Source of the DNA: a virus
Lineage: Duplodnaviria; Caudoviricetes
IMG/VR virus record: IMGVR_UViG_3300009181_000079
Span: 1-62,046 of that record
Strand: one strand, 5' to 3'
DNA: 62,046 nucleotides
Below are positions 1 to 62,046 of this stretch, piece after piece. Position numbers and translations under genes: made by a program. Positions within the stretch are counted from its first letter, which is position 1. The number at the start of each line of letters is the position of its first letter. The notes beneath the pieces are model-generated. The model saw nothing but the letters and a program-made list of their open reading frames with translations, ran no database searches and was not told where the DNA came from.

Positions 1-103
1 GGTCACCTCGGAACGAGCAGCGAGAGCGTTTAAGCAGGTAATTTTTTAATTACGGTTACGGTTACGACCTTGACAGGCGAAACAGGGTCACAAACCCGAT
101 CCA

Positions 104-715
104 ATGCCGAGCCTAACCGAAATTGCAAAAGCCTGGGGCACGTCCCGCCCGTATGTGAGTAAGATGAAGAAGCAGGGATGCCCGATTCACAGTCTGTCGG
201 CGGCGACGAAGTGGAGAGAGGCTCACGCGAGCAAGAGGGTCTCGCCTTCAGCGAAGGCCCCGGTGGCGGAGAAGCCGGCAAAAGGGAAAAAGGCAGGGAG
301 GCCGCGCACTCTACCCGAGCCATCGAAGACTGGAGACTCACTGCTCGACGCGCTGAACAACGCGATCTACACGGCTGACATGGCGTATATCGCCTACAAG
401 GACGCAGTGCTCGTGGAATCGCCTACAATGGCCGCCAGGCTCTCGGAGAGCTCAAAGGCTACCCAGGTGAGGATCGTGGTGGAAAAAGCTTACAGGGAGG
501 AGCAGGAGCGCCGGGGAGTGCTGGTTCCGAAGCCAGTCATCATCGAGCGGTGCAGGAAAGGGATGGAATCGGTTTTGAGGATGCTGAACAAGTTGCCGTC
601 AGAACAAGGCCCTCAGTGTAATCCCGACAATCCCATCATGGCGATGAAGGTTCTACAGAGGAAAGTCGATGAGATCAAAATTGCCTGCCAGGCGGCGATA
701 GGAGGACTGGCGTGA
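104..715 (+). CDS. terS: terminase small subunit (Nu1-like)
   Basis: N-terminal HTH (SLTEIAKAWGTSRPYVSKM) and helical C-terminus; overlaps the start of the large terminase. Confidence 0.75.
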   Translation: MPSLTEIAKAWGTSRPYVSKMKKQGCPIHSLSAATKWREAHASKRVSPSAKAPVAEKPAKGKKAGRPRTLPEPSKTGDSLLDALNNAIYTADMAYIAYKDAVLVESPTMAARLSESSKATQVRIVVEKAYREEQERRGVLVPKPVIIERCRKGMESVLRMLNKLPSEQGPQCNPDNPIMAMKVLQRKVDEIKIACQAAIGGLA

Positions 716-2571
716 CACCGATCGCAAAACTGATTCAGGAGACATCTGACGCGATCGGGGCGCTGTGGGCTCCGATGAGCATGGAGTCGGTCTGCGAGTG
801 GATTGAGAAGAACGTCGATCTCCCCACTGGAGCAATCACAGGAAGAGCGAATCTTTCCAAAACAGCGTATGCCAGGGAAATCCTGGAGAGGTATGGAGAC
901 AAGACCACCAGGCACATCGTCATGGTGTTCGCGACCCAGTTGGGCAAAACCACGATTTTGATCTTCGGTATGCTTTTCCGAATCGCCCGGGACCCGGAGG
1001 ACGCGATGTGGGTAATGGCAAACGCAGACCAGGCCCGCGACTTCAACAAGGAACGGTTCATGGCGTTTGTCCGCCTGTGTAGGGTTGTGATGGACCTGGT
1101 GCCGAAAACCGCAAAAGGCGCAGTGGACAAGAACCTGTGGGGATTCACCGCCCAGCACTACACCAGCATGGTTTTGAACTTTGTCGGAGCGGGATCCCCG
1201 GCGAACCTGGCCTCTCGGCCCCGTGGATTCCTGCAGCTCGACGAGTGCGATAAATACTACGACCAGCTCGGATTCGACGCCGGCTCCATCCAGTTGGCTG
1301 AGGAGCGGCAGAAAACCATGTCCTTCCCGCTTTCCGTCAAGGCATCGAGCCCAACCCTCGTGGACCGGATGATCTGGCAGGAATACCTCAAGACCGACAT
1401 GCGGCAATACTGGGTGCCATGTCCCCGGTGCGACCAGAAGATTCTGCTCAAGATGCGCGTCCGGTCCGAAACTCACGGAGACTGCGGAGTTCGCTGGTGG
1501 CAGGAGCACGAGAGCGAGGCGAAGACCGATAACGAATGGGACATGAGGAAAGTGAAGGCCAACGCTTTTTACAAGTGCCAGTGCTGCGGAGGGAAGATCC
1601 ACGACTTTGAGCGGGAGGACATGATCCAGCCCGAGAACGGGGCGCTGTGGGTTCCGCAGAGCGCGAGGGCCGAAGCCGGCAGATACGGCTACCACCTCAG
1701 CTCGCTCTACTCCGTGCTCGGACCGGAAACGTCGCTCGGGAGCATTGCGGTGAAATTCCTGCTCGCCAATGGGCTCAGGTCAGAATTGCAGAACTTCGTG
1801 AATGGCTGGCTGGCGGAGCCGTGGGACGAATCCCAGGCATACGACTTCCAGGAACTCCGCTTCGAGGTGTTCACTGGAAAAGAAATCCCGCAGGACACAG
1901 TTCCAGTCATGGCGGTCGATGTGCAGGAGCTCGGCTTTTGGGTGCTCATCCGCAAGTTCCAGCGCCCAACGCCGCAGAGGCCACACGGCGAGAGCTGGCT
2001 GGTATTCGCGGACTTCGTGCAGACCGTGGAGGAGATTGTCGAACTTCAAAAGGAATACGGAGTTGCCGGCGAGAACATCACGCTCGACATGGCCCATCGT
2101 CCCAACGCAGTGGCCAGAATCATCATCGAGAACAACTGGCGCGGCATCTGGGGATCCGACACCCGCAAGTTCCAGTGGACCATCGACGGGCGCAAAGTGT
2201 GGAGACCCTACTCGGTCCCGCAGTTCCGCGATCCGATGCTCGGGACATCGTGGGAGAACAGAACCTTCAAGCGCGCGACATTCGTGTTGTTCAGCAAGCA
2301 GGGAGCGCTCGACATGGTATCCTCGCTGCGCTACGCAGAACCGGCGATCTGGCACGCATCTGCCAACGTCAATCCCGGCTACTCGGCGCACCTCAATAGC
2401 CGCATCCGAAGGCAGCAGAAAAACAAGCGCACAGGTCGCGTGGAGTGGATGTGGCATGAACTCACGCAGACGAACCATTTGGCGGACTGCGAATCGCATG
2501 TCACCATCCGCGCATTGCAGCTCGGATTGCTCGTCCTTCCCGACGAAACAGACCGCGCCAACGTGAAGTAG
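712..2571 (+). CDS. terL: terminase large subunit, lambda GpA family
   Basis: ATQLGKT Walker A, LQLDE Walker B, SSPT motif, YWVPCPRC and CQCCGG Zn sites, GYHLSSLYS, FVNGWLAEPW, AVDVQ nuclease motif, NHLADC. Confidence 0.95.
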   Translation: MTPIAKLIQETSDAIGALWAPMSMESVCEWIEKNVDLPTGAITGRANLSKTAYAREILERYGDKTTRHIVMVFATQLGKTTILIFGMLFRIARDPEDAMWVMANADQARDFNKERFMAFVRLCRVVMDLVPKTAKGAVDKNLWGFTAQHYTSMVLNFVGAGSPANLASRPRGFLQLDECDKYYDQLGFDAGSIQLAEERQKTMSFPLSVKASSPTLVDRMIWQEYLKTDMRQYWVPCPRCDQKILLKMRVRSETHGDCGVRWWQEHESEAKTDNEWDMRKVKANAFYKCQCCGGKIHDFEREDMIQPENGALWVPQSARAEAGRYGYHLSSLYSVLGPETSLGSIAVKFLLANGLRSELQNFVNGWLAEPWDESQAYDFQELRFEVFTGKEIPQDTVPVMAVDVQELGFWVLIRKFQRPTPQRPHGESWLVFADFVQTVEEIVELQKEYGVAGENITLDMAHRPNAVARIIIENNWRGIWGSDTRKFQWTIDGRKVWRPYSVPQFRDPMLGTSWENRTFKRATFVLFSKQGALDMVSSLRYAEPAIWHASANVNPGYSAHLNSRIRRQQKNKRTGRVEWMWHELTQTNHLADCESHVTIRALQLGLLVLPDETDRANVK

Positions 2572-2741
2572 TAACCTCATAAACTGTCACCGAATAAAGT
2601 CGCAAGACAAACTGCGACAGGTAAAAGCTAAAGGTCGAATTATTCGCGGAAAGATTTCTGAAAGTTTTTCTTGCCATCTTCTTAGCAAGATGATTTAGTC
2701 GCCCCACTTCGGACAGTCCGGAGTATCCAAACCAAACCAAA

Positions 2742-2957
2742 ATGAACCAAACCAAATACAAGATCACCATCGAAAAAATCGAGGAAGTCACCAAGGTCGT
2801 CCGGGGAGAATGGACGAGGGTAAGCGATACCGGACCGAACCCATTCGGCTACACACCAGACCGAGAGGCGGAGGTCAAGGTGGAGACCACGATTCTGGAA
2901 CAAACTGTCGAAAAACTCGACCTTAAGGCTGTTCTCAAAGCCATCAACGGACTATGA
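2742..2957 (+). CDS. hypothetical protein
   Basis: ORF with A/C-rich leader, coupled to the next gene. Confidence 0.7.
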   Translation: MNQTKYKITIEKIEEVTKVVRGEWTRVSDTGPNPFGYTPDREAEVKVETTILEQTVEKLDLKAVLKAINGL

Positions 2958-3754
2958 ACCAACTCATCATCGCACCTCCAATCGGCGAAACCCCATCCAT
3001 CCACATCACGGAGGAGGGACAGAAAATCAAATCCACGCTGATTCACGCGGCCATTGAGGTCGCGCAGATAGTCACCGCCGAACAGCGAGACAATGCCCTC
3101 GTCGCCGCCGGAAACATCAAGGCCCATATTTCCGCCGTCGAAAAGACCCGCAAGGAAATCAAGGAGCCATTTCTTCAAATGGGCCGCGCAATCGACGCCG
3201 CAGCCAAGGAGCACTCAGAGGATCTTGAGTCATATCTGAAACGCCTCAACAACCTCATCGGCTCATTCGAGGATGCGCGCCGCCGCGAGCAGGAAGCCCA
3301 GGAGCGCGCCCGCCGCGCCGAGGAGGCCCGACTTGCCGAGGAGCAACGAAAAGCCCAGCAGGAGGCCGACAGGCTCGCGGAAGAGGCACGCAAGAAAGCG
3401 GAGGCCGCAGCAGCCAAGGGCAAGGAACTGACCCCAGCCCAGAAAGTCAAAGCGCTGGAGGAGCAACTCCAGGCAGAGGAAGAGCAGGAGGCCCGCGAGC
3501 GTGAACTGCGCCGACTCGAAGAAGAGCGCATGACCGCACGCCAGAAAGCCGAAGAAGCGAAGCCCACAGGAGGAGCGCTCAGGGAGGAGATTGATGTGGA
3601 GGTGACAGACATCCATGCTCTCTACAAGCACATGCCAGTCTGCGTGAAACTCACCCCCGACCTCGCCATGATCAAAGCCATGATCAAATCAGGACAGACT
3701 CTCCCAGGAGTCAGCGCCACGAAGCGCCATGTGTTCGCAACCAGGAGCCGATAA
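2954..3754 (+). CDS. coiled-coil phage protein (Gam/Gp157-like recombination-cluster protein)
   Basis: VEKTRKEIKEPFL...IDAAAK pattern, long E/R/A coiled coil, C-terminal LPGV; sits next to the SSB and annealing genes. Confidence 0.5.
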   Translation: MNQLIIAPPIGETPSIHITEEGQKIKSTLIHAAIEVAQIVTAEQRDNALVAAGNIKAHISAVEKTRKEIKEPFLQMGRAIDAAAKEHSEDLESYLKRLNNLIGSFEDARRREQEAQERARRAEEARLAEEQRKAQQEADRLAEEARKKAEAAAAKGKELTPAQKVKALEEQLQAEEEQEARERELRRLEEERMTARQKAEEAKPTGGALREEIDVEVTDIHALYKHMPVCVKLTPDLAMIKAMIKSGQTLPGVSATKRHVFATRSR

Positions 3755-3761
3755 TTTCAAT

Positions 3762-3980
3762 ATGGCATACGAACAAAAACCAAACAGCGGCTCGCTCTTT
3801 AAGAACGACCGGAAACGCGAAGGCAAGAACGACTCAGACTACACTGGAAAGGGAGTAGTCGAAGGCAACGATGTGTGGATAGACGCATGGATTAAAAACA
3901 ATCCAAAGTCACCAGACCACGACCCAGACAAGCCAGTATTCATGTCCCTTTCATTCAGACCACGACAACCCAAAAACTAA
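3762..3980 (+). CDS. small single-stranded DNA-binding-like protein
   Basis: MAYEQKPNSGSLFKN..K...DYTG...W..AW...FMSLS pattern of small phage OB-fold proteins; start moved to ATG 3762. Confidence 0.6.
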   Translation: MAYEQKPNSGSLFKNDRKREGKNDSDYTGKGVVEGNDVWIDAWIKNNPKSPDHDPDKPVFMSLSFRPRQPKN

Positions 3981-3986
3981 ATCACC

Positions 3987-5123
3987 ATGTCCACAGAAAT
4001 CACACCAATGCCGATGGCAGAAATGCAATCACTCGCCCAGGACGCCGCCAAGAGCGGAATGTTCGGGCTCCAAAACCCCAGCCAGGCAATCTGCCTCATG
4101 GCCCTGTGCCAGGCTGAGGGAATCAACCCGGTGCTCGCGCTCCGACGTTACCACCTCATTGAAGGCAAGCCATCCATGCGCGCAGATGCGATGTTAGCGG
4201 AGTTCGCGGCGCGAGGCGGAGGAGTCATCTGGCACGTCCGCAGTGACGAGATCGTAGCTGCCACCTTCTTCATCGACGCCAAGAAGATGGACGAGAAAGC
4301 CATCGAGCGCGCCCGCACCCGTGCAGCAGCTATGCTGGAGAACGACCACGCAACCGTGATGGAGAACTCCTACCCAGGAGAGGAAACCATCGTGCGAACG
4401 ATGGAGGATGCCGACAAGAAGAGAACCTCAATGCAGTGGGACAAGGATACCCGTCAGTTCAAGAAGAAGCATGTGTGGCAGGCCAACCCGCGCCAGATGC
4501 TCACAGCAAGAGTCATTACAGAAGGTGTCCGCCTCATCGCCCCGGGAGTGGTCGCCGGCATCTACGCACCCGAGGAGATCGAAGACTCCAAGGAATCCTT
4601 CCTGCAAGACGCAGGAGCCTCGCCATCGCACGATCTTGAGTCCATGCGGTCCATCCTGGCCCAGCACGAACAAAACGCGCTGGACGCCACCACAGAGCCG
4701 GAGCGCAAGAAGTATCAGGGTCTCGCGGCAGACATGCGCCAGAAGATTCAGGAGGCATGGGACAATGAGAAGCCGGCGAAGCTTGAGCAGGTCGGGCCGG
4801 AGCATGAGAAGATGGCCAAGCTGGTCAGGGCCGAGCCGCCCGACGACATCCCGGGACTCGAAAACTGTAAGCTGGTCAAGGGCAGCGAGATTCCACAGCC
4901 CCCGCCAAAGCCCACAGCAGATGCGCCGTGGCCAGAGCACATCATTACGTGCGTGAAGTCTGCTGCATACCGCGGCAAGCGTCTCGACTCTTTCAGCAAG
5001 GAGGAGATCGAAGTGCTTCATAACTCCTTCCAGAAAAAAGACCTCAAGGGAGGAAGTGAGGAGCTTAAGCACGAAGCCGCACAGCTCGCCAAGGCCCACG
5101 AACACTGGAGCAAGGTCAAATGA
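3987..5123 (+). CDS. RecT-like single-strand annealing protein
   Basis: GINPVLALRRYHLIEGKPSMRADAMLA, W..NPRQML.AR and GIYAPEE motifs. Confidence 0.7.
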   Translation: MSTEITPMPMAEMQSLAQDAAKSGMFGLQNPSQAICLMALCQAEGINPVLALRRYHLIEGKPSMRADAMLAEFAARGGGVIWHVRSDEIVAATFFIDAKKMDEKAIERARTRAAAMLENDHATVMENSYPGEETIVRTMEDADKKRTSMQWDKDTRQFKKKHVWQANPRQMLTARVITEGVRLIAPGVVAGIYAPEEIEDSKESFLQDAGASPSHDLESMRSILAQHEQNALDATTEPERKKYQGLAADMRQKIQEAWDNEKPAKLEQVGPEHEKMAKLVRAEPPDDIPGLENCKLVKGSEIPQPPPKPTADAPWPEHIITCVKSAAYRGKRLDSFSKEEIEVLHNSFQKKDLKGGSEELKHEAAQLAKAHEHWSKVK

Positions 5124-5500
5124 AAACCCATCCACTGCACATACTCATGGAAGACGGCAAAGCCTACTGCATCGGTAGGAAGCCTGCGGGCATGGGCGAG
5201 ATCGCCTGCCCAAAATGCGCCCAGGCGTATGCCGAGGAACAGGCTTTGGCCCGCAGAAAGGCGGAGCGCGAGCAGCGAAAAATCCAGCGGGCTGCCGATC
5301 TTGAATCTGGCATCCTTTCCAAAAAGGCCAACGGATACTGGGCGCTGCGATACACCCTCGAAAATAAAGAGGTCGAGGACTCTCTGAAGGAACTCTCCGA
5401 GGAAAGAGCCAAGACGCTCGCTCCTCTCTGCATGAAATACATCCGCAGGACCGGGAAGCGTCTGGGCGATATTACTAAGTGTGTAGCTGACTACCAATGA
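5120..5500 (+). CDS. hypothetical protein with a CxxC knuckle
   Basis: ORF coupled on both sides (ATGA overlaps); CPKC. Confidence 0.65.
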   Translation: MKTHPLHILMEDGKAYCIGRKPAGMGEIACPKCAQAYAEEQALARRKAEREQRKIQRAADLESGILSKKANGYWALRYTLENKEVEDSLKELSEERAKTLAPLCMKYIRRTGKRLGDITKCVADYQ

Positions 5501-5850
5501 AGCTTCCGTCTCCAGCGGTCCTCAAATCCGCCATCACCATCATGCGAACGCTCGCCAACATCTTCGAGTCCATGCTCAACCAGCCACAGGAAGACCTGGT
5601 GATCGTTGATCCAGCCCCGAAGAGGAAAAGCACCCACAAGGCGACCATCGAAGAGATGCGCGCGTTCTGCAAGTCCATCGCTGTCGCAGAGTCAGACGGC
5701 GACTACTTCTTCCACAAGAACGAGGCCGAGAAATGGCCAAAGAACTGGCAGGCTAAGATCCGTTCATGGAAGTCATGCGGCTACCTCCCGAGTCAGAAGG
5801 CAGGAGTCACGCAGGCACCGAAACCAGCACCGAAGAAAGTCACGGTATGA
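5497..5850 (+). CDS. replication-initiator C-terminal-like domain protein (possible helicase loader)
   Basis: ATIEEMRAFC...DGDYFF...W.KNWQAKIRSW resembles the C-terminal domain of phage replisome organisers; directly upstream of DnaB. Confidence 0.5.
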   Translation: MKLPSPAVLKSAITIMRTLANIFESMLNQPQEDLVIVDPAPKRKSTHKATIEEMRAFCKSIAVAESDGDYFFHKNEAEKWPKNWQAKIRSWKSCGYLPSQKAGVTQAPKPAPKKVTV

Positions 5851-7133
5851 GCCAACCCATCCAGCCATTCATCCAAAAGCAGGAAGACGCAGCCATTGGC
5901 CTGATCTCCTGCATGAGGGCCGACCTTCTCCGCGCCGGGGCTCTCGCAAAGTCAGCAGGAATCACCGCTCACCACTTCGCCTCACCACTCGACACCGTGT
6001 TCGTCTGCATGATGGGCATGTGGGCCGATAGCCAGGAGTTTGACTGGCTCGATCTCATCCAGAGAATGAGAACCCACGGAAAGCTCACCCGGGACGGCGA
6101 GAAAGAGAGCCTCAAGGCCGCAATCTACGCCGACACGCTCATCCACACCGCCCCGTCTCACATCAACGCCCTCCTGGAGTGCGCAGCAGCCCGCAGGATG
6201 CACGAGATTGGCTCCAGACTCATGGCGAGAGCCTTTGACCTCTCCGAGCCCACCACGGAGCTTCTGGACGAGGTGCGCGACCAACTTTCTGGAGTGACCA
6301 CTCGACCCGTAGAGAACAAGACAGGGATCAAGGGGTTTGTTACGGAGGCGATCGCAGCCATCACCAGCAAGCTCAATGGAGATAATGAGGATCACGAAAC
6401 CATCGAACTCGGACTCGGGCTCGATCGCGCTGCTGGCCCATTCTACCGCTCAGATCTGGTGATCATCGCCGGAGAGACCAAGCGCGGCAAGTCGGCCCTC
6501 GCCGGGAACATCGTGGAGAACGTAGCCGCAGCCGGAAAAGCCGTCGCCCTGTTCTCTCTGGAGATGTCTGGTCGCCAGAACGCAGAGCGTATGCTCGCAA
6601 GCCAGGCTGGAGTGAACATCCGCAGCCTCAAGATGGACGGACCGGTGCCACGCGACATCTTCGACAAGGGACCCAGCGAATTTGAGCGCCTCACCAAGGC
6701 CGCAGCCAGAATCGCACAGTGGAACATCCAAATCTTCGAGAAGACTAAGAAGATCGACGCCATCGTGGCTGAGATGCACCGGATGAAGGCAACCACAGGT
6801 CTCGATCTCGCAGTCGTTGATTACGCCCAGCTCACCCGTGGGATCCGGAATGACGGAGACAACCGGGAGCGCGAGGTGGCCAGCATTTCCGGAATGCTCA
6901 AGGAAGCTGCCAGCGCATGTAACTGCTTGGTCATCCTTTTGAGCCAGCTCAATGAACACGGGAAGCTCCGCGAGTCACGCGCGCTCGGTCAAGACGCCAA
7001 CTGCGTGCTTGCAATCGAGGAGGATGGGAATGGTCGCAAGATCAGCGTCATCGCAGCCCGCTCCGCGCCAGGCAGCGAAATCCCGATCAAGTGGGAGCCT
7101 CAATACACACGATTCTCGGAGGTATCAGAATGA
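5847..7133 (+). CDS. dnaB: replicative DNA helicase, DnaB family
   Basis: IIAGETKRGKS Walker A, FSLEMS, VVDYAQL, LLSQLN, LRESRALGQDA; likely start ATG 5847 overlapping the upstream stop. Confidence 0.92.
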   Translation: MSQPIQPFIQKQEDAAIGLISCMRADLLRAGALAKSAGITAHHFASPLDTVFVCMMGMWADSQEFDWLDLIQRMRTHGKLTRDGEKESLKAAIYADTLIHTAPSHINALLECAAARRMHEIGSRLMARAFDLSEPTTELLDEVRDQLSGVTTRPVENKTGIKGFVTEAIAAITSKLNGDNEDHETIELGLGLDRAAGPFYRSDLVIIAGETKRGKSALAGNIVENVAAAGKAVALFSLEMSGRQNAERMLASQAGVNIRSLKMDGPVPRDIFDKGPSEFERLTKAAARIAQWNIQIFEKTKKIDAIVAEMHRMKATTGLDLAVVDYAQLTRGIRNDGDNREREVASISGMLKEAASACNCLVILLSQLNEHGKLRESRALGQDANCVLAIEEDGNGRKISVIAARSAPGSEIPIKWEPQYTRFSEVSE

Positions 7134-7366
7134 CCCACCTCGATAAAATCCGGGACGAGTTCATCGAGATGGTCCACGACTCATTGGAAGAGAAAGACCG
7201 AGGCCCAGGAACCCCGTTTGACGACTGGAAGAAGATGTTCAACCGGGTCGCATCCCACAAGCAAGCGGTCCCAGAGCTGGCATACCAGCAATGCGAAGAA
7301 CTCTTTGCGAAACTACCACCACGGAAGAATAGTGCTCGACTTCCAGAGATCGAATTTACAGAGTAG
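7130..7366 (+). CDS. hypothetical protein
   Basis: ATG overlaps the dnaB stop codon. Confidence 0.55.
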   Translation: MTHLDKIRDEFIEMVHDSLEEKDRGPGTPFDDWKKMFNRVASHKQAVPELAYQQCEELFAKLPPRKNSARLPEIEFTE

Positions 7367-7386
7367 GTGACATCACGCTCCCAAGC

Positions 7387-7935
7387 ATGAAATCCAAACC
7401 AACCAAATCCAAACTCACCATACCCGACCTGCTTACGGAGATCGTCCGTTCAATCACCAAGGGATCTGAGACACCGTTCGTGGAATACGACGAGGAGCAG
7501 CGAATCATCAGCTTCCGGGTCTCACCGCAGGACCACGGGCGATGTGTAGGAAAGCAAGGCAACGTCATCGCCAGCATCTCTCGCATCATCTGGCTCGCCA
7601 GCGTCATTCAGGAGCTCAGCCCGGTCGCAGTGAAGCTACTTGAGCCTGATGGCCCACGTAAGATGAACGCCAGCCTACCTGTCCTGTTCGATCCGAAGTG
7701 GAACCGGAAGGCAATCGGAAAGCTGGTTGAGGACATCATCGAATCCATCGTCCCGACCTCCGCATGGATCATCGAGGAGAAGTCCGAGACCACAGCCACC
7801 GTCACCATCCGCATCGAGGAATATCTCCAGCGTGCGCTGATGGATCCTCCATTCGAGCTGTCCCTTTCCAACGTCCTCCGCGCTGCCGGCATGGCTCAGG
7901 GTGTGAACCTCAACCTAAAACTGGAATGGGTGTAG
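7387..7935 (+). CDS. KH-domain RNA-binding protein, KhpA-like, with C-terminal extension
   Basis: RVSPQDHGRCVGKQGNVIASI matches the KhpA pattern V..D.G.VIGK.G..I.AI, including the GxxG loop. Confidence 0.75.
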   Translation: MKSKPTKSKLTIPDLLTEIVRSITKGSETPFVEYDEEQRIISFRVSPQDHGRCVGKQGNVIASISRIIWLASVIQELSPVAVKLLEPDGPRKMNASLPVLFDPKWNRKAIGKLVEDIIESIVPTSAWIIEEKSETTATVTIRIEEYLQRALMDPPFELSLSNVLRAAGMAQGVNLNLKLEWV

Positions 7936-8243
7936 AAGAAGATCTAGCTCAGGAAATTACCCTTGAAGGGATGAAGATACGGCGAACCGGAAGGGGCTGC
8001 TATGTCGCAGAAAGTCAGTCTGAGGTAGGGGTGTCATATATTTTAGACATCAAGGCGAACGATGGACTCGGATACTGCTCCTGTATCGACTTCACGGGCC
8101 GACGCTTTCCTCGCTGGAGGGGCATCAAGAAGCCATACGATTCGATGCGATGCAAACATCTGAAGCGCGTAAGAAATTACGAGTTGGATTTGATCATAAA
8201 ATACTACATCGAGAAGGAGAAAAATGGACTCAAAGCTGAATAA
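7926..8243 (+). CDS. SWIM zinc-finger protein
   Basis: CSCIDF...CKH. Confidence 0.7.
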   Translation: MGVEEDLAQEITLEGMKIRRTGRGCYVAESQSEVGVSYILDIKANDGLGYCSCIDFTGRRFPRWRGIKKPYDSMRCKHLKRVRNYELDLIIKYYIEKEKNGLKAE

Positions 8244-8421
8244 CTACCGCTGCCCAGGGTGCAAGTCCATCCAGCAGAGAATTTCAAAAGCAAAGACCAT
8301 CCGCGGTTATTGCTCCATAGCACTGCGCAGTGTGGTGCTGAGGATAGTAGCGAAGAAGAAAACCAAACCGAAAGGAACCAAACCAAATGGCCAAACCAAA
8401 AACAGAAGAAGTCTCGCCTGA
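8224..8421 (+). CDS. small basic hypothetical protein
   Basis: CPGC motif; fills the gap between neighbouring genes. Confidence 0.4.
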   Translation: MDSKLNNYRCPGCKSIQQRISKAKTIRGYCSIALRSVVLRIVAKKKTKPKGTKPNGQTKNRRSLA

Positions 8422-8695
8422 AGCGGAACACGCGACAGCGATCATCAACAAGACCACCGAAGAGCTCGCCCTGCTCCTCTCCCGTAACTGGGCAGACATC
8501 GGGGAGATGCTCAAGCAAGAGCAGGAGGTCTCCATCGCCACCAAGATCATCATCACAGATCGCAAGGCGGAAGCCGGAACCCAGAGCGACAAGGACTCGC
8601 GCATCAAAGTGGCCATCAGCTTCTCCAAGAAGTTCTCGGACTCTTGTGAGGCGGATCTACCAGACCCGAACCAACTCGAAATCCCGGGAGTATGA
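8387..8695 (+). CDS. hypothetical protein
   Basis: A/C-rich leader, coding-like composition, ends DPNQLEI. Confidence 0.65.
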   Translation: MAKPKTEEVSPEAEHATAIINKTTEELALLLSRNWADIGEMLKQEQEVSIATKIIITDRKAEAGTQSDKDSRIKVAISFSKKFSDSCEADLPDPNQLEIPGV

Positions 8696-9243
8696 TCCCC
8701 GAAAAGTTATCAGGCAAGGACTTCGAGAATCTCATTCTCTTCAGGGCTCACAGGCTCGAAGAGCAGGGGATTCTGACGATGGGACGATACGGAACCCAGG
8801 TGGTTATGATGAATGACGACCACGGCATACCAAGATGGCAGCCCATCCCGTCCTTGCCTGACTTCGAGGGAATCGTGTCTGGAACCGGACAGCAGATCAT
8901 CATCGAAGCCAAGGTCTGCTCGCAGGCCAGCTACCCCATTCACCAGGCCGGCAAAGCGCACCCAAAGCAGTTTAGCCACATGCTCAAGCGCGCGGAGTTC
9001 GGAGCCCGGTGCTACCTCCTCCTGCACTTCAACGGCAGAGAGATGAAAACCAAGAGCGACCCATCCACCACATACGCCATCAAGGTCCACCCAGATCTTC
9101 CACTCTGGAGGGAGCACGCAGCCGCGGAGCGCCTCTCCATCGGACGCAGTGAGGCCGACCTTTTCGGAACCCCGCTGGAGTGGACCCTATACTCAGACAG
9201 AGCCAGTAAGTTCACCCCGAACATCGCATCACTTATCCAATGA
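8692..9243 (+). CDS. recU: Holliday junction resolvase, RecU-like (PD-(D/E)xK)
   Basis: GKDFENLI, SLPDFEG, IIIEAK, HPKQ..HM motifs. Confidence 0.75.
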   Translation: MIPEKLSGKDFENLILFRAHRLEEQGILTMGRYGTQVVMMNDDHGIPRWQPIPSLPDFEGIVSGTGQQIIIEAKVCSQASYPIHQAGKAHPKQFSHMLKRAEFGARCYLLLHFNGREMKTKSDPSTTYAIKVHPDLPLWREHAAAERLSIGRSEADLFGTPLEWTLYSDRASKFTPNIASLIQ

Positions 9244-9593
9244 ACACACCACACCCATACAGACAAGCCGCAGGGCGCATAGGATGCGCTGACTGTGGAA
9301 AATCAAGAACCCACATGAGTCACCTCGGCCAAGGCGAGGACGAGCCAGAGCAGCCAGATGACGCGCAGCAGGACCCCATTGGCGATCTGCCGGTGAGTGT
9401 TCAGCCCGCCGCTCGTGAATACGCCCGCCAGCAGTCAGAGCAAGCAACCCGAGATGAATCCAGCTTCTCGATCACCAGCTCTGGCGGATACACCACCGTC
9501 CTCATCAAGGTTGCCGGCCCCGTCACGCCAGAACTGCTACATGCAGCCTCGGTCTTCATGCAGGAAGCTCAACCACAGGAGGGAGAAAAATGA
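9240..9593 (+). CDS. hypothetical protein
   Basis: coupled ORF. Confidence 0.55.
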   Translation: MNTPHPYRQAAGRIGCADCGKSRTHMSHLGQGEDEPEQPDDAQQDPIGDLPVSVQPAAREYARQQSEQATRDESSFSITSSGGYTTVLIKVAGPVTPELLHAASVFMQEAQPQEGEK

Positions 9594-9772
9594 ACTGGCA
9601 ATACACGCACATCACGATCCGAGTGCCACTGGAGAGCGGCAGGCCGTTGAGCGAGGAGCTGAACAAGATCGGTGCGCTGGGATGGGAGATGGTATCCGTG
9701 ATTTCGCACAACGGAATGGATCGCACCTTTTACTTCAAGCGCCCAATGCAGCCCAAGGAGGAAGAGAAATGA
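9590..9772 (+). CDS. DUF4177-like protein
   Basis: WQY...LNKIGALGWEMVSV...FYFKRP. Confidence 0.75.
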   Translation: MNWQYTHITIRVPLESGRPLSEELNKIGALGWEMVSVISHNGMDRTFYFKRPMQPKEEEK

Positions 9773-9941
9773 GAGTCATCGTATCCAGAAGAATCGACTG
9801 CAACGACAAGATGGAGGAGAAGACCGTAGAGGCGGAAGTCGAGGAGTCATTCTCAGAGGTCCGCAGCGAAGAGCAGCGCGCGTCCGAAATGGCCCGCGCC
9901 CTATTTGAGAGCATGGATGAAAAGAAAGAGGGGGCAGAATC

Positions 9942-10289
9942 ATGAGCGCCCGAAAGAAGAAACCCAAGACCCTCTGTGAGGTATTCACTGAGGACGCAGA
10001 GACCCCGGGAACGAACGCATGGTTCGAGAACGTGAGAGAGACCTACGGGAATCTACTCAGGTGCGACGGCTACGATGACTGCATCATCGGACTCACCACC
10101 CAGTTCAACACCACGACCATCCTCTACGACCGGGATAAGGTCATCCACAAGCTCGCAGCCGACTTCAGGAAGGCTGACAAGAAGCTCTCAAAGTCGCAAG
10201 CCTACGACGACGCTCTCGACTACTTCAGCTTCAACATCGAGGGCGCCTGGATGGGCAAGGAAACACCGTCATTCTTCACAAAATCATGA
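9942..10289 (+). CDS. conserved phage hypothetical protein
   Basis: DGYDDCIIG...YDRDKVI...ALDYFSFNIEGAWMG.ETP, a pattern widespread in phages. Confidence 0.7.
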   Translation: MSARKKKPKTLCEVFTEDAETPGTNAWFENVRETYGNLLRCDGYDDCIIGLTTQFNTTTILYDRDKVIHKLAADFRKADKKLSKSQAYDDALDYFSFNIEGAWMGKETPSFFTKS

Positions 10290-11167
10290 ACACCAAAGAA
10301 CTACAACAACATCCCTACGGGGCGCTATTCCCACACATGCCAGAGGAGGACTTCAAGACCCTCTGTATGGACATCAAAACAACCGGCTTCTCGGAGCTAC
10401 ATCCAATCGTCCTGCACGAAGGGATGGTGTTGGACGGATGGCATCGAAATCTGGCCTGCATCGCCACCGGCATCACGCCCACCTACGTCGAGTTCCGTGC
10501 TCCCGATATGGCGAACACTCCGCTGGAGTTCGTCATTCAAGAGAACCTGCATCGCAGGCACTTGGATGTAGGCCAGCGGTGCATTGTCGGGGCTAAATAC
10601 CTTAAACTCACCCTGGAGCTTGAGGCCGGAACCGAGGGGGTCCGGAATTCCGGACCCTCGGAGAAGAAGCCATCCCAACAGAAGATCGACACGGCTGCCG
10701 AGGTCCTAAATGTGAGCCGCGACTCTGTGATTAAAGCCGCAGCGCTCATCAAGCAAGACCCGGAAGGTGCTCAGGAGGTCCTGGAGGGCAAGAAGTCACT
10801 CCACGCAGCCAAGACCGCAGCAGACGCTAAAAGCGAGGCACACGGGGCTGCTGTGCGCCGGATTGAGGCAGTCCTTGGAGACTCATGGACGAAGACCGTC
10901 AAGCTCAGCAGCCGCGAGCTGGTGAAGATGTCCGGACTCATCCCCGAAGAAATGGAGCGCGTGAAAGCCTTCATCGAATCTGGATGGAAGCTTGATTTAG
11001 CCCTTGGTCATACCAGCGTCTCGCTCACTCCGGCCCACTCATTCCGAGATGGATTTCACAAGTCGATGGAGATGGGAAACAAGGGCACATTCATCATGGA
11101 CGCCGAGAAGATCCGGTGGACAATCGTAATGACAGGGGAACCAATCACACCAAAAACAACAAAATAA
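10286..11167 (+). CDS. ParB/Srx N-terminal domain protein with HTH
   Basis: HPYGALFP, PIVL..GMVLDGWHR, ENLHRRHL, AAEVLNVSRDSV. Confidence 0.8.
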   Translation: MNTKELQQHPYGALFPHMPEEDFKTLCMDIKTTGFSELHPIVLHEGMVLDGWHRNLACIATGITPTYVEFRAPDMANTPLEFVIQENLHRRHLDVGQRCIVGAKYLKLTLELEAGTEGVRNSGPSEKKPSQQKIDTAAEVLNVSRDSVIKAAALIKQDPEGAQEVLEGKKSLHAAKTAADAKSEAHGAAVRRIEAVLGDSWTKTVKLSSRELVKMSGLIPEEMERVKAFIESGWKLDLALGHTSVSLTPAHSFRDGFHKSMEMGNKGTFIMDAEKIRWTIVMTGEPITPKTTK

Positions 11168-11305
11168 TGAAACTCATCTGCTCAACACTCACATCCATCG
11201 CATTCACCGCCGGAGGCACTCACCTCGGGATCAACAACCACTGGGCGCTCGCCACTCTCTGCCTCATCTGCGCAGTGGCCGTCTGGACCAACCAGAAGGG
11301 GTGAT

Positions 11306-12466
11306 ATGCCGCAGTATCCAATAAAGACCGGAGGATTCGGAGAGCCAGTTATAGGTGAAATCATGCGCGGCACAAATGGTGAATCGCTCGGCGTCTATGC
11401 TGGCGGCGGAACCGTAATCCAAGACACGGGGAGCAAATCGAAACTCTTCGATCTTCCAATGGGAGTGAAGGCGAGTGAATCGCCCGCGCTGGAGCAGTGG
11501 AGGCGTGTTGATTTCGTGGCGGAGTTCAATCCGGAGGTGAGATCGGAGATGGACAGGAACGGCACCATCGTTGGGTTATCTTCGATAAAACCATACTTCT
11601 TCGAGATGCCCGACAAGATCGGAGGCGCACCGCCGCCGCCTCCTCATTGCGGCAAGTGCAATAGACCTGTCTCCAGGATCCGCGTGGTATGTGATTCATT
11701 GGGTGCCTCGATCGAAGCGAGCTGTCACGGCAGCAATGCCGGCAAATTCGTGTATGCCTCCACGTTGGTGGAGCGAGGGGCCTATGCGATCTACCTGGAG
11801 ATGCTGGAGGCATTCAGCAACAAAGGCGGATTCCAGAAGGCCGAGGACTACCGGGACTGGAAGACCAAGAAGTTCGATGACTGGAAGGCTATTGATGACC
11901 CCCGCGATAAATACAAGTTCGACCCAGAGAGGGGAAGAAAGGCATTCGAGGATGTTGCGAAGCGGGCGCAGGAGGAGATCATGAAGGATGATCGGTGGAA
12001 GATTAAGGACCCCAAGTGGAAGGAATTATCCTTCGACTCCGAGGACATCCCAGAGAAATACAACCCCGGCACAGGAATGAGGGTATTGCGGGACATTCAG
12101 GAGCAGGAGCTACTCAGGCAGTTGGGCGGACCGATATATTCCGACACCACCTCCATCTCAACCCGATACTCTCCAGACTGCTGCCTGTGCAAGAAGCCAG
12201 TGAGAGTGACTTCGCAGGAGGACTACTCCATGCGCAGGCACATCGTAAGATTCGAGTGCCACGGGCGACGGGAGGAGATCATAATAAGCGATCAGGAGCT
12301 TCTGTATAGCGGCAGATGTCTCGGTGAATTTATCGTCAAAGCCAGCCCGTTCTTGTCTGACTTCAAGAGGCTCAACATCCCGGAGGAGCCGCCGAAGCAA
12401 AAGCCAAAGACCAGAACAGGACTCGCCATCACCATCGGACAGGAAAGAATCATCAACCTCGAATGA
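11306..12466 (+). CDS. hypothetical protein with two CxxC...CHG zinc-ribbon repeats
   Basis: CGKCNRPV...SCHG and CCLCKKPV...ECHG; ends GQERIINLE. Confidence 0.65.
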   Translation: MPQYPIKTGGFGEPVIGEIMRGTNGESLGVYAGGGTVIQDTGSKSKLFDLPMGVKASESPALEQWRRVDFVAEFNPEVRSEMDRNGTIVGLSSIKPYFFEMPDKIGGAPPPPPHCGKCNRPVSRIRVVCDSLGASIEASCHGSNAGKFVYASTLVERGAYAIYLEMLEAFSNKGGFQKAEDYRDWKTKKFDDWKAIDDPRDKYKFDPERGRKAFEDVAKRAQEEIMKDDRWKIKDPKWKELSFDSEDIPEKYNPGTGMRVLRDIQEQELLRQLGGPIYSDTTSISTRYSPDCCLCKKPVRVTSQEDYSMRRHIVRFECHGRREEIIISDQELLYSGRCLGEFIVKASPFLSDFKRLNIPEEPPKQKPKTRTGLAITIGQERIINLE

Positions 12467-12768
12467 AACGCTCACCACTGAAACGTCTAGGTAAGAAAGG
12501 TCTCGCATGGGAGAAATGCAGGCAGGAGCTCAAGGTCAAGTTCCAGCGTGCCGGCATCACCACTTGCGAGATCAAGGGTCACGGATGCTGGTATGACAAC
12601 GGATTGGGATTCGCCCACGCGAAAAAGCGCCGCAACCTCGGCCCCGGAGAGCTGTCAGTTGTGGCGCTTGCTTGCTGCGTCTGTCATGACCGAATTGAAA
12701 TCCTGCCCGAGCAGGAGATGGCGGAGATCGTCATGCGAATTATTGACTCACGGAAAGCTCCAGTGTAG
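12463..12768 (+). CDS. HNH-like / Zn-binding nuclease-like protein
   Basis: MKRSPLKR start, CEI...C, FAHAKKRR, LACCVCHDRIE. Confidence 0.55.
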   Translation: MKRSPLKRLGKKGLAWEKCRQELKVKFQRAGITTCEIKGHGCWYDNGLGFAHAKKRRNLGPGELSVVALACCVCHDRIEILPEQEMAEIVMRIIDSRKAPV

Positions 12769-12855
12769 ATTCACATAGCCAGTTCACCGTGCTCGCCGAG
12801 GAGTATTGTTTCAGCTCATTTCTTGGGGCTCTTGCAGGCCCCGGCTAACGGGAAA

Positions 12856-12903
12856 GCAAACTGCCGCGCAGGAGGAGTGAACCCCCTGCGCGGCTTTGTT
12901 TGC
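12856..12903. terminator. bidirectional intrinsic terminator
   Basis: GCAAAC-T-GCCGCGCAGG...CCTGCGCGGC-TTT-GTTTGC hairpin at the point where the + and - gene blocks converge. Confidence 0.75.
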
Positions 12904-12907
12904 CCTC

Positions 12908-13285
12908 CTAGTCTTGATCCGGGCTGAAGTCGAAGTCGCCAGCGCTTTCGCCGAGCATCTTCTTTACGAACTCCACCGACTCCGGCCTGCCGCAGATCTC
13001 ATACTCCTTCTGCATGTATTGCACGAAGGCCCATAGGGCTTCAGCGATGTTCTTATCCATCGCTTCGCCCGACCGGATAGCCCGGACGTGAGCCTCGTAG
13101 GCTGCGCGCTGCCAGAACGGCAATGGGCCGCCAGGCAGTGTCGCTATCTTTACCAGCGTCAGCCTGCCGAGCATGAAGTTACAAAAGGCATTGCTGCCAT
13201 CGTGCTTCTCGTCGATCGCCCGGGTGATGGCGACCTGCTCGGACTCCCACTCGTCCAGGTCCGTTGGATGTTCCATTATCTTCAT
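12908..13285 (-). CDS. hypothetical protein
   Basis: last ORF of the minus-strand block. Confidence 0.6.
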   Translation of the reverse strand: MKIMEHPTDLDEWESEQVAITRAIDEKHDGSNAFCNFMLGRLTLVKIATLPGGPLPFWQRAAYEAHVRAIRSGEAMDKNIAEALWAFVQYMQKEYEICGRPESVEFVKKMLGESAGDFDFSPDQD

Positions 13286-13428
13286 CAGCTATTTCCTTTC
13301 TACGTTGTTCGGTCTCGGATACTTCACCGGCCCGTTGAATGCAACGAGCGACTCAAGCAGGTAGGGTATCCTCGCGTTCCTGCGCTTGTTCTGCTTTCTG
13401 AACCAGCGCCATGGTAGGAGTTTGTTCC

Positions 13429-13683
13429 TCATATCAAGGAGCGCACCTCGTCAATGTCCACCACATCCCTGGACCCCAGGTATGCCGCGTCACTAAGGTA
13501 GGCCCGAGGAATTGCCTGAAACAGCGCATCATCGGGCTCCAGTCGCACGATTACCGCACCGTCAGTCCATACACCCTTCTTTTCCTCATATTCCTTCACG
13601 GCCCTGGCGGCCGAGAAGAACTCCCGAATCGTGAGGCAGGGTGCATCGGCTGGCGAAGGCGGATGTTGGATCGCTATCTTCAT
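13429..13683 (-). CDS. hypothetical protein
   Basis: GGAG RBS, coupled ORF. Confidence 0.6.
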   Translation of the reverse strand: MKIAIQHPPSPADAPCLTIREFFSAARAVKEYEEKKGVWTDGAVIVRLEPDDALFQAIPRAYLSDAAYLGSRDVVDIDEVRSLI

Positions 13684-13916
13684 TACTTTTCTCCTCTCTC
13701 AATTTGCAGCACCACCGCCAGGTCATAGGCGGCGGAGTCTTCCAACACATCGGCCAGGCATGACTGGATAAGCCTGCGCGTATCCAGATGACTGAACGAA
13801 GTGGTGTCGTCCTGGGCCTCCAGGGCTCCCACTATCTCCTCCAGATACCGGCTCATCTTTTTAAGCGACAGTATCAGGGTCTTCTTCCTGAGCTTGGTCA
13901 TTTCGCGTGCGCTCAT
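13683..13916 (-). CDS. hypothetical protein
   Basis: ATG overlaps the upstream stop codon. Confidence 0.55.
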   Translation of the reverse strand: MSAREMTKLRKKTLILSLKKMSRYLEEIVGALEAQDDTTSFSHLDTRRLIQSCLADVLEDSAAYDLAVVLQIERGEK

Positions 13917-14083
13917 TTGGCGCTCCACGAGTCCAGCGCATTGCAGACGGCATCATTGATGTCGCCCTTCGCGCGCTCGATGTCTTCATCCCAATCTTCG
14001 GCCCCTCCGGTGCAGGCTTCGGCAGCCTTGTCCAGATACGGCCAGATCACTTCGATCAGTTGGTTCATCAGTTCTTCGTTCAT
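13913..14083 (-). CDS. small acidic protein (paralog of 18557-18691)
   Basis: not in the ORF track; MNEELMNQLIEVIWPYLDKAAEAC...NALDSWSAK, 56 aa, AAGGA RBS. Confidence 0.65.
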   Translation of the reverse strand: MNEELMNQLIEVIWPYLDKAAEACTGGAEDWDEDIERAKGDINDAVCNALDSWSAK

Positions 14084-14280
14084 CAGTTTGTTCCTTTCAG
14101 ACTCGATTTATACTCTTCGCCAAGAACCCAATGGAGTGCCTTCAGGTTCTCCTCTGTGGCGAGCTGCATCAGCGCCCTTGGGGCATTGCACTGGATGGTT
14201 GCCAGCGATCCCGTCAGGGTGTTCTTGCACACTCTCTTTATATCTACGATCTTCTTCCGGATTGCCCTTTCGGTTTTCAT
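14083..14280 (-). CDS. hypothetical protein
   Basis: GGAG RBS, coupled ORF. Confidence 0.6.
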   Translation of the reverse strand: MKTERAIRKKIVDIKRVCKNTLTGSLATIQCNAPRALMQLATEENLKALHWVLGEEYKSSLKGTN

Positions 14281-14786
14281 TGCTGTTCTCCTTCCTTCCC
14301 CATGTCGGAGGCTCCGAAGTCATGCCCGCACTCACCACGACAGATCAGGCGACCATTCTCAAGGCCGATGGTTCCGTTGTGGCAATTCGGGCACTCGCCC
14401 TCAGCTTCAGGTTTCTCCTTCCCCATGTCGGGGATGTTGGTGGCTGCGGCGAGGATGTAGGCCGCTTTTTCCGAGTCTCTCTCTAGCGCCATCTTGTCGA
14501 AGCCTACGGCCCTTGTGGCCGCCACCCTGGCTGCGTGCGCAAGGTTCTCCAGCGCCTCCACCACTGCGCCAAAGTGATTGACGCAGTGGGTGATTAACTT
14601 CCCGTCCGCAATGTCCGAATCCCCGGCCGTGGACCAGACTTCAGCGACAGTCTCGCAGTTATCTTCCTCCGGTCCGTCCTTTGACCACCGGACGATGCTC
14701 ACGCGATTTCCCTTATGGAAGCAGCATTGCTCTCCAATCTCGATGCTCCACGGCAGCGGCGTTGTCTTCAGTTCCTTCAGCTTCAT
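14277..14786 (-). CDS. hypothetical protein with C-terminal Zn ribbon
   Basis: TTPLPW start typical of a phage early family; CPNC...CRGECG. Confidence 0.6.
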   Translation of the reverse strand: MKLKELKTTPLPWSIEIGEQCCFHKGNRVSIVRWSKDGPEEDNCETVAEVWSTAGDSDIADGKLITHCVNHFGAVVEALENLAHAARVAATRAVGFDKMALERDSEKAAYILAAATNIPDMGKEKPEAEGECPNCHNGTIGLENGRLICRGECGHDFGASDMGKEGEQQ

Positions 14787-14995
14787 AGACGTTCCTCCAT
14801 GTATTCCTTCACGGACTTAATCAGGTCCGCATCTTCCGAGTCTTCGAGCAGATCCACTGGGAGTTCACCCAATGCCGGCTCTCCGACCGCAAGCTGGTCC
14901 TGGTCCACTACGACCGAACGGATGACCTTGCTCGCATCATACTTCTCGAATACGTTCATCACGCATCCGCCTTTGACCACTATCACGATGATCAT
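14783..14995 (-). CDS. hypothetical protein
   Basis: IVIVVKGGCV start, RBS. Confidence 0.6.
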   Translation of the reverse strand: MIIVIVVKGGCVMNVFEKYDASKVIRSVVVDQDQLAVGEPALGELPVDLLEDSEDADLIKSVKEYMEERL

Positions 14996-14997
14996 GG

Positions 14998-15198
14998 TTA
15001 TTTCCCTCCTTTGATTCTCTTCACATGCGGCTCAACGTGCGTCTGGTAAAAGTTACCAACCGCTTTCACTGCATCCGCTACTTTGTCCACTGTCTGTGTG
15101 AAGTCGCTTGCTGCGTGCTCCACTTTGCTGAGCTCGCGCTTTTTGCGCACGCGCTTCAGCTTCACTGGCACTATCTGGCTGTCTTTTGCTTTACTCAT
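14998..15198 (-). CDS. hypothetical protein
   Basis: AGGAGAAATAACATG start context. Confidence 0.6.
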   Translation of the reverse strand: MSKAKDSQIVPVKLKRVRKKRELSKVEHAASDFTQTVDKVADAVKAVGNFYQTHVEPHVKRIKGGK

Positions 15199-15199
15199 G

Positions 15200-15556
15200 T
15201 TATTTCTCCTCCACATCTACCATCACTGTATTCCCCTTTCGATCTGTGACCTCGAACACGGTAGCCACGCTCCCTGGGTCGCGCTGGATGCGCAAAGCCT
15301 CGCGCGCAGCGCCCTTCGGGCCTCTCTCGTCCAAGTCGATCTTCCATGTGACTAGATACCTGAACGGAGGCATTGCTTTTTGCGGCTCTACCTCGGTGTG
15401 CGTATACACCATATCCTGATCGCACTTCTCGCACACTGGAGTCCCGCACTCGGCGAGTCTCTTCGGGTGGATTCCCGCGTAGGTATCCACGTCTCCACAA
15501 CTGCATTTGAAGGCCAGGAGAACCCGGCGCTCCTCTACGATGTTTGGCTTGCTCAT
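15200..15556 (-). CDS. hypothetical protein
   Basis: GTPVCEKC; Y.VTW.IDL...AAREALRIQRDPGS.ATVFEV pattern. Confidence 0.65.
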   Translation of the reverse strand: MSKPNIVEERRVLLAFKCSCGDVDTYAGIHPKRLAECGTPVCEKCDQDMVYTHTEVEPQKAMPPFRYLVTWKIDLDERGPKGAAREALRIQRDPGSVATVFEVTDRKGNTVMVDVEEK

Positions 15557-15780
15557 TTCGATCCTTTCTTCTTCTCTTTCTCAATGGCCACAGAGAGCTT
15601 GATCAGCTCGCTGGCCAAGGCTCTCATCTCCTTGGGCGTGAGGTAGGCGCAGGCCCAATGCCCCGGGCCGTGCTTCTCCGGGGTTTTCAATACCCCGTGA
15701 AGCGAGCCCATCCCATCACTCGCAGTGAGGCCGACTTTATCGACCCCGAACTCTTTATAGTAGTCCATTGGGTCGCTCAT
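15553..15780 (-). CDS. hypothetical protein
   Basis: coupled ORF with RBS. Confidence 0.55.
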   Translation of the reverse strand: MSDPMDYYKEFGVDKVGLTASDGMGSLHGVLKTPEKHGPGHWACAYLTPKEMRALASELIKLSVAIEKEKKKGSK

Positions 15781-15956
15781 TGCTGCTCCTTCGATTCATC
15801 CAATACCCCACCAACCCTGTGCATGGTCAGCGCAAACTGCTGCGCCTCTTCTTCCGTATCGAACTCAGCCGTGCTTGCGAACGGGGAATCCAGCTCCATG
15901 TATTCATCCTTCTCTTCATCCACCATCTCTACCGTTACCCAGACTTTATAGGTCAT
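15777..15956 (-). CDS. small acidic hypothetical protein
   Basis: not in the ORF track; MTYKVWVTVEMVDEEKDEY..., GGAGG RBS. Confidence 0.55.
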   Translation of the reverse strand: MTYKVWVTVEMVDEEKDEYMELDSPFASTAEFDTEEEAQQFALTMHRVGGVLDESKEQQ

Positions 15957-16177
15957 TATTTTACCTCCGTGACCCGGTAATCCTCCGGGTCGTATTTGCC
16001 CACCATGTCGCCAGCATCCACTGCTTCGTGCTGGTCCTTGATGAACTCATCTATGGCCGCCTGCGCGGCTTCCCTTGTGGGAAACCGGCAGGGGCGCTCC
16101 TTGTCCGAGTCTGGATCGGTCTCTGTCCAGCCGGCATCATCCCACCCGTAGGTGAAGTTCATTTCGATTTTGAACAT
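15956..16177 (-). CDS. small acidic hypothetical protein
   Basis: RFPTREAAQAAIDEF...YDPEDYRV. Confidence 0.65.
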   Translation of the reverse strand: MFKIEMNFTYGWDDAGWTETDPDSDKERPCRFPTREAAQAAIDEFIKDQHEAVDAGDMVGKYDPEDYRVTEVK

Positions 16178-16179
16178 GG

Positions 16180-16377
16180 CTACTCCTCCGGATCGAACGA
16201 CTGCACCAGCTCATCATCCTCGCCCAGATAGACGTGGATCTTTCTGAGCCCCTCGAAGCTCTCAATGAGAACCCCTCCGAGCTTCTTGTTGTCCGAGTCC
16301 CTGTAGATGTTCACACAGATCCCGGTGGTCTCCTCTATCGAGGTGATGGTGACTCCATCGACTTTTCGTATTATCAT
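16180..16377 (-). CDS. hypothetical protein
   Basis: AGGAG RBS upstream of ATG 16377. Confidence 0.5.
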   Translation of the reverse strand: MIIRKVDGVTITSIEETTGICVNIYRDSDNKKLGGVLIESFEGLRKIHVYLGEDDELVQSFDPEE

Positions 16378-16381
16378 AGTT

Positions 16382-16630
16382 TTACTCCTCTTCTTCTGCG
16401 CGCGTCTCGGCACTGAGGAAGATGGCGTTCTGGTCCAGATCCTCGAACCATGCGCCTTCTTCTGTTCCTGCCATGCTTGGCCTGCTGAGGTCATCTCCGC
16501 ACCCTGAGAACAGGGCCGTGATTTCACTCATAGCCTCATCGGCCTTCCGTATGGCATCCTTCTCCCCCTTGGCGGACACCTCTATGCAGACCGTGATGGT
16601 CACTGGTGTTTTGACGATGAATTTCGGCAT
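16382..16630 (-). CDS. small acidic hypothetical protein
   Basis: MPKFIVK..VTITV.IEVSA..E.DA pattern. Confidence 0.6.
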   Translation of the reverse strand: MPKFIVKTPVTITVCIEVSAKGEKDAIRKADEAMSEITALFSGCGDDLSRPSMAGTEEGAWFEDLDQNAIFLSAETRAEEEE

Positions 16631-16632
16631 AA

Positions 16633-17763
16633 CTACTCCAGAACGATACTGCGGTCCCCGACATTCACCAGCAGTTTGCTGAGTGATGCCTTGACCGTCT
16701 CTACGTCTTTCTTCACGCTCTCCCTCAGCTTGGTATCTGAGGACATCGCCTTGAGGTCGATGCCTGACACAAGTTGGTCGAGCTTCTTCATCTCGGCATC
16801 CAGCTCCGTGTCGTTGCAGATGTTTCTGCGTCCGAACGTGGCCAGGAACTCCTGGATGTTGGTGACTGTCGTGGCGTAGAACTTCTTCTTCTCGCCATTA
16901 TCCTTCGGAGTCAGACTATCCGTCAGCGTGCTCACCAAGTCCGAGACCGTCTGCCGCAGGAGTAGAACCCCATTGGCCTCGATCTCTTTCCAGGTCTCTT
17001 GCGCCTTCAGCTTGGCCTTCTCGTAGATCCGAACGTCGAATTGCTTCAACTCTTCCGGCACTCCGAAGCTCAGCCACTCATAGCCGAACGTGAACCGGCC
17101 CATTAACGTCTCCACAGCCGCGTAGTCGCGTTCGTTGTAGAGCGGCCCTAGGTTGACCGCCTCCGGGGTGATCTGAGCCGGATACGAGGCAACCAGGGCC
17201 TCTACCAGCTTCCTCAGCTCAACCTCGGTCTTCTCCGCCAGCATCTCGATCTCCGGGATGCGGGTGATGTCCACGACATGAGCTGCCTGGAACTTCACAT
17301 GCGGGATACCGAACGACGCAAACTCATCACGGCGATCCTGGACGAACTTCTGAAGGGCATCGTATTCCTTGGATGCCCACAGGGTCTTGTCCCCGCCCAC
17401 TAGCGCGAGGTTCAGGCCGCCCGATTTATCCGCAATCTCGCCACTCAGGCCGAGACCGAGCTTGGCCGAGTTTTCATTGATCTCGGACTCCAGCTTCATC
17501 ACAATGGCCTTCTCAGCCTTGGTGAGCTTCTTGGTCTTCGGCAGTGACCCGGCGAAGGAAACCCTCACCACGATCCTGCCAGCCAGCTCGGCGTTGATGT
17601 CCGCCACGCTGGTCACGACCTCTTTGATGCGCTCACGGGCTACTCGCTCCGCTTCTTCCAGGTTCATCTGGGTGCATTCTGCCTGGATGTCGTTGTGCCA
17701 CATCTCATCAATGGCCTCGCCAACTTTGTAGTTCTTGCGTGCGTATTCTTGGTATTTAGTCAT
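16633..17763 (-). CDS. DUF3150-like helical protein
   Basis: LGPLYNERDY, F..RNICNDTEL; lies downstream of the AAA module; ends GDRSIVLE. Confidence 0.55.
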   Translation of the reverse strand: MTKYQEYARKNYKVGEAIDEMWHNDIQAECTQMNLEEAERVARERIKEVVTSVADINAELAGRIVVRVSFAGSLPKTKKLTKAEKAIVMKLESEINENSAKLGLGLSGEIADKSGGLNLALVGGDKTLWASKEYDALQKFVQDRRDEFASFGIPHVKFQAAHVVDITRIPEIEMLAEKTEVELRKLVEALVASYPAQITPEAVNLGPLYNERDYAAVETLMGRFTFGYEWLSFGVPEELKQFDVRIYEKAKLKAQETWKEIEANGVLLLRQTVSDLVSTLTDSLTPKDNGEKKKFYATTVTNIQEFLATFGRRNICNDTELDAEMKKLDQLVSGIDLKAMSSDTKLRESVKKDVETVKASLSKLLVNVGDRSIVLE

Positions 17764-17764
17764 G

Positions 17765-17971
17765 TTATTTATCTCCTTCTTCGTCTATCTTGCTCTTGAT
17801 CTGGTCGTGTGTGTTCGACCAGTCAATATCATCACCTATCTCTGCTGCTGCGGCCCACTCCGGGCCTTCTTCCATTCCGAACATCTCCGGGGTCCAGTAG
17901 GCAAAGACGACATTCTGGATGCCGGCCTTGCGCTCTTTCTGGAGGAGTCGGATCGCATCGTCGATGCTCAT
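17765..17971 (-). CDS. hypothetical protein
   Basis: AAGGA RBS upstream of ATG 17971. Confidence 0.55.
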   Translation of the reverse strand: MSIDDAIRLLQKERKAGIQNVVFAYWTPEMFGMEEGPEWAAAAEIGDDIDWSNTHDQIKSKIDEEGDK

Positions 17972-17984
17972 GTTAGTTTCCTTT

Positions 17985-18203
17985 CTAGTGCTGATGCGTG
18001 GTTTGAGACCCATCCGCATGATGATGCGTGTGGACCTTGCCGCTCTTATTCGATACCACCTTGAAGGTGCCGCCGCTGTCGCGCTCGACATTCTTCACGA
18101 ACTCCTCTGCAACGATGTGCAGGTCTCTATCACTGATCAAGTCTGTGGTCAGCTTGATGATACCACCCGGAAGGATGGTTCCTTTGATTTGGTTATCAGC
18201 CAT
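17985..18203 (-). CDS. DUF2997-like small protein with His-rich tail
   Basis: I..TILPGG.IK.TT...H..AEEF...GG; position after the DUF1257-like gene. Confidence 0.5.
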   Translation of the reverse strand: MADNQIKGTILPGGIIKLTTDLISDRDLHIVAEEFVKNVERDSGGTFKVVSNKSGKVHTHHHADGSQTTHQH

Positions 18204-18204
18204 G

Positions 18205-18555
18205 TTATTTTGCTCCTTTATCTATCACGAAGTCGAACTCACTGGTCCAAGTAAGGGTGATTTTGGTCGCCTTATACTTGTCCGTGTTATTGTCCGACAC
18301 TTGCTTCTTGATGTTGGCTTTCCCAACATATTGACCCAGGGCTACCAGGTTCATTCCGGTGCTGCTGGTCAGCTTCCCGTCCCTGTATTCCCCGCTCTGG
18401 TATTCCCCGGTGGTCTTATCGACCCCGGAGAACGCCACTGTCTTTCCGATCACTCGGGTGGTGAACCCCATCTCTTCCAGCCCCTTGGCCAGAAGGTTGA
18501 TGTCAGGCACGTCATTGAGCGCCTGAGTGACCGATCGCGTTGCGTAGCACGGCAC
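18205..18555 (-). CDS. DUF1257 (Ycf35)-like protein
   Basis: MPC...DINLLAKGLEEMGF...LGQY; follows the Ycf46-like ATPase. Confidence 0.5.
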   Translation of the reverse strand: MPCYATRSVTQALNDVPDINLLAKGLEEMGFTTRVIGKTVAFSGVDKTTGEYQSGEYRDGKLTSSTGMNLVALGQYVGKANIKKQVSDNNTDKYKATKITLTWTSEFDFVIDKGAK

Positions 18556-18556
18556 C

Positions 18557-18691
18557 TTACTCGCCCTCCTCTTTTGGTTCCCATGAGTCCATCGCGTTAT
18601 CGAACGCGCACTTGATGGACTCCTTGCTTGCGCCAGCGTCCAGATACGGCCAGATCAAATCGATCAGGTCGTTGATGAGTTCTTCGTTCAT
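18557..18691 (-). CDS. small acidic protein (paralog of 13913-14083)
   Basis: not in the ORF track; MNEELINDLIDLIWPYLDAGASKESIKCAFDNAMDSWEPKEEGE. Confidence 0.65.
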   Translation of the reverse strand: MNEELINDLIDLIWPYLDAGASKESIKCAFDNAMDSWEPKEEGE

Positions 18692-18702
18692 GTTTTCCTT
18701 TC

Positions 18703-20220
18703 TTAGTTATTCCCGGCGCCCTTGATGGCCATTTTCCGGATGCTTGCTATATCCAGGGTCTTCTTCGTGGTGAAGTATCCCGGATAGTTCACGGAGAGGT
18801 ATTTACCGTCAGCCTCTTTCCGCATCTTGTCCAGCCCGTCACCCATGGATGCAACCACAGGACTGATGAACTGGGCCGCCTCGGTGAGCGGGATACCGAA
18901 CTCCCACGCAATCTCCGAGCAGCGCTCTATCTCTGCGCCCGTCCAGCCATTACAGACAGGCAGCTCGCCAGTGACTCCGAACTTGTTCATGTAGAAGTCC
19001 CAGATTGGTTTCTGCTGAGCTTCCGTGAGAACATCGAAGAAGAAGATGGTGCCGAAGCGTCTCTTCATCTGCGGAGCGATGTCCTCCATGCTGTTCGTGG
19101 TGCCGATGAACAGCACCCGGTTCCCGAAGCGATTCCAGAGCGTCCCTACGGCCGCCCTGATCATTCGCTCGGAGTCCGACACGATGCCACCCTTCATCTC
19201 GCCCTGGTCCCAGTTGATGAACATGGCCTTACACGCATCGGCGATTGCACCGCCGAGCTGAGTCTTGCCTGTCCCTGCGACACCGTTGAAGATGCCGCCG
19301 CGCCAGCCATAGTTCTGCATGGCACCAAGCATGACCGACCGAGCATCACGGTTGATGCCGTTCGAGTCACCCTGACCTGCGGACTGGTCGCCCATCTCAT
19401 CAATGAGCACCACAGCCAGCGGGCACAGTTTGCCGCCAGCCTTCATCCTGCCCCACTTCTTGCCCTGCTCCAGGCCGGCAAGTTGGTCGAGGGTCATCTT
19501 GTTCTCAATGACGCTCAAGCCTGCCGTGGCGTTGACCGCCGCGATAGACCCGCTCCTCAAGATATTGATGTTGAAGCCGCTCTTGCTTGCTGCTGCGGAG
19601 CATAACTGCTCAACACCAAACGAACTCAGACCTCGAAGGGTATCCGATACCTCGGACAGATCCTCCTTGGATGGCTCCCCGATCTTCGATGCCCGCGCAA
19701 TGTTTTTGGCGATCTGGATGCGTTCCTCGTCACCTGGGGGTGGCGATACGATCACCTCGAAGTCATTCCCGATCTCCGCGTTCGCTACGAACTTCGGACA
19801 CAGGAATACCAAGTGCCTGTTGCTCGACTTGAACTCATCCCGACAGTTGCGGATGCACTGGATATACAGCGCCCGAACCGTCTCATCCCTGTGTTGCAAC
19901 AGCAGATGGATGTCGTCAATCACCAGGATCGACTTCGGGGGCAGCAGGTCGAGCGCTCTCTGTAAGCACTCTTCCAACTTCGCCGTGGTCAGTGCCGGCT
20001 CTTTGTCGCTGTTCATGACGCCAGAGGCCAGCGCCCCCGCGTCATTGATTCCGATCGCACCACGAGCCATATCGTGATGCAGAAGGGCCATCCCATTCGC
20101 TTTCTCCTTGATCCCATCATTGATGTCAGACAGCGTGTATTGGTAGTTGTCTGTCTCTACAACGATGAACGGGAAGGCCCGACTCACACGCTGTAGGAGC
20201 GTTTCGATGTGTTTCTTCAT
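18703..20220 (-). CDS. AAA+ ATPase, Ycf46-like, with rearranged motif order
   Basis: degenerate N-terminal AAA domain; VVLIDE, GVAGTGKT, VLFIGTTN, RRF..IFFFD, GWTGAEIE. Confidence 0.85.
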   Translation of the reverse strand: MKKHIETLLQRVSRAFPFIVVETDNYQYTLSDINDGIKEKANGMALLHHDMARGAIGINDAGALASGVMNSDKEPALTTAKLEECLQRALDLLPPKSILVIDDIHLLLQHRDETVRALYIQCIRNCRDEFKSSNRHLVFLCPKFVANAEIGNDFEVIVSPPPGDEERIQIAKNIARASKIGEPSKEDLSEVSDTLRGLSSFGVEQLCSAAASKSGFNINILRSGSIAAVNATAGLSVIENKMTLDQLAGLEQGKKWGRMKAGGKLCPLAVVLIDEMGDQSAGQGDSNGINRDARSVMLGAMQNYGWRGGIFNGVAGTGKTQLGGAIADACKAMFINWDQGEMKGGIVSDSERMIRAAVGTLWNRFGNRVLFIGTTNSMEDIAPQMKRRFGTIFFFDVLTEAQQKPIWDFYMNKFGVTGELPVCNGWTGAEIERCSEIAWEFGIPLTEAAQFISPVVASMGDGLDKMRKEADGKYLSVNYPGYFTTKKTLDIASIRKMAIKGAGNN

Positions 20221-20221
20221 G

Positions 20222-20356
20222 CTACTTGTTCTCCTTCTTCACTGCTGCCCAAAGGACCATCAAGAATACGATGGCCACTCCAACTATCCCCACAGCCTCA
20301 TGGCCGTGGATATGCGGCGCACCTTCAACGTGCGCGATGATGATTTGATTGATCAT
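20222..20356 (-). CDS. small membrane protein
   Basis: AGGAGAAATAACATG start; hydrophobic AVGIVGVAIVFLMVLWAAV. Confidence 0.55.
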   Translation of the reverse strand: MINQIIIAHVEGAPHIHGHEAVGIVGVAIVFLMVLWAAVKKENK

Positions 20357-20357
20357 G

Positions 20358-20762
20358 TTATTTCTCCTTTTTCACTGTCTCAGCGAGCTTGTTCAAAAAG
20401 CTCATAACTCTTCTCCGGCCCTTCCAGCGCTCAGCGTTGGGAGAGGGCCACACTTCCTTTAACGACTCCATATACTCCTTGCTCGCCATTGGGATAGGCG
20501 CGCAGATGTGATCCAAGAACATCAGGTGGTAGGCTCTCACGAGTCCCTTCCCATCTGGCCCCGGAACCACATAGTCATTGGTATGCGGGCAGTTGATCGG
20601 GCAGTATCCGCAGTCGTCATCAATGAAGTGAACGTGCAGATCATCCGGCCCTTCCTGCCAGCAATGACTTACCGGGATTCTGATCCCGCAGTCATCCAAG
20701 CCCCGGTTGGTGTGCTTCCAGGCATAGCCCGAGCCCCTCCGGAATAGGATTTCGAGGAACAT
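20358..20762 (-). CDS. hypothetical protein
   Basis: coupled ORF, Cys/His-rich. Confidence 0.5.
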   Translation of the reverse strand: MFLEILFRRGSGYAWKHTNRGLDDCGIRIPVSHCWQEGPDDLHVHFIDDDCGYCPINCPHTNDYVVPGPDGKGLVRAYHLMFLDHICAPIPMASKEYMESLKEVWPSPNAERWKGRRRVMSFLNKLAETVKKEK

Positions 20763-21364
20763 CAGTATGATTCCTCTAACGAGAGATCTCCGATAAACAC
20801 ACCGTCCACCGTCAGGTGAATCATCAGCTCCTCGTCCCGCCAGGCGCCATTGCAGCAGGTCATCGCGCATCTCACGTTGGTCATGGCGTCTGCGTAGTTC
20901 GATCCGCCGTAGCAGACCTCGCCAGCATACACGCCACCATTGACCTTGGCCGCGGCGTAGTCTTTGTATTGGCTTGCCCTCCAGAACTCGATGTCGAACC
21001 TCTCGACCGACATCCAGCTTGTAACAGGCGATCTCCCTGCTGCCACATGGGCGTCCGAGATCTTCTCAAGCAGCGTCTTTGGCTCCAGGGATTCCTGAAT
21101 GTAGTCATCCAGTCCCGGGATAGTGAAGTCGCCAACCACGCCCTCTTCCCCGCAAGTGTTGCACTTGCAGAACGAGGTAGCGTCCCACGAATGATCTCCA
21201 GTATCATCCGTGGTCATATCGGTCATGGTGCATATCCCAGTGAACTCGACGCGGAAGTTATTCCGCTCCCCACATGCAGAGCACGCAATGTTATTGCAAA
21301 TGTTCTTCATGATGGGCGAGTTCCTGAACGTCAGCACGAACTCCTCTTTGGTTATTTTCTTCAT
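20762..21364 (-). CDS. hypothetical Zn-ribbon protein
   Basis: CSACG...CNTCG. Confidence 0.6.
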   Translation of the reverse strand: MKKITKEEFVLTFRNSPIMKNICNNIACSACGERNNFRVEFTGICTMTDMTTDDTGDHSWDATSFCKCNTCGEEGVVGDFTIPGLDDYIQESLEPKTLLEKISDAHVAAGRSPVTSWMSVERFDIEFWRASQYKDYAAAKVNGGVYAGEVCYGGSNYADAMTNVRCAMTCCNGAWRDEELMIHLTVDGVFIGDLSLEESY

Positions 21365-21481
21365 ACTACTTCCTCCTATTTTTCTTCTTCTTGGTCAGGA
21401 AGGGAGCCAGCATCAACATGATGCCAAGCACCTCCATGACCGTCTCGGCTGCCTTGACCCACTTGGCCTTGGTCTCCTTAC

Positions 21482-21709
21482 TCATATCTCCACTCCCTCT
21501 CTCCTCGCCCAGCGGTATAGACCCTCATCATTGAGGATCCATCCTCGCAGGTCATCGTCATCCAGCCTTGGTGGGGCGTGGTGATGGTCTGACCCGCTCT
21601 TTGGGCAGTCACAACTCGCCTGTCTCGGAACGAAGCTGAGAGCGCGCCCTGCGCACGCATCCAGCTCGGGCCGGTTCTCTTCGATGAACTCTTCGATTGT
21701 TTTGCTCAT
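21482..21709 (-). CDS. hypothetical protein
   Basis: EFIEENRPELD...WILNDEGLYRWARREGV, a common phage early family pattern. Confidence 0.7.
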   Translation of the reverse strand: MSKTIEEFIEENRPELDACAGRALSFVPRQASCDCPKSGSDHHHAPPRLDDDDLRGWILNDEGLYRWARREGVEI

Positions 21710-21712
21710 ATT

Positions 21713-22696
21713 TTACTCCAACACTATCGCCCTGTCCCCAGTATTCTGAGCGGGCTTCATTCTCTCCTGGATGGCAGCAAGCTCTTCAGCCTTGCTCTCC
21801 AAATCCCAGTTCTCGCGTTGCAGGTCGGAGATTCTCTCCTCCGACTCCTTCTTGGCGAACGTCAGTCGCAGCTTCAGCACGACTGCCAGCAGATCAATGC
21901 GATCAACCAGCAATTCGTCATTGTAGCCGAACGAGTAGAGGCTCGTCCGCATTTTCTCTGGCAGGCCGCCGAGATTCCATGGGTTTTGCTTCACCCACTT
22001 GGCATACTCCTCGCCGCGCCCAATGGCGCTTGCGATGTCGGCAGCCCGCTGTCTCTCCCGCTCAGCTTGCTCATGTGCTCTGCGTGCATCGGTAGCAGCG
22101 TTGATCTTCGCCTCATAGGCTTCAAGGATCTCCGTGTTCCGATGCCGGTTCGCTTCCTCGCCCACGATGATCTTCTCGATCTTCGCAGATGGCAGTTTGA
22201 ACCACTTGCAGGCCTCCAGCGCCTCAGGAAGGTGCCGGTAGCGGTGTAGGTATTCCCGGGCGATAATCCCCGCCCTGGTGCCCTTCCTGTGCCCAGGAAC
22301 GACCCTCCACTCATCGAGGTGGTATTCCCTCAGCGACTCCGGAGTGACATGGAGCGATTGCCCACGACCGCCGAAGTCCACATGAAAGACCTTGACCTTG
22401 GCACGCTTCAGGGCGTTCTCTACCTCCCTGCGGTGCCCCGGCGTGACCGTGGAACCAAAGTTATTGATGTCCACAACACAGCACCGGGTTTTTCCCTTCC
22501 CGATGAACCTCGCGATGGTAGTCCGATAGGAGAGGAACTGCTCCCCAGTGAACCCCATCCTGCTCTTCCTGTGGCGACCATCCGGCGCAGATTGCTCTGC
22601 GAAGGCTTTCACCATCTCATGCTCCGACTTGAAGTGCTTGTAGCCCTTCGAGATCGGAGTGTCGCTCAATGAGCCATACATCCCGCTGAATCCCAT
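21713..22696 (-). CDS. hypothetical protein
   Basis: long ORF with RBS; SYRTTIARF; ends GDRAIVLE. Confidence 0.7.
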   Translation of the reverse strand: MGFSGMYGSLSDTPISKGYKHFKSEHEMVKAFAEQSAPDGRHRKSRMGFTGEQFLSYRTTIARFIGKGKTRCCVVDINNFGSTVTPGHRREVENALKRAKVKVFHVDFGGRGQSLHVTPESLREYHLDEWRVVPGHRKGTRAGIIAREYLHRYRHLPEALEACKWFKLPSAKIEKIIVGEEANRHRNTEILEAYEAKINAATDARRAHEQAERERQRAADIASAIGRGEEYAKWVKQNPWNLGGLPEKMRTSLYSFGYNDELLVDRIDLLAVVLKLRLTFAKKESEERISDLQRENWDLESKAEELAAIQERMKPAQNTGDRAIVLE

Positions 22697-22698
22697 CG

Positions 22699-22989
22699 TT
22701 ATTCTCCTTTCGTCTTATCTGTGACCTCGATCCCCGCTGCCTTGAAATAGGCCGCAATGGTCTCGAAGTCCGCTCTCTGATACTCTGGCATCAGCTCTTC
22801 CAGCAGCGGGATGTCTTCCCCGCCACCGAGCTCTGCCATCTCCCTGGTCATCGGAAGCATGGAGGTCAGCGCCATCGCATCCGGGCCGGTCTTTGTAAAG
22901 AACAACCCGGAGCGAGGAACCGCCCACACTCCGCCGATACTCAGCATGTCGCACTGCTGGCGCGACCATCGGATGTGCGCCGGGCTCAT
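22699..22989 (-). CDS. hypothetical protein
   Basis: GGVWAVPRSGL.F.K pattern; coupled. Confidence 0.6.
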   Translation of the reverse strand: MSPAHIRWSRQQCDMLSIGGVWAVPRSGLFFTKTGPDAMALTSMLPMTREMAELGGGEDIPLLEELMPEYQRADFETIAAYFKAAGIEVTDKTKGE

Positions 22990-23345
22990 TGCCATGTCTC
23001 CGGCTCCTCGCCATTGGCGTGATACAGAACGCAGTCCACGCACACGTCGAAGTGGGTGATTTCCCGCCCCGGCTTCTGTGCCTCCCACATTGTCTCCGCG
23101 ATGACCCCGTGCGCCGGGTATCGCTGGCCGCCCAGCGTGGACCCGCAACTGTCGCAGGAGGCTGAGTTCACAAAGAACCCCTCCTCCACGGCCGCCCTGC
23201 GGCGCTCATGCTCTTGACCAAACCACTGATCGCCATCAGCGCCCGGCGCTTCTAGCCCGCACTCCTCACAGCCAGGGCAAGCCCCGACCGAGAAGAAATG
23301 CACGCCCTTCAGGTTGCGCTCCACTGCTTCAGTGAAGGCGCTCAC
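22986..23345 (-). CDS. hypothetical Cys-rich protein
   Basis: CPGCEECG, SCDSCGSTLGGQR, VCVDC...ANG. Confidence 0.6.
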   Translation of the reverse strand: MSAFTEAVERNLKGVHFFSVGACPGCEECGLEAPGADGDQWFGQEHERRRAAVEEGFFVNSASCDSCGSTLGGQRYPAHGVIAETMWEAQKPGREITHFDVCVDCVLYHANGEEPETWQ

Positions 23346-24046
23346 AACACTGTCGATCGGCTGCCCGACTCCGTGAACAGATACTCGTTGCACTTGATGT
23401 TCTCATCCACCTGTTCATCCGAGTTCTGATACTCATACTCCTTCTCCAGTTGCCGGTAGATCCAGCGCATGAAGTCCTTGGCGGCTTCCTTGAGCTCGTC
23501 ATCCGTTCCCTGGAAGAAGCAGTCATCCATTTTATCCGAGAGCCCATCATCGGTCTGATCAGCAGAATCACGGAATGCTTCCAAGTCTTTCGGCTCGCAG
23601 TATTCGTGACCACTGTTGAACTCGAACTCCGTGCAGTGCTCGTGGCTGTAACGGCCGCGGTGCTTCACGGTGAACGATGCGTGCGGATACTTCTTGGCGA
23701 TCTCCGCGAAGACGGCGGCAATCCGCTTGATCTCCGTGGTAGCCGGGTTTTCGCCCCAGCCATCCGCCACCTTGTCGGCCTTCACGTCGCTCGCGCGCCA
23801 TGTGCCTTCAAAGCAGGCGCCGTCGCCCTGTGACCAGAAGCCGCTGAAGTAGATGTGAGCGCCGCGACTGTCTTTATTGTTGGTGATGTCGATCCCCATC
23901 AATGCGGCCTGCTCCTCAGCTTCTTCGAGCGTGCATTCGCTCCAGAAGGTGTCATTGTTTCCGCTGCGCCACCACTCTCTCGCCCTCTCTTTGGCAGAGT
24001 CCGACAGTTCATCGAACTCGTATGCTTTTACTTGGATTGTCTTCAT
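23342..24046 (-). CDS. conserved acidic phage early protein
   Basis: YEFDELSDSAKERAREWW, IYFSGFWSQGDGACF, IYRQLEKEYEY, NEYLFTESG. Confidence 0.75.
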   Translation of the reverse strand: MKTIQVKAYEFDELSDSAKERAREWWRSGNNDTFWSECTLEEAEEQAALMGIDITNNKDSRGAHIYFSGFWSQGDGACFEGTWRASDVKADKVADGWGENPATTEIKRIAAVFAEIAKKYPHASFTVKHRGRYSHEHCTEFEFNSGHEYCEPKDLEAFRDSADQTDDGLSDKMDDCFFQGTDDELKEAAKDFMRWIYRQLEKEYEYQNSDEQVDENIKCNEYLFTESGSRSTVL

Positions 24047-24060
24047 TGTTTATCCTTTCT

Positions 24061-24360
24061 TTATACCGGCAGGGCGAACATGAATTGCTCCACATCCATA
24101 CCCTGCGCCTCTTCTGTGCTCGCAAACTCTGCGAACTTCTTTGCCACCGAGGAGACTCGCATCCCCACCAGTGGCTCAAGCAACTCGGGAGCGGCTATGA
24201 CTGTCTTGCCGCTCGCGCTCACTACGAAGTGGTAGGGGTAGAAATACCACTTCGATCCGAGGCCGCCTGAATACTCCCAGGCATCCTCTACGCTCTCGAA
24301 CTCCGGGCGCTCCGTCTGGTAGTCGCCATCGAAGGCCATGCAGATGAGTTTGTAGCTCAC
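24061..24360 (-). CDS. hypothetical protein
   Basis: GTG start overlapping the upstream stop; GSKWYFYPYHFV. Confidence 0.6.
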   Translation of the reverse strand: MSYKLICMAFDGDYQTERPEFESVEDAWEYSGGLGSKWYFYPYHFVVSASGKTVIAAPELLEPLVGMRVSSVAKKFAEFASTEEAQGMDVEQFMFALPV

Positions 24361-25082
24361 TGCTCCACCTCCACCTTCAACACCCGCTTCCCGGTGGCGA
24401 CACAGAACACCTCGTAGGGAGCCTTCTCCCCATCGAAGAAGTCGTGACCCAAGCAGTAGCACTTCACGTATCCGATGGCCTGTGCCTCAGCTCCGTAGTC
24501 CTCGGCAAACGAGCCGTGGCGGCCACTAGGCACTGCCAGCCCCTCGAATGGATTGTCGAGGTTGCACGCTCCCGGAACACACGGAGAGCAGAACTGCGCA
24601 TAGGTGAAGTAAGGCGACTTGCTCACGAACACGTCTGAGACCAGACAGTTCGACAGCTCGTAGCCGTCCTTCTCCCACAGCCAGTTCTTCCTGTCATTGT
24701 AGTAGGAATCATTGAAGTGCTGCTCCACGACCTCCCATAACTCTTCTGCGGCGCCCTCGCCATACTCTTGCTTGAGGTCAATCAGGTCGTCGATGATCTG
24801 ATTTTCCTTGCGGCTCAAGAACCATTCCTTGAGCACGGCAGAGAAAGCGGCCCTCTGCGATTCCTCGTCATCATCCTCAAGGCAGGCCAGAAGGCGCTTC
24901 TTGGCCTCAGTGGTTGCCGCCTCGTAGCTGAGGTCTCTCGACCCCTGCCAGATGTCCGACATTGCATCATACTGGATGGAGTTCTGGCTGATGACCCCGT
25001 AGCGGATGCCTGTCTCGGCATCCCTGTTTGCTGTCGAACCGGGACCAGAGTAATCCAGTCCAGGGTAGTTTGCTTTATTCAT
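24357..25082 (-). CDS. hypothetical protein
   Basis: NRDAETGIRYGVISQN, KSPYFTYAQFCSPCVPGA. Confidence 0.7.
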   Translation of the reverse strand: MNKANYPGLDYSGPGSTANRDAETGIRYGVISQNSIQYDAMSDIWQGSRDLSYEAATTEAKKRLLACLEDDDEESQRAAFSAVLKEWFLSRKENQIIDDLIDLKQEYGEGAAEELWEVVEQHFNDSYYNDRKNWLWEKDGYELSNCLVSDVFVSKSPYFTYAQFCSPCVPGACNLDNPFEGLAVPSGRHGSFAEDYGAEAQAIGYVKCYCLGHDFFDGEKAPYEVFCVATGKRVLKVEVEQ

Positions 25083-25660
25083 GCTTCCTCCTCGTTCTTA
25101 ATCTCCAGAGTGATCTCCAGCTCTTTGATCAGCTCTGGCGTCAGTAGGTGTAGCCAGTCTCCATTGAGATCCTTGGCGTATATACCATGCTTCACTGTGT
25201 CGGTGGCGTTAGGCCCATTTGGGCGAAAGCCGAACGACTCACAGAATAGCTCGTTCTCCGGCCATGCGTCAGGGTCCAGTGTCTCGCGGGTTTCCCAGCG
25301 AACGAACTGCCCCTCGCGCAAGTTGCCGCCAGCGGCCTCGTAGTCAGCCATCTCGGAGTCCTTGATCACCGAGCGGTCGATCTCCCCATCCTTCAGTGGA
25401 TGGATGACCTTCACATGCTCGCGGCGGAATCCATACTCCTTCACGAGCTGCTCGACGGTCTCATCCGCTTCCGGAAAGAACTCATCTTCGCAGATTCCGT
25501 AGGCATCCTCCCAGGTCTTTGCCCGGACGATGCCGCTGATTCCCATTGAGTCTCGATGGATGAAGAGAGGGCCGTAGCCGTCATCATACACCGGGATCTT
25601 GTGGCCGAATCGGGACGTTGCCCCGACCAGGCTTTGAGTGTCGTTTATTAGTTGGCTCAT
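25079..25660 (-). CDS. acidic hypothetical protein
   Basis: coupled ORF. Confidence 0.65.
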   Translation of the reverse strand: MSQLINDTQSLVGATSRFGHKIPVYDDGYGPLFIHRDSMGISGIVRAKTWEDAYGICEDEFFPEADETVEQLVKEYGFRREHVKVIHPLKDGEIDRSVIKDSEMADYEAAGGNLREGQFVRWETRETLDPDAWPENELFCESFGFRPNGPNATDTVKHGIYAKDLNGDWLHLLTPELIKELEITLEIKNEEEA

Positions 25661-25980
25661 TTTTCCTCCGTCATCAACTCTGCCACATGCAGGAGCACGC
25701 TTTTCATGTCCTGATGTAGCTTCTGCTCATTCTGGTTGAGCACCAGCACGCAGCCCGGATAGTCCGAGTCGATGCTGATCACAACCGCTCCGCTCTTCGT
25801 ATCAATGACGATACGATTGGCGCACCCGCCCTTGCGGGACTTGATGCCCATGTCGCTCACAATCAAGTCGCGGCGATACTGAAGCAGGGCCTTCTTGACG
25901 GGCTTCATCCCATCAATGACCCGCTGGCGCCGCTTCTCCCGTAACTGCGGGACGGCCTTGAGTGCTTCCTTTAAGCTCAT
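25657..25980 (-). CDS. hypothetical protein
   Basis: AAGGAG RBS before ATG 25980. Confidence 0.55.
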   Translation of the reverse strand: MSLKEALKAVPQLREKRRQRVIDGMKPVKKALLQYRRDLIVSDMGIKSRKGGCANRIVIDTKSGAVVISIDSDYPGCVLVLNQNEQKLHQDMKSVLLHVAELMTEEK

Positions 25981-26174
25981 ACGTCTCCTTTCTCCCCGGT
26001 CTCGGGGTATCCACACTCCAGCTCTCCAAGGCTCGTCAGCAGACAGCACCCGCCGTCCACCATGATGAACCCTTGATCCAGGAGCTCCTGCTTCTCCTCC
26101 TCTGTCCCAAAGTCGGGCCAGAAGAGCGTGGTGTCTATCCACTCCAGGAGTTCCAACATCCGGAGGTATTTCAC
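25977..26174 (-). CDS. hypothetical protein
   Basis: coupled ORF. Confidence 0.45.
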   Translation of the reverse strand: MKYLRMLELLEWIDTTLFWPDFGTEEEKQELLDQGFIMVDGGCCLLTSLGELECGYPETGEKGDV

Positions 26175-26556
26175 TTCCCCTCCTTCTTCATCTTCTCAGC
26201 CAGTCGCTCCACCTCTTGCGGTAGAGCCTTCAGCATCGCCGCGATCTTCGGGCGATACTTCTCCTTGCCTGGCTTCACATCCAGCAGGCGAGGGATTCTC
26301 GCCAACTGATCCCGGCTCACTGGAGCTTCCTCCAGAGCCACGCACAGATCCCACCCATCACCATCCCAAACAGCGTGAAGGCCACGCCGCCCAGGATGAG
26401 GGTGTTTTGATTCACTGTAATTGTCTCAATCATTTCTATTCTCCTTTTCTTGTTTCTAACTCTGCGGACTTAAACCGCACACCATCATCCGGCATTCGCC
26501 GGGACGGTGGCACCAGCCTAGGGGATCGGGCCCTAGGCTGGTATCTCGCACTCGAA

Positions 26557-27906
26557 CTACTTCAGGCGGCGGGGCTGCGCCACACACACCTCCAGCAGGT
26601 TCAGCGCGCCTTTCGGCTTCGCTGGCGCTGCGGCCATCTTGACCGCATGGGTCTTCGGCTCATCAGCTATCGCTCCGGCTTCCACGAGGCGCTGGGCAAG
26701 ATACTCTTGCTTGCGGCCGCGGCTGCCGTCCAACCTCGGGGATGCCTGCACCTTACGGTAGGCATCCTGCACCACTTCTGCCCTGGTCTTCTTGATGCGC
26801 TCGAACAGGACTGGCTCCTTGCGCTCAGGCATCACGAACGCCCTTCCAGGGTTGGTGATTGCGAGGAACTGAGTCTGGGCGTATGCCCGGAACTCTGCCA
26901 ACACCCTATCCTCGGTTGCGGGCTGAGCACCCTCAGCGCGGTAGTATTCACAGAGGACTTCCTCTGCCTTGCCGCAACTCATCAGGTGCTTGGGCTGCTT
27001 GCCCAGGTCCTCGATGACGCCGCGCAGCAACTCCGCTGCGGCCGTGGCCTTGAACCGGCGAACCAACTCTGCGTGTTGGCGCTCCTGCTGGAGCTTCACG
27101 CGATTTGCATTCTCCTTGGCCCAGTAGGAGTCTGCCGTTCCGGCCTGCATGGATAGGGCGTATGCCCGATCCTTGTTGCGGATGGCGGTTTCGATCCAGA
27201 ACGGAGCGAGCTCCGGGATTCCAGCGGCGCTCAGCATCCACTGATCGCCGTTGACCTCAGCGTTGAGCCGGATGATGTCAGCCAGCCCTGCGGCCCGAGC
27301 CCGAGCCCGGAGGCTCTTGAGCTTCGAGTCAGCACGCTTGCGGTTCCTCGCCATCCATCCTTGACTGGACTGGAGGTGGACATGCCTTTCGGCGCGCTCC
27401 TTGGCGTCATCCGCCACGAGCACTCGAACGAGGTCTGCCTTGCCGGCATTCCTGCCGTTGATGGTGAGCGGGACGCACAGGCCACGCTCGATGCAGATTC
27501 GCTCCAGGGTCGCTGGAGATTTCTTCACGTATTGGATCCTGGACGGATCCTCTGCGCGAATGAACTTGCTGGACGGAGCCTCCTGCCAGAGGCAGTTGCT
27601 CATCTTGACCTCAGCGAGCGCCGACTTCGGAGTTGGCTCCCACTGCTGGGACTCAGGGTGAAACACCAGCGTTTCTGTGGCTGGGGCTTTGATCCACTGC
27701 GCCTCCCAGTCCGTCATGCGGATGTTGTAGAGCGCCTCCCCGAGGGAGAGCCGCTGTGGGCGCTGCTGGTGCTGCATGGGCCGTTGAGCCTGCTGAGGCT
27801 TGCGGGACTCATGGCGGGGCTCCTGGCGCTGCGCCGGGGCCTTGGCTGAGTTGGTGTTGATGTTGAGCTGTCCGAGTTGGGACAGGCTGTTGAGTTGTTG
27901 TTTCAT
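26557..27906 (-). CDS. hypothetical protein, Q-rich N-terminus, basic and helical
   Basis: 449 aa ORF with AAAACAAACCAA leader. Confidence 0.75.
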   Translation of the reverse strand: MKQQLNSLSQLGQLNINTNSAKAPAQRQEPRHESRKPQQAQRPMQHQQRPQRLSLGEALYNIRMTDWEAQWIKAPATETLVFHPESQQWEPTPKSALAEVKMSNCLWQEAPSSKFIRAEDPSRIQYVKKSPATLERICIERGLCVPLTINGRNAGKADLVRVLVADDAKERAERHVHLQSSQGWMARNRKRADSKLKSLRARARAAGLADIIRLNAEVNGDQWMLSAAGIPELAPFWIETAIRNKDRAYALSMQAGTADSYWAKENANRVKLQQERQHAELVRRFKATAAAELLRGVIEDLGKQPKHLMSCGKAEEVLCEYYRAEGAQPATEDRVLAEFRAYAQTQFLAITNPGRAFVMPERKEPVLFERIKKTRAEVVQDAYRKVQASPRLDGSRGRKQEYLAQRLVEAGAIADEPKTHAVKMAAAPAKPKGALNLLEVCVAQPRRLK

Positions 27907-28105
27907 TTGGTTTGTTTTACTGATGCCAGCTTGTTGAAGAGATCACACACCACTGGTCCGAGTGTGTGAAATAACCAATCTTCACTCGAAGATCGGTCGG
28001 GCATGGAGACCCGTGCCTAGTTGTAGGCTCGGATTGTTTTCTCCATTGGAGTTACCTCCCTGCAACCGCCAGGTCCAATGACCCATACCTGGCGGCTGAC
28101 AGGAG

Positions 28106-28723
28106 CTAACTTCCTGCGGCCTGTTTGGCTGCCTCTTCGAGCGCTTTGAGTTCGCGCTCGTCATTCTCATCGGAGCAGCCCCAGCAGACGTGCATGTTGA
28201 TGGCACGCTGGTTGGTCTTGCACTGAGGGCACAGGTGCTTGATGCGATCCGCCTCTACGGTGGCACGCACTCCGTCCCAGTGTGTCTGCCATTCATCCTT
28301 GCACGAAGGGCAGTATTTTCCGGGGCGACCATCCACCACCGATGATCCGATGTCGCCGCAGTAGTCGCACACGCAATAGCGAGGCAGGCGCGTGTTTTTA
28401 GTGAGCTGCCAATAGACTTCTCTGATGAGGTCCGGCCTGTCTCCGAACTGTCCTTTTTCAGACAGCCCGAATCCCATCTCATCGACCAGTAGCTCGACGA
28501 TCAGCGCGGCGACCGCTTCCGTTGAAGTGCCGCCGTCGATGAAGACGTAGGCCCGACGAACCGGATTACAGGTAAATCCGGACCTCCCGGATTTCAGCGG
28601 ACTGACGAACCTGTATCGCAGCAGGGTCGTGATTTTGAACCGATCGCCATTCTCATCCGAGAACGGCTTGATGAAGACCATGACTTTTGAGCCACAGAGG
28701 TTGAACTTGATGTGTGTTTTCAT
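28106..28723 (-). CDS. hypothetical protein with multiple CxxC pairs
   Basis: CDYC, CPSC, CPQC, CWGC; A/C-rich leader. Confidence 0.65.
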   Translation of the reverse strand: MKTHIKFNLCGSKVMVFIKPFSDENGDRFKITTLLRYRFVSPLKSGRSGFTCNPVRRAYVFIDGGTSTEAVAALIVELLVDEMGFGLSEKGQFGDRPDLIREVYWQLTKNTRLPRYCVCDYCGDIGSSVVDGRPGKYCPSCKDEWQTHWDGVRATVEADRIKHLCPQCKTNQRAINMHVCWGCSDENDERELKALEEAAKQAAGS

Positions 28724-28851
28724 GTTGTGTTGTTTTTCTTTGGCAGGGGAGCGATTCTCCTGCCGGGTTTGTTGTGTTGCGCTCCATCCTGCCTTCGCAG
28801 GGGATCAGTATGCGTGTGCATAAAGACCCCCTGCGGGCAGACTGGAACTAA

Positions 28852-29025
28852 CTACTCTTCGTCTTCGCCGAGGACGCAGACGAGGCATGTCGGCTCAACC
28901 GACTCTGGCTCATCGTCCACGAGGCAGACACCCATTCCCTCCGAGTCGATCGGAGTGAAGGTTTCAGCTTCGCGTTCCTCGCAGCAGGAGCACAGGACTC
29001 CTGAGAACGGGTTCATGCCGCTCAT
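28852..29025 (-). CDS. small Zn-binding hypothetical protein
   Basis: CSCC...CLVC; GAGGAGG RBS. Confidence 0.5.
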   Translation of the reverse strand: MSGMNPFSGVLCSCCEEREAETFTPIDSEGMGVCLVDDEPESVEPTCLVCVLGEDEE

Positions 29026-29279
29026 GACTGCACCTCCTCGATGATCCACCCGGCCTCACGAAGTCGGTCACGCCCTGCGCGCGTCCGCTTCTCCATCTTC
29101 AGGTGGTGGTCGGCGGCATCGTATGCTGCGATGCACTGGGCCTCGGTGAAATGCTCCCGACCACGGGGGCGGTAGCCGAACACTGACTTGTGGAAGTCGC
29201 TGAAGTGCATCAGCTTCTCATAGCGGAGGTCTTCCGCTTCTCCGATGGCAGTGATTTCCGCCTGACTGAGCGCGCTCAC
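29022..29279 (-). CDS. hypothetical protein
   Basis: SDFHKSVFGYRPR, a common phage pattern. Confidence 0.7.
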   Translation of the reverse strand: MSALSQAEITAIGEAEDLRYEKLMHFSDFHKSVFGYRPRGREHFTEAQCIAAYDAADHHLKMEKRTRAGRDRLREAGWIIEEVQS

Positions 29280-29527
29280 AGCCGCACCTCCCGCCCCACA
29301 GGAGAGCCAGCCTCACAGAACTCCGCGAACTCCGCGAGGATCTGCTGCTGCCCCTGATGCCGCTCGAAGCGACGGTCGATGCGCTTCTGGATTGCCAGCT
29401 TCCGCTGGACACAGGGACCGAGCTTGTTAGGGATTCCCAGCACGGGATTGATCCCGCGGTTCTTGATGAGTATATCGAGGTCAGGCTCGATGCACTTGTG
29501 ATGCTGTTGTTTCTTGTTCATGTTCAT
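29276..29527 (-). CDS. hypothetical protein
   Basis: ORF with A/C-rich leader. Confidence 0.45.
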   Translation of the reverse strand: MNMNKKQQHHKCIEPDLDILIKNRGINPVLGIPNKLGPCVQRKLAIQKRIDRRFERHQGQQQILAEFAEFCEAGSPVGREVRL

Positions 29528-29676
29528 GGTTTCTTCTTTGCCCGCTTTGATCGGTTGAGCATCCGGTTTGTTTTGGCACAGGGGTCGTGCCGTTTTGTTG
29601 CCCCTCACTTGGTTAATTCCAAGCAGACCAGCGGGACAGACAGGGATTGGACCTGCTGCCCGCGGCGTCTGCGCGG

Positions 29677-30411
29677 TTAGGCTATGACCATCTCGCTTCC
29701 AGGCGGCAATCCGCCGGCCGCTTTGAACGTATCCAGAAGGCGGCGAAGATCCGCCGCGTTCGTCTCATTCGCAGCCATCACCAGCATGTGTTGCCCTTTG
29801 TCGTCGAGGGTCCCCTTCTCAGCTCCGGAGGCCCTTTTACTCGCGTCAATGAACCTGTTCGCGTAGAACAGGTCTTGCAGGATCATCGCGACTGTCCTGG
29901 CGTCTTGTTCGCTGATTTGCACGGCCGCCGCCTGCGCTTTGTGTTTCCATTTTACGGCCCCGACGAGCAGCAGGATACTGCACGCTCTCTGATAGACCTC
30001 GCTTCCGCGGGACCGACGCAGGAAATCCGCAACACTCCCCGGCGAGATGTATTCGTAGCCTTCATTGCCGTATCTCATGCACACCGACTGACCGGAGCGC
30101 GGCTGATCGAACACGTAGAGGTCGAACTTCTCCATTGTTCCCTCATTGGTCGGATGCTCGAATGAGCACACGTATTCCTGCGGATCATGCTGGCATCCAT
30201 CGTGCCAAAATGGGCCGTCACATATCCCGTGCTCAAGCCCGTATTCATCCTCGTATTCCGGGATGTGGACGAAGACGTTGCCGCCCTCGTCTGTCTTCTG
30301 CGCCGCGTCTGCCGCCGCCTGCGCCTCCGCAGGGGTGGCGTATTCTCCATACACCACCCATCCTGGGGTGCGTATGACTTGGTAGTTGGTTTGGTTTGTG
30401 GCGTTAGCCAT
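29677..30411 (-). CDS. hypothetical protein (first gene of the early block)
   Basis: 244 aa ORF; DLYVF...RYGNEGYEYIS. Confidence 0.7.
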   Translation of the reverse strand: MANATNQTNYQVIRTPGWVVYGEYATPAEAQAAADAAQKTDEGGNVFVHIPEYEDEYGLEHGICDGPFWHDGCQHDPQEYVCSFEHPTNEGTMEKFDLYVFDQPRSGQSVCMRYGNEGYEYISPGSVADFLRRSRGSEVYQRACSILLLVGAVKWKHKAQAAAVQISEQDARTVAMILQDLFYANRFIDASKRASGAEKGTLDDKGQHMLVMAANETNAADLRRLLDTFKAAGGLPPGSEMVIA

Positions 30412-30497
30412 TTTGTGTTGCTCCGTTATCGGGAGACTTATGTTTGCCAGCGCAGCTTGCTGGCGGTTTGTGTTTTGCTGCCATTCTTCGTATGAAG

Positions 30498-30544
30498 AAC
30501 GACTTGAGCCCGGAAGGATTGCTCCCTCCGGGCTCGGTGTCGTT
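30498..30544 (-). terminator. strong hairpin closing the putative ncRNA (terminator or processing stem)
   Basis: minus strand AACGAC-AC-C-GAGCCCGGAGGGA-GCAA-TCCTTCCGGGCTC-AA-GTCGTT. Confidence 0.55.
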
Positions 30545-31200
30545 TCTCAGTAGATTACTACTTGAGGCCACCCTTGCGTAATGGCCGACCCACCGGACAG
30601 CGGGATAGTGGCTGGATGATGCAGAGTCTCTACATCCCCGATGACGAGCCCCAAGCCCGTCATCTCCGGATTACTGGTGGTTCGCAGTCCGCCCATCGCT
30701 GGCGCGGTCCCTGCGCGATCTGCCGCTGGACGAACCAGGACGCAGTGAGCCACCTTTTTGAGGTGCGCTCGCGAGAATACAATACTCCCGCCGCTTCGAT
30801 CTCATCACCGCCGGGCTAATCTTCCATGTCGCTACCTTTGGCATATCAAGGCAACAGTTCGGGTTTCGCCATCCATGCAAGCATGGACCACCTTCCCCAG
30901 CCGAAGCTGAAGTGGTGCCGGTCGGATACTCGTGCGCCATGTTTCCATAGCACTTACAGGCCGCGATTCGAGACAAGGGATTATACTCCCTGTTCGGCCT
31001 TTAGAATTTCAATGAACAATGCTTGCCCGACGACTATCCGCGTCGGAAGAGGTCATCCCGTGAGGTTTGATTGCTCGCAAGCAGTAGGCAGCCCGGTTGT
31101 GGTTCCGGGCATTGCCAGTCCGCCAACATTTCTGTTGAGCGGGCAGGATCCGTTAAGAACACGCCTACACCCTGTTCTCGTGCCCGCTACCCATGTAACG
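30498..31200 (-). ncRNA. putative large structured non-coding RNA (about 700 nt)
   Basis: more than ten hairpins; on the minus strand they carry GAAA, GCAA, cUUCGg and gCUUGc tetraloops and G-U wobbles; no credible ORF; AT-rich promoter-like stretch upstream. Confidence 0.65.
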
Positions 31201-31266
31201 TAAATATGTATAAATATAAATTTTTGGAGGAAAAATTTCGGGAACATTGACACCCCGACCTCTGGC
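31201..31266. promoter_or_regulatory. divergent early/late control region
   Basis: very AT-rich tract (TAAATATGTATAAATATAAATTTTT) between divergent blocks; TTGACA at 31247. Confidence 0.55.
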
Positions 31267-31527
31267 ATGGCCTACGCCGACCATCTCCTATCCTACCGAT
31301 CCGAATCATCTGAAGACCTCATAGCAGAGAAGGCCGCACTCAAGGCACAGCGCACGATCTACTCAGCACAGGGGATGGGCACAAAATCCATGCAACGGGA
31401 TCTGCGTCTTCTGGAGGAGAGGTTGCAGGCTATCAACTTTGTCTTGAGGGAGAGAAACCCTCCTGTCATCGTGCCGCCTGTGACTAACTTTGGCGTAGGA
31501 ATCTCTGACTTCAGCACCGTCCGATGA
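31267..31527 (+). CDS. head-to-tail joining protein (gpW-like position)
   Basis: small helical/beta-hairpin protein immediately before a lambda-family portal. Confidence 0.55.
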   Translation: MAYADHLLSYRSESSEDLIAEKAALKAQRTIYSAQGMGTKSMQRDLRLLEERLQAINFVLRERNPPVIVPPVTNFGVGISDFSTVR

Positions 31528-33362
31528 GCGACAATTTGATCAAGCTCTATGATGGTCGGGGGAATGTCGTCACTGAATTTCACCCCAAGTTCAACGATGT
31601 CCGCAGGGAGATCCAATTCGGCGCGCAGTATAACCCCGCCCCTGAGAGAAGGGGCTCAAGTGGCGGAATCTATGGCAACGCGGCTCCCGAGACATGGGCT
31701 CGCAATCGGGATAGGCTTCAGTCCATGTGGGACGCGAGAGATCAATGTCAATTTAGTTGGGTTGGCGGTATGCTCGGTCGCGTCTGCCGCTACGTGGTAG
31801 GCAGGCTTCACTGCAAGTCTGAGACTCAAGACCCGCAAATTGACGCAGCCTACGACGACTACTTCCACTCCTGGTGTGGAGACGAACGGAACGAGGACGG
31901 CACAACCAACTGCGACATCACGGGCAGGGCAAGGTTCCTCAAGATGGTTCAACAGGCTTTCCTTGCTCACCTTATTGACGGCGACCATGGCTTTATCGAG
32001 GTAGCTCCAGAGTTCTCACCAACCGGAAGATACTGCCTTCAAGCAATCGAGGCGGACTGCATCGGATCCCCGAATGAACAGACTACTTTTGAGGACTATA
32101 TCGGAGGCGTGAAGATTGATGTCAATACGGGCCGGGTTCTCTACTATCGAATCTTCAAGCGCACACGCACACAGCAATATGTGAAGCTCGCAGAGGTGGA
32201 GCCAGCGAACTTCATTCATCTCAATGACTTTGACCGCTCGGGGGAATACCGGGGCCGCACCAAGCTCCTGCGCGCCCTGAACGATCTCCGAGACATCCGT
32301 GAAGCACTCACAGCCGAGATGGTCAGCGCCAAGACTCAGGCCCAGTGGTCAGCACTCATCGGAGTCAAGGACCCGTTCTCCAACCAAGGCCCGGCGGCCT
32401 GGTCGGGAAAGACCGCAGACGGCACCCCAACTCAAGACGCACAGTGGGGCAAGATTCTAAAGATGGCAGAGGGCGAGCAGTTCCAGATGCTCACCCCTTC
32501 CGCCCGTCCTTCAGGTGCTTTCATGAACCTGATTGACACCCTGATTCGCAAGCTGGCCATCAGCCTGGAACTCAGCTACGGTATGGTGTGGAACCTCGCC
32601 ACCCTCGGCGGAGCCAGCCAGCGCATCGAGACAGAAGCCGACAATCTCAAGATTCAGACCTGGCAGGATCTCCTGAAGGACTACATCCTCACACGGGTCC
32701 GGAACAAAGTCATCGCGGAAGGCATCGCCACTCAGATGCTACCACCTCATCCAGCATGGAAGAGGCACTCTTGGAGATTTGGTAAGCAGATCACCGCAGA
32801 CTTGGGCTACGAGATGGAAAGCGACCTGAAGGCCGTAGGCGCCGGCATTGCCGAGATCGAGCATGTGGTGGCCAAGCACACCGGAAAGAGCTTCAGCGAG
32901 GTCTGTGCGAGCAACACGGCGGCAGCCAATACAGCTATCAACAACGCATCGCAGGCCGGCATCCCCGTCGAAGTCACAGCCCGCGGAATGTTCCCGGACA
33001 TCACAGCCCAGCGCGCGAACTTCCTGCAAAGCCAGGCGCCACCTCCACCACCCGCAAGCCCCGTCAGCATCGGCGTCCTCGGGGACAAGGGCATCAAGCC
33101 TCTCATCGACATCATGGAGAAAGTCGGAGACGGAACGATCGACAGGGAATCCGCCATCAACGCCATCATCGAAATCTACAGCCAGCCAGGCAACGAGCTC
33201 TCCCGCCAGGACGCGGAGAAGCTCATACCAGAGGAGCCGGAAGAGGAAGACCTCAATCGGTCGGCGGGGCTCACACCTGAAGGCAAGCACGCGCCAGTGG
33301 TCGCAGGTCCGAAGCCCAGCAGCAACGGCAGTAAGCCCAAGACGAACGGAGCACGCAAATGA
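31524..33362 (+). CDS. portal protein, lambda family
   Basis: CDITGR..F, IDGDHG, LQAIEADCI, GGVKID..GR...Y.I, IHL.DFDR.GEYRG. Confidence 0.9.
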   Translation: MSDNLIKLYDGRGNVVTEFHPKFNDVRREIQFGAQYNPAPERRGSSGGIYGNAAPETWARNRDRLQSMWDARDQCQFSWVGGMLGRVCRYVVGRLHCKSETQDPQIDAAYDDYFHSWCGDERNEDGTTNCDITGRARFLKMVQQAFLAHLIDGDHGFIEVAPEFSPTGRYCLQAIEADCIGSPNEQTTFEDYIGGVKIDVNTGRVLYYRIFKRTRTQQYVKLAEVEPANFIHLNDFDRSGEYRGRTKLLRALNDLRDIREALTAEMVSAKTQAQWSALIGVKDPFSNQGPAAWSGKTADGTPTQDAQWGKILKMAEGEQFQMLTPSARPSGAFMNLIDTLIRKLAISLELSYGMVWNLATLGGASQRIETEADNLKIQTWQDLLKDYILTRVRNKVIAEGIATQMLPPHPAWKRHSWRFGKQITADLGYEMESDLKAVGAGIAEIEHVVAKHTGKSFSEVCASNTAAANTAINNASQAGIPVEVTARGMFPDITAQRANFLQSQAPPPPPASPVSIGVLGDKGIKPLIDIMEKVGDGTIDRESAINAIIEIYSQPGNELSRQDAEKLIPEEPEEEDLNRSAGLTPEGKHAPVVAGPKPSSNGSKPKTNGARK

Positions 33363-36300
33363 AGAACCCGCTTTTCAAGTCAGGCATCAAATCCGGAACC
33401 CACCACCTCGGAGGAGTGGGTGAGATAAAGCGCATCCGCCTGCGCGACATCCACAGCCCACAGCAAACCGTGGACGAGAAGAAGGTGAGGAAGCTTGCCC
33501 GCTTCACGAAGAACATGCCAGGCACGCCCACGGTGAGCCACGCAGGCCGCGGGAAGTATGTCCTCAAGGACGGCAACCACCGGGTCAACGCAGCGCTCAG
33601 GCAGGGCAAGCGGGTGATCGATGTCCGGGTTCAGAAGTTCTCCTCCCGCTCTCCTCTCATCCAGTTCATGCACTGCACAGCCGAAGCCGTCCCACGAGCT
33701 GACATCCCGCGCAAGATTGTGAAAAGAAAGATCACCAAAAAGCCAATCCAGTTCGCTGCATTTGATATGTATAGAACCTGGATGGACCCGATCGACAAGA
33801 GTAGCCCGGGCCGAAAGAACCGCAGGGCGCTTCAGGATGCCGCCGGCAGGTCCGTTGATCTACCGGCCAGCAAGCCGCCCCGAGTTTCATCCGGAGGGAT
33901 TGGGCGTTCACTGTCCCAGGAGCGCATCGAACAAAAGATACAACAACGCGCGGCTAGAGAAGTCGCGGACCAGATGGAAGGCATTCGCGATCACCCGGGC
34001 GTCGGGGCGCCCTCTACTGAGGGCGAGCTTGCTCGGCACAAGAAGGCCATGCAGGGTCCGGAGCTTTATCATCCTGAGAACGAGGCGAAGGGCTCAGTGA
34101 TCCACACGCGGAATAAGCCAGCTCCAGTGGACGCATGGAAGCACCGAGACCCGAAGGCGTGGTTGGTGGCTAACAAGGCTCAAGGGAGACACGCCGATCT
34201 CGATCCGGAGAACATGACCGCCATGCAGAAGGCGTCCATGAGAAAGGAGGCACAAGCCTTCCGCGATACTGAAGCGAAGACGCTCCGATCTCTCCGTGGT
34301 CGGATACAGGAGATGCGCAAGGCCGTAAGCCCTGGATTCAAGCCATCAGAAAATTTCAAGCCGAGCTCTGGGTCTAACAATATCGTCGGCGGGATGAAGC
34401 CAGAGAAGTGGGAGCCAAAAGGAACACTGAGGATCGGCCCTGGACTCAGCACTCCTGAGATGGTCCATGGCGCGATCTCTCATGTGGATCAAAAAGCAGG
34501 AGAACGCATATCCACGGTGAAGAGCAGACTCGCCCGCATGGTCGGAACCTTAAGGAACAGGGTGTCTGAGACAACCGGTATTCCGGAAGGACCGGCACGC
34601 CATGCTCAGGTGAAGGGATACCTCGAAGGAATGATTCCATCGGAAGGCCCTACAGCAATGGACCTCACGAAGAAGATTGATCCAACTCGATCCGAGCGAA
34701 TCCAGAAAGCGATGAATTGGAAACCGGAGCGGGTCGAGAAGTCACGCCGCGCAATCGCGAAGCTGGAGCACCAGGCAAACAGCGCTGAATATCTCTCACA
34801 GGTCCGGCAGGGCGTCGTAAAGAAAATGGTAGCCGCCCCAAGAGTATCAACCCTTCCTGACGGTTACGTTCCAGGCGCCGCCCTCAAGAAGCTCGGGCGC
34901 ATCGCTGGCGCAACCGCCCTGGTCGGCGCAGGAGCCTACGGCATCCGGAAATATCTGAACCGCAATAAGGAGGAGCCAAAGCAGTTGAAGATGTCAGCGC
35001 GCGGACGGATCATTCAGTTCGTGGTCCCTCGTCAGGTTAAGCAAATAAGGAAGGCGATCCTGACCGCGCGCGAGCCAGCAAAGCGATGGAGGGCTTCTTC
35101 CTTTGCTGATCATGTGATGTCCGAATCTGAGAAAAGAGGAGGAACCGCACAGCGATTCTTCCCGAATCTTTACTCGAACATGCCACCCAAGACCTACAAT
35201 CTGCACGGGCGACCAGTGGACGCTCAGCGAATGGCCCGAGAGCAGAGCAGGGCCGGCCACGAGGAGAAGCTCGTCCAGCGACTTGTTGAGCAAGGGAAGA
35301 TCGTCCGCACTGACAAGCCGATTCCGAAAGAAGCATTCACCAACTACCCAGTCAATGCCATCGGAAAGCTGCCATCCGTGGAAGAGGTGATGTCCCAGGA
35401 TATTGTCGGCGATGTATCAAGCCGGGTTTCCAATCAATTCGCAAAGCACGCAGGGACCGCTCGTGCCGTAGTCTCAGAGGAGAGACGGATGCCGCTCGCA
35501 ATCATCCAGCACACTCCATCTCCATTGGCTGATAAGATCGCCGCAACTGAGCGGCGCGCAGTCGAAGCAGAGGGTCTCGTAGGCGGGCTCAGGGCGTCAG
35601 TAGCATCCTCAAAGAAAGCAGCGTCGGAGTCCGCCTCGCGCCACGCTGAGGAGATGAAGCGCCAGATCTTTCGCGGCGACCGCAACCTTTTGATCGGAGC
35701 CGGGGCCGCCGGGGCCGCCGGGATTGGCGGGGGATACCTACTTGGCCGCAAGAAGAAGGAAGTGCAGTTCAGCGAGAAGAAGCGCGAACTTACACCATGG
35801 CAGAAGGTCGGCATCTCGGCCGCAGCCAGCGGGGCGGTCCTCGGGGCTATTCCAGCATTCAGACATGGATCGACTTTCGGGGGAGTCGCCAGGTCCATCG
35901 CGACCGGGGCTGGTATTGGGTCTGTCGTCGGAGGCGGCGGGACATACATTGGCACTAAAATTCTAGGCGAACCGAGAAAGGACGATCCGATCGGCACAAC
36001 TAAGCGGGCCGCTGTAGGCGGGGCTATCGCCGGCCTTGGTCTCGGTGCCGCAGGGGCCATCGCTCTCCGTAGGGGGCATTTCAAGGGCGCTATGAATGAC
36101 TGGAGGCCCGTCACATTTATCAGGCGCACCGCAGCGCCAGTGGCCATTGCCACAGGAGCCGGAGCCGGAGCCCTTATTGCGGGTAGCCACGCAGCAGACG
36201 AGGGGCAGCAGGTTGATACGATGCGCAATCTCAAGAAGTCCATCCGCATGTCGTCCAAGCTCAAGCCAATCAGGTTCGCCATCGAAGCCCCGCTCTCGGG

Positions 36301-37741
36301 TAAGCTGGCCGCAGATCGTTATCGCAAGAAAATCGCCGATGATGATTTCGATCGCCGTGATGCAAATGTGCTTCGCTCCTCCGGGGCGGGGGCAGTCCTT
36401 GGCGGAATGTTGGGAGGCAGGCGCGGGGCTCTTGCCGGCGCCGGGCTTGGGGCAGCAAGCGTTCTTGGAATACGTCAGGCCACTAATAGCGGCAAGGATA
36501 TGTATGGCGAGCGTTCGCGCGGAGCCAAGCAAGCTGAGAGCCTTCCATGGAAGATTGCCGCCATCGGAGCGGCGGGACTTAGTGGGCGCAGTATTTACAA
36601 TAAGCTGAAATCACTTCGCGGCACCACCCTGAGCCGCAAGGGAGGGCTGATCGAATTTCGCGATTGGTCTGACAAGTGGGTTGGCGACAATGTGAACTAC
36701 ACGGCCCGAGGCGAAGACGTATCCCGATGGGGCGGAAGGGGCGGAAGGCTCGTCCGCGACATCGGGCGCAAGGCTCGCGGTGAGGAGCACAAGGATTCCC
36801 GCGGCAGGGTCCAGACCCCTGAGTGGCAAAAGCCATGGGCTAAGAAGGCCATGCTCATTGGCGGTGTCGGACTGGCGCTCGGAGCGGGCGTCCTTACACG
36901 CGGAAAGCTCAAGGGGCTCGCCCAGGAAGCCAAGGCATCGTATGGGGTCAATCAGGTCCCAAGGCCCGCTGCAAGATTTGCGCACAACGTCATGGAGGGC
37001 AACGTGTCTCATTCGATCAAGAACCGCATCGGGGCCTTTGTTCCAGGACCAGTGAAGCGCGGCTATCAAAAGGTGAAGGGATTCTTCGGCAACGTCGCTC
37101 GCGATGTAGAGCACAAGGCCGCCAGCAAGCTGGACAAGATCAACGAAGCCGTGGAGAACGAAAGCAATATGGTCGTCACCGCGAAGGGTAAAATCCACAA
37201 CGCGCGCAAGGTGAATGCAGCAGTTGCAGAGCAACAAGATGCTGTCGATAAAGCCAATGCCATAGCAAAGAGAGGGCAGGCCAATATCCAAGTGATGCGC
37301 TCCCCAGAGGAGCAGGCAGCAGAGGAAATTCTCAATACTATCCATGGGAAGCCACGCACATTTCTTTCTTCCAATGAAAAGCCGATCCGATTCGACGCTT
37401 GGGACATCAAGGAGAGGAGCCGCAATACCGCTATTGTCCGCACCCCGGACTACGACGAGACCCGCAAGAAACGCGAACACAAAAGGATGTCGAAATCCAC
37501 CGGATACCTTCTGCGTGATCTCGGCATTGCAGCGGCGGGCGGGATTGGATTATGGGCGGGGCACAGGCGCGGATTTGCGAAAGCCGCCAGCACCCGTCCT
37601 TTGATTTCTCCGACCGCTCGCGCCATCGAGGAGGCCCCTCCTCAGATGTGGATCCCGCAATCTGTCCAGCCAATCCGGTCCTATCAATCCATGGACCAAA
37701 TCATCCATCTCAATAACCAACTAGACAACCTGTTGACATAA
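33359..37741 (+). CDS. modular head-associated polyprotein 1 (ParB/Srx-like first module, Gly-zipper modules)
   Basis: KDGNHRV module; repeated S[AS]R/K...I[QER]F linkers; several Gly/Ala-rich hydrophobic segments flanked by K/R. Confidence 0.7.
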   Translation: MKNPLFKSGIKSGTHHLGGVGEIKRIRLRDIHSPQQTVDEKKVRKLARFTKNMPGTPTVSHAGRGKYVLKDGNHRVNAALRQGKRVIDVRVQKFSSRSPLIQFMHCTAEAVPRADIPRKIVKRKITKKPIQFAAFDMYRTWMDPIDKSSPGRKNRRALQDAAGRSVDLPASKPPRVSSGGIGRSLSQERIEQKIQQRAAREVADQMEGIRDHPGVGAPSTEGELARHKKAMQGPELYHPENEAKGSVIHTRNKPAPVDAWKHRDPKAWLVANKAQGRHADLDPENMTAMQKASMRKEAQAFRDTEAKTLRSLRGRIQEMRKAVSPGFKPSENFKPSSGSNNIVGGMKPEKWEPKGTLRIGPGLSTPEMVHGAISHVDQKAGERISTVKSRLARMVGTLRNRVSETTGIPEGPARHAQVKGYLEGMIPSEGPTAMDLTKKIDPTRSERIQKAMNWKPERVEKSRRAIAKLEHQANSAEYLSQVRQGVVKKMVAAPRVSTLPDGYVPGAALKKLGRIAGATALVGAGAYGIRKYLNRNKEEPKQLKMSARGRIIQFVVPRQVKQIRKAILTAREPAKRWRASSFADHVMSESEKRGGTAQRFFPNLYSNMPPKTYNLHGRPVDAQRMAREQSRAGHEEKLVQRLVEQGKIVRTDKPIPKEAFTNYPVNAIGKLPSVEEVMSQDIVGDVSSRVSNQFAKHAGTARAVVSEERRMPLAIIQHTPSPLADKIAATERRAVEAEGLVGGLRASVASSKKAASESASRHAEEMKRQIFRGDRNLLIGAGAAGAAGIGGGYLLGRKKKEVQFSEKKRELTPWQKVGISAAASGAVLGAIPAFRHGSTFGGVARSIATGAGIGSVVGGGGTYIGTKILGEPRKDDPIGTTKRAAVGGAIAGLGLGAAGAIALRRGHFKGAMNDWRPVTFIRRTAAPVAIATGAGAGALIAGSHAADEGQQVDTMRNLKKSIRMSSKLKPIRFAIEAPLSGKLAADRYRKKIADDDFDRRDANVLRSSGAGAVLGGMLGGRRGALAGAGLGAASVLGIRQATNSGKDMYGERSRGAKQAESLPWKIAAIGAAGLSGRSIYNKLKSLRGTTLSRKGGLIEFRDWSDKWVGDNVNYTARGEDVSRWGGRGGRLVRDIGRKARGEEHKDSRGRVQTPEWQKPWAKKAMLIGGVGLALGAGVLTRGKLKGLAQEAKASYGVNQVPRPAARFAHNVMEGNVSHSIKNRIGAFVPGPVKRGYQKVKGFFGNVARDVEHKAASKLDKINEAVENESNMVVTAKGKIHNARKVNAAVAEQQDAVDKANAIAKRGQANIQVMRSPEEQAAEEILNTIHGKPRTFLSSNEKPIRFDAWDIKERSRNTAIVRTPDYDETRKKREHKRMSKSTGYLLRDLGIAAAGGIGLWAGHRRGFAKAASTRPLISPTARAIEEAPPQMWIPQSVQPIRSYQSMDQIIHLNNQLDNLLT

Positions 37742-37752
37742 CCACAAACACC

Positions 37753-39096
37753 ATGAACACACGCCTAATCCAACTGAACAACACCGCCTCCCGCTGCCTC
37801 GAATTTCGCAGCTACGATGAAGATGAATCACATCTCCTGCGAAACACAGCCATCGGCGCAGGAGGACTTGCGGCGGCCGGAGCAGGCGCGGCATACTACC
37901 GCGGAGGTCAAATCCCTCGCCCATCGGCAGTGATGTCCGGAGGTTCAACTTTCGGGAACAGGCTCAGCGACGTTGGAACACGAATGAGGGTTGGTGCGGC
38001 ACAACTCGGCGATGATGCTGCTGGCCTTGGTCGGCGCGCTGGGCAATATGCCAGCGGAGCCGGTGGAGCGATTGGCGGAATGGGCGCAGAATACAGAAGC
38101 CTGCGCTCCGCGCAAGGCGGGCTTGGTCATCCTGTCACCCGGGCCGGCGCTGGTCGCATGAGCTCGCTCTGGGGCGCAGTCAAGGGAGCAGCCAGCAAGA
38201 TCAAGGGCCTTCGGTTTGATGCAATGGGTAACGTCATTGAATTTCGCAGCTACGATGACGAGTCTCATCTCGGTCGCAACGCCGCCATCGGTGCTTTATT
38301 AGCTGGCGCTGGCGTGGGTGGTGTGTATGCAAGGGGGGCGCGCTACAATGCCGCGAACAACTGGGAGGGTCGCATGGAGGGGTCTAAATTTGGATTTGGA
38401 GAAAATATGCGCTCTGGTGTCACTGGGCTTCGCGATGACGCCACGCGCGCTGGGCGATATGCCAAGAACGTAGGCTCTGGAATTGCTGAAGGAGCCGGGC
38501 ATTATGGCGACCTTCGCGCAGGCGCGAAAGAGGGACTCGGCCTGGGTCGCGGCGCTTCAGCCAAGGGAGCGCTCAAGAGGCTGGTCCAAAACGTAAGGAA
38601 CATCCGCTATCAGTCCAGCTCTCCATTGATTGCCCTCAACGCAAAGCTGGATAGTGTCATTGAATTTGAAGATCGGCCCAAGGCTGGATATTGGAGCAAC
38701 AACATGGCGGCAACCAGGGCGATGCGGGCCAGCGATAAGGGGGTTGGTCTAGTCCTGGCAGACCCCGAACTGATTGGCAACAGAGTGACAAAATCACTCG
38801 GACACTCTTTGGCGGGCGCTGGCATTGGAGCCGGAGCCGGAGCTGGCATCGGAGCGCTGGTTGCGAAAAATATGCCAAGAGGCAGAGGCGCGGGCATTGG
38901 GGCGATTATTGGCGGGCTGACCGGCGCTGGTATCGGAGATGTTCATGGCATGTATTCCGCGGATAAAGCTTACCTTGCAAAGAAGGGCATCACAATGCGC
39001 GGAGGCGGCTTTTTGGCTCCCAAGCTTTCCAAAGAGGCGCAACAGAAATACTTGCACCAAGATTACGCCGGAGGCGGCTGGAAGCCCAGTAAATAA
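37753..39096 (+). CDS. modular head-associated polyprotein 2 (three Gly-zipper modules)
   Basis: LEF/IEF linkers; duplicated EFRSYD(E)DESHL.RN.AIGA unit. Confidence 0.7.
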   Translation: MNTRLIQLNNTASRCLEFRSYDEDESHLLRNTAIGAGGLAAAGAGAAYYRGGQIPRPSAVMSGGSTFGNRLSDVGTRMRVGAAQLGDDAAGLGRRAGQYASGAGGAIGGMGAEYRSLRSAQGGLGHPVTRAGAGRMSSLWGAVKGAASKIKGLRFDAMGNVIEFRSYDDESHLGRNAAIGALLAGAGVGGVYARGARYNAANNWEGRMEGSKFGFGENMRSGVTGLRDDATRAGRYAKNVGSGIAEGAGHYGDLRAGAKEGLGLGRGASAKGALKRLVQNVRNIRYQSSSPLIALNAKLDSVIEFEDRPKAGYWSNNMAATRAMRASDKGVGLVLADPELIGNRVTKSLGHSLAGAGIGAGAGAGIGALVAKNMPRGRGAGIGAIIGGLTGAGIGDVHGMYSADKAYLAKKGITMRGGGFLAPKLSKEAQQKYLHQDYAGGGWKPSK

Positions 39097-39113
39097 GGCA
39101 ATCCATAAAAGCC

Positions 39114-41039
39114 ATGTCAGCCAGGCGCGATCTTGAATTTATTATAAGCCTCTCTGACGAGGAGCCCGACAATCATCTTCTCCGAAACGCCGCCATGCTT
39201 TCCGGCATAGGCGCGATTGGAATAATCGGGCACAAAGGCGGAAGGCTGATGGATACTATCCGCAAGTCCTACAAGGCTGGCGCCAAAGAAATCGTAGGAC
39301 GCACTGGCCCAGCGGTGGAAGCGGTCAGGGCAGCGGCGGACAACATCCAGAACGCAACCGCATGGACATCGGACGTTGGTAGGCTTTGGGGCGCAGTGAA
39401 TGGCCCGCAGGCTGTGCAGAGGGCGGTCAGGGGCGCGAAGCACATCAAGGAGTTTCCAGCGATGGTGCGTGAGGGCATGAATGATCCGAACTCAGCAAGC
39501 TCGCTTGGTGGAAGAATTGGTAGGCGCCTCGGTAAAGCATGGAGATCGGCCGCCGAATCATTCAACTCTGCTCCGGCAGGAATGCCAGTTCACATGTCCG
39601 CCCGCGAGGAGCTTAATGAGATCCGGTTTGGGTATAGCTGGTCAGCCGATCCATTGAAGGTAGAGGCGCAGGGTGGATGGGATGTCGCCAAAGCGAGAAT
39701 CGAAACCGACGAAGGCGGCTTCATGGATGAGAATATCGCCCGGAATAAAAAGCGAGGAGTCTTGAACGCAATCAAGCGACTCAACGGGCGTCCGAGATTG
39801 AATCCATTCCTATACCACGACAAGGCAGGACATTCAGCGGCCTTCAAAAAGGCGAACCCTCACTGGGAGACCAATAGCACCGGCATGTTCTCCGCCCGCG
39901 ATCAACTGGATGAGATCCGGTTTGGGATTATGGGCGATCTCTGGAAAGGGATTCCCGGCAAGACATGGGCTGGAAGCATCGGTCGTGCCGCTGGCGCTGG
40001 GGCTCTACAAGGAGGAGCTGTCGGAGCTGGAATTGGCGCAATAGGCGGCGGCATTAGCGGAGCGATGAGCGATGATCCAAACAAGGGATTCATCAGCGGG
40101 GCCGCAGGTGGAGCACTCAAGGGTGGCGCAATCGGAGCCGGGCTTGGCGCAGCGGGATACGCTGGGATTCACGCAGCAGCCCCAGCAATTAGCCGATGGG
40201 GCGGGAAGCACCTTCCGAGCAGCATTGGCCCAGAAGGGGCGAAACTTGGGAGGGACCTCAACTCACTCAACCACCAGATCAGGGCCAGGGGATACAAGGG
40301 AAGACTAGGGGACGCAGGGAAGTATAACACACCTACATTATTAGCCAGGCACTCACTTGACTCCATTATTCAGATGTCCATGGAAGAGCCCACAGAACGC
40401 ACCAAGCGCGCGTCGAAGGGGAACTGGGCGGCAAAGATCGACCCAAAGGTAGTGCGCGGGGCCATTAGCGACAAGGAATCGAGGAGGCTTGCGCGCGAGG
40501 CTATTGAGAAAATCGCAAAGATCGGGAAGACGGCGCTCTCCGCCCGCGATCAGCTCAACACCATCCTCTTCAAAAGCATCGCCCGAGACGATCTTCAGAT
40601 GCCGGATGCGTGGATATGGAATCAGGAGGGCGGTAAATTCGGACCCGCAAACCATGGGCAAGTGCGCGCCGCCATGGCGGACCCGGATAACTACGCAGGC
40701 CCGCAGATCATCCGCAAAGTGAGCTACGGCGGACCAAGGATGCGAGTCAATCTGAAGAATGGAAAGAAAACCGTGCGTGACAGGTCCGGGGCAGAGAGAG
40801 AGCTGAGCGCCCGAGATCAACTAAATCTCATCACCTTCGGCGTTGACGCCAACGGCAAGCTCCACAACTCCAAGGGAGAGTTCGGAGGGGATAACGACGC
40901 TGTAGCGCATCCCGAAGCTATGAGAATGACATACCAGCGCGCAGCGGGCCTCGGGGCCACTGCCGGGGCTGCTGGAGTGGCTGGCGGCATGGGAATGAAA
41001 GCTCTCATCGAAAAACTCAAGGGACTGAAGCGCAAATGA
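39114..41039 (+). CDS. modular head-associated polyprotein 3
   Basis: SAREELNEIRFG, SARDQLDEIRFG, SARDQLNTILFK and SARDQLNLITFG linkers. Confidence 0.7.
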   Translation: MSARRDLEFIISLSDEEPDNHLLRNAAMLSGIGAIGIIGHKGGRLMDTIRKSYKAGAKEIVGRTGPAVEAVRAAADNIQNATAWTSDVGRLWGAVNGPQAVQRAVRGAKHIKEFPAMVREGMNDPNSASSLGGRIGRRLGKAWRSAAESFNSAPAGMPVHMSAREELNEIRFGYSWSADPLKVEAQGGWDVAKARIETDEGGFMDENIARNKKRGVLNAIKRLNGRPRLNPFLYHDKAGHSAAFKKANPHWETNSTGMFSARDQLDEIRFGIMGDLWKGIPGKTWAGSIGRAAGAGALQGGAVGAGIGAIGGGISGAMSDDPNKGFISGAAGGALKGGAIGAGLGAAGYAGIHAAAPAISRWGGKHLPSSIGPEGAKLGRDLNSLNHQIRARGYKGRLGDAGKYNTPTLLARHSLDSIIQMSMEEPTERTKRASKGNWAAKIDPKVVRGAISDKESRRLAREAIEKIAKIGKTALSARDQLNTILFKSIARDDLQMPDAWIWNQEGGKFGPANHGQVRAAMADPDNYAGPQIIRKVSYGGPRMRVNLKNGKKTVRDRSGAERELSARDQLNLITFGVDANGKLHNSKGEFGGDNDAVAHPEAMRMTYQRAAGLGATAGAAGVAGGMGMKALIEKLKGLKRK

Positions 41040-41329
41040 ACCGCCTCGTCCTGCTCAACCAGAAGCTCGACAGGCTGATTGAGTTCTCTCCGTCATGGAC
41101 GCGCAAGGCCGGCAAGTCAGACTCCGGAGGGCTGAATGAAAAGGGCCGCAAATCTTACGAACGAGCGAATCCAGGATCAAACCTCAAAGCACCGCAGCCC
41201 GAGGGAGGCTCACGCAGGGACTCCTTCTGCGCTCGGATGCGAGGGATGAAGAAGAAGCTCACCAGCGCGAAAACAGCAAACGACCCGGACAGCAGGATCA
41301 ATAAAAGCCTGCGCGCCTGGAAGTGCTGA
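41036..41329 (+). CDS. DUF6321-like basic phage protein with LIEF leader
   Basis: WTRKAGK..SGGLNEKGRKSYERANPGSNLKAP...RRDSFCARMRGMKKKLTSAKTANDPDSRINKSLRAWKC. Confidence 0.75.
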   Translation: MNRLVLLNQKLDRLIEFSPSWTRKAGKSDSGGLNEKGRKSYERANPGSNLKAPQPEGGSRRDSFCARMRGMKKKLTSAKTANDPDSRINKSLRAWKC

Positions 41330-41365
41330 GCGCGAACACCTTCGATTGACATAGGAGACTTCGGC

Positions 41366-42703
41366 ATGAGCCAAGTCATCCGATTCCACAACGCAAAAGC
41401 CTTCACCGGACTCACTGGACAAGTGAGATTTGATGAGGCGAAGATCCTCGGCGTGTCCCTTATCACTTCCAATCTGGAAGCGGAGGGACACAACCTGTTT
41501 GTGGACAACACCACCCTGACGCAGCTTCATGCGCTCGGCAAAGAGATGGGTCAGATACCCGTCACACAGAACCACGAAGGAGGGATCGAGGAGGTCAATG
41601 GCTGGATTGAAAACATTCGTTTCGATGGGGACAAACTCCGTGGTGATTGGTGCCTCCTACAGACCCACAAAGACACGCCTACGATGCTGGAGCGCGCGGA
41701 GAAACAACCCACCACATTCGGACTGTCTCTCGCCTTCAAAGGAGACCCGAAAGGAGTGCTACACATGGGCAAGCGTTGCGCTCGTGCAGAGAAGCTTTTG
41801 AGCGCAGACGTGGTGAAGCGTCCAGCAGCCAACCCTGGCGGTTTGTTCAGCGCAAAAGACACACCTTCCGTTGACAACAAGAAAATAGTCGAACTTAACA
41901 ATATGCCACAAGATCCCAACACCAATCAAGAGCCCACGATGGCTGATGTCCTCGCGCAAATCCAATCGCTCACACAGCATGTGCAGCAGTTGGGCGAAGT
42001 CCAGTCGCAAATCGTCGGACACATCAACGAGAGCACCGAGAACCAAGGCGATGAAGGTCTCACCGCTGAGCAGCTCGAACAACTCCACAACTCCAGCGAT
42101 GAGCAGCTTGCCGAACTCGGCCTGACTCGCGATGAAGTGGACGCAGCGGTTTCCGAATACAACGCCAGCGTCGAATCGCAGGGCGCAGAAGGCGAGCAAG
42201 GCGCAGAAAACGCTGAGCAGGGCCAAGGCGAAATGGCAACGGCAGGCGCAGGTATGGAAACCGGCGCACCCGGCGGGGCTACGATGATGCACGCAATGCA
42301 CCGCGAGCTCATCCAGCTCAAGGCTGAGATCAACCGCGAGAAGAACTCCAAGAAGATGGCAGCCGAGACTATCCAATTCCAGGAGGTCGAAAACAAGATT
42401 ACGCTACTCGCCGCACAGCGCGACCAGGCCATCCAGCTCGCTGAGATGGTTGTGTCCGAAAACGAAGCCCTCAATCTTCACATCAAAACCGGCACGCGCC
42501 CAGTGGCAGTCGGAGTTGATGAAGGTGTCCGCCTCTTCAGCGCCAACGGCTATGGTGAACTCCATCCGTTCCAACATCGCATCAAACAAATCATGCTGGA
42601 ATCCAAAGTGACGGAAGGCAAAGCCCTCCTGCTGGCCAGCAGAGAGAACTCCGCTCAACACGCCGACTGGCTCCAGTCCCAGGGCCGCACAATCAACGCC
42701 TAA
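41366..42703 (+). CDS. prohead protease / scaffold fusion
   Basis: GVSLIT...EGH...VD, NH, FGLS, SADVV..PAANPGGLF protease domain followed by an acidic coiled-coil scaffold; possible internal start at 41903. Confidence 0.8.
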   Translation: MSQVIRFHNAKAFTGLTGQVRFDEAKILGVSLITSNLEAEGHNLFVDNTTLTQLHALGKEMGQIPVTQNHEGGIEEVNGWIENIRFDGDKLRGDWCLLQTHKDTPTMLERAEKQPTTFGLSLAFKGDPKGVLHMGKRCARAEKLLSADVVKRPAANPGGLFSAKDTPSVDNKKIVELNNMPQDPNTNQEPTMADVLAQIQSLTQHVQQLGEVQSQIVGHINESTENQGDEGLTAEQLEQLHNSSDEQLAELGLTRDEVDAAVSEYNASVESQGAEGEQGAENAEQGQGEMATAGAGMETGAPGGATMMHAMHRELIQLKAEINREKNSKKMAAETIQFQEVENKITLLAAQRDQAIQLAEMVVSENEALNLHIKTGTRPVAVGVDEGVRLFSANGYGELHPFQHRIKQIMLESKVTEGKALLLASRENSAQHADWLQSQGRTINA

Positions 42704-42722
42704 CACTCTACACTAACAACAC

Positions 42723-43454
42723 ATGAACATCTCACCTGTTATCTCACTGCCAGTCAGCGCGGATCTCTCTTCCGGCAAAGAGTATGAATGCGTGAAGCTC
42801 ACCTCGACAGGGGTGGCTATCGCAACCAGCATCACGGATCGCATCATCGGCACATTGCTTCGCGGCAATGACGCCCCTGCTAACGGTCAATCCGCTGTCG
42901 GAATGGCCTGCGACGTGTTCCTCACCGCCGGCAACGGTCTGCACTTCGTCAAGGTCGGCAACGACACTGCGATTACGGCTGGTGACGAGCTGGAGCAAGA
43001 CGCCACTGATGGCCGCGTTGTGAAGCGCGTAGCTGGCGCAGCAGTCGGTCAGGCTGTTGATTCATGCCCCGCATCCAGTGATGGTGGAGTCATCCGGGCA
43101 ATCATGTTCCCTCCTCCACAGCAGGGCGTCCTCGGCACCGCCGGGGCTGTCACGCAGCTTACCAACGCCTCCACGGGCGTAACGGTCAACGCTCTCAGCG
43201 GAGCAATCACCACGGTCGCTCTCACGGCAGCAGCCGCAGGGGAAATCCGCTTCACGGTCACGAACAGCTTTATGGCAATCGGCGACACAGTGAGCTTCTC
43301 CACCACCTACAACGGCGGAGGCACTCCAATCATCGGATCGGCACTCAACGTGACCGCAGGAACCTTCGATGTCGTAGTCACCAACTTGCACGCCAGCGCG
43401 GCTCTTGATGCCCTCATGGTCATCAACTTCGTGATCAACAAGGCAGCCGTCTAA
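42723..43454 (+). CDS. head decoration / capsid cement protein with C-terminal extension
   Basis: ADLS...Y..VKL, AITAGDEL..DATDGR; lies between protease and capsid genes. Confidence 0.7.
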   Translation: MNISPVISLPVSADLSSGKEYECVKLTSTGVAIATSITDRIIGTLLRGNDAPANGQSAVGMACDVFLTAGNGLHFVKVGNDTAITAGDELEQDATDGRVVKRVAGAAVGQAVDSCPASSDGGVIRAIMFPPPQQGVLGTAGAVTQLTNASTGVTVNALSGAITTVALTAAAAGEIRFTVTNSFMAIGDTVSFSTTYNGGGTPIIGSALNVTAGTFDVVVTNLHASAALDALMVINFVINKAAV

Positions 43455-43482
43455 CCAATCACCACCACAATAAAACACTAAT

Positions 43483-44505
43483 ATGTTCAACACCGTTGAC
43501 TCAGTTCCAAGGACAGACATCAGCACTGCGCTGATGGAGGCTGTCGGCCAAAAGAAGCAGTTTGTCGCGCAAGCCCTCTTGCCGATTTACGACTCGCCAA
43601 CGGAAGTTGGTCGGTATCCACGCTTCCGCAAACAGGCTTCCGAGCTGCTCCGCGCAGGTCGTAGCCCTAGCGACACCACTACATTCAACAGCTCTACCAA
43701 GCGTGGTTCCACTGGCACCTACAATGAACTGACCCGCAAGTTCGAGTGGGATAGCTACCAGACCGAGGAATACGGTTTGGAAGAGCGCATCGACGACAAA
43801 GTTCGCACCCGTATGCGGAACTTCTTTGATGCGGACATGATCACAGCAGACCTGCTCATGAACTCCCTGATGCTCGACTACGAGATGGAAGTCTCGGCAA
43901 AGTTGAACACCACGGTTGGCACCGACGCCGCCGAGGGCTTCGTGCAGACCGCTGCAGGCGTGAACTACACGGAAACGCTCATTGCAACAGCGGATGTGCC
44001 GAAAGACATGAACGCAGTTATCGAGCGCCTCACATTACTCGGCACGGATCCTTCCGAGCTGACGGCAGTGATGTCTCTCACGGTTTGGAACTACCTCCGC
44101 CGCACCACGAAGCTCCAGACCTACGTGTATGGCTTCCTGAACGTGACGCAGGGTGGCTCGCAAATCACCGAGCAGATGTTTGCTCAAGCTTTCGGAATCG
44201 CCGGCCTCCTGGTCGCTCGCAAGTCCGTGGACACCGCCATGAAAGGCAAGGCCGCAAGCCTCGTGCCTGTCTGGGGCAACACCAACATCTTTGTCGGCAA
44301 ACTCGGCGAGGGAGACTTTATGAACGGCGGCGTGGGTCGCACAATCACCTGGGGCGCAGACAGCCCCGGAGGCTTGTTCACCTCTGAGCAGTATCGCGAC
44401 GAGAAGCGCCGCGGTGATATGCTCCGTGTGCGCAGCAACCGGTCGTTGAAAATCATTGACCCTACTTGCGGCCAGCTCATCGCTACGAACTACAGCGCAA
44501 GCTAA
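43483..44505 (+). CDS. major capsid protein (HK97 fold, gpE-like)
   Basis: 340 aa, position, Y.TEEYGLEERIDD, GRTITW, YRDEKRRGDMLRVR. Confidence 0.85.
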   Translation: MFNTVDSVPRTDISTALMEAVGQKKQFVAQALLPIYDSPTEVGRYPRFRKQASELLRAGRSPSDTTTFNSSTKRGSTGTYNELTRKFEWDSYQTEEYGLEERIDDKVRTRMRNFFDADMITADLLMNSLMLDYEMEVSAKLNTTVGTDAAEGFVQTAAGVNYTETLIATADVPKDMNAVIERLTLLGTDPSELTAVMSLTVWNYLRRTTKLQTYVYGFLNVTQGGSQITEQMFAQAFGIAGLLVARKSVDTAMKGKAASLVPVWGNTNIFVGKLGEGDFMNGGVGRTITWGADSPGGLFTSEQYRDEKRRGDMLRVRSNRSLKIIDPTCGQLIATNYSAS

Positions 44506-44525
44506 GAACTTGGGGGGAGAATAGA

Positions 44526-44565
44526 AATCGGCCTCACTGGGAAACTGGTGGGGCCGATTCTCTTT
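44526..44565 (+). terminator. intrinsic terminator after the capsid gene
   Basis: AATCGGCCTCACTGG-GAAA-CTGGTGGGGCCGATT followed by CTCTTT. Confidence 0.7.
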
Positions 44566-44589
44566 CCGGTTGACTCTCTCACCTTCGGT

Positions 44590-44925
44590 ATGTCCACATT
44601 CACAGACGGCATGGATGACGCCAACATCGCCTTCGGGGTGGATGCGGGCGAGGAGTTCACAGTGGTCAGGGGCGGCAATCCTGGGACCTACACGGCTATC
44701 AGCATCGACAGTCTCACAGCGGGATCCATCGTGGCGCCTGGCGGATTTAAGGGCGAGACCAAGACGATAATTTTTCTGCGAGACACCGTGCTGGCCGCCA
44801 GCGGGCTCGACACGGGCTCCGTGGTGATCGTCCGGGGTGAGAGAGGCAGAATCTCCGACATCGCCAAGGACGGGGACAATACGCTCGTGCTGAGCGTTGA
44901 ATCAGCGGGGGCTAAGTTATCATGA
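44590..44925 (+). CDS. head-tail adaptor/stopper (gpFII-like)
   Basis: size, beta-rich sequence and position; start moved to ATG 44590. Confidence 0.6.
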   Translation: MSTFTDGMDDANIAFGVDAGEEFTVVRGGNPGTYTAISIDSLTAGSIVAPGGFKGETKTIIFLRDTVLAASGLDTGSVVIVRGERGRISDIAKDGDNTLVLSVESAGAKLS

Positions 44926-45335
44926 GCGCAGACATAAAACATCAGTGTGAGCTTTTCCTGTGCGAGAAGCTGGCTTTAGCAGTGGCGGATCACACGTTCT
45001 ATCCGTATCACGGCGGGACAGCAGCCTTGGACGCAGAGGAGATCGAGCCTCCGTTCACCGTGGTCATGCTGGACGGCGCAGAGAAAACCCATCCGAACGA
45101 GGGAACCTGGATTTGCAATGGAACCATACAAACAATTACCCACTCCAAAGAAACCAGTGTTCAGGCCCACACCGACCTATCCCGTTCGGTTTATGCGGCG
45201 CTGGATCTATCTCCGCAAGCGACCGAGACATTCGTTCTTCATGGGATCGACATCACCAAAGTTAGCACCGCCGAGGACGACCAACTCCATTGCAGGGCCA
45301 CGGTAATTGCCTTCACCGCCGGGGTGAGCGGGTAG
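44922..45335 (+). CDS. tail terminator/completion protein
   Basis: acidic 137 aa protein directly before the tail tube gene. Confidence 0.55.
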   Translation: MSADIKHQCELFLCEKLALAVADHTFYPYHGGTAALDAEEIEPPFTVVMLDGAEKTHPNEGTWICNGTIQTITHSKETSVQAHTDLSRSVYAALDLSPQATETFVLHGIDITKVSTAEDDQLHCRATVIAFTAGVSG

Positions 45336-45365
45336 CGGAATGTTGACACTCCGGAAAAAGATACT

Positions 45366-45749
45366 ATGGCAAACAATGAATTTCACGGGCAAAGTTACGT
45401 CTTCGGATTCGAGTCCACAGACGCACCGACAATCACCAATTTCTCGGCTCGCACTGCTGAGCTGACCTACGAGCCTGAAATCTTTGTCCAGGCCACCGAT
45501 GGCGAGGGGCTCACGGAGGCAGTCGCCCTGACCAAAGCCACCCACCGCAAGATCACTGGAACCTTCACTGGCTACATCGCGGCCGGCTTCTCTGGCAACT
45601 CGATCGCGAACACTTTCAACTTCACGGTGAACAACGTTTCTCGCTACTTCATCGTCAAATCCATTTCCGACCCTCGCAAGAAGGGCGAATACGCAGAGGT
45701 ATCTCTCTCTGTTGAGAGCTACGCCCTCGTCACTGGAGCCGCAGCTTAA
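45366..45749 (+). CDS. tail tube protein
   Basis: Thr/Ser-rich beta protein upstream of the tape measure gene. Confidence 0.6.
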   Translation: MANNEFHGQSYVFGFESTDAPTITNFSARTAELTYEPEIFVQATDGEGLTEAVALTKATHRKITGTFTGYIAAGFSGNSIANTFNFTVNNVSRYFIVKSISDPRKKGEYAEVSLSVESYALVTGAAA

Positions 45750-45784
45750 CTTTAACCAAAGCAACCACATAACCAACTAATACC

Positions 45785-46171
45785 ATGGCCAACGAAATTA
45801 AAGTAGCAATGAGTCTCTCGATTACCAAGTCGAACAACACCGCCAGCGGGTCAATCAGCACCTCGCAAACTTTGGCTGGAAACAACTTCGGACAGAATGT
45901 GGCTACGGCCCCTCTTTCCGGCGGCACCGCTGAGCTTCTTCCTGTGGGAGAGCTGACTACCTATGGTGGCTGGTTCTACATCAAAAATGTTGAACCCACA
46001 AACACCACGGTCAACTTGAATGTCTATCAGAACGGGGTTACTGGCACTGTCTTGATTGGAACGCTCGCAAATGGCGAGGCATTCTTATTCAAGCCTGCTG
46101 CGGCCCCTGGAATCAGAGGCGATCACGCTACGTTGACCGCAGACTACGCAGTGGTGTATTGCGAGCCGTAG
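45785..46171 (+). CDS. virion structural protein (beta-sandwich-like)
   Basis: GWFYIKNVE.TN...L.NGEA pattern. Confidence 0.5.
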   Translation: MANEIKVAMSLSITKSNNTASGSISTSQTLAGNNFGQNVATAPLSGGTAELLPVGELTTYGGWFYIKNVEPTNTTVNLNVYQNGVTGTVLIGTLANGEAFLFKPAAAPGIRGDHATLTADYAVVYCEP

Positions 46172-46181
46172 GCCATCGGCC

Positions 46182-46838
46182 ATGGCGGTCGATCCTAAAT
46201 TCCTTGCTGCCTGGATCGACGGGCAGCCTGATTCGGAATGGTCGGGCACGAGTATCTTCGGGCACAAGCTCCGTAAGTTCTCGCTCTGGCATAGAACCCT
46301 ACTCAAGGCTGTTGACTCGCCATTCATGCGCAAGGGGAGTGTCGCACTGTTCGACCTCCGTAATGCAGTAGGCATCTGCAAGCTCAAGTATCCGGACTCC
46401 CGGATTGTCAGACCAAAGCTCGGGCCGTTCTTAATGACCCTCGGGTTAATCACCAGGGGCTTGCTGTCGCGTCGGAAGCCTCAAGCCGACACGAAGGAGC
46501 CGAACATACTTCAGAAAGCGCTGGCGAGGCGTATAACCGCTTTCCTGGAATACTGCGGGGACTACCTGCAAGAACCGGAATACACGATCATCCCGCCTGA
46601 CATCAAGGGCGGCACCAAAAACACTCCCAGAGGGCAAGCCCCCGATGAGCTTCAGCACGCATCAGAGTTGATAGCCTGGTCAGGGTGGAGTGAGGATGTC
46701 GTCTGGAATCTCCCTCTTGGTAAAGCGAGCTGGTATCGAGCAATGGCCCGGAAAGCAACGGGTCTTGATGTAGATTTCACCACGCCTGAAGAGAAAGCAT
46801 TCCAGGCACAACTTCCGGAGTCATTCAAACATAGGTAA
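46182..46838 (+). CDS. tail assembly chaperone-like protein
   Basis: GHKLRKFSLWH...SPF and GWSEDVVWNLPLG; directly before the tape measure gene. Confidence 0.5.
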   Translation: MAVDPKFLAAWIDGQPDSEWSGTSIFGHKLRKFSLWHRTLLKAVDSPFMRKGSVALFDLRNAVGICKLKYPDSRIVRPKLGPFLMTLGLITRGLLSRRKPQADTKEPNILQKALARRITAFLEYCGDYLQEPEYTIIPPDIKGGTKNTPRGQAPDELQHASELIAWSGWSEDVVWNLPLGKASWYRAMARKATGLDVDFTTPEEKAFQAQLPESFKHR

Positions 46839-46844
46839 TATCGA

Positions 46845-49800
46845 ATGAGCAAAATCACAGACTGGATGAAGAACAACAAGGCGAACGTAGCATTCGCCGG
46901 GCTCGACCTGCCGGCTGCCGTTTCTGGCGAGCACAAGCTGAAAGGTATGTTGACCCTGATTACGAATCTGGCGCTAGGCACTCAGATTTGGAACTACCAG
47001 TTAGGAAAGCTTTTTTCCGGCATGGGGAGTATGGTCAAGGGGCTGATTACCTCCACCGGATCCTTAAATGCCGCGATGAAGAAGCTGGGCGACACCCAGG
47101 CTGCGCAGAAGTCATTCACGGCGCTCGGCGTAAGCGCATCGGGCGCGAGGGCTGAGATTCAGAAGCTTGCGAAGATGTCTGCGGCGAAGGGGATGGACTT
47201 TAGGGATGTTTCTGAGGCCACTCAAAATCTGATTTCATTGAGCCGCGGGGCGAAGGGGACGGCCTCTGATATGGAGGAGCTGATCGATGTCTCCGAGGCC
47301 ACTGGGGCGTCCCTCCAGGAGCTTGCGTCTAATGTTGGCGAAGTATCCGCCGCGATGCGCAACGGGGACGCGATCGACGGGGCGATCGACCGTCTGCGGG
47401 CCATTGGGGCCATCAGTGATTCATCCGCCACAAGCCTCAAGAACCTTCAGAAAGCAGGAGCCGGGGCGTTTAGTATCGATGAGGGGATGAATGACGCCAT
47501 GCGCAAGAACTCCTCTGGAGGAAAGGGCGGAGTGAGGCAGGCGGCGCAGGATCGGGAGTCTGCGTCCACTGGCCTGAAAGAAGCCATTGGAAAACCATGG
47601 GTAGAGGGCGACGTAGAGACCACCAAAAACTACACCGAAGCGCTCAAGGCTATTACGCCGGCCCTCGCAAGTATATCAGAGTTCTTCGCCAAGATCTTCG
47701 CAAGGACCGGCGCGTGGACCTCGTGGCTGGTAAAAACCATTGCCGCGATACCAGGGCTCGGGATTGTCCTGAAGGGGGTGACGGTGCTGTTGACCATGTT
47801 CGCTGCCGGAGTAGCGGTGGTGGCAAATATCAAGCTGGCGCAATGGCTGATTGGTTCGACTTCCTTGTTCGGGAGAATGGCGGCCGGCATCAAAACGGCA
47901 TCCTCTACGATCTTCTTCTTCACCGGCAGCGCAAGAGCCGCGACCGTGGCGGCCTACGCAATGAGTGCGGCCATCAATATCACCAGGGGTGCGCTTATAC
48001 TCTTACAAGCGGCCAGCGTCTTTCTGATTGGCTTTGCGGTTATTGCTCAGATTTTTACGGCGCTCACTGGAAATACTGCGGCGCTGGCAAAGGAGATGGA
48101 TGACGCGGCCAGAGCCTCCAAAGATTTCAACGACGAACTTATGTTGCAGGCGAACAACATTGAGACGCTGGCCGATAAGCACGCGCTGCTCCAGAAGGCG
48201 CTCAAGGCATCTACTGACGCATGGCGGGAGGTCCAGGAGCAGCAGGCGGCGAACGATCATGAATGGGGCTGGGTCAGCAAGGAGGGGAAGGCAAAGCTCG
48301 CCAGCAAGACGGCCGCAGCGGAGGCTATTGACGCCAGCGCGTCCAAAATCATCAGCGCCCCGGTTTCCGAGATCGTCGTGAAGCGCCACGAGGCCGCAAA
48401 GGAACTCTCCGAAGAGCAGACCGCCAGGGAACTCGCATCCTCGCGCGCCACCCCGGAGCAGAGGGCGGCGCTGGATATGGAGGAGTCAAAGAGGCTTGCG
48501 GGGCTCGCAAAGCAGGGCGAGGCCGAAATCGCAGCGGGCAGGAAGACCGAGCTGGATGCGTCATCGTATGAGATTGAGAAGGGGCAGATAATCGCGGCGG
48601 ACGCGGTGGCTGGCGGACCGAAGGCGAGAGCCGCTGAGATAGCACAAGCTCAATCAGACGTGACATACACGCAGTCAAACCACTGGTCAACAGCAGCAGA
48701 TACCAAGCGGATGAGGGATAACGCAAAGGCGCGACTGGAGAAAGCCTTGGCCAACAAAGGCCCCGACACGTCGAAGCAGGACAAAAAGATCGCCGAAACC
48801 TACGCCAAGTCCGACTCGCTTGAGAAGCAGGGAATGGGAGAGCAGGCTCAGGTCCAGTTGGACAGAGATGCCAACCCTAACGCCACAGATGCGCAGCGAA
48901 AGGCCTGGACCAAACGACACGATGACGCGCAGATTAAGATCGATAGAGGCAAGAAGCTGTCGGGTGAATCGCTTCAGAACAAAGCGGAATCCGTAGCTAA
49001 GGCGGAGGAATCACGCAAGGGCGAGATCGCCGGCAAATACGCCAACCTTGAGGCTGACGCGCAGGCTGAGCTTGCCGCCAGCATGGCCGTGGGGCACGCG
49101 GCATTCATGCAGCAGAGTGTCGCCAAGATGGAGAGTATCGACCGTGAGATCGCGGCATACAGGGAACTACACAAGGGCGTTAAGGAAACCACAGACGCAT
49201 ACCTCAAGAACAGAGCCAACGCCAAAGCCGCGGAGGAGGTCGCCAGGCAGTTCGCAGAGTGGAGCAACGAAACAAAGAAGCAAGAGATAGCCTCAGCCGG
49301 CGCGCTGGCAAACGACGAAAGCGTTGGCATCCCTCGCGCCCGCAAGGAGCGCGCGCAGGAAATGTCGGACCTAAAGGCGGAATACGAAGAGGCATACAAA
49401 AGGAACAATCCGGAAGAAATCCAAGCAGCTCAGAACAAAATTGATGAAGCCACGCGGAGGGATCGACTCTCAACCGTCGAAGAAACCAAACAGCAGCTCG
49501 CCACAGGTAGGGATATTCAAAACAGGCACGCAGCCGCTACGGGCGATGCGTCCATCATTCAGAAGAACCAGGCCGTCAGTGAATTTCAGGACGTGTTCGA
49601 TAGCGTTCTTCAGGCCACTGGAGACAAGGGCAAAGCCGAAGCGCTCGGTAGGAGAGCCGCTCAGGATTCCGTCAACCTACAGGGGATTCAAATGCAGCAG
49701 GCCGCAAACACATCTGGAGCTGTCAGCAGCCTGGCCAGGATAGGCGGCGGCGGCGGGGTGGAGGCGGTTGATACGCAGATTGATCTCATGAAGCAAAGCA

Positions 49801-49871
49801 GGGACATCCAGAATGCTATCAGCGCAACTCTCGTCAGGATTGAACTTGCCAAGAAGGGGATCAAGCAATGA
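46845..49871 (+). CDS. tape measure protein
   Basis: 1008 aa, Ala-rich helical, central hydrophobic segments, C-terminal SSLARIGGGG. Confidence 0.85.
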   Translation: MSKITDWMKNNKANVAFAGLDLPAAVSGEHKLKGMLTLITNLALGTQIWNYQLGKLFSGMGSMVKGLITSTGSLNAAMKKLGDTQAAQKSFTALGVSASGARAEIQKLAKMSAAKGMDFRDVSEATQNLISLSRGAKGTASDMEELIDVSEATGASLQELASNVGEVSAAMRNGDAIDGAIDRLRAIGAISDSSATSLKNLQKAGAGAFSIDEGMNDAMRKNSSGGKGGVRQAAQDRESASTGLKEAIGKPWVEGDVETTKNYTEALKAITPALASISEFFAKIFARTGAWTSWLVKTIAAIPGLGIVLKGVTVLLTMFAAGVAVVANIKLAQWLIGSTSLFGRMAAGIKTASSTIFFFTGSARAATVAAYAMSAAINITRGALILLQAASVFLIGFAVIAQIFTALTGNTAALAKEMDDAARASKDFNDELMLQANNIETLADKHALLQKALKASTDAWREVQEQQAANDHEWGWVSKEGKAKLASKTAAAEAIDASASKIISAPVSEIVVKRHEAAKELSEEQTARELASSRATPEQRAALDMEESKRLAGLAKQGEAEIAAGRKTELDASSYEIEKGQIIAADAVAGGPKARAAEIAQAQSDVTYTQSNHWSTAADTKRMRDNAKARLEKALANKGPDTSKQDKKIAETYAKSDSLEKQGMGEQAQVQLDRDANPNATDAQRKAWTKRHDDAQIKIDRGKKLSGESLQNKAESVAKAEESRKGEIAGKYANLEADAQAELAASMAVGHAAFMQQSVAKMESIDREIAAYRELHKGVKETTDAYLKNRANAKAAEEVARQFAEWSNETKKQEIASAGALANDESVGIPRARKERAQEMSDLKAEYEEAYKRNNPEEIQAAQNKIDEATRRDRLSTVEETKQQLATGRDIQNRHAAATGDASIIQKNQAVSEFQDVFDSVLQATGDKGKAEALGRRAAQDSVNLQGIQMQQAANTSGAVSSLARIGGGGGVEAVDTQIDLMKQSRDIQNAISATLVRIELAKKGIKQ

Positions 49872-50641
49872 ACCTAGAGAGCGGAAACTTTGAATTTTAC
49901 GGAACGCAGGCAACCGTCGTTGACCTTGGAACACTCTCGACCGAAAGGGATGGCCTGCAGTCCAACACCTCGACATACAAAATCAGGAAAGCTGGGTGGA
50001 ATTTCCTACCCAAGAGGAAATCCAAACACCCGATATTTTGGAACCTGCTGTGCGATCGTGCTGAGGTGAGCTTCTCGGGACCGTATGCAATCGCGACATG
50101 CACGTTCTTCGGGATTGAAATGGAGTCCAGCACTCCCATCTACGACCTGTCTGATAATGTGAACCAGGAGCCCATCTCGACGCATCCTGATTTCCAGAAG
50201 CTCATCGGAGGGACGGCTCAGGCCCCGCTTAACGAAGCAGTCTTCAGGCGTGTAGGACCGCAAAATGAAAACACCAACGCCATGACATCAAGGCCAAGAA
50301 CCGTGGAGTTTGCGAAAGCCAACCCTGGAGGCTGGGTGTTCGACCACTTTGAATTAGAGCTGCCGAACAAAAAGGGCCAGAATCCATTTGCAGGAGTGAC
50401 AGACTATCTGGAACCCGGACTCACATGGAGGAAGTCCTGGTGCCAGAGGAAGCCCATGGACGACCTGGCTAAGGTCGGGAAGATCGACATACCTGAAGGC
50501 GACTACCCGAACGTAGCGCCGCGAACTTGGCTGCTTGTATCGGCAACTCAGCAGGACAAAAGCGGCTGCTTCCAATGCACTAAGGAGTGGAGAACATCCG
50601 GACTGCGTGGCTGGATCCCTGAGATTTACGGCAAGAAATAA
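49868..50641 (+). CDS. tail tip / distal tail protein
   Basis: EPISTHPDF, GVTDYLEP, WLL, EW..SG..GW..EIY; position after the tape measure gene. Confidence 0.55.
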   Translation: MNLESGNFEFYGTQATVVDLGTLSTERDGLQSNTSTYKIRKAGWNFLPKRKSKHPIFWNLLCDRAEVSFSGPYAIATCTFFGIEMESSTPIYDLSDNVNQEPISTHPDFQKLIGGTAQAPLNEAVFRRVGPQNENTNAMTSRPRTVEFAKANPGGWVFDHFELELPNKKGQNPFAGVTDYLEPGLTWRKSWCQRKPMDDLAKVGKIDIPEGDYPNVAPRTWLLVSATQQDKSGCFQCTKEWRTSGLRGWIPEIYGKK

Positions 50642-50643
50642 CC

Positions 50644-51237
50644 ATGGACGACCTTTCCCTTCATCTTAAAAAACTGACTCCGGTGAAATCCGGAGACGCG
50701 CCGGAGGATGTCCTTACTGCCGGCCGCATTAACGCCATCCAGTCGGCGCTACTACTGCTGGCCACCGGGGCCAATGTTAAGACTTCAGGCGGGCTCGCTA
50801 AATCATCCCACTCATTCTCCTACATCCTGAAGGGCATTGAGCCCGGGGTTGTTGACCCAGAGGAGTCCGTGTGTGAGCTTCGCATGAGGTCAGCCTCAGA
50901 TGAATCGGGATACAAGGTCACGTTCGACTGGGGGCGCGTGGCAAACCGCCAGCCCACAGGCTTCAATACGCGAGGCAAGATTGTGCCGCTTGACGTGGCG
51001 GATGACGGGCAGCGGCATTGTTTCTACGCAAAATGCACCGTCGATCCAGTTACATTGAATTGGACGGAGGTTGAGATTGTCGAGGCCGCATGGGACGTGC
51101 TCCCCACCGCCACGGTCGCCTACTATCTGATTGGAAGCGCAGAGGTGATCGAAAAGGTGCTCACGCTAACGCCCCCTACTTGTGGACCGATTTATCCAAA
51201 CCTCTGCGATCTTCTCTCTTTTTACCCCTACGTTTAA
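50644..51237 (+). CDS. tail-associated protein
   Basis: V.SGD...LTAGRINAI start; position. Confidence 0.5.
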   Translation: MDDLSLHLKKLTPVKSGDAPEDVLTAGRINAIQSALLLLATGANVKTSGGLAKSSHSFSYILKGIEPGVVDPEESVCELRMRSASDESGYKVTFDWGRVANRQPTGFNTRGKIVPLDVADDGQRHCFYAKCTVDPVTLNWTEVEIVEAAWDVLPTATVAYYLIGSAEVIEKVLTLTPPTCGPIYPNLCDLLSFYPYV

Positions 51238-51239
51238 TT

Positions 51240-52670
51240 ATGGGATTTGAAGACGCAAAATGCCGGGTGGATGCAAAGCGTAGTATCACTGCGATCACCA
51301 TTGATGTCGCGCTGGTGTTCACCAATACCAGCGAAACCGCAGAAGACGGATCCTACGCTGTGGAGACAAAAACTACGAACGTGTCCGACACATTCCATCG
51401 GGTTCGCACGTCGGATCTTCGCGGAAAGTTTTACGGCACCGCCGACATCACCGGCTATGCCCTACTGGTCGAAGCGTCTCCGGGCGTCTATCCAACGCTG
51501 ACTTTTACGAAGCTCACGAACCCGCAGTGTCGATATGATCAGATACTCATGGAGTTCGACGAGTGGACTTTCTACCCAGACGGGCTTTTTAATGAGGAGT
51601 GGCAGCCCAGCCATGCGCTTATAGACGCCTATCGCGCCGCTGTCGGCGATGAGGATAGAGCGACCGCACTCGCGGCGTTGAAGGCAGAGTGGTTGAGTCA
51701 CAGTGTTTGGAAGCCTGGATATTTCATGCTGCTGTGTCCGCCATGCTGCCCATGTATGATTGAGCTTACGCAATACGCAGTGCCACATAAGGGTGCAACT
51801 GCCGTCCATTTCAGTCAATGGGACGGAGAGGGCAACTTGGTTATAGACTACGATGACGACTACGAAGATTGGACGACGGTAATCCCTCATCTAGTTACGA
51901 GAAACTGCAAGAGTGAACTTGGAATGGTCGGCGGCGCAAGATACGACCCGGACGACAACGAGACCTCTCCCGCAACATTCGCGGTCACATCCGTTGTCGC
52001 TGGCGACGAAACTCATGACGCAGAGGTTGAGATTCGCGTGAACGAGACCGGAGTGCCGGATGTAAGGGTGGAGTTCTCGTGGGTTTCGCCAGGGGATGAA
52101 GCGGATGTCTTTGTCTTCTATCTCACGCCGGGCGAAATCATTCTTTTCAGCCTTAATGGTGATGACGGCTCTACCTACTTAGGCTCTGATCGTGTTGCTT
52201 GGCAGGCGAAAATGGACGCCATTGTTGCTGAGAACTTCCGGCTTACCACCGGCACGAAATCAGATGGTGAGCGCGGAGTGTGGAGGATTGGGTTTATCGG
52301 GAAGTATGCCAGAACCCCGGTTGCCCTGCCGGCCTACTGCGCCACATTCATACCGCGCGCCTCTGAAGATGAGGTAAAGGTGGTAAGACCAGCCTGGGGC
52401 GGGGATGACGGTTATAGCGACTATCTGGACTTCTATGATCAATACTATTACACCACGGGCACCGTTTCCAGGGTATATGTCGTTCCGGACTACAGATATG
52501 GCTTCTATCCTACTGGCGCACAGGTTCAAGATCCACGCATATACAACTTCCTCAATGTCGCTCGGTGCATGAGCGATGCCGGGTCGAGCTGGTCGAGGAC
52601 CTTCGACAACACTCAATCCTACGCGCATGAGACTCATCGCCGAGTGGGTCATATTACCTATTCTTGGTAA
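51240..52670 (+). CDS. tail-associated protein (acidic, aromatic-rich)
   Basis: likely start ATG 51240 after the upstream stop. Confidence 0.55.
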   Translation: MGFEDAKCRVDAKRSITAITIDVALVFTNTSETAEDGSYAVETKTTNVSDTFHRVRTSDLRGKFYGTADITGYALLVEASPGVYPTLTFTKLTNPQCRYDQILMEFDEWTFYPDGLFNEEWQPSHALIDAYRAAVGDEDRATALAALKAEWLSHSVWKPGYFMLLCPPCCPCMIELTQYAVPHKGATAVHFSQWDGEGNLVIDYDDDYEDWTTVIPHLVTRNCKSELGMVGGARYDPDDNETSPATFAVTSVVAGDETHDAEVEIRVNETGVPDVRVEFSWVSPGDEADVFVFYLTPGEIILFSLNGDDGSTYLGSDRVAWQAKMDAIVAENFRLTTGTKSDGERGVWRIGFIGKYARTPVALPAYCATFIPRASEDEVKVVRPAWGGDDGYSDYLDFYDQYYYTTGTVSRVYVVPDYRYGFYPTGAQVQDPRIYNFLNVARCMSDAGSSWSRTFDNTQSYAHETHRRVGHITYSW

Positions 52671-52873
52671 TGGAATCTTGGATCGTCCAGAAACGACGCA
52701 AGACATGCCTCTCGTGCGAGGCGATGGCGGACTGCCTCGCGATTCCATCCATATTCAAGGAGCAGTCTGACTGCCCAAAGAGCTTTCACCCTCCGCGCCA
52801 TGAGGAGATAGCGGATCGCGCATGGCCTTCTGATAAGCCTGCCATCTCCGGATGCTGTGATAGGGCCGATTGA
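52664..52873 (+). CDS. small Cys-rich protein
   Basis: RR.TCLSC...C...CP...SGCCDRAD. Confidence 0.55.
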   Translation: MVMESWIVQKRRKTCLSCEAMADCLAIPSIFKEQSDCPKSFHPPRHEEIADRAWPSDKPAISGCCDRAD

Positions 52874-52891
52874 CAAGGCGGGAAATATCGC

Positions 52892-54853
52892 ATGGTTATC
52901 ACTGTAGATCTGGATTCCAATAGAATTGTCGAGCAGCCTGGCGTGCTCGGGTCTCCCAACGATCTCACGACACCCAGGGCAACCGCCGTTCCGTTGACAG
53001 TTCAATTCTGCCGCGGCGGAGTTATCGTAGATCCAGAGTCGAGCAGCGCTGAGATACTCACATCATCCACCGGGACTGGGACTATATTCTACGCCCCAGC
53101 GCATCCATTTGCGGTCAATGATGAGATCAGTATCTCTGGTCACACCGGGCTGCCTATAGAAATCTCAGCATCGACGGGATGCGCGCAAGCAGTCACCTTT
53201 GATACCAGCACGGATTTAGTGACTGTCTCTGGGTGTTCCGCCGGGGATAGAGTCGTGTTTTATAACGGCGACACTCTTCCGTCAGAAATCACGGGCGGAG
53301 TTATTTACTACGTTATTGCTTCAGGGCTTACTTCTGCTTCCTGTAAGATTTCCACCACCGCGGGTGGGTTGGCCATAAACCTTACGGGGTCTCCAGCAGG
53401 GACGCACACGGCGATCAACCTTTCCAGGTGCCTCATAACAACCTCGGCAGACCACGGAATGACCACCGGAGGAAACGGGACCGGAGCGAACGGGATAGCT
53501 TTGGCCGCTGGTAAGTTCCTCGTGAACATAGCCGGGCACGATACCGCTGGCTTAATCACCGGAAGCATTACCTCGGCCTCGAACGCAAATCCGGCTGTCG
53601 TGACCACCACAGCCGCGCACGGACTAAGCACGGGCGATATAATTACGGTAGTCGGGTCCACTCGCACTCAATGCAATGTGACATCTTCTATTACCGTCAC
53701 AGGAGCCACCACTTTCACCATGCCCGTAGTGACCGGAGGCTCAGCCGGAACGGGCGGCTCTTTCAGGCGCCAGGCCAGCGACATCAATGGCCAGCATATT
53801 GCGACATGGGTGAGCGCCACAACCTTCACTATCCCGAAGGCGAACTACAGCGTCCTAACTGGAGGGGCGATGGCGGTGACGACCACCACTCCGACAGCAA
53901 ACACGGCAGACGGAGCTGTATGGAAAATATCCGCCGTAACCGCAAATACATTTACGCTCAACTATGCGGGAGTAAGCGGGTTCCCATCAATGACCCTCAC
54001 GGCCGCAGGAACGGGAGGCATCGCAACCAAAACAACATCACTCGCACTCCGCTGGACGGTCAAGAATGATGGCGAGTATGACGGGGATATTGTCGCAGAG
54101 ACCAACACCTTCACAAAATACGGCAGCGGAGACACCACGAGCTTCAGAGGGACCTGCAACTACATCACTCCAGAGCTGAACTCATTACTCGGAATCGAGG
54201 CGACTACCGGCGGAGTAGTCACTGGGGTTTCTGCTACGGATCTGTTCACCCGCACGACTCACGGTTTCTCCGCTGGAGATCTCGTGGTCTTCACCGTTTC
54301 CGGTGGCGGAGCGGTCCCGGGCGGAATCACAGCCGGCCTTCGCTACTATGTCGTTTCCAGTGGACTGACCGCCAATGCCTTCAAGGTAAGCGCGACCAGC
54401 GGCGGCACAGCGATCGACCTAACTAGCGACAGCACTGCCACTGTCACGGTCACGAAATACCCAATATCCAATGACGAGACCAGTGCGACCCTGATGGCAG
54501 AGCTGAAGTGGACAGGAGCTCAGCCATCGAAGACGAACTGGATTCGCCATTATGTTCGTAATGACCTCTACAAGGGAGACGAGTCCACGCCCGTCAGCAC
54601 GGCTGGGCGGATTGGCTCGACCGATATTGTGAACGGAGACTCAGAGGTTTCAGTGACATTCGATCCAATTCTCGGCACGGCCAACTGGCACTTCATGGGA
54701 GCCCCATACGTGGAGAACACCACAGCCTCCGCGCTGGGTCTTTCTTTCGATGGACTATCCGCCAAATCCGCCTCGGGCTTCACGGCCATCCTGAGCGGCG
54801 CAACAGACACCGCTGGCACCTACAAACTTCGGTGGATCGTTCAACCTGATTAG
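52892..54853 (+). CDS. tail fibre / baseplate protein with HG-type beta repeats
   Basis: Thr/Gly-rich; [15 protein letters not shown] and YYV..SGLT repeats. Confidence 0.75.
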
Positions 54854-54855
54854 CT

Positions 54856-57327
54856 ATGCAGCGCGCACTCAAAAATCTACTCATTCAGGGGACGCTCGAT
54901 GGAGCGCCAACCAGCGGGACGTTGGACCTCAGTAATATCACCCTCACGCTTCCTGCGAGCCTCACCTCGACGTTTTTCGACTTCAAGGGCAACTTCTCCG
55001 CATCCGGCAATCCAAGCTACCCCACGGGGCTAAAGGGCGATGTGTATTACATCAGCGTGGCCGGCAAGGTCGGCGGAGGCTCCGGCAAGACTGTCACGGT
55101 CGGGGATATGCTCATCTGCTCCGCGGATAATGCCGGGGGCGCAGAGGGAGATAGCGGAGGAGCGATCGGCACGAGCTGGTTCGTCACGCAGAGCAATCTC
55201 GACATGACCAACGTCGCGATCACCGGAGGGAGCATCACAGGAATCACCGACCTCGCCGTGGCCGATGGAGGAACAGGAGCAAGTGACGCAGCCACCGCCC
55301 GAACAAATCTCGGACTCGCCATCGGGACGAACGTGCAAGCCTACGACGCGGATTTAACAACATGGGCGGGCATCACGCCGGGCACAGGCGTTGCTACCGC
55401 GCTCGCCGTTGCCAATAACTCAGCAGGCGGTTACTCGCCGATTGACGGCATGGCCACGCTTTCCAACAAAACGCTGACAGCCCCCAGGTTTGCCAGTGGC
55501 GGCTTCATCGCAGACGCATACGGCAACGAGCTTATTATCTTCACTACGACAGCCAGTGCAATCAATGAACTGACGCTGGCAAACGCCGCATCTGGAAGCT
55601 CACCGACGCTTTCGATGACAGGGGGCGGCAGCGATATTGGGCTGAACCTTACCCCCAAGGGCGCGGGCGCAATAACTCTGACTTCCGGAGTAACCTCGGG
55701 CAGTGGGCTTGCCGTTACCAGCAGCACTCTGAGTTCAGGAAAATTGCTGTCTCTTGCTTCGACTTCTACGGCCAGCGGCACTCAATACGGGCTGGATGTT
55801 TCTCTGACTGGTAGCTACAACAGTTCTGCCTACACATCTTACGGGGTGAATGTTGTGAACTCCCGCTACGGCAACATTGGTAGTTGCACAACTTACGGTG
55901 CCTTGTTCACGGTGAGCACTGTGGGAACCTACAGCAACACCCACTACGGAGTTTCGTCAGTAGTATCCAACTACTCAGCGGGGTCGGGAATAAACTACGG
56001 CTTCCACACTTCGCTTACGAGTTGCGGTTCATCCAGCACCAACTACGGCGTCTATAGTTCCGTAGTGACTTCTGGTAGTAGCAGCTACGGAGGTTACTTT
56101 TACGCAAATGGTGCCACTACCAGCTACGGAGGCTACTTTTATGCAATCGGAGGCTCCAACAACTATGCTATCTATGTAGGGGCGGGAGACGTGGCGACTG
56201 GGTTGGGCACAATCAATGTATTCAACACCACGGCCACAACGGTCAATGCCTTCGGTGCGGCTACGGCCATTAACATTGGTGCAGCAGCTACCGCTGGAAT
56301 CGTCACCATTGGTAAATCAGCAGACTCAACAGGTTATCTAAACGTGGTCAATACGCTAGACACCACGAGCAGCACCACGGGAGCAATCCGAACCAGCGGC
56401 GGGATCAGCGCGGCAAAGGCGCTAAACATCGGCACAACAGGAACATTCGGAGGGCAGATTATCACCGCCGCAGGGTCGGTTGGCACTCCTTCTATCGCGC
56501 CAACTGGTGACTCTAATACTGGCATCTGGTTTCCAGCAGCGGATACGATTGCCGCGTCGGTCGCCGGAGCAAGAGCGATCACGATTGGTGTCGGCGGCAC
56601 TGCTGGGCGTGTAGGCGTCAATTCGACCGTCCCCGCAGCTACCTTCCACGTCATCGCCGATTCTGCCATTAGTGGGAAAGCGATGCGGCTTTCCGATTCT
56701 GGAAACACGCAGCACGCAGACTTTTATTGTCCTACCTCTGACGGGATCACCACTGCCGCCGCTTTTGGCACGGCAACGAACCATAACTTTGGCATATTCA
56801 CCAACAACTCAGGGTGGTGGGCGTTATTCACGACTGACAAATACATACGCCTACCCGCAGGCGCAGGTGGCCTTGGCATTAAAAACGCCGATGGCACCGT
56901 GTCTATTCCCGGATACACCTTCGAGAGCGACACAAACACTGGGATGTATCGCGTTAGCGAAGATCAACTCGGATTCACAGCTGGCGGCACATTGCGGGCA
57001 ACAATCAACACGACAGATTTAGTTTTGACTGTTGGTTTGACTTTGCCAAAAACCATAACCGCACCCGCCACCACGGGCGCTCAGACCATTAACAAAACCT
57101 GCGGCTCAGTCAATTTTGCAACTGGAGCAACATCGCTCGTGGTTACAAACTCGCTTGTCACGACGAGTAGCGTGATTTTGGTTACTGGCGCAACGAACGA
57201 TATTGATCAAAGTGTATTTCTTGCGGTAGCGGCAGCGGGTTCATTCACCATTTATAACGCCACTGTTGGCGGTTATAGTTCACAGGTTGCTGCTGAAACT
57301 CGCGTCAATTTTTTAGTCCTTAATTAA
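54856..57327 (+). CDS. tail fibre protein
   Basis: [50 protein letters not shown] repeats, YG-rich segment. Confidence 0.85.
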
Positions 57328-57336
57328 CACATCCTT

Positions 57337-57696
57337 ATGCCAATGCCAACACGCACCATTGCAGAAATCAGATCAGCTATTTCCGACACTTCGCTATGGC
57401 GGGATATTGACGAAACGATGAACAACATCCGACGTGAAGTAGCCGAACAATTACAAAAGCTAAAACTAGAACACGACTCCATCGTTGTCGCGCTTACAAC
57501 TGACCGCGACAGACTCGCCAAGCTGCTCGAAGACGCCACCACCGCGTTTGACGCTGGCGACGTTGCCACGCTGACAGCGATGCGCGCTGCCGCGCTGCAA
57601 ACCGAGAACGAAAAGAAACTCGCCGCCGCACTTGCTAAAAAATCGGAGGCCGAAGCGGAGATTGCAGCACTCGCGGCGCAACTCGAACTCGCATAA
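57337..57696 (+). CDS. hypothetical coiled-coil protein (possible fibre chaperone)
   Basis: helical, follows the fibre gene. Confidence 0.5.
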   Translation: MPMPTRTIAEIRSAISDTSLWRDIDETMNNIRREVAEQLQKLKLEHDSIVVALTTDRDRLAKLLEDATTAFDAGDVATLTAMRAAALQTENEKKLAAALAKKSEAEAEIAALAAQLELA

Positions 57697-57699
57697 ATT

Positions 57700-57996
57700 A
57701 TGAACGGAACCGAACAGCAAACTGAACAACAAGCGCACAGGCTGCGATTCGACGGGACGGTGAATCTCGGACACGCGCTCACGGCGAGCGCCATGCTGAT
57801 AGGCGGTTTCGTAGTGTGGACACAATCGCAGATCGTTCAGGCCAAGCAGGACGTTCGCATCGAATACATCGAGAGAACGGCTCAAAAAACAGCCGATTCG
57901 GTGAATAAAATTATGGAAATGCAGCAAGAAATGGCCAGAACGCAGGAGCACGTCACCGCAACGCTCCAAGTCTTGACCAAGAAACCGCAGCTTTGA
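57700..57996 (+). CDS. single-TM coiled-coil lysis-cassette protein
   Basis: VNLGHALTASAMLIGGFVVW transmembrane segment then coiled coil. Confidence 0.55.
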   Translation: MNGTEQQTEQQAHRLRFDGTVNLGHALTASAMLIGGFVVWTQSQIVQAKQDVRIEYIERTAQKTADSVNKIMEMQQEMARTQEHVTATLQVLTKKPQL

Positions 57997-58643
57997 AATC
58001 CCTTCTTGCCGTCCTCGCCCTCTCCCTCGCTGGTTGCTCATGGTTTTCGCACAAGGCGCGGCGCATCGAGGCACCGGACGCCACGGCGATTCACGTAGCA
58101 GCGGACCGGGCCGAGAAATCCACGGCATCAGCGGCGAAGGCATCGGCCAAGGCGGGCGAGCATCTTGCGAAAGCCAAAGCCCGGCACGGCGAGGCGATTG
58201 CCAGCCACAAGGCCGAAGAGAACCATATTACCGACGCCGAGAAAAAGGTAGCCGACTTACAGATGCGCGTGACGGTTGAGTTGCGCCCCGAAGTGGACGC
58301 GCTCGCCAACGACATCATGCAGCTACGCGCACAGCGCAGCACGACAAACGCCGCGCTGCTCGATACAGGAATGGAGGTCGGCGAGGCAACAGTCGCGTCG
58401 GCGGAATCATTGGCAGCATCGAATGTGGCGAAGGCTGAACAGGAAGCCATTCGCACGAAGCACTCTCCCGAATACGAGGGGAAGGTGAAGGAGATCGTCG
58501 CCAAGGCCAACGCCACGGAGATCGCCTATGCAAAGGCCGACGCAGAGAGATTGAAACTGCTCGGCCAAAAGACGGCGCTCATTTCGATTGCCGTTCTCTC
58601 AGTAATCGCAGGTCTGGTGCTGAAGTTCTACAAACCGCTATGA
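57993..58643 (+). CDS. lipoprotein with C-terminal TM (candidate unimolecular spanin)
   Basis: signal peptide with LAGC lipobox; Ala-rich coiled coil; C-terminal ALISIAVLSVIAGLVL. Confidence 0.65.
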   Translation: MKSLLAVLALSLAGCSWFSHKARRIEAPDATAIHVAADRAEKSTASAAKASAKAGEHLAKAKARHGEAIASHKAEENHITDAEKKVADLQMRVTVELRPEVDALANDIMQLRAQRSTTNAALLDTGMEVGEATVASAESLAASNVAKAEQEAIRTKHSPEYEGKVKEIVAKANATEIAYAKADAERLKLLGQKTALISIAVLSVIAGLVLKFYKPL

Positions 58644-59023
58644 ACTTCATCACCAAGTTTCTAAAGACGCTGCTCGCCAACTTCACATCGCGGAAGTTCT
58701 TGATGACGCTGTTTGCGCTATGGGTGGAGTGGATGATCTTCTGGGCGGTTGTCGCATCGCTATACACGCTGAAAGACCCCGCACAAATCGCGGCGTTCGT
58801 CAGTATCACGCAACATTTCCAGTGGACGATTGCGACTATCTTACTCGCGTATCTCGGCGTGCAGACAGCAGCCAATTTTAGCAACGCAGCGGCGAGCACC
58901 ATGCAGAACCTCGTGAGCACAGCCTCAACCTTCACTAAAAGCGAGACGAAACACATCGAGGTCATCGTGGATGAAAGTAAGCCAAACTCCAACCTGCGCC
59001 ACCAGAAGGACGACGAAGAATGA
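58640..59023 (+). CDS. holin
   Basis: TSRKF followed by two TM segments and a charged C-terminus. Confidence 0.7.
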   Translation: MNFITKFLKTLLANFTSRKFLMTLFALWVEWMIFWAVVASLYTLKDPAQIAAFVSITQHFQWTIATILLAYLGVQTAANFSNAAASTMQNLVSTASTFTKSETKHIEVIVDESKPNSNLRHQKDDEE

Positions 59024-59622
59024 GAATCCCGCTTCCATCACAAAACCCTGACGGGTCCTACACCACGCCACGGGCCGGCATGATGATCGACGGAGATGGA
59101 GCGCGAAACATCTACGCACCGCGAGGCTTTGGAAGCCCTCTCGACTTTATAGCCAACGCTGGAGAGCCAGGGAACTGGTATGGGATTGTCACAGATAACG
59201 GTAAGGCCAGCGGCAAGCCAGTGATTCAGAAGAAAGGCGATCCATTTCCAGGATACTACGTCTCTGCCACGTCTTACGAGTTCCCCGGTTTTTCTCGCGG
59301 AGATCCATATCGCTACGTGGACAGCGCCACGGTGCCCTACATCGTTCTCCCGTCGCACTGGCGGGCGGAAGCGCATGGCGTCGTGCTCGGCTGCAAGGCA
59401 CAAATTGAGGACACGCACACGGGCAACGTTATTGACTCGGTTGTGGCGGACTTTGGCCCTCGCGGAAAATTAGGAGAGGCCAGTATAGCGGCGGCGAATC
59501 TTTGCGGCGTGCGCTCTTCACCAAAAGACGGCGGAACTGCAGACTTGCGATTTCGTTACACGTTCTGGCCGGGAGTCGCGGCGGAAGTTCTCGGGGTGAA
59601 GTATGCGCTGATTGCGGCCTAG
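59020..59622 (+). CDS. glycoside hydrolase family 75 (chitosanase-like), candidate endolysin
   Basis: MMIDGDG, YVSATSY, YVDSATVPYIVLP, VVADFGP..KLGEASIAAA, FWPG. Confidence 0.8.
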   Translation: MRIPLPSQNPDGSYTTPRAGMMIDGDGARNIYAPRGFGSPLDFIANAGEPGNWYGIVTDNGKASGKPVIQKKGDPFPGYYVSATSYEFPGFSRGDPYRYVDSATVPYIVLPSHWRAEAHGVVLGCKAQIEDTHTGNVIDSVVADFGPRGKLGEASIAAANLCGVRSSPKDGGTADLRFRYTFWPGVAAEVLGVKYALIAA

Positions 59623-59660
59623 CGAAGTAATTCTATTGACAGGCATTCCGGGCTCTGCTA

Positions 59661-60374
59661 GTGGCCGACTTCGTGCAAAACCTACCTGGCGAATCCAACT
59701 ACGAGGCTAAACAACAGGCGCACAGCGCTGAGTATCGTAAGGAGTGGGAGAAGGCACCGGAGTCGTGGAAGAAGAAAGTGGCTGAACTGGGCCTCAGCCC
59801 TGAAACTGAAACGATGTCCGCTGCTGTGGAGATCCACGAGGGATCAGCGACCATGAGCTACGCGCCTGACATGGCGGCTACCATCGATACCCACCTGGAT
59901 CTGATCATCGAGACCATAGGGTTCAAGTATGAGCCGATCATCAGGAAGACAGCGGAGATGTTGATGATGCCGATGGCTAGGGAGATTGAGATGGAGAGAG
60001 GGATGATGCTGGGGCGTGTAACAGGATTTATTTTGAAGGCGGACAAGAGGAATGCGCTGGCGAGGGTTCATCAGATTTTACACGCGATACCAAGGCTCGC
60101 AGCAGCCAACGGTTTTCCAACGATGAGAGCGAGCGCGAGGGAGTGTGGATGCTCGGTGGAGTGGATCAAGAGGGGCAGAGATGAGTGTTGCACAGCTCTT
60201 CAAATTCCGATACCAGCCGAGGGACAAAAGAGCGCCATCGCAAAGGTCCGCTACAAAATGAAAGCCAAGATGGACCACTGGCGCCTACGTAAATTCAAAC
60301 CAACACCAACCGAACCATGCAAACCAATCCAACCGACTTCACTATTGAATTTTCCAACACCAGCATTACCCTGA
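59661..60374 (+). CDS. hypothetical protein with C-terminal HTH-like segment
   Basis: PTMRASARECGCSVEWIKR. Confidence 0.5.
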   Translation: MADFVQNLPGESNYEAKQQAHSAEYRKEWEKAPESWKKKVAELGLSPETETMSAAVEIHEGSATMSYAPDMAATIDTHLDLIIETIGFKYEPIIRKTAEMLMMPMAREIEMERGMMLGRVTGFILKADKRNALARVHQILHAIPRLAAANGFPTMRASARECGCSVEWIKRGRDECCTALQIPIPAEGQKSAIAKVRYKMKAKMDHWRLRKFKPTPTEPCKPIQPTSLLNFPTPALP

Positions 60375-60967
60375 CGGATCAGGGCGTCGTCCTTAAAGAC
60401 GACATGAGCTACGAGGAGTGGCACGAGGGGCTGCGCATCTTCAAGTGGGGCAAGGAGCGGATGGATCTCGGCTTTGCTGGATACCTCAAGTTTGGTGATC
60501 TGAAGTTCGGCAAAGAGAAGGTTGGCGCTTCATTGGGACAGCTTGAATTTGACCTTGGAGATGTCACCACGGCCATGTATGTGAATACCATTCCCGAAAC
60601 CCTTCGTAAAGACAACCTCAGCACCGGGCATTACGTGGTGCTGGCCAGGTCCGGCATCACTCCCAAGCAGATGGAGAAGTGGTCTGAAATTGCCAGCGAG
60701 CAGAAGCTCAGTCCTTCGCAGCTCAAGGCATCCATTCAGCATGGGGAGGTGATTGATCCTTCTGTGGTGAAACAGCAGACACATGGGATTCTCACCATCC
60801 ACGGCATCAGCCAGGAGTTTGATGTCTGGATGAGGCGTGTGGGCGGGAAGGATGGGATCGGTAAGATGTCCGATGAGGCTCGTGAAGAGATTGCCGGCGA
60901 GCTGGAGAAATTCGCCGAGCTCTACGAGTTTGTTGCTGAGTCCCTCAGTCAGATACCCTCAGCGTAA
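60317..60967 (+). CDS. LmbU-like DNA-binding protein
   Basis: G.VL.DDMSYEEW...YLKFG..KFG, LS.GHY.VLA, W.EIA.EQKLS.SQL. Confidence 0.5.
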   Translation: MQTNPTDFTIEFSNTSITLTDQGVVLKDDMSYEEWHEGLRIFKWGKERMDLGFAGYLKFGDLKFGKEKVGASLGQLEFDLGDVTTAMYVNTIPETLRKDNLSTGHYVVLARSGITPKQMEKWSEIASEQKLSPSQLKASIQHGEVIDPSVVKQQTHGILTIHGISQEFDVWMRRVGGKDGIGKMSDEAREEIAGELEKFAELYEFVAESLSQIPSA

Positions 60968-61125
60968 GAAAACGCTGCCACGAGGCGCACAGGTGGCTTC
61001 TCAAGCCTTTCAAAGAACTCGCGCGACCTCCGCTCCAGCTCCTCGAACTCTGCTTCCATCCGGGCAGCCTCGATATGCTTGAGCTCTTCCTCAAGGGTCA
61101 ATTCGGCTTCGGGTTTGTTTGGCAT
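60949..61125 (-). CDS. small acidic helical protein
   Basis: MPNKPEAELTLEEELKHIE...; divergent from the gene at 61222. Confidence 0.4.
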   Translation of the reverse strand: MPNKPEAELTLEEELKHIEAARMEAEFEELERRSREFFERLEKPPVRLVAAFSYAEGI

Positions 61126-61139
61126 GAGGGGTGCGCTAC

Positions 61140-61206
61140 TGTAAACGCCGGTAAAGGTCAACAGGAAATTTGTAAACAATGTCTTGACCTGTAAACTTGT
61201 AAACAT
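61140..61206. repeat. TGTAAAC direct repeats (iteron/operator-like)
   Basis: four TGTAAAC copies plus GGTAAAG between divergent genes; two more copies at 61588-61605. Confidence 0.6.
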
Positions 61207-61221
61207 TAACAAGGGGGTCCT

Positions 61222-61593
61222 ATGTATGCAAAACTGATGGAGAGAATCACTGAGTCCTCACTGATGGAGGAAGAAGTCATGGTGCGCTATGTATTCATGA
61301 TGATGATGGCGATCGCAGACCCGCATGGGTATGTGATAGGAACCGACGTGGCGATTGCGAGGCGACTCAACATTGCCGTGAAGGACTTGACCAGAGCGAT
61401 TGAACGCTTGATGGAGCCAGATCCAGACTCCAACTCGGAGGAGAAAGAAGGAAGGCGGGTCGTCGCTTCTGATGTTGAGAGGGGATACCTCTTGGTGAAC
61501 TACTGCAAATACAGGGACATGAAAGACGAGACTGGCCGGCGTGAATACATGAAGAACTACATGCGCCAGCGTAGGGCTAAGCAGCCCGTGTAA
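61222..61593 (+). CDS. replication-initiator N-terminal wHTH-like protein (short)
   Basis: MYAKL...I.ESSL, AD..G.V, IARRLNI, PDPDS...EGRR, GYLLVNY.KYR, RREYMKNYMRQRR. Confidence 0.7.
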   Translation: MYAKLMERITESSLMEEEVMVRYVFMMMMAIADPHGYVIGTDVAIARRLNIAVKDLTRAIERLMEPDPDSNSEEKEGRRVVASDVERGYLLVNYCKYRDMKDETGRREYMKNYMRQRRAKQPV

Positions 61594-61867
61594 ACACTTG
61601 TAAACTTTTGTTAGCCTAAGAAGATGTATATGCAGATGCAGCAGTAAAAGAAGATCAGATAGAGGAGATAGAGAGGTGCAGGAGGGAAAGAGGATAAACT
61701 CGACTTTCTTCCCATCAACAACCCAAAGACCTTTCAGATCTCAGTGCTTGATCCATTCAAAGAACACTCCCCAGCCCCTCTCGAAACATTCCAAAACATT
61801 TTTCTGGACATCTTCCGAGCAGCGTATAGAAAGGGCGCCTGAACCAAACCGATATGAACGAAATATT

Positions 61868-62046
61868 ATGACCACCACCGAACACCTATCACTCATCGAG
61901 GCGAGTTGTAAATTTCACGTAGGCGGCGTGTATCCTCCGCTGGTTATTGCTGGCTGGAAAAGCACGCTGGCGGCAGTCGCATGGGCGCAAATCCTACTCG
62001 ACTGCACGAACGAATTAGACGCTGGCGAACAGCGTATGATTAACGA
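61868..62046 (+). CDS. hypothetical protein spanning the window end (continues at 1-49 if circular)
   Basis: open frame MTTTEHLSLIE...IAGWKSTLAAV... runs off the end and continues in frame to TAA at 47-49. Confidence 0.5.
   Translation, partial: MTTTEHLSLIEASCKFHVGGVYPPLVIAGWKSTLAAVAWAQILLDCTNELDAGEQRMIN

What the first reader, a model, noticed from the sequence alone, without database searches (positions are those of the whole stretch)
18703..20220. AAA+ ATPase with Walker B placed before Walker A
Seen: the order is LAVVLIDEMGDQSAGQGDSNG...MLGAMQ (Walker B strand plus following helix), then GGIFNGVAGTGKT (Walker A), then FINWD.GEMKGGIVSDSERMIR, then directly VLFIGTTN (sensor 1) and RRF (Arg finger). 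No hhhhDE lies between Walker A and sensor 1. Established: canonical AAA+ proteins, including Ycf46, run Walker A, pore loop, Walker B, sensor 1. Inference: two beta-alpha units have swapped places while all catalytic motifs are kept, which would be a rare topological permutation of the P-loop core.
Basis: partly seen in the sequence, partly recalled or inferred. Interest (0 to 1): 0.75.

Follow-up and report, generated by a model that had tools for sequence, protein, structure and literature searches.

The report
Phage AAA+ ATPase with reordered core
A phage ATPase of a very well-studied enzyme class has the piece carrying its catalytic acid residues moved in front of the piece that binds ATP, and this rearranged form is conserved in well over a hundred phages and prophages, so it is a natural rewiring of the fold and not an error.

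Summary
ORF 18703..20220 (-) encodes a 505-aa two-domain AAA+ protein. In its active domain the order is Walker B VVLIDE (270-275), Walker A GVAGTGKT (313-320), sensor-1 N376, then R387/R388.

All 45 closest protein clusters, 81 of 81 viral loci (including cultured Tunturiibacter phage Tunturi_3 gp103) and 14 bacterial-genome loci share this order. More distant relatives have the usual order.

A profile built from the usual-order relatives matches the permuted proteins in four pieces whose middle two are swapped. D274, E275, K319, T320, N376 and R388 are invariant in 43 of 43 aligned sequences.

On trees built without the moved columns, the permuted proteins form one side of a single branch (SH-aLRT 100). 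No intermediates were seen. Both forms lie upstream of the same DUF1257-like and DUF3150 genes, so they are counterparts within one module.

The AlphaFold2 model is confident (pLDDT 86.5) and has five strands. Covariation places the moved strand beside β2 and β4 and its helix beside α2.

Five literature searches found no AAA+ protein with this order. Verdict: a real non-circular permutation of the AAA+ core, a new variant of a known kind. The module's biological role is unknown.

The parts
18703..20220 (-). Whole gene, 505 aa plus stop: two-domain AAA+ protein (P0001)
   Evidence: ORF list and translation. 59 homologs found. AF2 model has pLDDT 86.5.
19501..20220 (-). Domain 1 (residues 1-240): degenerate AAA-like domain without a P-loop, strands in the usual order, followed by a lid-like helical part
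   Evidence: The full model aligns to p97/Cdc48 D1-D2 over model residues 1..474 (Z 17.4, 400 aligned, rmsd 4.6). No GxxGxGK[ST] occurs before residue 313. Residues 161-251 match the lid of Msp1.
19306..19425 (-). Moved block B (residues 266-305): β3 strand 269-273 with Walker B VVLIDE, a flexible loop (pore-loop-2 region, pLDDT 59 over 281-290) and helix 289-304
   Evidence: Matches positions 308-349 of the usual-order profile, but lies before the Walker A piece. D274 and E275 are invariant in 43 of 43 sequences. Secondary structure. Translation checked.
19396..19413 (-). Walker B motif VVLIDE (residues 270-275)
19123..19305 (-). Block A (residues 306-366): β1, P-loop, α1, β2, pore-loop-1 region (KGGIV) and α2
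   Evidence: Matches positions 245-308 of the usual-order profile. Secondary structure E307-313, H319-329, E333-337, H347-365.
19261..19284 (-). Walker A GVAGTGKT (residues 313-320)
   Evidence: G313, G316, G318, K319 and T320 are invariant in 43 of 43 sequences. Translation checked.
19093..19116 (-). β4 with sensor-1 N376 (VLFIGTTN, residues 369-376). It follows α2 after a 3-residue linker, with no strand in between.
   Evidence: N376 is invariant. Secondary structure. In the alignment the permuted clade has a gap of about 42 columns here, where usual-order relatives carry Walker B.
19057..19062 (-). Arginine pair R387-R388 (arginine fingers of the classic AAA clade)
   Evidence: R388 is invariant and R387 is conserved in at least 90% of sequences.
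18766..19032 (-). Helical lid (residues 397-485) with the family motif WTGAEI
   Evidence: W426, G428 and E430 are invariant; T427 and A429 are conserved in at least 90% of sequences. Helices listed.
18205..18555 (-). Next gene downstream, 116 aa: divergent DUF1257-like protein (homology by transitivity only)
   Evidence: phmmer gives 3e-10 to 5e-7 to ORFs in L003-L006 and L073. Those ORFs hit an iterated HMM seeded on L203:6157-6576 (Pfam DUF1257, 4.3e-5) at 1e-13 to 1e-8. The window ORF itself does not hit that HMM.
16633..17763 (-). Conserved partner gene, 376 aa: DUF3150-family protein
   Evidence: BLASTP hits in 71 of 81 loci. 12 of 37 aligned homologs hit Pfam DUF3150 (best 1.5e-11); the window protein itself does not. 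Found downstream on the same strand in 75 of 81 distinct permuted viral loci and 35 of 72 usual-order loci.

Best explanation
The gene encodes a two-domain AAA+ ATPase of the classic clade. It is a phage early-region protein.

The active second domain carries a natural non-circular permutation. The β3-α3 unit (Walker B, pore-loop-2 region and α3) has been moved from its usual place between α2 and β4 to a place between the N-terminal linker helix and β1.

Most likely the three-dimensional fold is unchanged, with strand order 5-1-4-3-2 and the Walker B carboxylates D274/E275 next to the P-loop. Only three loops would be re-routed: α0 to β3, α3 to β1, and α2 to β4. All three re-routings keep right-handed crossovers, so the fold can accept them (inference from the known AAA+ topology).

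The enzyme should therefore still bind and hydrolyse ATP in a ring, with R387/R388 acting on the neighbouring subunit.

The rearrangement arose once in an ancestor that already belonged to a three-gene module (AAA+, DUF1257-like, DUF3150) carried by phages and other mobile elements. The simplest route is tandem duplication of the β1-to-α3 segment followed by loss of the first β1-α2 copy and the last β3-α3 copy (inferred; no intermediate was seen).

Shown here: the sequence order, its conservation, its single origin and the shared gene neighbourhood. Inferred: the 3D placement of the block, ATPase activity, ring formation and the mechanism of origin. The cellular target is unknown. My guess, at low confidence, is an early-infection or establishment remodelling function together with DUF3150 and DUF1257.
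For: 1. Order. The alignment of 26 homologs shows a block of about 42 residues before Walker A in the permuted clade, with a matching gap before sensor 1. Usual-order relatives show the reverse.

2. Profile test. An HMM of 12 usual-order relatives hits the permuted proteins in four pieces, ordered as profile positions 7-235, 308-348, 246-308 and 351-480. The same piece order holds in 81 of 81 viral loci and in 14 genome loci. Walker-B-piece i-E values reach 1.4e-12.

3. Selection. D274, E275, G313, G316, G318, K319, T320, N376 and R388 are invariant in 43 of 43 sequences that go down to 26% identity.

4. Independent sources. These include a cultured phage genome (PP885686.1 gp103), IMG/VR contigs and MAGs or chromosomes titled as Chthonomonas, Gemmatimonadetes, Acidobacteriota, Krumholzibacteriia, Pseudomonadota, Planctomycetes, Abditibacterium and Nitrospira.

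5. Structure.
- The AF2 model has pLDDT 86.5 and pTM 0.75.
- Domain 2 has exactly five strands: 269-273, 307-313, 333-337, 369-375 and 391-395. The linkers are 2-3 residues long at α3 to β1 and at α2 to β4.
- Domain 2 superposes on Vps4 (Z 15.0, rmsd 3.0, 209 aligned within model residues 231..478), spastin and p97-D2. About 39 residues stay unaligned, which is the size of the moved block.

6. Covariation in 138 permuted sequences (Meff 87).
- The moved strand covaries most with β2 (top-3 mean 0.196; 4 of 56 cells above the 99th percentile), then with β4, and least with β5.
- Order 5-1-4-3-2 ranks 2nd of 60 possible strand orders.
- The moved helix couples most strongly with α2.
- The top pair overall links D278, just after Walker B, to Q384, and G277/D278 link to T375 next to sensor 1.
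- The strongest inter-block pair with a valid mapping to profile positions, A300-W362, is also at the 100th percentile at the homologous positions in 112 usual-order sequences. L272-F334 is at the 98th percentile.

7. Single origin.
- With the moved columns removed, the permuted rows form one side of one branch.
- FastTree: 103 permuted against 73 usual-order rows, support 88.
- IQ-TREE: 43 against 30 rows, SH-aLRT 100.

8. Same module. DUF3150 lies downstream on the same strand in 75 of 81 distinct permuted viral loci, 35 of 72 usual-order viral loci, 12 of 14 permuted genome loci and 25 of 31 usual-order genome loci.
Against: - No coordinates were available, so the distance between D274/E275 and K319/T320 was not measured and no order-independent superposition was done.
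- P0001's own Walker-B piece is weak against the usual-order profile (about 0 bits, i-E 0.67).
- The covariation evidence is thin. Meff is 87 and 57, plain MI with APC was used, and relatedness was not controlled.
- The best-scoring strand order was 3-2-1-4-5, not 5-1-4-3-2.
- The β3-β4 signal is modest (1 of 72 cells above the 99th percentile).
- Agreement with the usual-order set is weak overall (Spearman 0.043, p 0.009; Mann-Whitney p 0.046). Most of the top permuted pairs sit near the 50th percentile in the usual-order set.
- The pore-loop-1 position lacks the usual aromatic residue (GIV in place of the K-[FY]-V-G I recall for classic AAA; F or Y in some usual-order relatives).
- No intermediate form supports the duplication-deletion route: 0 of 72 usual-order viral ORFs had an extra Walker-B piece.
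- No biochemical data exist.
Confidence: 0.8

Rival explanations
1. Domain 2 is a pseudo-ATPase, or an ATPase with a different catalytic acid. On this view the upstream VVLIDE strand is a structural element of the inter-domain linker that does not reach the nucleotide site, and the true Walker B was simply lost.
For: The position of the strand in 3D was not measured. P0001's Walker-B piece barely scores against the usual-order profile. The pore-loop-1 aromatic residue is missing. Domain 1 of the same protein shows that this family tolerates a dead AAA module.
Against: D274 and E275 are invariant in 43 of 43 sequences, together with K319, T320, N376 and R388. That pattern is not expected for a dead site. 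In relatives the block is recognisably homologous to the usual Walker B-α3 block, including the DS.G motif after DE (i-E down to 1.4e-12). α2 runs straight into β4, so the sheet would have a missing central strand unless 269-273 fills it. Covariation links the strand to β2 and β4, and the residues after DE to T375.
Confidence: 0.1
2. The upstream block is not a relocated copy. On this view it is a β-α unit that arose independently (convergence) and replaced a lost β3-α3.
For: No intermediate with two Walker B blocks was found. The junctions are clean, with no relic sequence.
Against: Similarity to profile positions 308-349 extends over about 40 residues, beyond the hhhhDE core, in 81 of 81 loci. 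The block has the same length and the same strand-loop-helix layout. The homologous α3-α2 and β3-β2 couplings are also seen in usual-order relatives.
Confidence: 0.05
3. Assembly or gene-calling artefact in this one contig.
For: None was found. The window is a metagenomic viral record.
Against: The same order occurs in P0002 (95% identity, another source), in 80 further IMG/VR contigs and one GenBank phage genome, and in 14 bacterial-genome loci. The frame is open and continuous.
Confidence: 0.01

Closest known systems
Usual-order two-domain AAA ATPases of phages and bacteria (P0046-P0058, for example 'AAA family ATPase' of Sphingorhabdus sp. and 'AAA ATPase central domain protein' of Planctopirus limnophila; loosely 'SpoVK/Ycf46/Vps4 family')
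   Same: They share the degenerate N-terminal domain, the lid with WTGAEI, the DS.G motif after Walker B and the RR pair. They are 20-27% identical over the full length. They have the same downstream DUF1257-like and DUF3150 genes.
   Different: Their order is Walker A, Walker B, sensor 1. In the window's clade the Walker B-α3 block lies before Walker A. I did not compare with a bona fide plastid or cyanobacterial Ycf46.
Classic-clade AAA proteins with solved structures: p97/Cdc48/Rix7/Drg1 (tandem), and Vps4, spastin, fidgetin-like 1 (single domain)
   Same: The overall two-domain fold matches p97-class proteins (Foldseek E 5.7e-13; VIA Z 17.4). Domain 2 matches Vps4, FIGL1, spastin and p97-D2 at Z about 14-15 with rmsd 2.5-3.3 over about 200-216 residues. 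Sequence matches cover the Walker A region and the sensor-1 region.
   Different: Chain connectivity of the core differs. Domain 1 has no P-loop. There are no N-terminal MIT or Cdc48-N-type domains.
Circularly permuted GTPases (YlqF/RbgA, YjeQ/RsgA class); recalled, and seen only as a search listing of PMC6912228 and of bioRxiv 10.1101/2020.05.19.104984
   Same: They are natural reorderings of nucleotide-binding motifs within a P-loop NTPase domain that stays active.
   Different: They are circular permutations in the GTPase (TRAFAC) class. Here an internal block swap leaves both chain ends in place, and it occurs in the ASCE/AAA+ class.
Non-circular permutation of the HK97 fold in the Bordetella phage BPP-1 capsid protein (PMC3863775; abstract start in the search listing only)
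   Same: It is a precedent for a phage protein keeping a fold while sequence segments change order non-circularly.
   Different: It is a structural protein, not an enzyme active site.

Membership tests
AAA+ ATPase, classic clade (Pfam PF00004) | Profile match above the curated cut-off | tested here: met
   56.2 bits against a cut-off of 21.2, but split into 3 stretches; the best stretch covers only residues 311-358.
AAA+ ATPase, classic clade (Pfam PF00004) | Walker A GxxGxGK[ST] | tested here: met
   GVAGTGKT at 313-320; G313, G316, G318, K319 and T320 are invariant in 43 of 43 sequences.
AAA+ ATPase, classic clade (Pfam PF00004) | Walker B hhhhDE | tested here: met
   VVLIDE at 270-275; D274 and E275 are invariant.
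AAA+ ATPase, classic clade (Pfam PF00004) | Linear order Walker A, then Walker B, then sensor 1 | tested here: not met
   The order is Walker B (270), Walker A (313), sensor 1 (376).
AAA+ ATPase, classic clade (Pfam PF00004) | Sensor-1 polar residue at the end of β4 and arginine finger(s) in the second region of homology | tested here: met
   N376 and R388 are invariant; R387 is conserved in at least 90% of sequences.
AAA+ ATPase, classic clade (Pfam PF00004) | αβα core with sheet order 5-1-4-3-2 plus a helical lid | tested here: inconclusive
   The model has five strands and a lid. Z is 14-15 to Vps4, spastin and p97-D2. Covariation ranks 5-1-4-3-2 second of 60 orders. No coordinates were available to read the sheet order directly.
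AAA+ ATPase, classic clade (Pfam PF00004) | Aromatic-hydrophobic-Gly pore loop 1 (motif recalled) | tested here: not met
   P0001 has K-G-G-I-V-S at 343-348. Some usual-order relatives have K-F-V-G or K-Y-Q-G.
AAA+ ATPase, classic clade (Pfam PF00004) | ATP hydrolysis and ring assembly | not testable with these tools
   This needs biochemistry.
Ycf46 (plastid/cyanobacterial) | Orthology to a bona fide Ycf46 | not tested
   Only a source label, 'SpoVK/Ycf46/Vps4 family', on P0009. No Ycf46-specific model hit in NCBIfam.
AAA+/DUF1257/DUF3150 three-gene module (defined here, not a curated family) | DUF3150 gene downstream on the same strand | tested here: met
   Window gene 16633..17763 (-). It aligns with homologs of which 12 of 37 hit PF11348. 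The HMM finds such a gene in 75 of 81 distinct permuted viral loci.
AAA+/DUF1257/DUF3150 three-gene module (defined here, not a curated family) | DUF1257-like gene between the two | tested here: inconclusive
   Window ORF 18205..18555 (-) is linked only by transitivity. Pfam gave no hit at E 0.01.

The most novel reading that the evidence does not exclude
This would be the first natural AAA+ family in which the catalytic core is permuted non-circularly, with Walker B/β3-α3 placed before the P-loop, while the enzyme stays active. It arose once and is now spread through phages and prophages of many bacterial phyla, beside an orthologous usual-order sister group in the same gene module.

That would give a matched natural pair for asking how much chain connectivity (α2 to β3, α3 to β4) matters for coupling the ATP site to the pore loops. 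It would also show that the ASCE core tolerates internal block swaps that linear profile methods miss.
Probability: 0.6. Interest if true: 0.8.

Novelty: new variant of a known kind. Interest (0 to 1): 0.72.

Why it matters
AAA+ motors are among the best-studied molecular machines. Their mechanism is described in terms of a fixed chain path: P-loop, pore loop 1, Walker B, pore loop 2, sensor 1.

A conserved family in which that path is rewired, with a usual-order sister family in the same genomic module, is a ready-made natural experiment on allosteric coupling and on how folds evolve.

It also has a practical side. Linear profiles (Pfam, NCBIfam) recognise only fragments of these proteins. 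Permuted enzymes of this kind are therefore under-annotated: the cultured phage's copy is labelled only 'ATPase'.

The biological role of the AAA+/DUF1257/DUF3150 module in phages and mobile elements is unknown and worth testing.

Tried and rejected
**Structure and binding**
- Homo-oligomer prediction of domain 2 (3 copies of residues 238-485 with ATP and Mg) gave 'no answer', score 0.01. No interface was given, so I draw nothing from it.
- I looked for model coordinates in the script box and found none. The direct distance test and an order-independent superposition were therefore not possible.
- The DUF3150 partner folds confidently (pLDDT 88.2). Foldseek against the PDB gave no match at E <= 0.001 (best 0.18). 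The wide VIA search gave only generic helical-bundle rows (Z <= 9.1, covering mainly residues 238-370). A profile search of PDB sequences gave one row at E 0.11. No function can be read from these.

**Neighbours and family libraries**
- PHROGs and Pfam on neighbouring ORFs gave almost nothing.
- PADLOC gave only weak IetA-type AAA similarity (P0001 at 0.0011). This reflects shared AAA ancestry and is not evidence of a defence role.
- The 327-aa ORF 21713..22696 is not a DUF3150 paralog. Only the last 10 residues match.

**Origin of the rearrangement**
- I asked whether introns found in usual-order relatives could explain the rearrangement. The group I intron in L091 splits Walker B between D and E. 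That point lies inside the moved block and not at its boundary, so I dropped the idea.
- I looked for intermediates carrying two Walker B blocks. None was found among 72 usual-order viral ORFs.

**Literature**
- Five searches and passages of four papers gave no AAA+ protein with Walker B before Walker A.
- Subscription journals are mostly outside the library. Supplements were not consulted.

The family's total size in that library is therefore unknown.
Full report
**What is there.** The window is an IMG/VR virus record of 62,046 bases, estimated 89% complete. PHROGs recognise a terminase large subunit (712..2571), a RecT-like protein (3987..5123), a DnaB-like helicase (5766..7133), a portal (31524..33362) and a major head protein (43483..44505). 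The finding lies in a minus-strand block of mostly unrecognisable genes. ORF 18703..20220 (-) is open and encodes 505 residues, P0001.

**The motif order.**
- VVLIDE at residues 270-275
- GVAGTGKT at 313-320
- VLFIGTTN, ending in N376, at 369-376
- RR at 387-388

No second hhhhDE lies between Walker A and sensor 1. Linear profiles see the protein only in fragments. Pfam AAA passes its cut-off (56.2 against 21.2 bits) but in three stretches. NCBIfam models cover only residues 307-360, whereas they cover about 180 residues in relatives with the usual order. Matches to PDB sequences are likewise broken into a Walker A piece and a sensor-1 piece.

**Is the order real and conserved?**
- The homolog search returned 59 proteins.
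- In an alignment of 26 of them, every sequence down to about 26% identity has a block of about 42 residues before Walker A and a gap of the same size between α2 and sensor 1. That block holds a proline, the hhhhDE strand, a loop with a DS.G motif and a helix.
- The more distant sequences, including named proteins of Planctopirus limnophila and Sphingorhabdus sp., have the gap before Walker A and the block after α2.
- An alignment of 43 full-length members of the near group keeps D274, E275, G313, G316, G318, K319, T320, N376 and R388 invariant. The two fragments P0012 and P0035 show the same order by motif.
- The only GenBank phage with a homolog, Tunturiibacter phage Tunturi_3 (gp103, labelled 'ATPase'), also has Walker B before Walker A.

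**A test that does not depend on a multiple alignment.**
- I built an HMM from 12 usual-order relatives and searched the near group with it. Each protein is hit in four pieces, in the order of profile positions 7-235, 308-348, 246-308 and 351-480. That is a clean swap of the two middle blocks.
- For P0001 itself the Walker-B piece is weak (about 0 bits, i-E 0.67). In relatives it reaches i-E 1e-5 to 1e-12.
- A scan of viral contigs found 201 stretches encoding relatives, of which 80 were fetched. All 80, plus the Tunturi_3 locus, show the swapped piece order (81 of 81).
- A second scan seeded with usual-order sequences fetched 79 loci. They comprised 72 usual-order genes, 4 interrupted genes and 3 permuted genes, the last three lying on contigs already fetched.
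- A scan of bacterial and archaeal genomes gave 14 permuted loci, in MAGs or chromosomes titled Chthonomonas, Gemmatimonadetes, Acidobacteriota, Krumholzibacteriia, Pseudomonadota, Planctomycetes, Abditibacterium, Nitrospira and others.
- The same scan gave 31 usual-order loci, for example in Singulisphaera and Desulfobacterales.

**Structure.**
- AlphaFold2 on the 43-sequence alignment gave pLDDT 86.5 and pTM 0.75.
- Domain 2 reads, in order:
  - helix 251-262
  - strand 269-273 (Walker B)
  - short helix 276-281
  - a flexible loop (pLDDT 59 for residues 281-290)
  - helix 289-304
  - strand 307-313
  - P-loop
  - helix 319-329
  - strand 333-337
  - short helix 339-342
  - helix 347-365
  - strand 369-375
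  - helix 383-389
  - strand 391-395
  - lid helices
- That makes five strands, as in a normal AAA+ core. The linkers are only 2-3 residues long at helix 289-304 to β1 and at α2 to β4.
- The whole model resembles tandem AAA proteins: Foldseek E 5.7e-13 to p97, and VIA Z 17.4 with 400 residues aligned at rmsd 4.6 over model residues 1..474. Domain 1 is therefore an AAA-like domain without a P-loop.
- Domain 2 alone matches Vps4 (Z 15.0, rmsd 3.0, 209 aligned within 231..478), fidgetin-like 1, spastin and p97-D2.
- About 39 residues of that range stay unaligned, which is the size of the moved block. This is what a sequence-order-bound aligner would give if everything else sits in its normal place.
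- The tools expose no coordinates. I could not read the sheet order or measure how far the Walker B acids lie from the P-loop. This is the main gap in the case.

**Covariation as a substitute.**
- I used 138 permuted sequences (effective number 87) and computed APC-corrected mutual information over residues 240-400.
- The top pair overall is D278-Q384. G277 and D278, directly after the Walker B acids, also pair with T375, next to sensor-1 N376.
- A300-W362 is second overall. L272-F334 (moved strand with β2) and V271-F371 (moved strand with β4) are in the top 40.
- By strand pair, the moved strand couples best with β2 (4 of 56 cells above the 99th percentile), then with β4 (1 of 72), and least with β5.
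- The canonical order 5-1-4-3-2 ranks second of 60 possible orders. The order 3-2-1-4-5 ranked first.
- The moved helix couples most strongly with α2.
- I mapped residues to profile positions and repeated the calculation on 112 usual-order sequences (effective number 57).
  - A300-W362 is again at the 100th percentile.
  - L272-F334 is at the 98th, D292-G340 at the 98th and V271-F371 at the 90th percentile.
  - Most other top pairs sit near the median.
  - Overall agreement is weak (Spearman 0.043, p 0.009; Mann-Whitney p 0.046).
- I read this as modest evidence, independent of AlphaFold, that the block keeps its normal neighbours. It is not proof.

**Origin.**
- I removed the moved columns from the alignment before building trees.
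- FastTree on 176 rows puts the 103 permuted and 73 usual-order proteins on either side of one branch (support 88, one change). Rows under 430 aa and rows at least 85% identical to a kept row had been left out.
- IQ-TREE (LG+G4, quick search) was run on 73 rows thinned to under 50% identity, without the long-branch rows P0053, P0059 and P0060. It gives the same split with SH-aLRT 100.
- All other AAA+ proteins I know of have the usual order, so the permuted state is the derived one, and it arose once.
- No protein with an extra Walker B piece was seen among the 72 usual-order viral genes. The junctions carry no relic sequence.
- The duplication-deletion route is therefore an inference from how permutations are generally thought to arise.

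**Context and function.**
- The 376-aa gene downstream (16633..17763, -) has BLASTP hits in 71 of 81 loci, nearly always downstream on the same strand.
- 12 of 37 aligned homologs hit Pfam DUF3150 (best 1.5e-11), though the window protein itself does not.
- An HMM of this family finds a copy near the ATPase in these fractions of loci:
  - 75 of 81 distinct permuted viral loci (78 of 84 before removing three repeated contigs)
  - 35 of 72 usual-order viral loci
  - 3 of 4 interrupted viral loci
  - 12 of 14 permuted genome loci
  - 25 of 31 usual-order genome loci
- Between the two genes many loci carry a small DUF1257-like gene. An iterated HMM seeded on the Desulfosarcina copy (Pfam DUF1257, 4.3e-5) finds one in 170 of 212 loci.
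- The window's 116-aa ORF (18205..18555, -) is linked to that family only through its close homologs.
- In the Desulfosarcina variabilis chromosome the usual-order module sits among an ArdC-N protein, a RadC-like JAB protein, a MerR regulator and a VIT-vWA protein. This is the kind of company kept by mobile-element establishment genes (my reading).
- The permuted and usual-order ATPases are thus counterparts within one conserved module. This is the strongest argument that the permuted enzyme still works.
- What the module does is not known. DUF3150 has a confident model but no informative structural match, and the library holds one paper that even mentions it.

**Comparison with what is known.**
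- The closest relatives are the usual-order two-domain ATPases of the same module.
- The closest solved structures are classic-clade AAA proteins.
- The closest precedents for the phenomenon are the circularly permuted GTPases (recalled; seen only as search listings). Another is the non-circular permutation of the HK97 fold in phage BPP-1 (abstract start in the search listing).
- Five full-text searches and passages of four papers turned up no AAA+ protein with Walker B ahead of Walker A.
- The library lacks most subscription journals, so this is absence in those searches and not proof of novelty.

**Verdict.** This is a real, conserved, singly derived, non-circular permutation of the AAA+ core in a phage and mobile-element ATPase. 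It is a new variant of a known kind. The 3D placement of the moved block is probable but not directly shown, and the biological role is open.

Noticed in passing
window 11306..12466 (+), 16633..17763 (-), 21713..22696 (-); loci L001-L212: Three otherwise unrelated window proteins end in the same C-terminal tail...GQERIINLE...GDRSIVLE and ...GDRAIVLE. Across the fetched loci the tail R-x-[IVLMF]-x-[LFMIV]-[EDN]1-5 at the C-terminus occurs in 63 of 159 DUF3150 proteins, 25 of 195 ATPases and 26 of 4210 other co-oriented ORFs. It occurs in 2 of 4154 antisense ORFs and 77 of 67400 random pseudo-termini. It may be a shared docking or recognition peptide of the module.
   Followed up: partly
L091 6954..7741 (also L092-L094): Usual-order relatives on four viral contigs have the ATPase gene interrupted inside the Walker B codons, between D and E. 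In L091 the interruption is a group I intron (Rfam RF00028, 72.2 bits, E 3.7e-18) carrying an ORF with an HNH-like motif.
   Followed up: partly
L206 2364..4902 (also L204, L207, L210; one Thermodesulfobacteriota MAG): The usual-order ATPase gene is split by about 2.5 kb. The insert holds a 620-aa ORF and ends in a group II intron domain (RF00029, 73.4 bits). Several copies occur in the same genome.
   Followed up: partly
L001 9693..10652 (PP885686.1, gp96): The Tunturi_3 gene annotated 'HNH endonuclease' matches the DUF3150 partner HMM at 6.9e-85 and sits in the partner position. The annotation is probably wrong.
   Followed up: partly
L203 3412..11108 (Desulfosarcina variabilis chromosome): The usual-order module lies in this gene run: ArdC-N, DUF7204, AAA, DUF1257, DUF3150, RadC-like JAB, MerR, VIT-vWA. 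This suggests a mobile-element establishment or anti-restriction neighbourhood.
   Followed up: no
window 16633..17763 (-): The DUF3150 partner folds confidently (pLDDT 88.2) into long helices plus a small sheet. It has no informative match among solved structures (Foldseek best E 0.18; VIA Z <= 9.1, generic bundles).
   Followed up: yes
window 20358..20870 (-) and 20762..21364 (-): Two minus-strand ORFs just upstream of the ATPase overlap by about 110 bases. Both have BLAST hits in one or two related loci. Which start sites are real was not examined.
   Followed up: no

What the first reader, a model, noticed from the sequence alone, without database searches (positions are those of the whole stretch)
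30498..31200. Large structured non-coding RNA at the head of the early region
Seen on the minus strand: CAACA-GAAA-UGUUG (31124-31137); GUGCUAUG-GAAA-CAUGGCGC with two U-G pairs (30934-30953); CAGC-UUCG-GCUG (30898-30909); UCCAUG-CUUG-CAUGGA (30872-30887); GCGGGAGUA-UUG-UAUUCUCGC; AUGACGGGC/GCUCGUCAU (30641-30663); GGCCAUUAC-GCAA-GGGUGGCC (30566-30586); AGCGGGCA/UGCCCGCU (31138-31188); and a final GCAA-capped stem. Stable tetraloops and G-U pairs consistently favour the minus strand. It is the only long gap in a densely coding genome. It lacks tRNA, tmRNA and RNase P signatures. Established: phages and bacteria carry large ncRNAs of unknown function (GOLLD, ROOL, MISL classes). Inference: this is a large ncRNA, possibly a new class, made at the start of infection.
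Basis: partly seen in the sequence, partly recalled or inferred. Interest (0 to 1): 0.85.

Follow-up and report, generated by a model that had tools for sequence, protein, structure and literature searches.

The report
Orphan large structured RNA cassette in phage
A freshwater phage carries a roughly 700-base stretch with no gene in it that folds like a genuine structured RNA, matches no known RNA family, and is absent from or swapped out in the two close relatives seen, so it looks like an optional RNA gene of unknown function.

Summary
The 855-nt gap (30412-31266) between the portal operon (+) and the leftward operon (-) is by far the longest non-coding stretch in this 62-kb IMG/VR phage record. 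The minus strand folds better than shuffles (z -6.67; plus strand -3.91; three coding controls -1.1 to -3.6). 27 of 35 helices have pairing probability of 0.85 or more. Stable tetraloops (GNRA/UNCG/CUUG) cap 5 of 11 minus-strand hairpins, against 6% genome-wide and 0 of 9 on the plus strand. All 13 ORFs in the gap score as non-coding.

No Rfam family matches. No homologue turned up in INPHARED phages, four IMG/VR motif scans, 73 portal-anchored loci or 401 Verrucomicrobiota genomes, so covariation could not be tested.

New here:
- The element is a replaceable cassette. A phage with a 98% identical portal (L050) has 148 nt in its place.
- Another lineage carries 705 different letters between the same flanks.
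- Its 3' end carries the same punctuation (terminator plus linker hairpin) as neighbouring protein-gene cassettes.

Best reading (0.5): an accessory, separately terminated large ncRNA gene. A structured 5' leader is the main rival. Function unknown.

The parts
31206..31266 (.). A+T-rich divergent control region between the 86-aa gene (+) and the element (-). On the minus strand it reads CCUCCAAAAAU..UUUACGUUAC. Presumed site of the leftward promoter; the transcription start has not been mapped.
   Evidence: The same motif order (CCACCAA, an A/T run, then UACGUU) stands at this place in L007 and L021 (alignment A5). By eye it also appears in L004, L005, L015, L049 and L050. No sigma-70 consensus was found.
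30506..31195 (-). Body of the proposed structured RNA, about 690 nt. The 5' end is inferred, not mapped.
   Evidence: Fold z -6.67 on the minus strand against -3.91 on the plus strand. 27 of 35 helices have P of at least 0.85. Tetraloop enrichment on the minus strand only. No coding signal. No Rfam match.
31087..31189 (-). 5' hairpin group: GAGAACA..UGUUCUU; CCGC-CAACA-GAAA-UGUUG-GCGG; GGCA-GCCCGG..CCGGGC-UGCC.
   Evidence: Helix probabilities 0.92-1.00. Helix list.
30792..31083 (-). Central multi-branch domain closed by long-range helices (31083-31079/30796-30792, 31060-31057/30815-30812, 31050-31045/30825-30820). It contains the GAAA (30953-30934), UUCG (30912-30895) and CUUG (30888-30871) hairpins.
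   Evidence: Long-range helices have P 0.92-0.99. Structure.
30546..30791 (-). 3' series of hairpins: 30791-30771, 30770-30747, 30745-30720, 30715-30683, 30664-30640, 30636-30618, 30585-30567, 30566-30546.
   Evidence: Most have P 0.86-1.00; four helices have P 0.52-0.78.
30494..30548 (-). Terminator-like unit: a 13-bp GCAA-capped G+C-rich hairpin (30535-30506), flanked by GAGAAACGAC on the 5' side and GUCGUUCUUC on the 3' side. The proposed 3' end of the RNA is near 30497.
   Evidence: Helix P 1.00. Inverted repeat I1. The consensus terminator scan did not call it on the minus strand because the U run is imperfect. A similar hairpin sits at the same place in L004 (A8).
30480..30503 (-). Linker hairpin 2 (GUCGUUCUUC-AUAC-GAAGAAUGGC). 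It marks the end of the cassette. The break with L050 and with the X3 contig falls at 30481/30482.
   Evidence: Nearly the same sequence in L004, whose portal is 55% identical (A6 and A8). Cassette boundary.
30412..30481 (-). Conserved leader of the first protein gene: an A/C-rich run, hairpin 3 (GCCAGC..GCUGGC, 30464-30446), then UCUCCCGAUAACGGAGCA (30436-30419), which folds GGAG into a hairpin 9 nt before the AUG.
   Evidence: 90.7% identical to L050 over 97 nt. The motif is also in L007 and L021, and twice in L050. It occurs once in the window.
29677..30411 (-). First protein gene of the leftward operon (244 aa, no family). It is not linked to the element.
   Evidence: No Pfam or PHROG match. 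Coding score is within the training set. The X3 contig keeps 29934-30481 but carries a different sequence upstream. L050 has other genes here.
31267..33362 (+). Rightward operon start: an 86-aa gene and the portal gene (31524-33362). Used as the anchor for finding related loci.
   Evidence: PF05136, E 8.4e-31. 114 relatives.

Best explanation
Window ~31195-30497 (minus strand) is an accessory gene for a large (about 700 nt), highly structured non-coding RNA that matches no described family.

Proposed working, with shown and inferred steps marked:
1. Transcription starts in the A+T-rich control region at 31206-31266, which is shared with related phages. (Inferred.)
2. The RNA folds into a 5' hairpin group, a central multi-branch domain closed by long-range helices, and a 3' series of hairpins, several capped by GNRA, UUCG or CUUG loops. 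(Predicted; strand-specific signals are shown.)
3. It ends at the 13-bp GCAA-capped hairpin at 30535-30506, which has an A-rich run before it and a U-rich run after it. (Inferred.)
4. The unit sits in the first cassette slot of the leftward operon. It carries the same 3' punctuation (terminator plus linker hairpin) as the protein-gene cassettes of this phage group. It is exchanged as a unit between near-identical phages. (Shown.)

It is therefore dispensable for the basic lytic cycle. It most likely acts in trans as a folded RNA, for example as a scaffold, decoy or binding partner in host takeover, superinfection exclusion or counter-defence. It is unlikely to act as an antisense regulator. 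(Inference; the function is not shown.)
For: **Non-coding.** 13 of 13 ORFs of 40 aa or more in the gap score at or below 0.02, and all six frames of the element score between -0.20 and -0.48. By contrast, 21 of 23 held-out small genes score at least 0.13.

**RNA-type structure on the minus strand.**
- z -6.67 against -3.91 for the plus strand.
- Centroid energy is 98% of the MFE, against 62% on the plus strand.
- 27 of 35 helices have P of at least 0.85, the long-range ones included.
- Stable tetraloop classes cap 5 of 11 minus-strand hairpins, against 35 of 582 elsewhere (p 3.7e-4), and 0 of 9 on the plus strand.

**Not a DNA repeat element.** No iterons, tandem repeats or terminal inverted repeats.

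**Cassette behaviour.**
- L050 (portal 98% identical by protein) has 148 unrelated nt in place of window 30482-31240. The flanks are 91-95% identical.
- A DNA contig in run X3 joins 30481 to 31277 with 705 other letters between. The same run also holds window-type contigs.

**Gene-like punctuation.** The terminator plus linker hairpin 2 at its 3' end recurs at the end of the non-coding stretch in L004. A sister unit (terminator plus GGUCUGCUUGG hairpin) follows protein genes in the window (29609-29676), L049, L050 and L007.

**Weak hint of expression.** Contigs 100% identical to 30545-30720 and to 30936-31095 occur in two lake or freshwater metatranscriptome libraries from different studies (X19, X20).
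Against: - No second, diverged copy was found. There is therefore no covariation, the standard proof for a structured RNA.
- Coding controls from the same genome already give z -3.5 and -3.6. In 300-nt windows the element is not the strongest folder in the genome.
- No consensus promoter was found, and the terminator scan did not call the 30535-30506 hairpin. Both ends are inferred.
- The RNA-library contigs could be DNA carry-over, and contigs show neither strand nor ends. X19 also holds a contig over the 86-aa/portal genes.
- If the hairpin is not an efficient terminator, the element is simply the first 700 nt of the operon mRNA, which is the leader reading.
- An element missing from a sister phage may also be functionless cargo.
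Confidence: 0.5

Rival explanations
1. The element is a cis-acting structured 5' leader. It is the first 700 nt of the leftward operon transcript and not a separate RNA. Its folds and the 30535-30506 hairpin would control read-through into the 244-aa gene and beyond (attenuation or antitermination), or protect the mRNA 5' end.
For: - It lies directly between the presumed promoter region and the conserved leader of the first gene.
- The terminator-like hairpin has an imperfect U run and was not called by the scan.
- The U-rich run can pair with the A-rich run before the hairpin (P 0.83) or form linker hairpin 2. Alternatives like these are typical of attenuators.
- In L007 and L021 a conserved, structured block of about 170 nt at this place is followed by small ORFs.
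Against: - L050 drives the same conserved leader with only 148 nt upstream, so no long leader is needed.
- 700 nt with more than 30 helices is far more than known attenuators or antiterminator RNAs use (own knowledge).
- The 3' punctuation is that of a complete cassette.
Confidence: 0.25
2. The element is non-functional or a DNA-level feature: a decayed gene cassette, recombination debris, or a DNA site (origin, packaging or recombination site) whose hairpins are incidental.
For: - It is dispensable: absent in L050 and replaced in the X3 contig.
- It is an orphan in every search.
- This genome's sequences fold well in general.
- The slot is a mosaic hot spot.
Against: - The tetraloop enrichment is strand-specific and of RNA type (p 3.7e-4 on the minus strand, 0 of 9 on the plus strand).
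- The centroid fold is very well defined on one strand only.
- There are no iterons or tandem repeats.
- In L004's complete record, which has terminal repeats, the equivalent slot is far from the genome ends.
- Window-type contigs in run X3, from another study, are identical over the 794 element bases they cover.
- No frame keeps any coding signal.
Confidence: 0.15
3. The element is a very divergent member of a known large RNA or ribozyme class (ORF-less group II or group I intron, GOLLD, ROOL, HEARO or a similar guide RNA) that the Rfam models miss.
For: - The size (about 700 nt), the many GNRA loops and the phage setting resemble these classes (own knowledge).
- The last hairpin starts GAGCC and carries a GNRA loop, like group II domain V (the resemblance is recalled).
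Against: - No Rfam match, even at E up to 10 on the 1.1-kb region with permissive filters, nor at gathering score on the whole window.
- The GCAA hairpin is a perfect 13-bp stem (I1) without the 2-nt bulge that defines domain V (recalled).
- It interrupts no gene.
- No reverse transcriptase, IscB/TnpB-type or HNH gene was seen among the 39 window proteins scanned against Pfam.
- No tRNA is nearby.
Confidence: 0.05
4. The element hides one or more small protein genes, as the same slot does in L002 and L049.
For: - The slot holds small ORFs in L002 and L049, and probably in L007 and L021.
- ORFs of up to 125 aa are open in the window's gap.
Against: - All 13 ORFs score at or below 0.02 on the codon model.
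- Their translations are rich in R, S, P and C.
- I saw no ribosome-binding site in front of the minus-strand ORFs I inspected.
- The longest ORF is on the plus strand, antisense to the RNA signals.
Confidence: 0.05

Closest known systems
GOLLD and ROOL RNAs (large ornate RNAs often carried by phages or prophages; shown by cryo-EM to form RNA-only multimers. I saw the Nature 2025 paper PMC12286853 only as a search listing and the start of its abstract.)
   Same: Size class of roughly 600-800 nt. A densely branched fold with many stable tetraloops. A phage-borne, dispensable gene-like unit of unknown function. Freshwater metagenome origin, as for GOLLD (origin recalled).
   Different: No match to either Rfam model, even at E up to 10. 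No neighbouring tRNA genes. No family of diverged copies is known. Multimer formation was not tested.
phi29 packaging RNA (pRNA) (own knowledge)
   Same: A phage-encoded structured RNA transcribed from the start of the leftward early region. Its sequence diverges fast between related phages while its position is kept. Here the gene also lies next to the portal operon.
   Different: pRNA is about 170 nt and essential. This element is about 700 nt and dispensable (L050 lacks it). This phage has a lambda gpA-type large terminase, a packaging system that does not use pRNA (own knowledge).
Leader-encoded phage regulatory RNAs: P4 CI RNA, P1/P7 c4 RNA, HK022 put RNA (own knowledge)
   Same: They are made from the first part of an early operon. 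Such immunity or antitermination regions are exchanged between otherwise near-identical phages, like the alleles seen here.
   Different: Those RNAs are about 70-80 nt and act through short, defined complementary sites or on RNA polymerase. Here I found no complementarity to the phage's own transcripts longer than 13 nt, which by my arithmetic is about the chance level. No integrase or repressor was seen among the 39 proteins scanned.
Non-coding stretch in the same slot of phage L004 (IMG/VR record, 69.6 kb, complete with terminal repeats)
   Same: Same position and strand, between the portal operon and the leftward genes. 861 nt. Minus strand z -7.03 against -4.89 on the plus strand. No coding-like minus-strand ORF. 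Ends with a near-identical linker hairpin 2.
   Different: No sequence similarity in the body: 0 shared 10-mers on the same strand. No tetraloop enrichment: 0 of 7 on each strand. Homology of the bodies is not shown.

Membership tests
GOLLD RNA (Rfam) | Match to the family covariance model at its gathering score | tested here: not met
   No family reached its gathering score on the whole window. GOLLD is absent from the 5 weak matches at E up to 10 on 30300-31400.
GOLLD RNA (Rfam) | Frequent neighbourhood of tRNA genes in phages or prophages (recalled) | tested here: not met
   ARAGORN found 0 tRNA genes in the window.
ROOL RNA (Rfam) | Match to the family covariance model | tested here: not met
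   no match at gathering score or at E up to 10.
Group II intron | Match to the Rfam group II models (domain V/VI and the D1-D4 models) | tested here: not met
   none listed.
Group II intron | Domain V: a hairpin of about 34 nt with a GNRA loop and a 2-nt bulge (recalled) | tested here: not met
   The only candidate, 30535-30506, is an unbroken stem of 13 pairs (one G-U) with no bulge.
Group II intron | Interrupts a gene or carries a reverse-transcriptase ORF | tested here: not met
   It lies between operons. No coding ORF inside. No RT domain among the 39 proteins scanned.
Group I intron | Match to the Rfam model; insertion within a gene | tested here: not met
   The location is intergenic.
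tRNA, tmRNA, RNase P RNA, 6S, SRP and other housekeeping RNAs | Match to the Rfam models or ARAGORN | tested here: not met
Structured non-coding RNA (general criterion) | Helices supported by compensatory changes among diverged homologues | not testable with these tools
   No diverged copy was obtainable. The 705-letter allele in run X3 is reported without its sequence. The look-up of contigs for the closest portal relatives (look-up of encoding contigs) is closed.
Structured non-coding RNA (general criterion) | Fold more stable than shuffles, strand-specific, well defined | tested here: met
   Caveat from the coding controls and the window scan.
Structured non-coding RNA (general criterion) | A transcript of defined ends exists | tested here: inconclusive
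   There are only two short identical contigs in RNA libraries X19 and X20. Contigs show no strand or ends, and DNA carry-over is possible.

The most novel reading that the evidence does not exclude
The element is the first seen member of a new kind of large ornate phage RNA that is handled by the phage like a gene cassette. It would occupy the first slot of the leftward operon and be swapped between near-identical phages for other RNA alleles (the 705-letter allele in X3, perhaps the 861-nt stretch in L004) or for nothing. That pattern would fit an RNA under diversifying selection, such as an RNA-based superinfection-immunity or counter-defence factor.
Probability: 0.25. Interest if true: 0.8.

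Novelty: new variant of a known kind. Interest (0 to 1): 0.55.

Why it matters
Only a handful of large (over 500 nt) structured bacterial or phage RNAs are known, and none of those associated with phages has an established function (own knowledge; the listing saw GOLLD/ROOL only as structures). A further, unrelated example would widen that set, for three reasons:
- It has clear gene-like boundaries.
- Natural presence, absence and replacement alleles exist in near-identical phages.
- It recurs in freshwater metagenomes.

The allele pattern gives a natural genetic contrast: the same phage with and without the RNA. That contrast could make the function testable once a host is known. The RNA itself is a ready candidate for probing and cryo-EM.

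If instead it is a leader or debris, the finding is of local interest only.

Tried and rejected
**Homologue searches that found nothing useful**
- blastn against 50,697 INPHARED phage records: no match.
- Single-protein portal scan of IMG/VR: 0 loci.
- blastn and nhmmer of the gap against all fetched loci gave only three things: the flanks in L050; the 27-nt leader motif in L007, with a weaker 28-nt match in L021; and a weak match of the 5' region to L021 (E 0.056) and L007 (E 6.5).
- Three IMG/VR scans with 17-19-nt motifs from the element gave 1, 2 and 0 hits. The three hits were chance matches with no extended similarity.
- A scan with the leader motif and one with linker hairpin 2 returned only the L007/L021 and L004 records already known.
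- BLAST of the element against 401 Verrucomicrobiota genomes, chosen because one portal relative lies in a Chthoniobacter MAG: only 25-28-nt matches in 2 of 401, at about chance level.
- BLAST against the whole records of L004, L005, L007, L015 and that MAG: nothing below E 0.24.

**Is the L007/L021 stretch in the same slot the same RNA?**
- A covariance model of their conserved 176-nt block (R1) found nothing in 29 sources with default filters.
- With filters off it gave only a 6.5-bit noise alignment on the window's gap.
- That block is followed by non-homologous small ORFs. I therefore dropped L007/L021 as clean analogues, despite z -7.38 and -3.97.

**Other slots folded**

| Locus | z | Note |
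|---|---|---|
| L002 | -3.17 | holds small ORFs |
| L049 | -1.51 | holds small ORFs |
| L015 | -3.08 | |
| L005 | -2.89 | |
| L012 | -0.47 | |

Tetraloop enrichment was not seen in L004, L005, L007, L015 or L021.

**Readings tested and rejected**
- Antisense target in the phage's own transcripts: the longest perfect complement is 13 nt. I ran no shuffle control; by arithmetic about 0.6-2.6 such runs are expected. Rejected.
- DNA-level readings: no iterons, tandem repeats or terminal inverted repeats.
- Promoter scan: 0 sites.

**Sequencing runs**
- Of the 20 runs listed, only X3, X4, X19 and X20 were laid. The shares of the other runs are not used as evidence.
- Parts of the stretch without cover in X4, X19 and X20 are not interpreted.

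**Literature**
- Two full-text searches listed nothing describing this element. I read no paper beyond listings and abstract starts.
- Supplements were not consulted.

Full report
**What the window is.** The window is one IMG/VR virus record of 62,046 bases.
- The plus strand from 31267 carries an 86-aa gene, a lambda-type portal (PF05136, E 8.4e-31) and long unannotated genes.
- The plus strand from 104 to about 12,800 carries a gpA-type large terminase, a RecT-like protein and a DnaB-type helicase.
- The minus strand from 30411 down to about 12,900 carries many small genes without family, plus an AAA ATPase.
- The finding lies in the 855-nt divergent gap at 30412-31266. This is the only long gap. 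Other true gaps are about 130-215 nt and consist of hairpin-rich gene spacers.
- Calling the leftward block 'early' is an inference from its gene content.

**The observation.**
- The minus strand of 30412-31210 folds at -337.6 kcal/mol, z -6.67 against 20 dinucleotide shuffles. The plus strand folds at -306.6, z -3.91.
- This needs calibration. Three 799-nt coding stretches from the same genome gave z -1.10, -3.50 and -3.64.
- In a scan of 412 windows of 300 nt on both strands, the element's windows lay at -2.5 to -0.9 residual SD. Short spacer regions at 26251-26550 and 27901-28200 reached -3.3.

The raw stability is therefore notable but not unique. Three other measures single the element out:
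- The ensemble is unusually well defined on the minus strand only. The centroid is -330.1 against an MFE of -337.6. On the plus strand it is -189.4 against -306.6. In the coding controls it is 81-89% of the MFE.
- 27 of 35 helices of 4 or more pairs have mean pairing probability of at least 0.85. That includes the long-range helices closing a 290-nt central domain.
- Among simple hairpins with a 4-nt loop and a stem of 5 or more pairs, 5 of 11 on the minus strand carry GNRA, UNCG or CUUG loops. The figure is 35 of 582 (6%) on the rest of that strand (Fisher p 3.7e-4) and 0 of 9 on the plus strand of the element.

Stable tetraloops matter only in RNA, so this is the best single argument for an RNA read from the minus strand.

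**Not coding, not a known RNA, not a DNA repeat.**
- A codon model trained on 27 long genes of the window scores 21 of 23 held-out small genes at 0.13 or more. All 13 ORFs of 40 aa or more in the gap score at or below 0.02, and all six frames of the element are negative. Their translations look like noise.
- Rfam 15 (4227 models) gave nothing at gathering scores on the whole window. On the 1.1-kb region at E up to 10 it gave only five meaningless matches.
- ARAGORN found no tRNA or tmRNA.
- There are no iterons, tandem repeats or terminal inverted repeats.

**Relatives and what they show.**
- The portal has 114 relatives in the protein collection.
- With an alignment of 40 of them (A1) I fetched 44 IMG/VR loci, 1 genome locus (a Chthoniobacter MAG) and 28 metagenome loci.
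- None contains a copy of the element.

The closest locus with upstream DNA, L050, has a portal 98% identical by protein and DNA 94.8% identical from 31241 rightwards.
- It carries 148 unrelated bases where the window has 30482-31240.
- Homology resumes in the 97 bases that include the leader and the first codons of the next gene.
- Further left, the two phages differ by whole cassettes. The 244-aa gene is replaced by two other genes, and the 205-aa gene at 28106-28723 is absent.

Laying public runs showed a third allele.
- In DNA run X3, a 3.5-kb contig matches 29934-30481 with one difference. It then has 705 other letters, and resumes at 31277.
- The same run also holds window-type contigs identical to the element.

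The element is thus an exchangeable, dispensable unit with a sharp boundary at 30481/30482. It is not linked to the gene next to it.

**Anatomy of the unit.**
- The A+T-rich 31206-31266 shares a motif order (CCACCAA, an A/T run, UACGUU) with the same place in related phages (and by eye). I take it as the divergent control region. No sigma-70 consensus is present, and the host is unknown.
- At the other end stands a 13-bp GCAA-capped hairpin (30535-30506, P 1.00), flanked by GAGAAACGAC and GUCGUUCUUC. That layout is like a bidirectional intrinsic terminator.
- It is followed by linker hairpin 2 (30503-30480). The 861-nt non-coding stretch of L004 ends with nearly the same hairpin 2.
- A sister version (terminator, then a GGUCUGCUUGG hairpin) follows protein genes in the window (29609-29676), L049, L050 and L007. 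The window and L049 copies are 100% identical over 63 nt, although the portal genes are only 69% identical.
- Then comes the next gene's leader: an A/C-rich run, hairpin 3, and UCUCCCGAUAACGGAGCA, which folds the GGAG into a hairpin. It is conserved in L007 and L021, and occurs twice in L050.

The element therefore has the punctuation of a complete gene cassette. This is why I prefer a separate RNA gene over a leader.

**Is there a class?** I could not show one.
- The same slot in L004 holds 861 nt with z -7.03 on the minus strand and -4.89 on the plus strand, and no coding-like minus-strand ORF.
- But its body shares no 10-mer with the window's, and it lacks the tetraloop signal.
- L007 and L021 share a conserved structured block with a near-invariant 100-nt core. 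That block is followed by non-homologous small ORFs, and its covariance model does not match the window.
- Other relatives have small genes, a tRNA (L038) or almost nothing in the slot.
- The slot is a hot spot for accessory cargo, some of it apparently RNA. Homology among the RNA-like cargoes is unproven.

**Expression.** Two metatranscriptome libraries from different studies each hold one short contig 100% identical to part of the element: X19 at 30545-30720 and X20 at 30936-31095. X19 also has one over 31472-31687. Contigs give no strand, ends or level, and RNA libraries can contain DNA. This is a weak hint only.

**Mechanism.**
- Most likely (0.5): a separately terminated RNA of about 700 nt, made from the leftward control region, that acts in trans through its fold.
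- I found no complementarity to the phage's own transcripts beyond 13 nt, about the chance level by arithmetic. An antisense role within the phage is therefore unlikely.
- The pattern of alternative alleles in near-identical phages resembles that of immunity or counter-defence loci (own knowledge). That is why I suggest superinfection exclusion, host takeover or counter-defence. This step is inference.
- The main rival (0.25) is a cis-acting leader or attenuator.
- Debris or a DNA-level site gets 0.15.
- A very divergent known ribozyme or large RNA gets 0.05, and hidden small genes get 0.05.

**Verdict.**
- The element is a credible, orphan, large structured RNA candidate that is optional for the phage.
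- It is no member of GOLLD, ROOL or the intron families by the tests available.
- Without diverged copies or transcript ends it remains a candidate.
- Interest is 0.55. It is a real and unusual object with natural presence/absence alleles, but the key proof (covariation, a transcript) is still missing.

Noticed in passing
window 29609-29676, 30412-30505, 27907-28105, 28724-28851; L049 2247-2309; L050 2845-2990; L007 3040-3130: Genes of the leftward block are separated by conserved punctuation: a terminator-like hairpin, a short linker hairpin (GGUCUGCUUGG.. or GUCGUUCUUC..), an A/C-rich run, another hairpin, and an A/C-rich leader before the AUG. Window 29617-29679 and L049 2247-2309 are 100% identical over 63 nt, while the portal genes are 69% identical. 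These units coincide with the mosaic break points, so they look like recombination linkers or conserved transcription signals.
   Followed up: partly
window 30419-30436 (-); L050 2850-2867 and 3507-3524; L007 3052-3069; L021 3074-3091: The conserved motif UCUCCCGAUAACGGAGCA folds the GGAG (the likely ribosome-binding site) into a CUCC/GGAG hairpin 9 nt before the start codon. It may be a translational control element for the first genes of the leftward operon.
   Followed up: partly
window 30783-30789, 30984-30990, 31166-31172 (-): The heptamer GGGWGUA occurs three times on the minus strand of the element, out of 11 matches on both strands of the whole window. Two copies sit in the longer repeat GAACAGGG(A/U)GUA. 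The motif was chosen after seeing the sequence, so its significance is uncertain. It could be a repeated binding or structural module.
   Followed up: partly
L004 2760-3620 (-): 861 nt without a coding-like ORF in the same slot of a complete 69.6-kb phage. It is strongly structured on the minus strand (z -7.03 against -4.89), has no Rfam match, and shares no sequence similarity with the window's element apart from the terminal linker hairpin.
   Followed up: partly
L007 3452-3625 and L021 3452-3625 (-): A conserved structured block with a near-invariant 100-nt core. It includes a hairpin with an invariant 16-nt loop, while the first hairpin shows many two-sided changes between the two phages. 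It is followed by unrelated small ORFs. No Rfam match. The core contains a sequence resembling the leader motif.
   Followed up: partly
L038 3565-3635 (+): A tRNA gene (57.5 bits) sits just upstream of the portal operon in this more distant relative, in the same general slot.
   Followed up: no
window 7387-7935 (+): A 182-aa protein with a KH-type RNA-binding domain just under the Pfam threshold (PF13083, 30.0 bits against a cut-off of 32.1). It is a conceivable RNA partner, but nothing links it to the element.
   Followed up: no
window 30444-30466 (+): Read on the plus strand, hairpin 3 of the conserved leader is followed by UUUGUGUUUU and was called terminator-like. It could stop plus-strand (antisense) transcription entering the control region.
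   Followed up: no
window 33359-37741 (+): A 1460-aa protein directly after the portal gene has no Pfam or PHROG match.
   Followed up: no
window 28060-28781 and 29677-30384, against L050: Besides the element, the window and L050 differ by whole-gene cassettes. The 205-aa gene is absent from L050, and the 244-aa gene is replaced by two other genes, one of them cysteine-rich. The flanks are 84-95% identical.
   Followed up: partly

Follow-up and report, generated by a model that had tools for sequence, protein, structure and literature searches.

Between the portal gene and a candidate protease gene, this viral DNA (62,046 nt, hereafter the window) carries four genes whose products are strings of modules separated by a short conserved peptide, the linker. 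The linker is confined to these genes, is conserved among relatives while the modules are exchanged, and lies at domain borders and protein ends. We give about an even chance to the explanation that these are packaged polyvalent internal or ejection proteins in which a targeting and processing signal similar to the capsid targeting sequence (CTS) of phage T4 is used repeatedly.

The gene order proposed in the initial annotation (portal, 1460-aa, 447-aa, 641-aa and 97-aa proteins, candidate protease) was confirmed by ORF calling in the window and by the portal match to PF05136 (Table 1). The genome of 62 kb has a portal and terminase of lambda type and belongs to a rare lineage, with 36 members among 1.84 billion representatives; the 243-aa head-module protein is conserved in the relatives L004, L007 and L009.

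Table 1. Coordinates of head-module genes and linker elements in the window
Feature	Position	Strand	Basis
Portal protein, lambda family	31524..33362	+	PF05136 E 8.4e-31; phrog_21 portal
Modular protein, 1460 aa	33359..37741	+	ORF
Type-3 linker SSRSPLIQF, aa 95-103, F before	33641..33667	+	string, HMM
Type-3 linker SARGRIIQF, aa 546-554, M before	34994..35020	+	string, HMM
Type-3 linker SSKLKPIRF, aa 965-973, M before	36251..36277	+	string, HMM
Type-3-like linker SRKGGLIEF, aa 1092-1100	36632..36658	+	regex match; HMM score not >=4
Type-3 linker SSNEKPIRF, aa 1337-1345, L before	37367..37393	+	string, HMM
C-terminal tail QSMDQIIHLNNQLDNLLT, type-2 linker ending large protein	37685..37738	+	like tail in 13/27 homologs
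447-aa protein	37753..39096	+	ORF
Type-2 N-terminal leader NTRLIQLNNTASRCLEF	37756..37806	+	type-2 regex
Type-2 internal linker YQSSSPLIALNAKLDSVIEF	38608..38667	+	type-2 regex
641-aa protein, six linker-bounded modules	39114..41039	+	ORF, linker HMM, relatives
Type-1 N-terminal leader SARRDLEFIISL	39117..39152	+	HMM
Type-1 linker SAREELNEIRF	39597..39629	+	HMM 17.5 bits
Type-1 linker SARDQLDEIRF	39891..39923	+	HMM 18.1 bits
Degenerate type-1 linker ARHSLDSIIQMS	40344..40379	+	HMM 11.8 bits
Type-1 linker SARDQLNTILF	40539..40571	+	HMM 20.7 bits
Type-1 linker SARDQLNLITF, abuts conserved C-terminal module	40806..40838	+	HMM 19.5 bits
97-aa protein	41036..41329	+	ORF; PF19846 (DUF6321) E 2e-22
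Type-2 leader NRLVLLNQKLDRLIEF of 97-aa protein	41039-41086	+	type-2 regex
Putative prohead protease (~aa 1-160) + coiled-coil scaffold-like region	41366..42703	+	ESM Atlas
Linker-like SAKDTPSVDNKKIVEL at protease/scaffold junction	41849-41896	+	sequence
243-aa head-module protein, decoration-like by position	42723..43454	+	phrog_18251, unknown function
Major capsid protein	43483..44505	+	phrog_1005 major head protein, E 2.6e-29

All 15 linker strings quoted in the initial annotation were located in the proteins named. Its consensus, run as a regular expression, gave 6 matches in the four proteins (2,645 aa) and 0 in the other 80 ORFs (17,067 aa) of the greedy ORF set of the window used for comparison; in 1000 shuffles of the four the count never exceeded 1. 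The suggested confinement to head genes was also borne out by two HMMs and a second regular expression. The HMM for the linkers of the 641-aa protein (type 1) found 6 matches there and 0 in the other 83 ORFs, that for the 1460-aa protein (type 3) 4 there and 0 in the remaining ORFs, and the expression for a third form (type 2) 2 in the 447-aa protein, 1 in the 97-aa protein and none in any other ORF, each with 0 matches in reversed sequences. The bare tripeptide [IL][QER]F has 15 matches in ORFs outside the four genes, a density of 0.88 per 1000 aa versus 5.29 within them, so that the short strings KKPIQF, KEVQF, GNVIEF and SRCLEF of the original list are not individually significant. Elsewhere in the window, strings resembling the motif are seen at the start of the candidate protease (MSQVIRF), at portal residue 30 (IQF) and at the C-terminus of ORF 7091-7366 (NSARLPEIEFTE).

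The recurrence of the linker is real; what had been described as a single motif takes three gene-specific forms with the common core S-[AS]-[RK]…[ILV]-x-[FLM]. These are h-S-S-[KR]-x-x-h-I-[QR]-F in the large protein (type 3), h-S-A-R-[DE]-[EQ]-L-[DN]-x-I-(x)-x-[FLM] in the family of the 641-aa protein (type 1), and (S-[AS]-[RK]-x3)-L-h-x-L-[NS]-x-x-L-D-x-h-h-x-[FL] in the 447-aa and 97-aa proteins and the tail of the large protein (type 2). Among 58 type-3 linkers the hydrophobic residue preceding S is M in 30, L in 17 and F in 8, and the position just ahead of the final F is occupied by Q in 24 linkers, by R in 17 and by E in 2. In relatives the final F varies: of 20 linkers just upstream of the conserved C-terminal module, 8 end in L, 7 in M and 5 in F. 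In proteases of the T4 family the cut falls behind the Glu of L/I-X-E or A-X-E (PMC9026906, PMC10052503). The Glu-specific gp21/gp175 rule invoked earlier misfits the linkers, in which Q or R mostly precedes the final F; an A-R-E reading fits 24 of 50 type-1 linkers, and D is found in 20 of 50.

Among 73 homologs, the type-1 HMM gave 99 matches in 30 and the type-3 HMM 44 matches in 16, both with 0 in reversed sequences, and of the 25 proteins outside the training set (P0054-P0078) 14 had at least one type-1 match and 11 at least two. As the HMM seeds were chosen by regular expression, it is partly circular that S, L and I are invariant in the linker alignments. An unbiased sample is provided by the family-wide conserved C-terminal module (GVDANGKLHNSKGEFGG…KALIEKLKGLKRK), the last module of the 641-aa protein and an anchor independent of the motif: it was present in 21 proteins, 20 of which have a linker directly upstream, and the anchor-based alignment shows no conservation before position -12. 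Cutting 30 proteins of the 641-aa type at their linkers yielded 128 modules in 65 clusters; the C-terminal module m1, always in last place, ends 23 of the 30 and follows 19 different neighbours, while m2 is flanked by 7 different modules on its left and 4 on its right, as anticipated if linkers stay and modules swap. Layout and linkers recur in the more distant relative L009 (58% capsid protein identity). Conservation is at the peptide level, since same-residue codon pairs often use different codons (23 of 51 for type 1, 22 of 43 for type 3).

The space between adjacent domains is taken up exactly by the linker. DUF6321 begins where a linker ends (…IIQL|AAWTRK), and its own end, …AWNC, is followed directly by SAR… in P0010, P0012, P0013, P0016 and an L006 ORF; it is an internal module in relatives, a separate gene stopping at …AWKC in the window, and protein-terminal in two translated phage proteins. 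Like DUF6321, the ferritin-like (272-383, P0015), R2K ATP-grasp (1764-1861, P0028) and SNF2 (118-491, P0027) domains sit between linkers, never across them. In the phage record Sf-FS3, a protein with DUF6321 carries the annotation structural; a related contig was found in a Pedosphaera MAG, the only candidate host, to which the link is weak.

The large protein combines a ParB-like N-terminal module, a lead from ESM features (0.93) with no PF02195 match, with Gly-rich hydrophobic modules and the type-2 tail, and has 27 mosaic homologs of 1019-2456 aa. The 447-aa protein, with 6 homologs besides itself, consists of a type-2 leader, two acidic/HL-RN-AIGAGG Gly-zipper units and a C-terminal YMGG-like Gly-zipper; its PF13441 match (E 4.6e-5) is below the cut-off, and its gene contains DNA repeats D3 and D6. 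With Gly-zipper units recurring, the modules are not all unrelated, as had been stated. In the 97-aa protein DUF6321 follows the leader, and the corresponding small gene of the close relative L004 keeps the leader (MNKLIRLNQKLDRIIQF) before a different body without DUF6321. About 16-18 linker-bounded units are counted in the four genes, and the earlier estimate of 15-20 was reasonable.

By position, 5 linker copies are N-terminal, 14 internal and 6 C-terminal, and some proteins (e.g., P0058, P0076, P0077) carry them at both ends. A leader M-[ST]-[AP]-R-x-x-L-x-x-I-I-x-F opens 16 of the 30 members of the 641-aa family. Because the linker also serves as N-terminal leader and C-terminal tail, and because the leader of the L004 small gene and of the family N-termini links nothing, we regard it as a signal and not as a passive spacer.

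The adjacent gene had been assigned a prohead protease, for which the lead comes from a language model: Peptidase_S77 was found in 25 of 30 ESM Atlas feature hits (score 0.95-0.96). No sequence profile confirms it; searches of Pfam, PHROGs (up to E 10) and PDB sequences gave no protease match, and neither did the S78, S77 and S80 models, tblastn against phages or hhalign against cyanophage gp21. A lambda-type protease is not indicated, the only positive lead being features of the T4 gp21 family (S77). H70 and S121, the latter a candidate nucleophile, are invariant in 4 homologs, and the linker-like elements at the N-terminus and the junction (GLF|SAKD…IVEL) are kept in 4 homologs at 50-93% identity, a parallel to T4 gp21, which has its own cleavage logo at its termini (PMC9026906).

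We propose that the four products are internal head proteins of polyvalent type, probably ejected, each a string of autonomous modules placed behind a conserved amphipathic signal of 9-20 residues. Acting like a T4 CTS used repeatedly, the signal may dock the polyprotein to the scaffold/protease core during procapsid formation and may mark module separation by the adjacent putative protease, with candidate cuts between h and S, behind the last hydrophobic residue, or at both sites; about 16-18 peptides would result inside the capsid. It counts against this explanation that one enzyme is required to take three different linker forms.

It is possible, though doubtful, that the signal serves docking only, as amphipathic helices that bind the scaffold, capsid interior or portal, or bundle into an inner core, while the proteins stay full length. 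The N- and C-terminal positions suit a docking tag no less than a cleavage site, and a docking helix accounts for the C-terminal and both-end copies better than a cleavage site does; a linker closes the large protein in 13 of 27 homologs. All six linkers of the 641-aa protein are at least partly helical in a low-confidence AlphaFold model (two models, pLDDT 41 and 32), and no Glu-type cleavage rule fits. However, the occurrence of DUF6321 as a free gene in the window and as an internal unit in P0012, P0013, P0016 and L006 indicates that covalent linkage is dispensable for function, and both the hydrophobic residue before S and the element at the protease/scaffold junction resemble a protease site.

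Cleavage by another protease, either a module-borne zincin-like peptidase or a host enzyme such as Prp, is improbable. Relatives do carry HExxH modules (15 sites in 13 of 73 homologs), peptidase domains have been proposed to process polyvalent proteins (Iyer et al., 2017; PMC5512222), and many linkers end in F, Prp cutting between F and A (PMC5744158). Nevertheless, the linkers are kept in the window although no window ORF has HExxH, the final linker residue varies among F, L and M, and Prp searches gave no match in the window and nothing above the cut-off in the Pedosphaera MAG (E 0.49), whose host link is weak. The core SAR..L..I is probably also unlike the L27 leader, which counts against Prp. 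Least probable, and very unlikely in our judgement, is that the linkers are mainly recombination joints with little biochemical role for the peptide: module shuffling is extensive, two stretches of the window that encode type-1 linkers share 86% identity over 36 nt, and in T-even phages conserved leader DNA probably helps exchange at the internal-protein locus, but about half of the same-residue codon pairs differ, type-3 linkers share just 48% DNA identity, too little for homologous recombination, the amino acids are conserved across relatives with capsid proteins 58% identical, and terminal copies are not junctions.

For the preferred explanation, targeting with processing, the initial annotation knew of no comparable array in a lambda-type head module, yet precedents in concept exist in the T4 CTS on diverse internal proteins and in polyvalent proteins. 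The T4 CTS is carried by the internal proteins IPI-III and Alt, which are processed by the gp21 prohead protease. It is a short conserved leader on unrelated packaged proteins that targets the scaffolding core and permits exchange of diverse cargo (PMC3012670, PMC9026906). As with gp21, the putative protease carries its own motif near its ends, and its ESM features point to the gp21 family. In contrast to the T4 CTS, the signal described here is repeated inside polyproteins of 450-2400 aa and not just N-terminal, has three forms without the L/I-X-E Glu rule, has a predicted targeting and cleavage role, and belongs to a phage with a 62-kb genome and lambda-type portal and terminase, not to a T4-like myovirus. 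In giant phages a gp21-related protease (phiKZ gp175, SPN3US gp245) processes numerous internal or ejection proteins at short motifs that recur, and SPN3US sites prefer Ser at P1' (PMC10052503), which a cut before the linker Ser would match; as those A-X-E sites are described there, they remove N-terminal propeptides without separating functional modules and have no long conserved linker. Prp trims L27 and head proteins of staphylococcal phage 80alpha after Phe, removing leaders of 13-14 residues common to non-homologous phage proteins (PMC5744158), and a shared leader ending in Phe on non-homologous head proteins is likewise seen here; that system, however, uses a host protease of Firmicutes and concerns only the N-termini of capsid and scaffold proteins. 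The polyvalent proteins are large, multi-domain, encoded among virion genes and extensively mosaic, and for them Iyer, Burroughs, Anand, de Souza and Aravind (2017) predicted proteolytic release of domains, assigning processing to peptidase domains within the same protein (PMC5512222). Similar modules of ParB-like, SNF2 helicase, ATP-grasp and zincin-like type occur in the relatives studied here. The word 'linker' is absent from the text of PMC5512222, whereas the window proteins are without an HExxH module and have a conserved inter-module peptide as their defining feature.

The short peptides that recur at module borders in the four head-cluster genes (g33359, g37753, g39114 and g41036) take three gene-specific forms, as their homologs reveal. 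Type 1, found in the g39114 family, reads h-S-A-R-[DE]-[EQ]-L-[DNE]-x-I-(x)-x-[FLM] (h, hydrophobic; 50 distinct instances); type 2, (S-[AS]-[RK]-x3)-L-h-x-L-[NS]-x-x-L-D-x-h-h-x-[FL], occurs in g37753, g41036 and the tail of g33359; and type 3, of the g33359 family, reads h-S-S-[KR]-x-x-h-I-[QR]-F (58 distinct instances; preceding residue M 30 times, L 17 times and F 8 times). Within the window the HMM or regular expression of each form matched its own gene or genes only, and reversed sequences gave 0 matches. The initial annotation had proposed one common linker that serves as a packaging tag and/or cleavage site; the observation was confirmed and the interpretation found support in part. 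All 15 strings that it quoted are present in the proteins named, and its regular expression matched six times in the four proteins (2,645 aa) and not once in the other 80 ORFs of a greedy ORF set (17,067 aa); six matches were reached in 0 of 1000 shuffles of the four proteins. Given that [IL][QER]F taken as a tripeptide by itself shows enrichment rather than confinement (14 matches in the four proteins vs 15 in the other ORFs; 5.29 vs 0.88 per 1000 aa), the shortest instances quoted are weak singly.

Since the seeds for the tables of these forms were picked by regular expression, the constancy of S, L and I seen there is in part circular. In an unbiased sample of 21 proteins, the conserved C-terminal module was located by an anchor unrelated to the motif, and a linker was found directly upstream of it in 20. 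Among the 20 distinct sequences, A was kept in 17 and R, L and I in 18 each, the last residue was L in 8, M in 7 and F in 5, and there was no conservation upstream of position -12. The sole string outside the head cluster that fits the loose pattern S[AS][RK]…[ILV].F is NSARLPEIEFTE, the C-terminus of a 91-aa ORF adjoining the DnaB-like helicase gene. This ORF gave no match to the type-1 HMM at a score of at least 4 and none to Pfam, and its motif-like end is probably due to chance.

The lineage is rare, as an exhaustive search with g39114 matched only 36 of 1.84 billion representatives at E <=0.001; a word-indexed search returned 15 homologs. On 73 homologs (66,199 aa), the type-1 HMM matched 99 times across 30 proteins and that of type 3 matched 44 times across 16, with 0 on reversed sequences for both. 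Type-1 linkers numbered one or more in 14 of the 25 homologs outside the training set, and two or more in 11. The suggestion that linkers stay while modules swap was borne out, the 30 type-1 proteins being cut at their linkers into 128 modules that form 65 clusters (19 recurrent, 46 singletons) under the stricter settings; looser ones over-merged 65 modules into one cluster via Gly/Ala-rich segments. In 23 of the 30 proteins the g39114-type C-terminal module occupies the final position, behind 19 different neighbours, and another module cluster, m2, has seven different left and four different right neighbours. The g33359 family (27 homologs, 1019-2456 aa) keeps its ParB-like start in 10/27 and its type-2 tail in 13/27, and the modules inserted in it include an SNF2 helicase (homolog P0027), an R2K ATP-grasp (P0028) and DUF6321 (P0031).

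Further modules were observed among the homologs. A ferritin/Dps-like module in P0007 and P0015 (PF00210, E 0.003) lies below the cut-off. Modules with HExxH, mostly HE[AR]GH, recur as swappable units at 15 sites in 13 of the 73 homologs (P0002, P0003, P0005, P0011, P0012, P0017, P0025, P0029, P0033, P0040, P0041, P0056 and P0063). The freshwater relative L006 also has a 196-aa ORF (6851-7441, minus strand) with a zincin-like HEYGH motif, located between a large-protein gene and a g37753-like gene, and no counterpart of it was found in the window.

The linker serves as a signal rather than a spacer. Known domains are confined to the stretches between linkers, and none extends across one. In P0010, P0012, P0013, P0016 and an ORF of L006, DUF6321 ends in …AWNC and is followed immediately by SAR…, and it starts directly after the linker end …IIQL, the linker thus exactly filling the inter-domain gap. 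In the window DUF6321 (PF19846; 80 bits, Pfam cut-off 28.5) is a separate gene, g41036, stopping at …AWKC, and it is also protein-terminal in two translated phage proteins. A linker directly follows the initiator Met in 16 of the 30 type-1 proteins, and type-2 copies are N-terminal (5), internal (14) or C-terminal (6), with both ends occupied in some proteins. Compared with g41036, a small gene of the close marine relative L004 keeps the leader MNKLIRLNQKLDRIIQF and has a different body.

DUF6321 occurs in 522 phage records and is widespread among marine cyanophages and pelagiphages. In Synechococcus phage Sf-FS3 (1351-3261 of its DNA) it forms the C-terminal end of a protein of 636 aa that carries the annotation structural protein. 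The SAR-type linker is absent from the DUF6321 proteins of cyanophages and pelagiphages and is therefore not a property of this domain. No mention of DUF6321 by name was found in the literature searched.

Six to eight linker-bounded units were counted in g33359 and six in g39114. The C-terminal module of g39114 comprises GVDANGKLHNSKGEFGG…, a Gly/Ala-rich hydrophobic stretch and a basic amphipathic tail, KALIEKLKGLKRK, and could be a true anchor or membrane-inserting end. AlphaFold2 gave a pLDDT of 41.3 for g39114 with a 16-row alignment, too poor for fold searches. A unit combining an acidic patch with a Gly-zipper hydrophobic segment, EF-RSYD(E)DESHL-RN-AIGAGG…, is visible also as the DNA repeats D3 and D6. 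Gly-zipper segments are present in many modules, which suggests membrane-active ejection proteins.

Features of the phage record
Feature	Position (strand)	Remark
gpA terminase, lambda-type	712-2571	PF05876, PF20454
DnaB-like helicase	5766-7133	
91-aa ORF with motif-like end	7091-7366 (+)	
AAA ATPase	18703-20220 (-)	
Portal, lambda-family	31524-33362	PF05136
Portal N-terminus	31524-31640 (+)	
g33359	33359-37741	
g37753	37753-39096	
EF-RSYD(E)DESHL-RN-AIGAGG… unit	37801-37853, 38239-38288	in g37753
EF-RSYD(E)DESHL-RN-AIGAGG… unit	39173-39196	start of g39114
g39114	39114-41039	
C-terminal module of g39114	40839-41036 (+)	
g41036	41036-41329	
Gene 41366 (candidate protease)	41366-42703	
Major capsid protein	43483-44505	phrog_1005

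The window, an entire IMG/VR virus record (62,046 bases, linear), is 89% complete by CheckV estimate, and no tRNA genes were found in it. Between portal and capsid genes it holds the four modular genes and a 445-aa gene, 41366, which lies about 8 kb from the portal. The features of a lambda-type head module found are the lambda-family portal and the gpA terminase; a gpC-type (S49) protease adjoining the portal was not found, a Pfam scan of 41366 giving no family at E <=0.01. The terminase gene lies 29 kb from the portal gene with replication genes in between, and the linear record probably represents a permuted or differently opened genome. The portal begins MSDNLIKLYDGRGNVVTEFHPKFNDVRREIQFG…, with two h-x-F endings, and is reminiscent of the N-terminal trimming that occurs in portals of other phages. 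A Shine-Dalgarno-like motif stands 4-16 nt upstream of only two of the eight head-gene starts from 31524 to 43483, which hints at a host with little use of such sequences and makes a Shine-Dalgarno test of whether translation could begin within the genes, at the Met codons of linkers, uninformative.

Neither the capsid protein nor g39114 had matches in the phage collection, and scans of viral_contigs and a first scan of genome_contigs yielded no relatives. The only relative among 185,579 species genomes is a 5.3 kb contig (JAYTIO010000522.1) binned in a MAG titled Pedosphaera sp.; its capsid protein is 58% identical to that of the window, and gene order and linkers are alike. This contig offers a weak clue to a verrucomicrobial host. 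No match to g33359 was found in the MAG.

Gene 41366 is a probable candidate, judged from sequence, for a prohead protease fused to a scaffold. For residues 1-185, 25 of 30 ESM Atlas matches are Peptidase_S77, the T4 gp21 family (score 0.95-0.96). Its four homologs (50-93% identity) keep H70 and S121 (…NHEGG…, FG[LF]SLAF), a start ending in …I-x-F and, after GLF, a linker-like S-[AV]-[KP]-D… that borders the coiled-coil half. Searches of 41366 against Pfam (E 0.01), PHROGs (E 0.01 and 10), PDB sequences (E 10), the S78, S77 and S80 models and, by tblastn, phages (E 10) gave no match; the S77 model PF03420 gave none at E up to 10, and neither did Peptidase_S78 (PF04586) anywhere in the window, while control genomes matched it. 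When a 3-row alignment of the protease part was compared by hhalign with the gp21 homolog of Sf-FS3, the probability was 0.2. AlphaFold2 on the protease domain (3 rows) reached a pLDDT of 31.7, too poor for fold searches, and a complex prediction of 41366 (3-row alignment) with g41036 (score 0.01, mark 0.32) carries no weight either way on binding.

The location of the four proteins between portal and protease, together with the fact that one DUF6321 protein is annotated as structural, points indirectly to putative head-packed and ejected proteins. We give about even chances to the linker being a combined docking and processing signal, a candidate role favoured because the arrangement looks like the capsid targeting idea of T4 repeated within polyvalent-type polyproteins; against it stand the three forms of the linker and the fact that no Glu rule fits. 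It can be speculated, more tentatively, that the linker is a portable, repeatable capsid-loading and release tag and that the cluster is a plug-and-play cargo array from which each genome yields about 16-18 peptides. A module behind a linker would be pulled into the HK97-fold procapsid, the prohead protease would then cut the loaded module free, and the freed peptides, which come from a pool of 65 or more module families, would be injected together with the DNA. The three linker forms might set the order or stoichiometry of the cargo, and terminal copies might chain separate gene products to one docking site.

Pure docking by the linkers, which the terminal copies suit, appears rather unlikely. 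Cutting of the linkers by a host Prp, as for a Prp/L27-type leader, is unsupported: the window gave no match to Prp (PF04327), and the Pedosphaera MAG, which is incomplete, gave none that passed the cut-off and did not yield L27 either. A role as recombination joints alone fails to explain the linkers, as it leaves conservation at the peptide level unaccounted for (about half of same-residue codon pairs use different codons). A module-borne zincin as the linker-cutting protease is excluded for this window, no ORF of which contains HExxH.

Should the linker prove to combine a loading tag with a release site, this would be the first case known to us of a phage arraying numerous cargo modules along a single repeated signal. 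It would join the T4 capsid targeting sequence and the polyvalent proteins, account for how polyvalent proteins lacking a peptidase domain could be disassembled, provide a defined tag of 10-12 residues for packing foreign proteins into small capsids of the HK97 type, and supply, for uncultured phages, a sequence signature by which injected proteins could be recognized.

The article texts searched gave no description of a linker of this kind. According to two reports on T4, its internal proteins have only a 10-residue capsid targeting sequence in common, which brings diverse cargo into the scaffolding core; gp21 removes this sequence and bears its own logo near the N-terminus (PMC3012670, PMC9026906). 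The present system resembles this in having a leader common to unrelated head proteins (65 module clusters, one linker) and in that the window and L004 place the same leader before different bodies. It differs from T4 in that the gp21 site, L/I-X-E with the cut after Glu, was not found, the residue before the last hydrophobic one in type 3 linkers being Q in 24, R in 17 and E in 2 of 58. A T4-type S77 protease is suggested for 41366 by the ESM Atlas matches but not by PF03420 or hhalign. Polyvalent proteins (Iyer et al., 2017) often, though not universally, carry a zincin-like self-processing peptidase, unlike the proteins of this window; the word 'linker' does not occur in the text of that article (PMC5512222). 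Of polyvalent effector domains, the window has a ParB-like lead alone (ESM 0.93; PF02195, no match), and its relatives have SNF2, R2K ATP-grasp and, below the cut-off, ferritin-like domains. The organization of polyvalent proteins, with two to 15 domains per polypeptide among late or virion genes, is found here as well.
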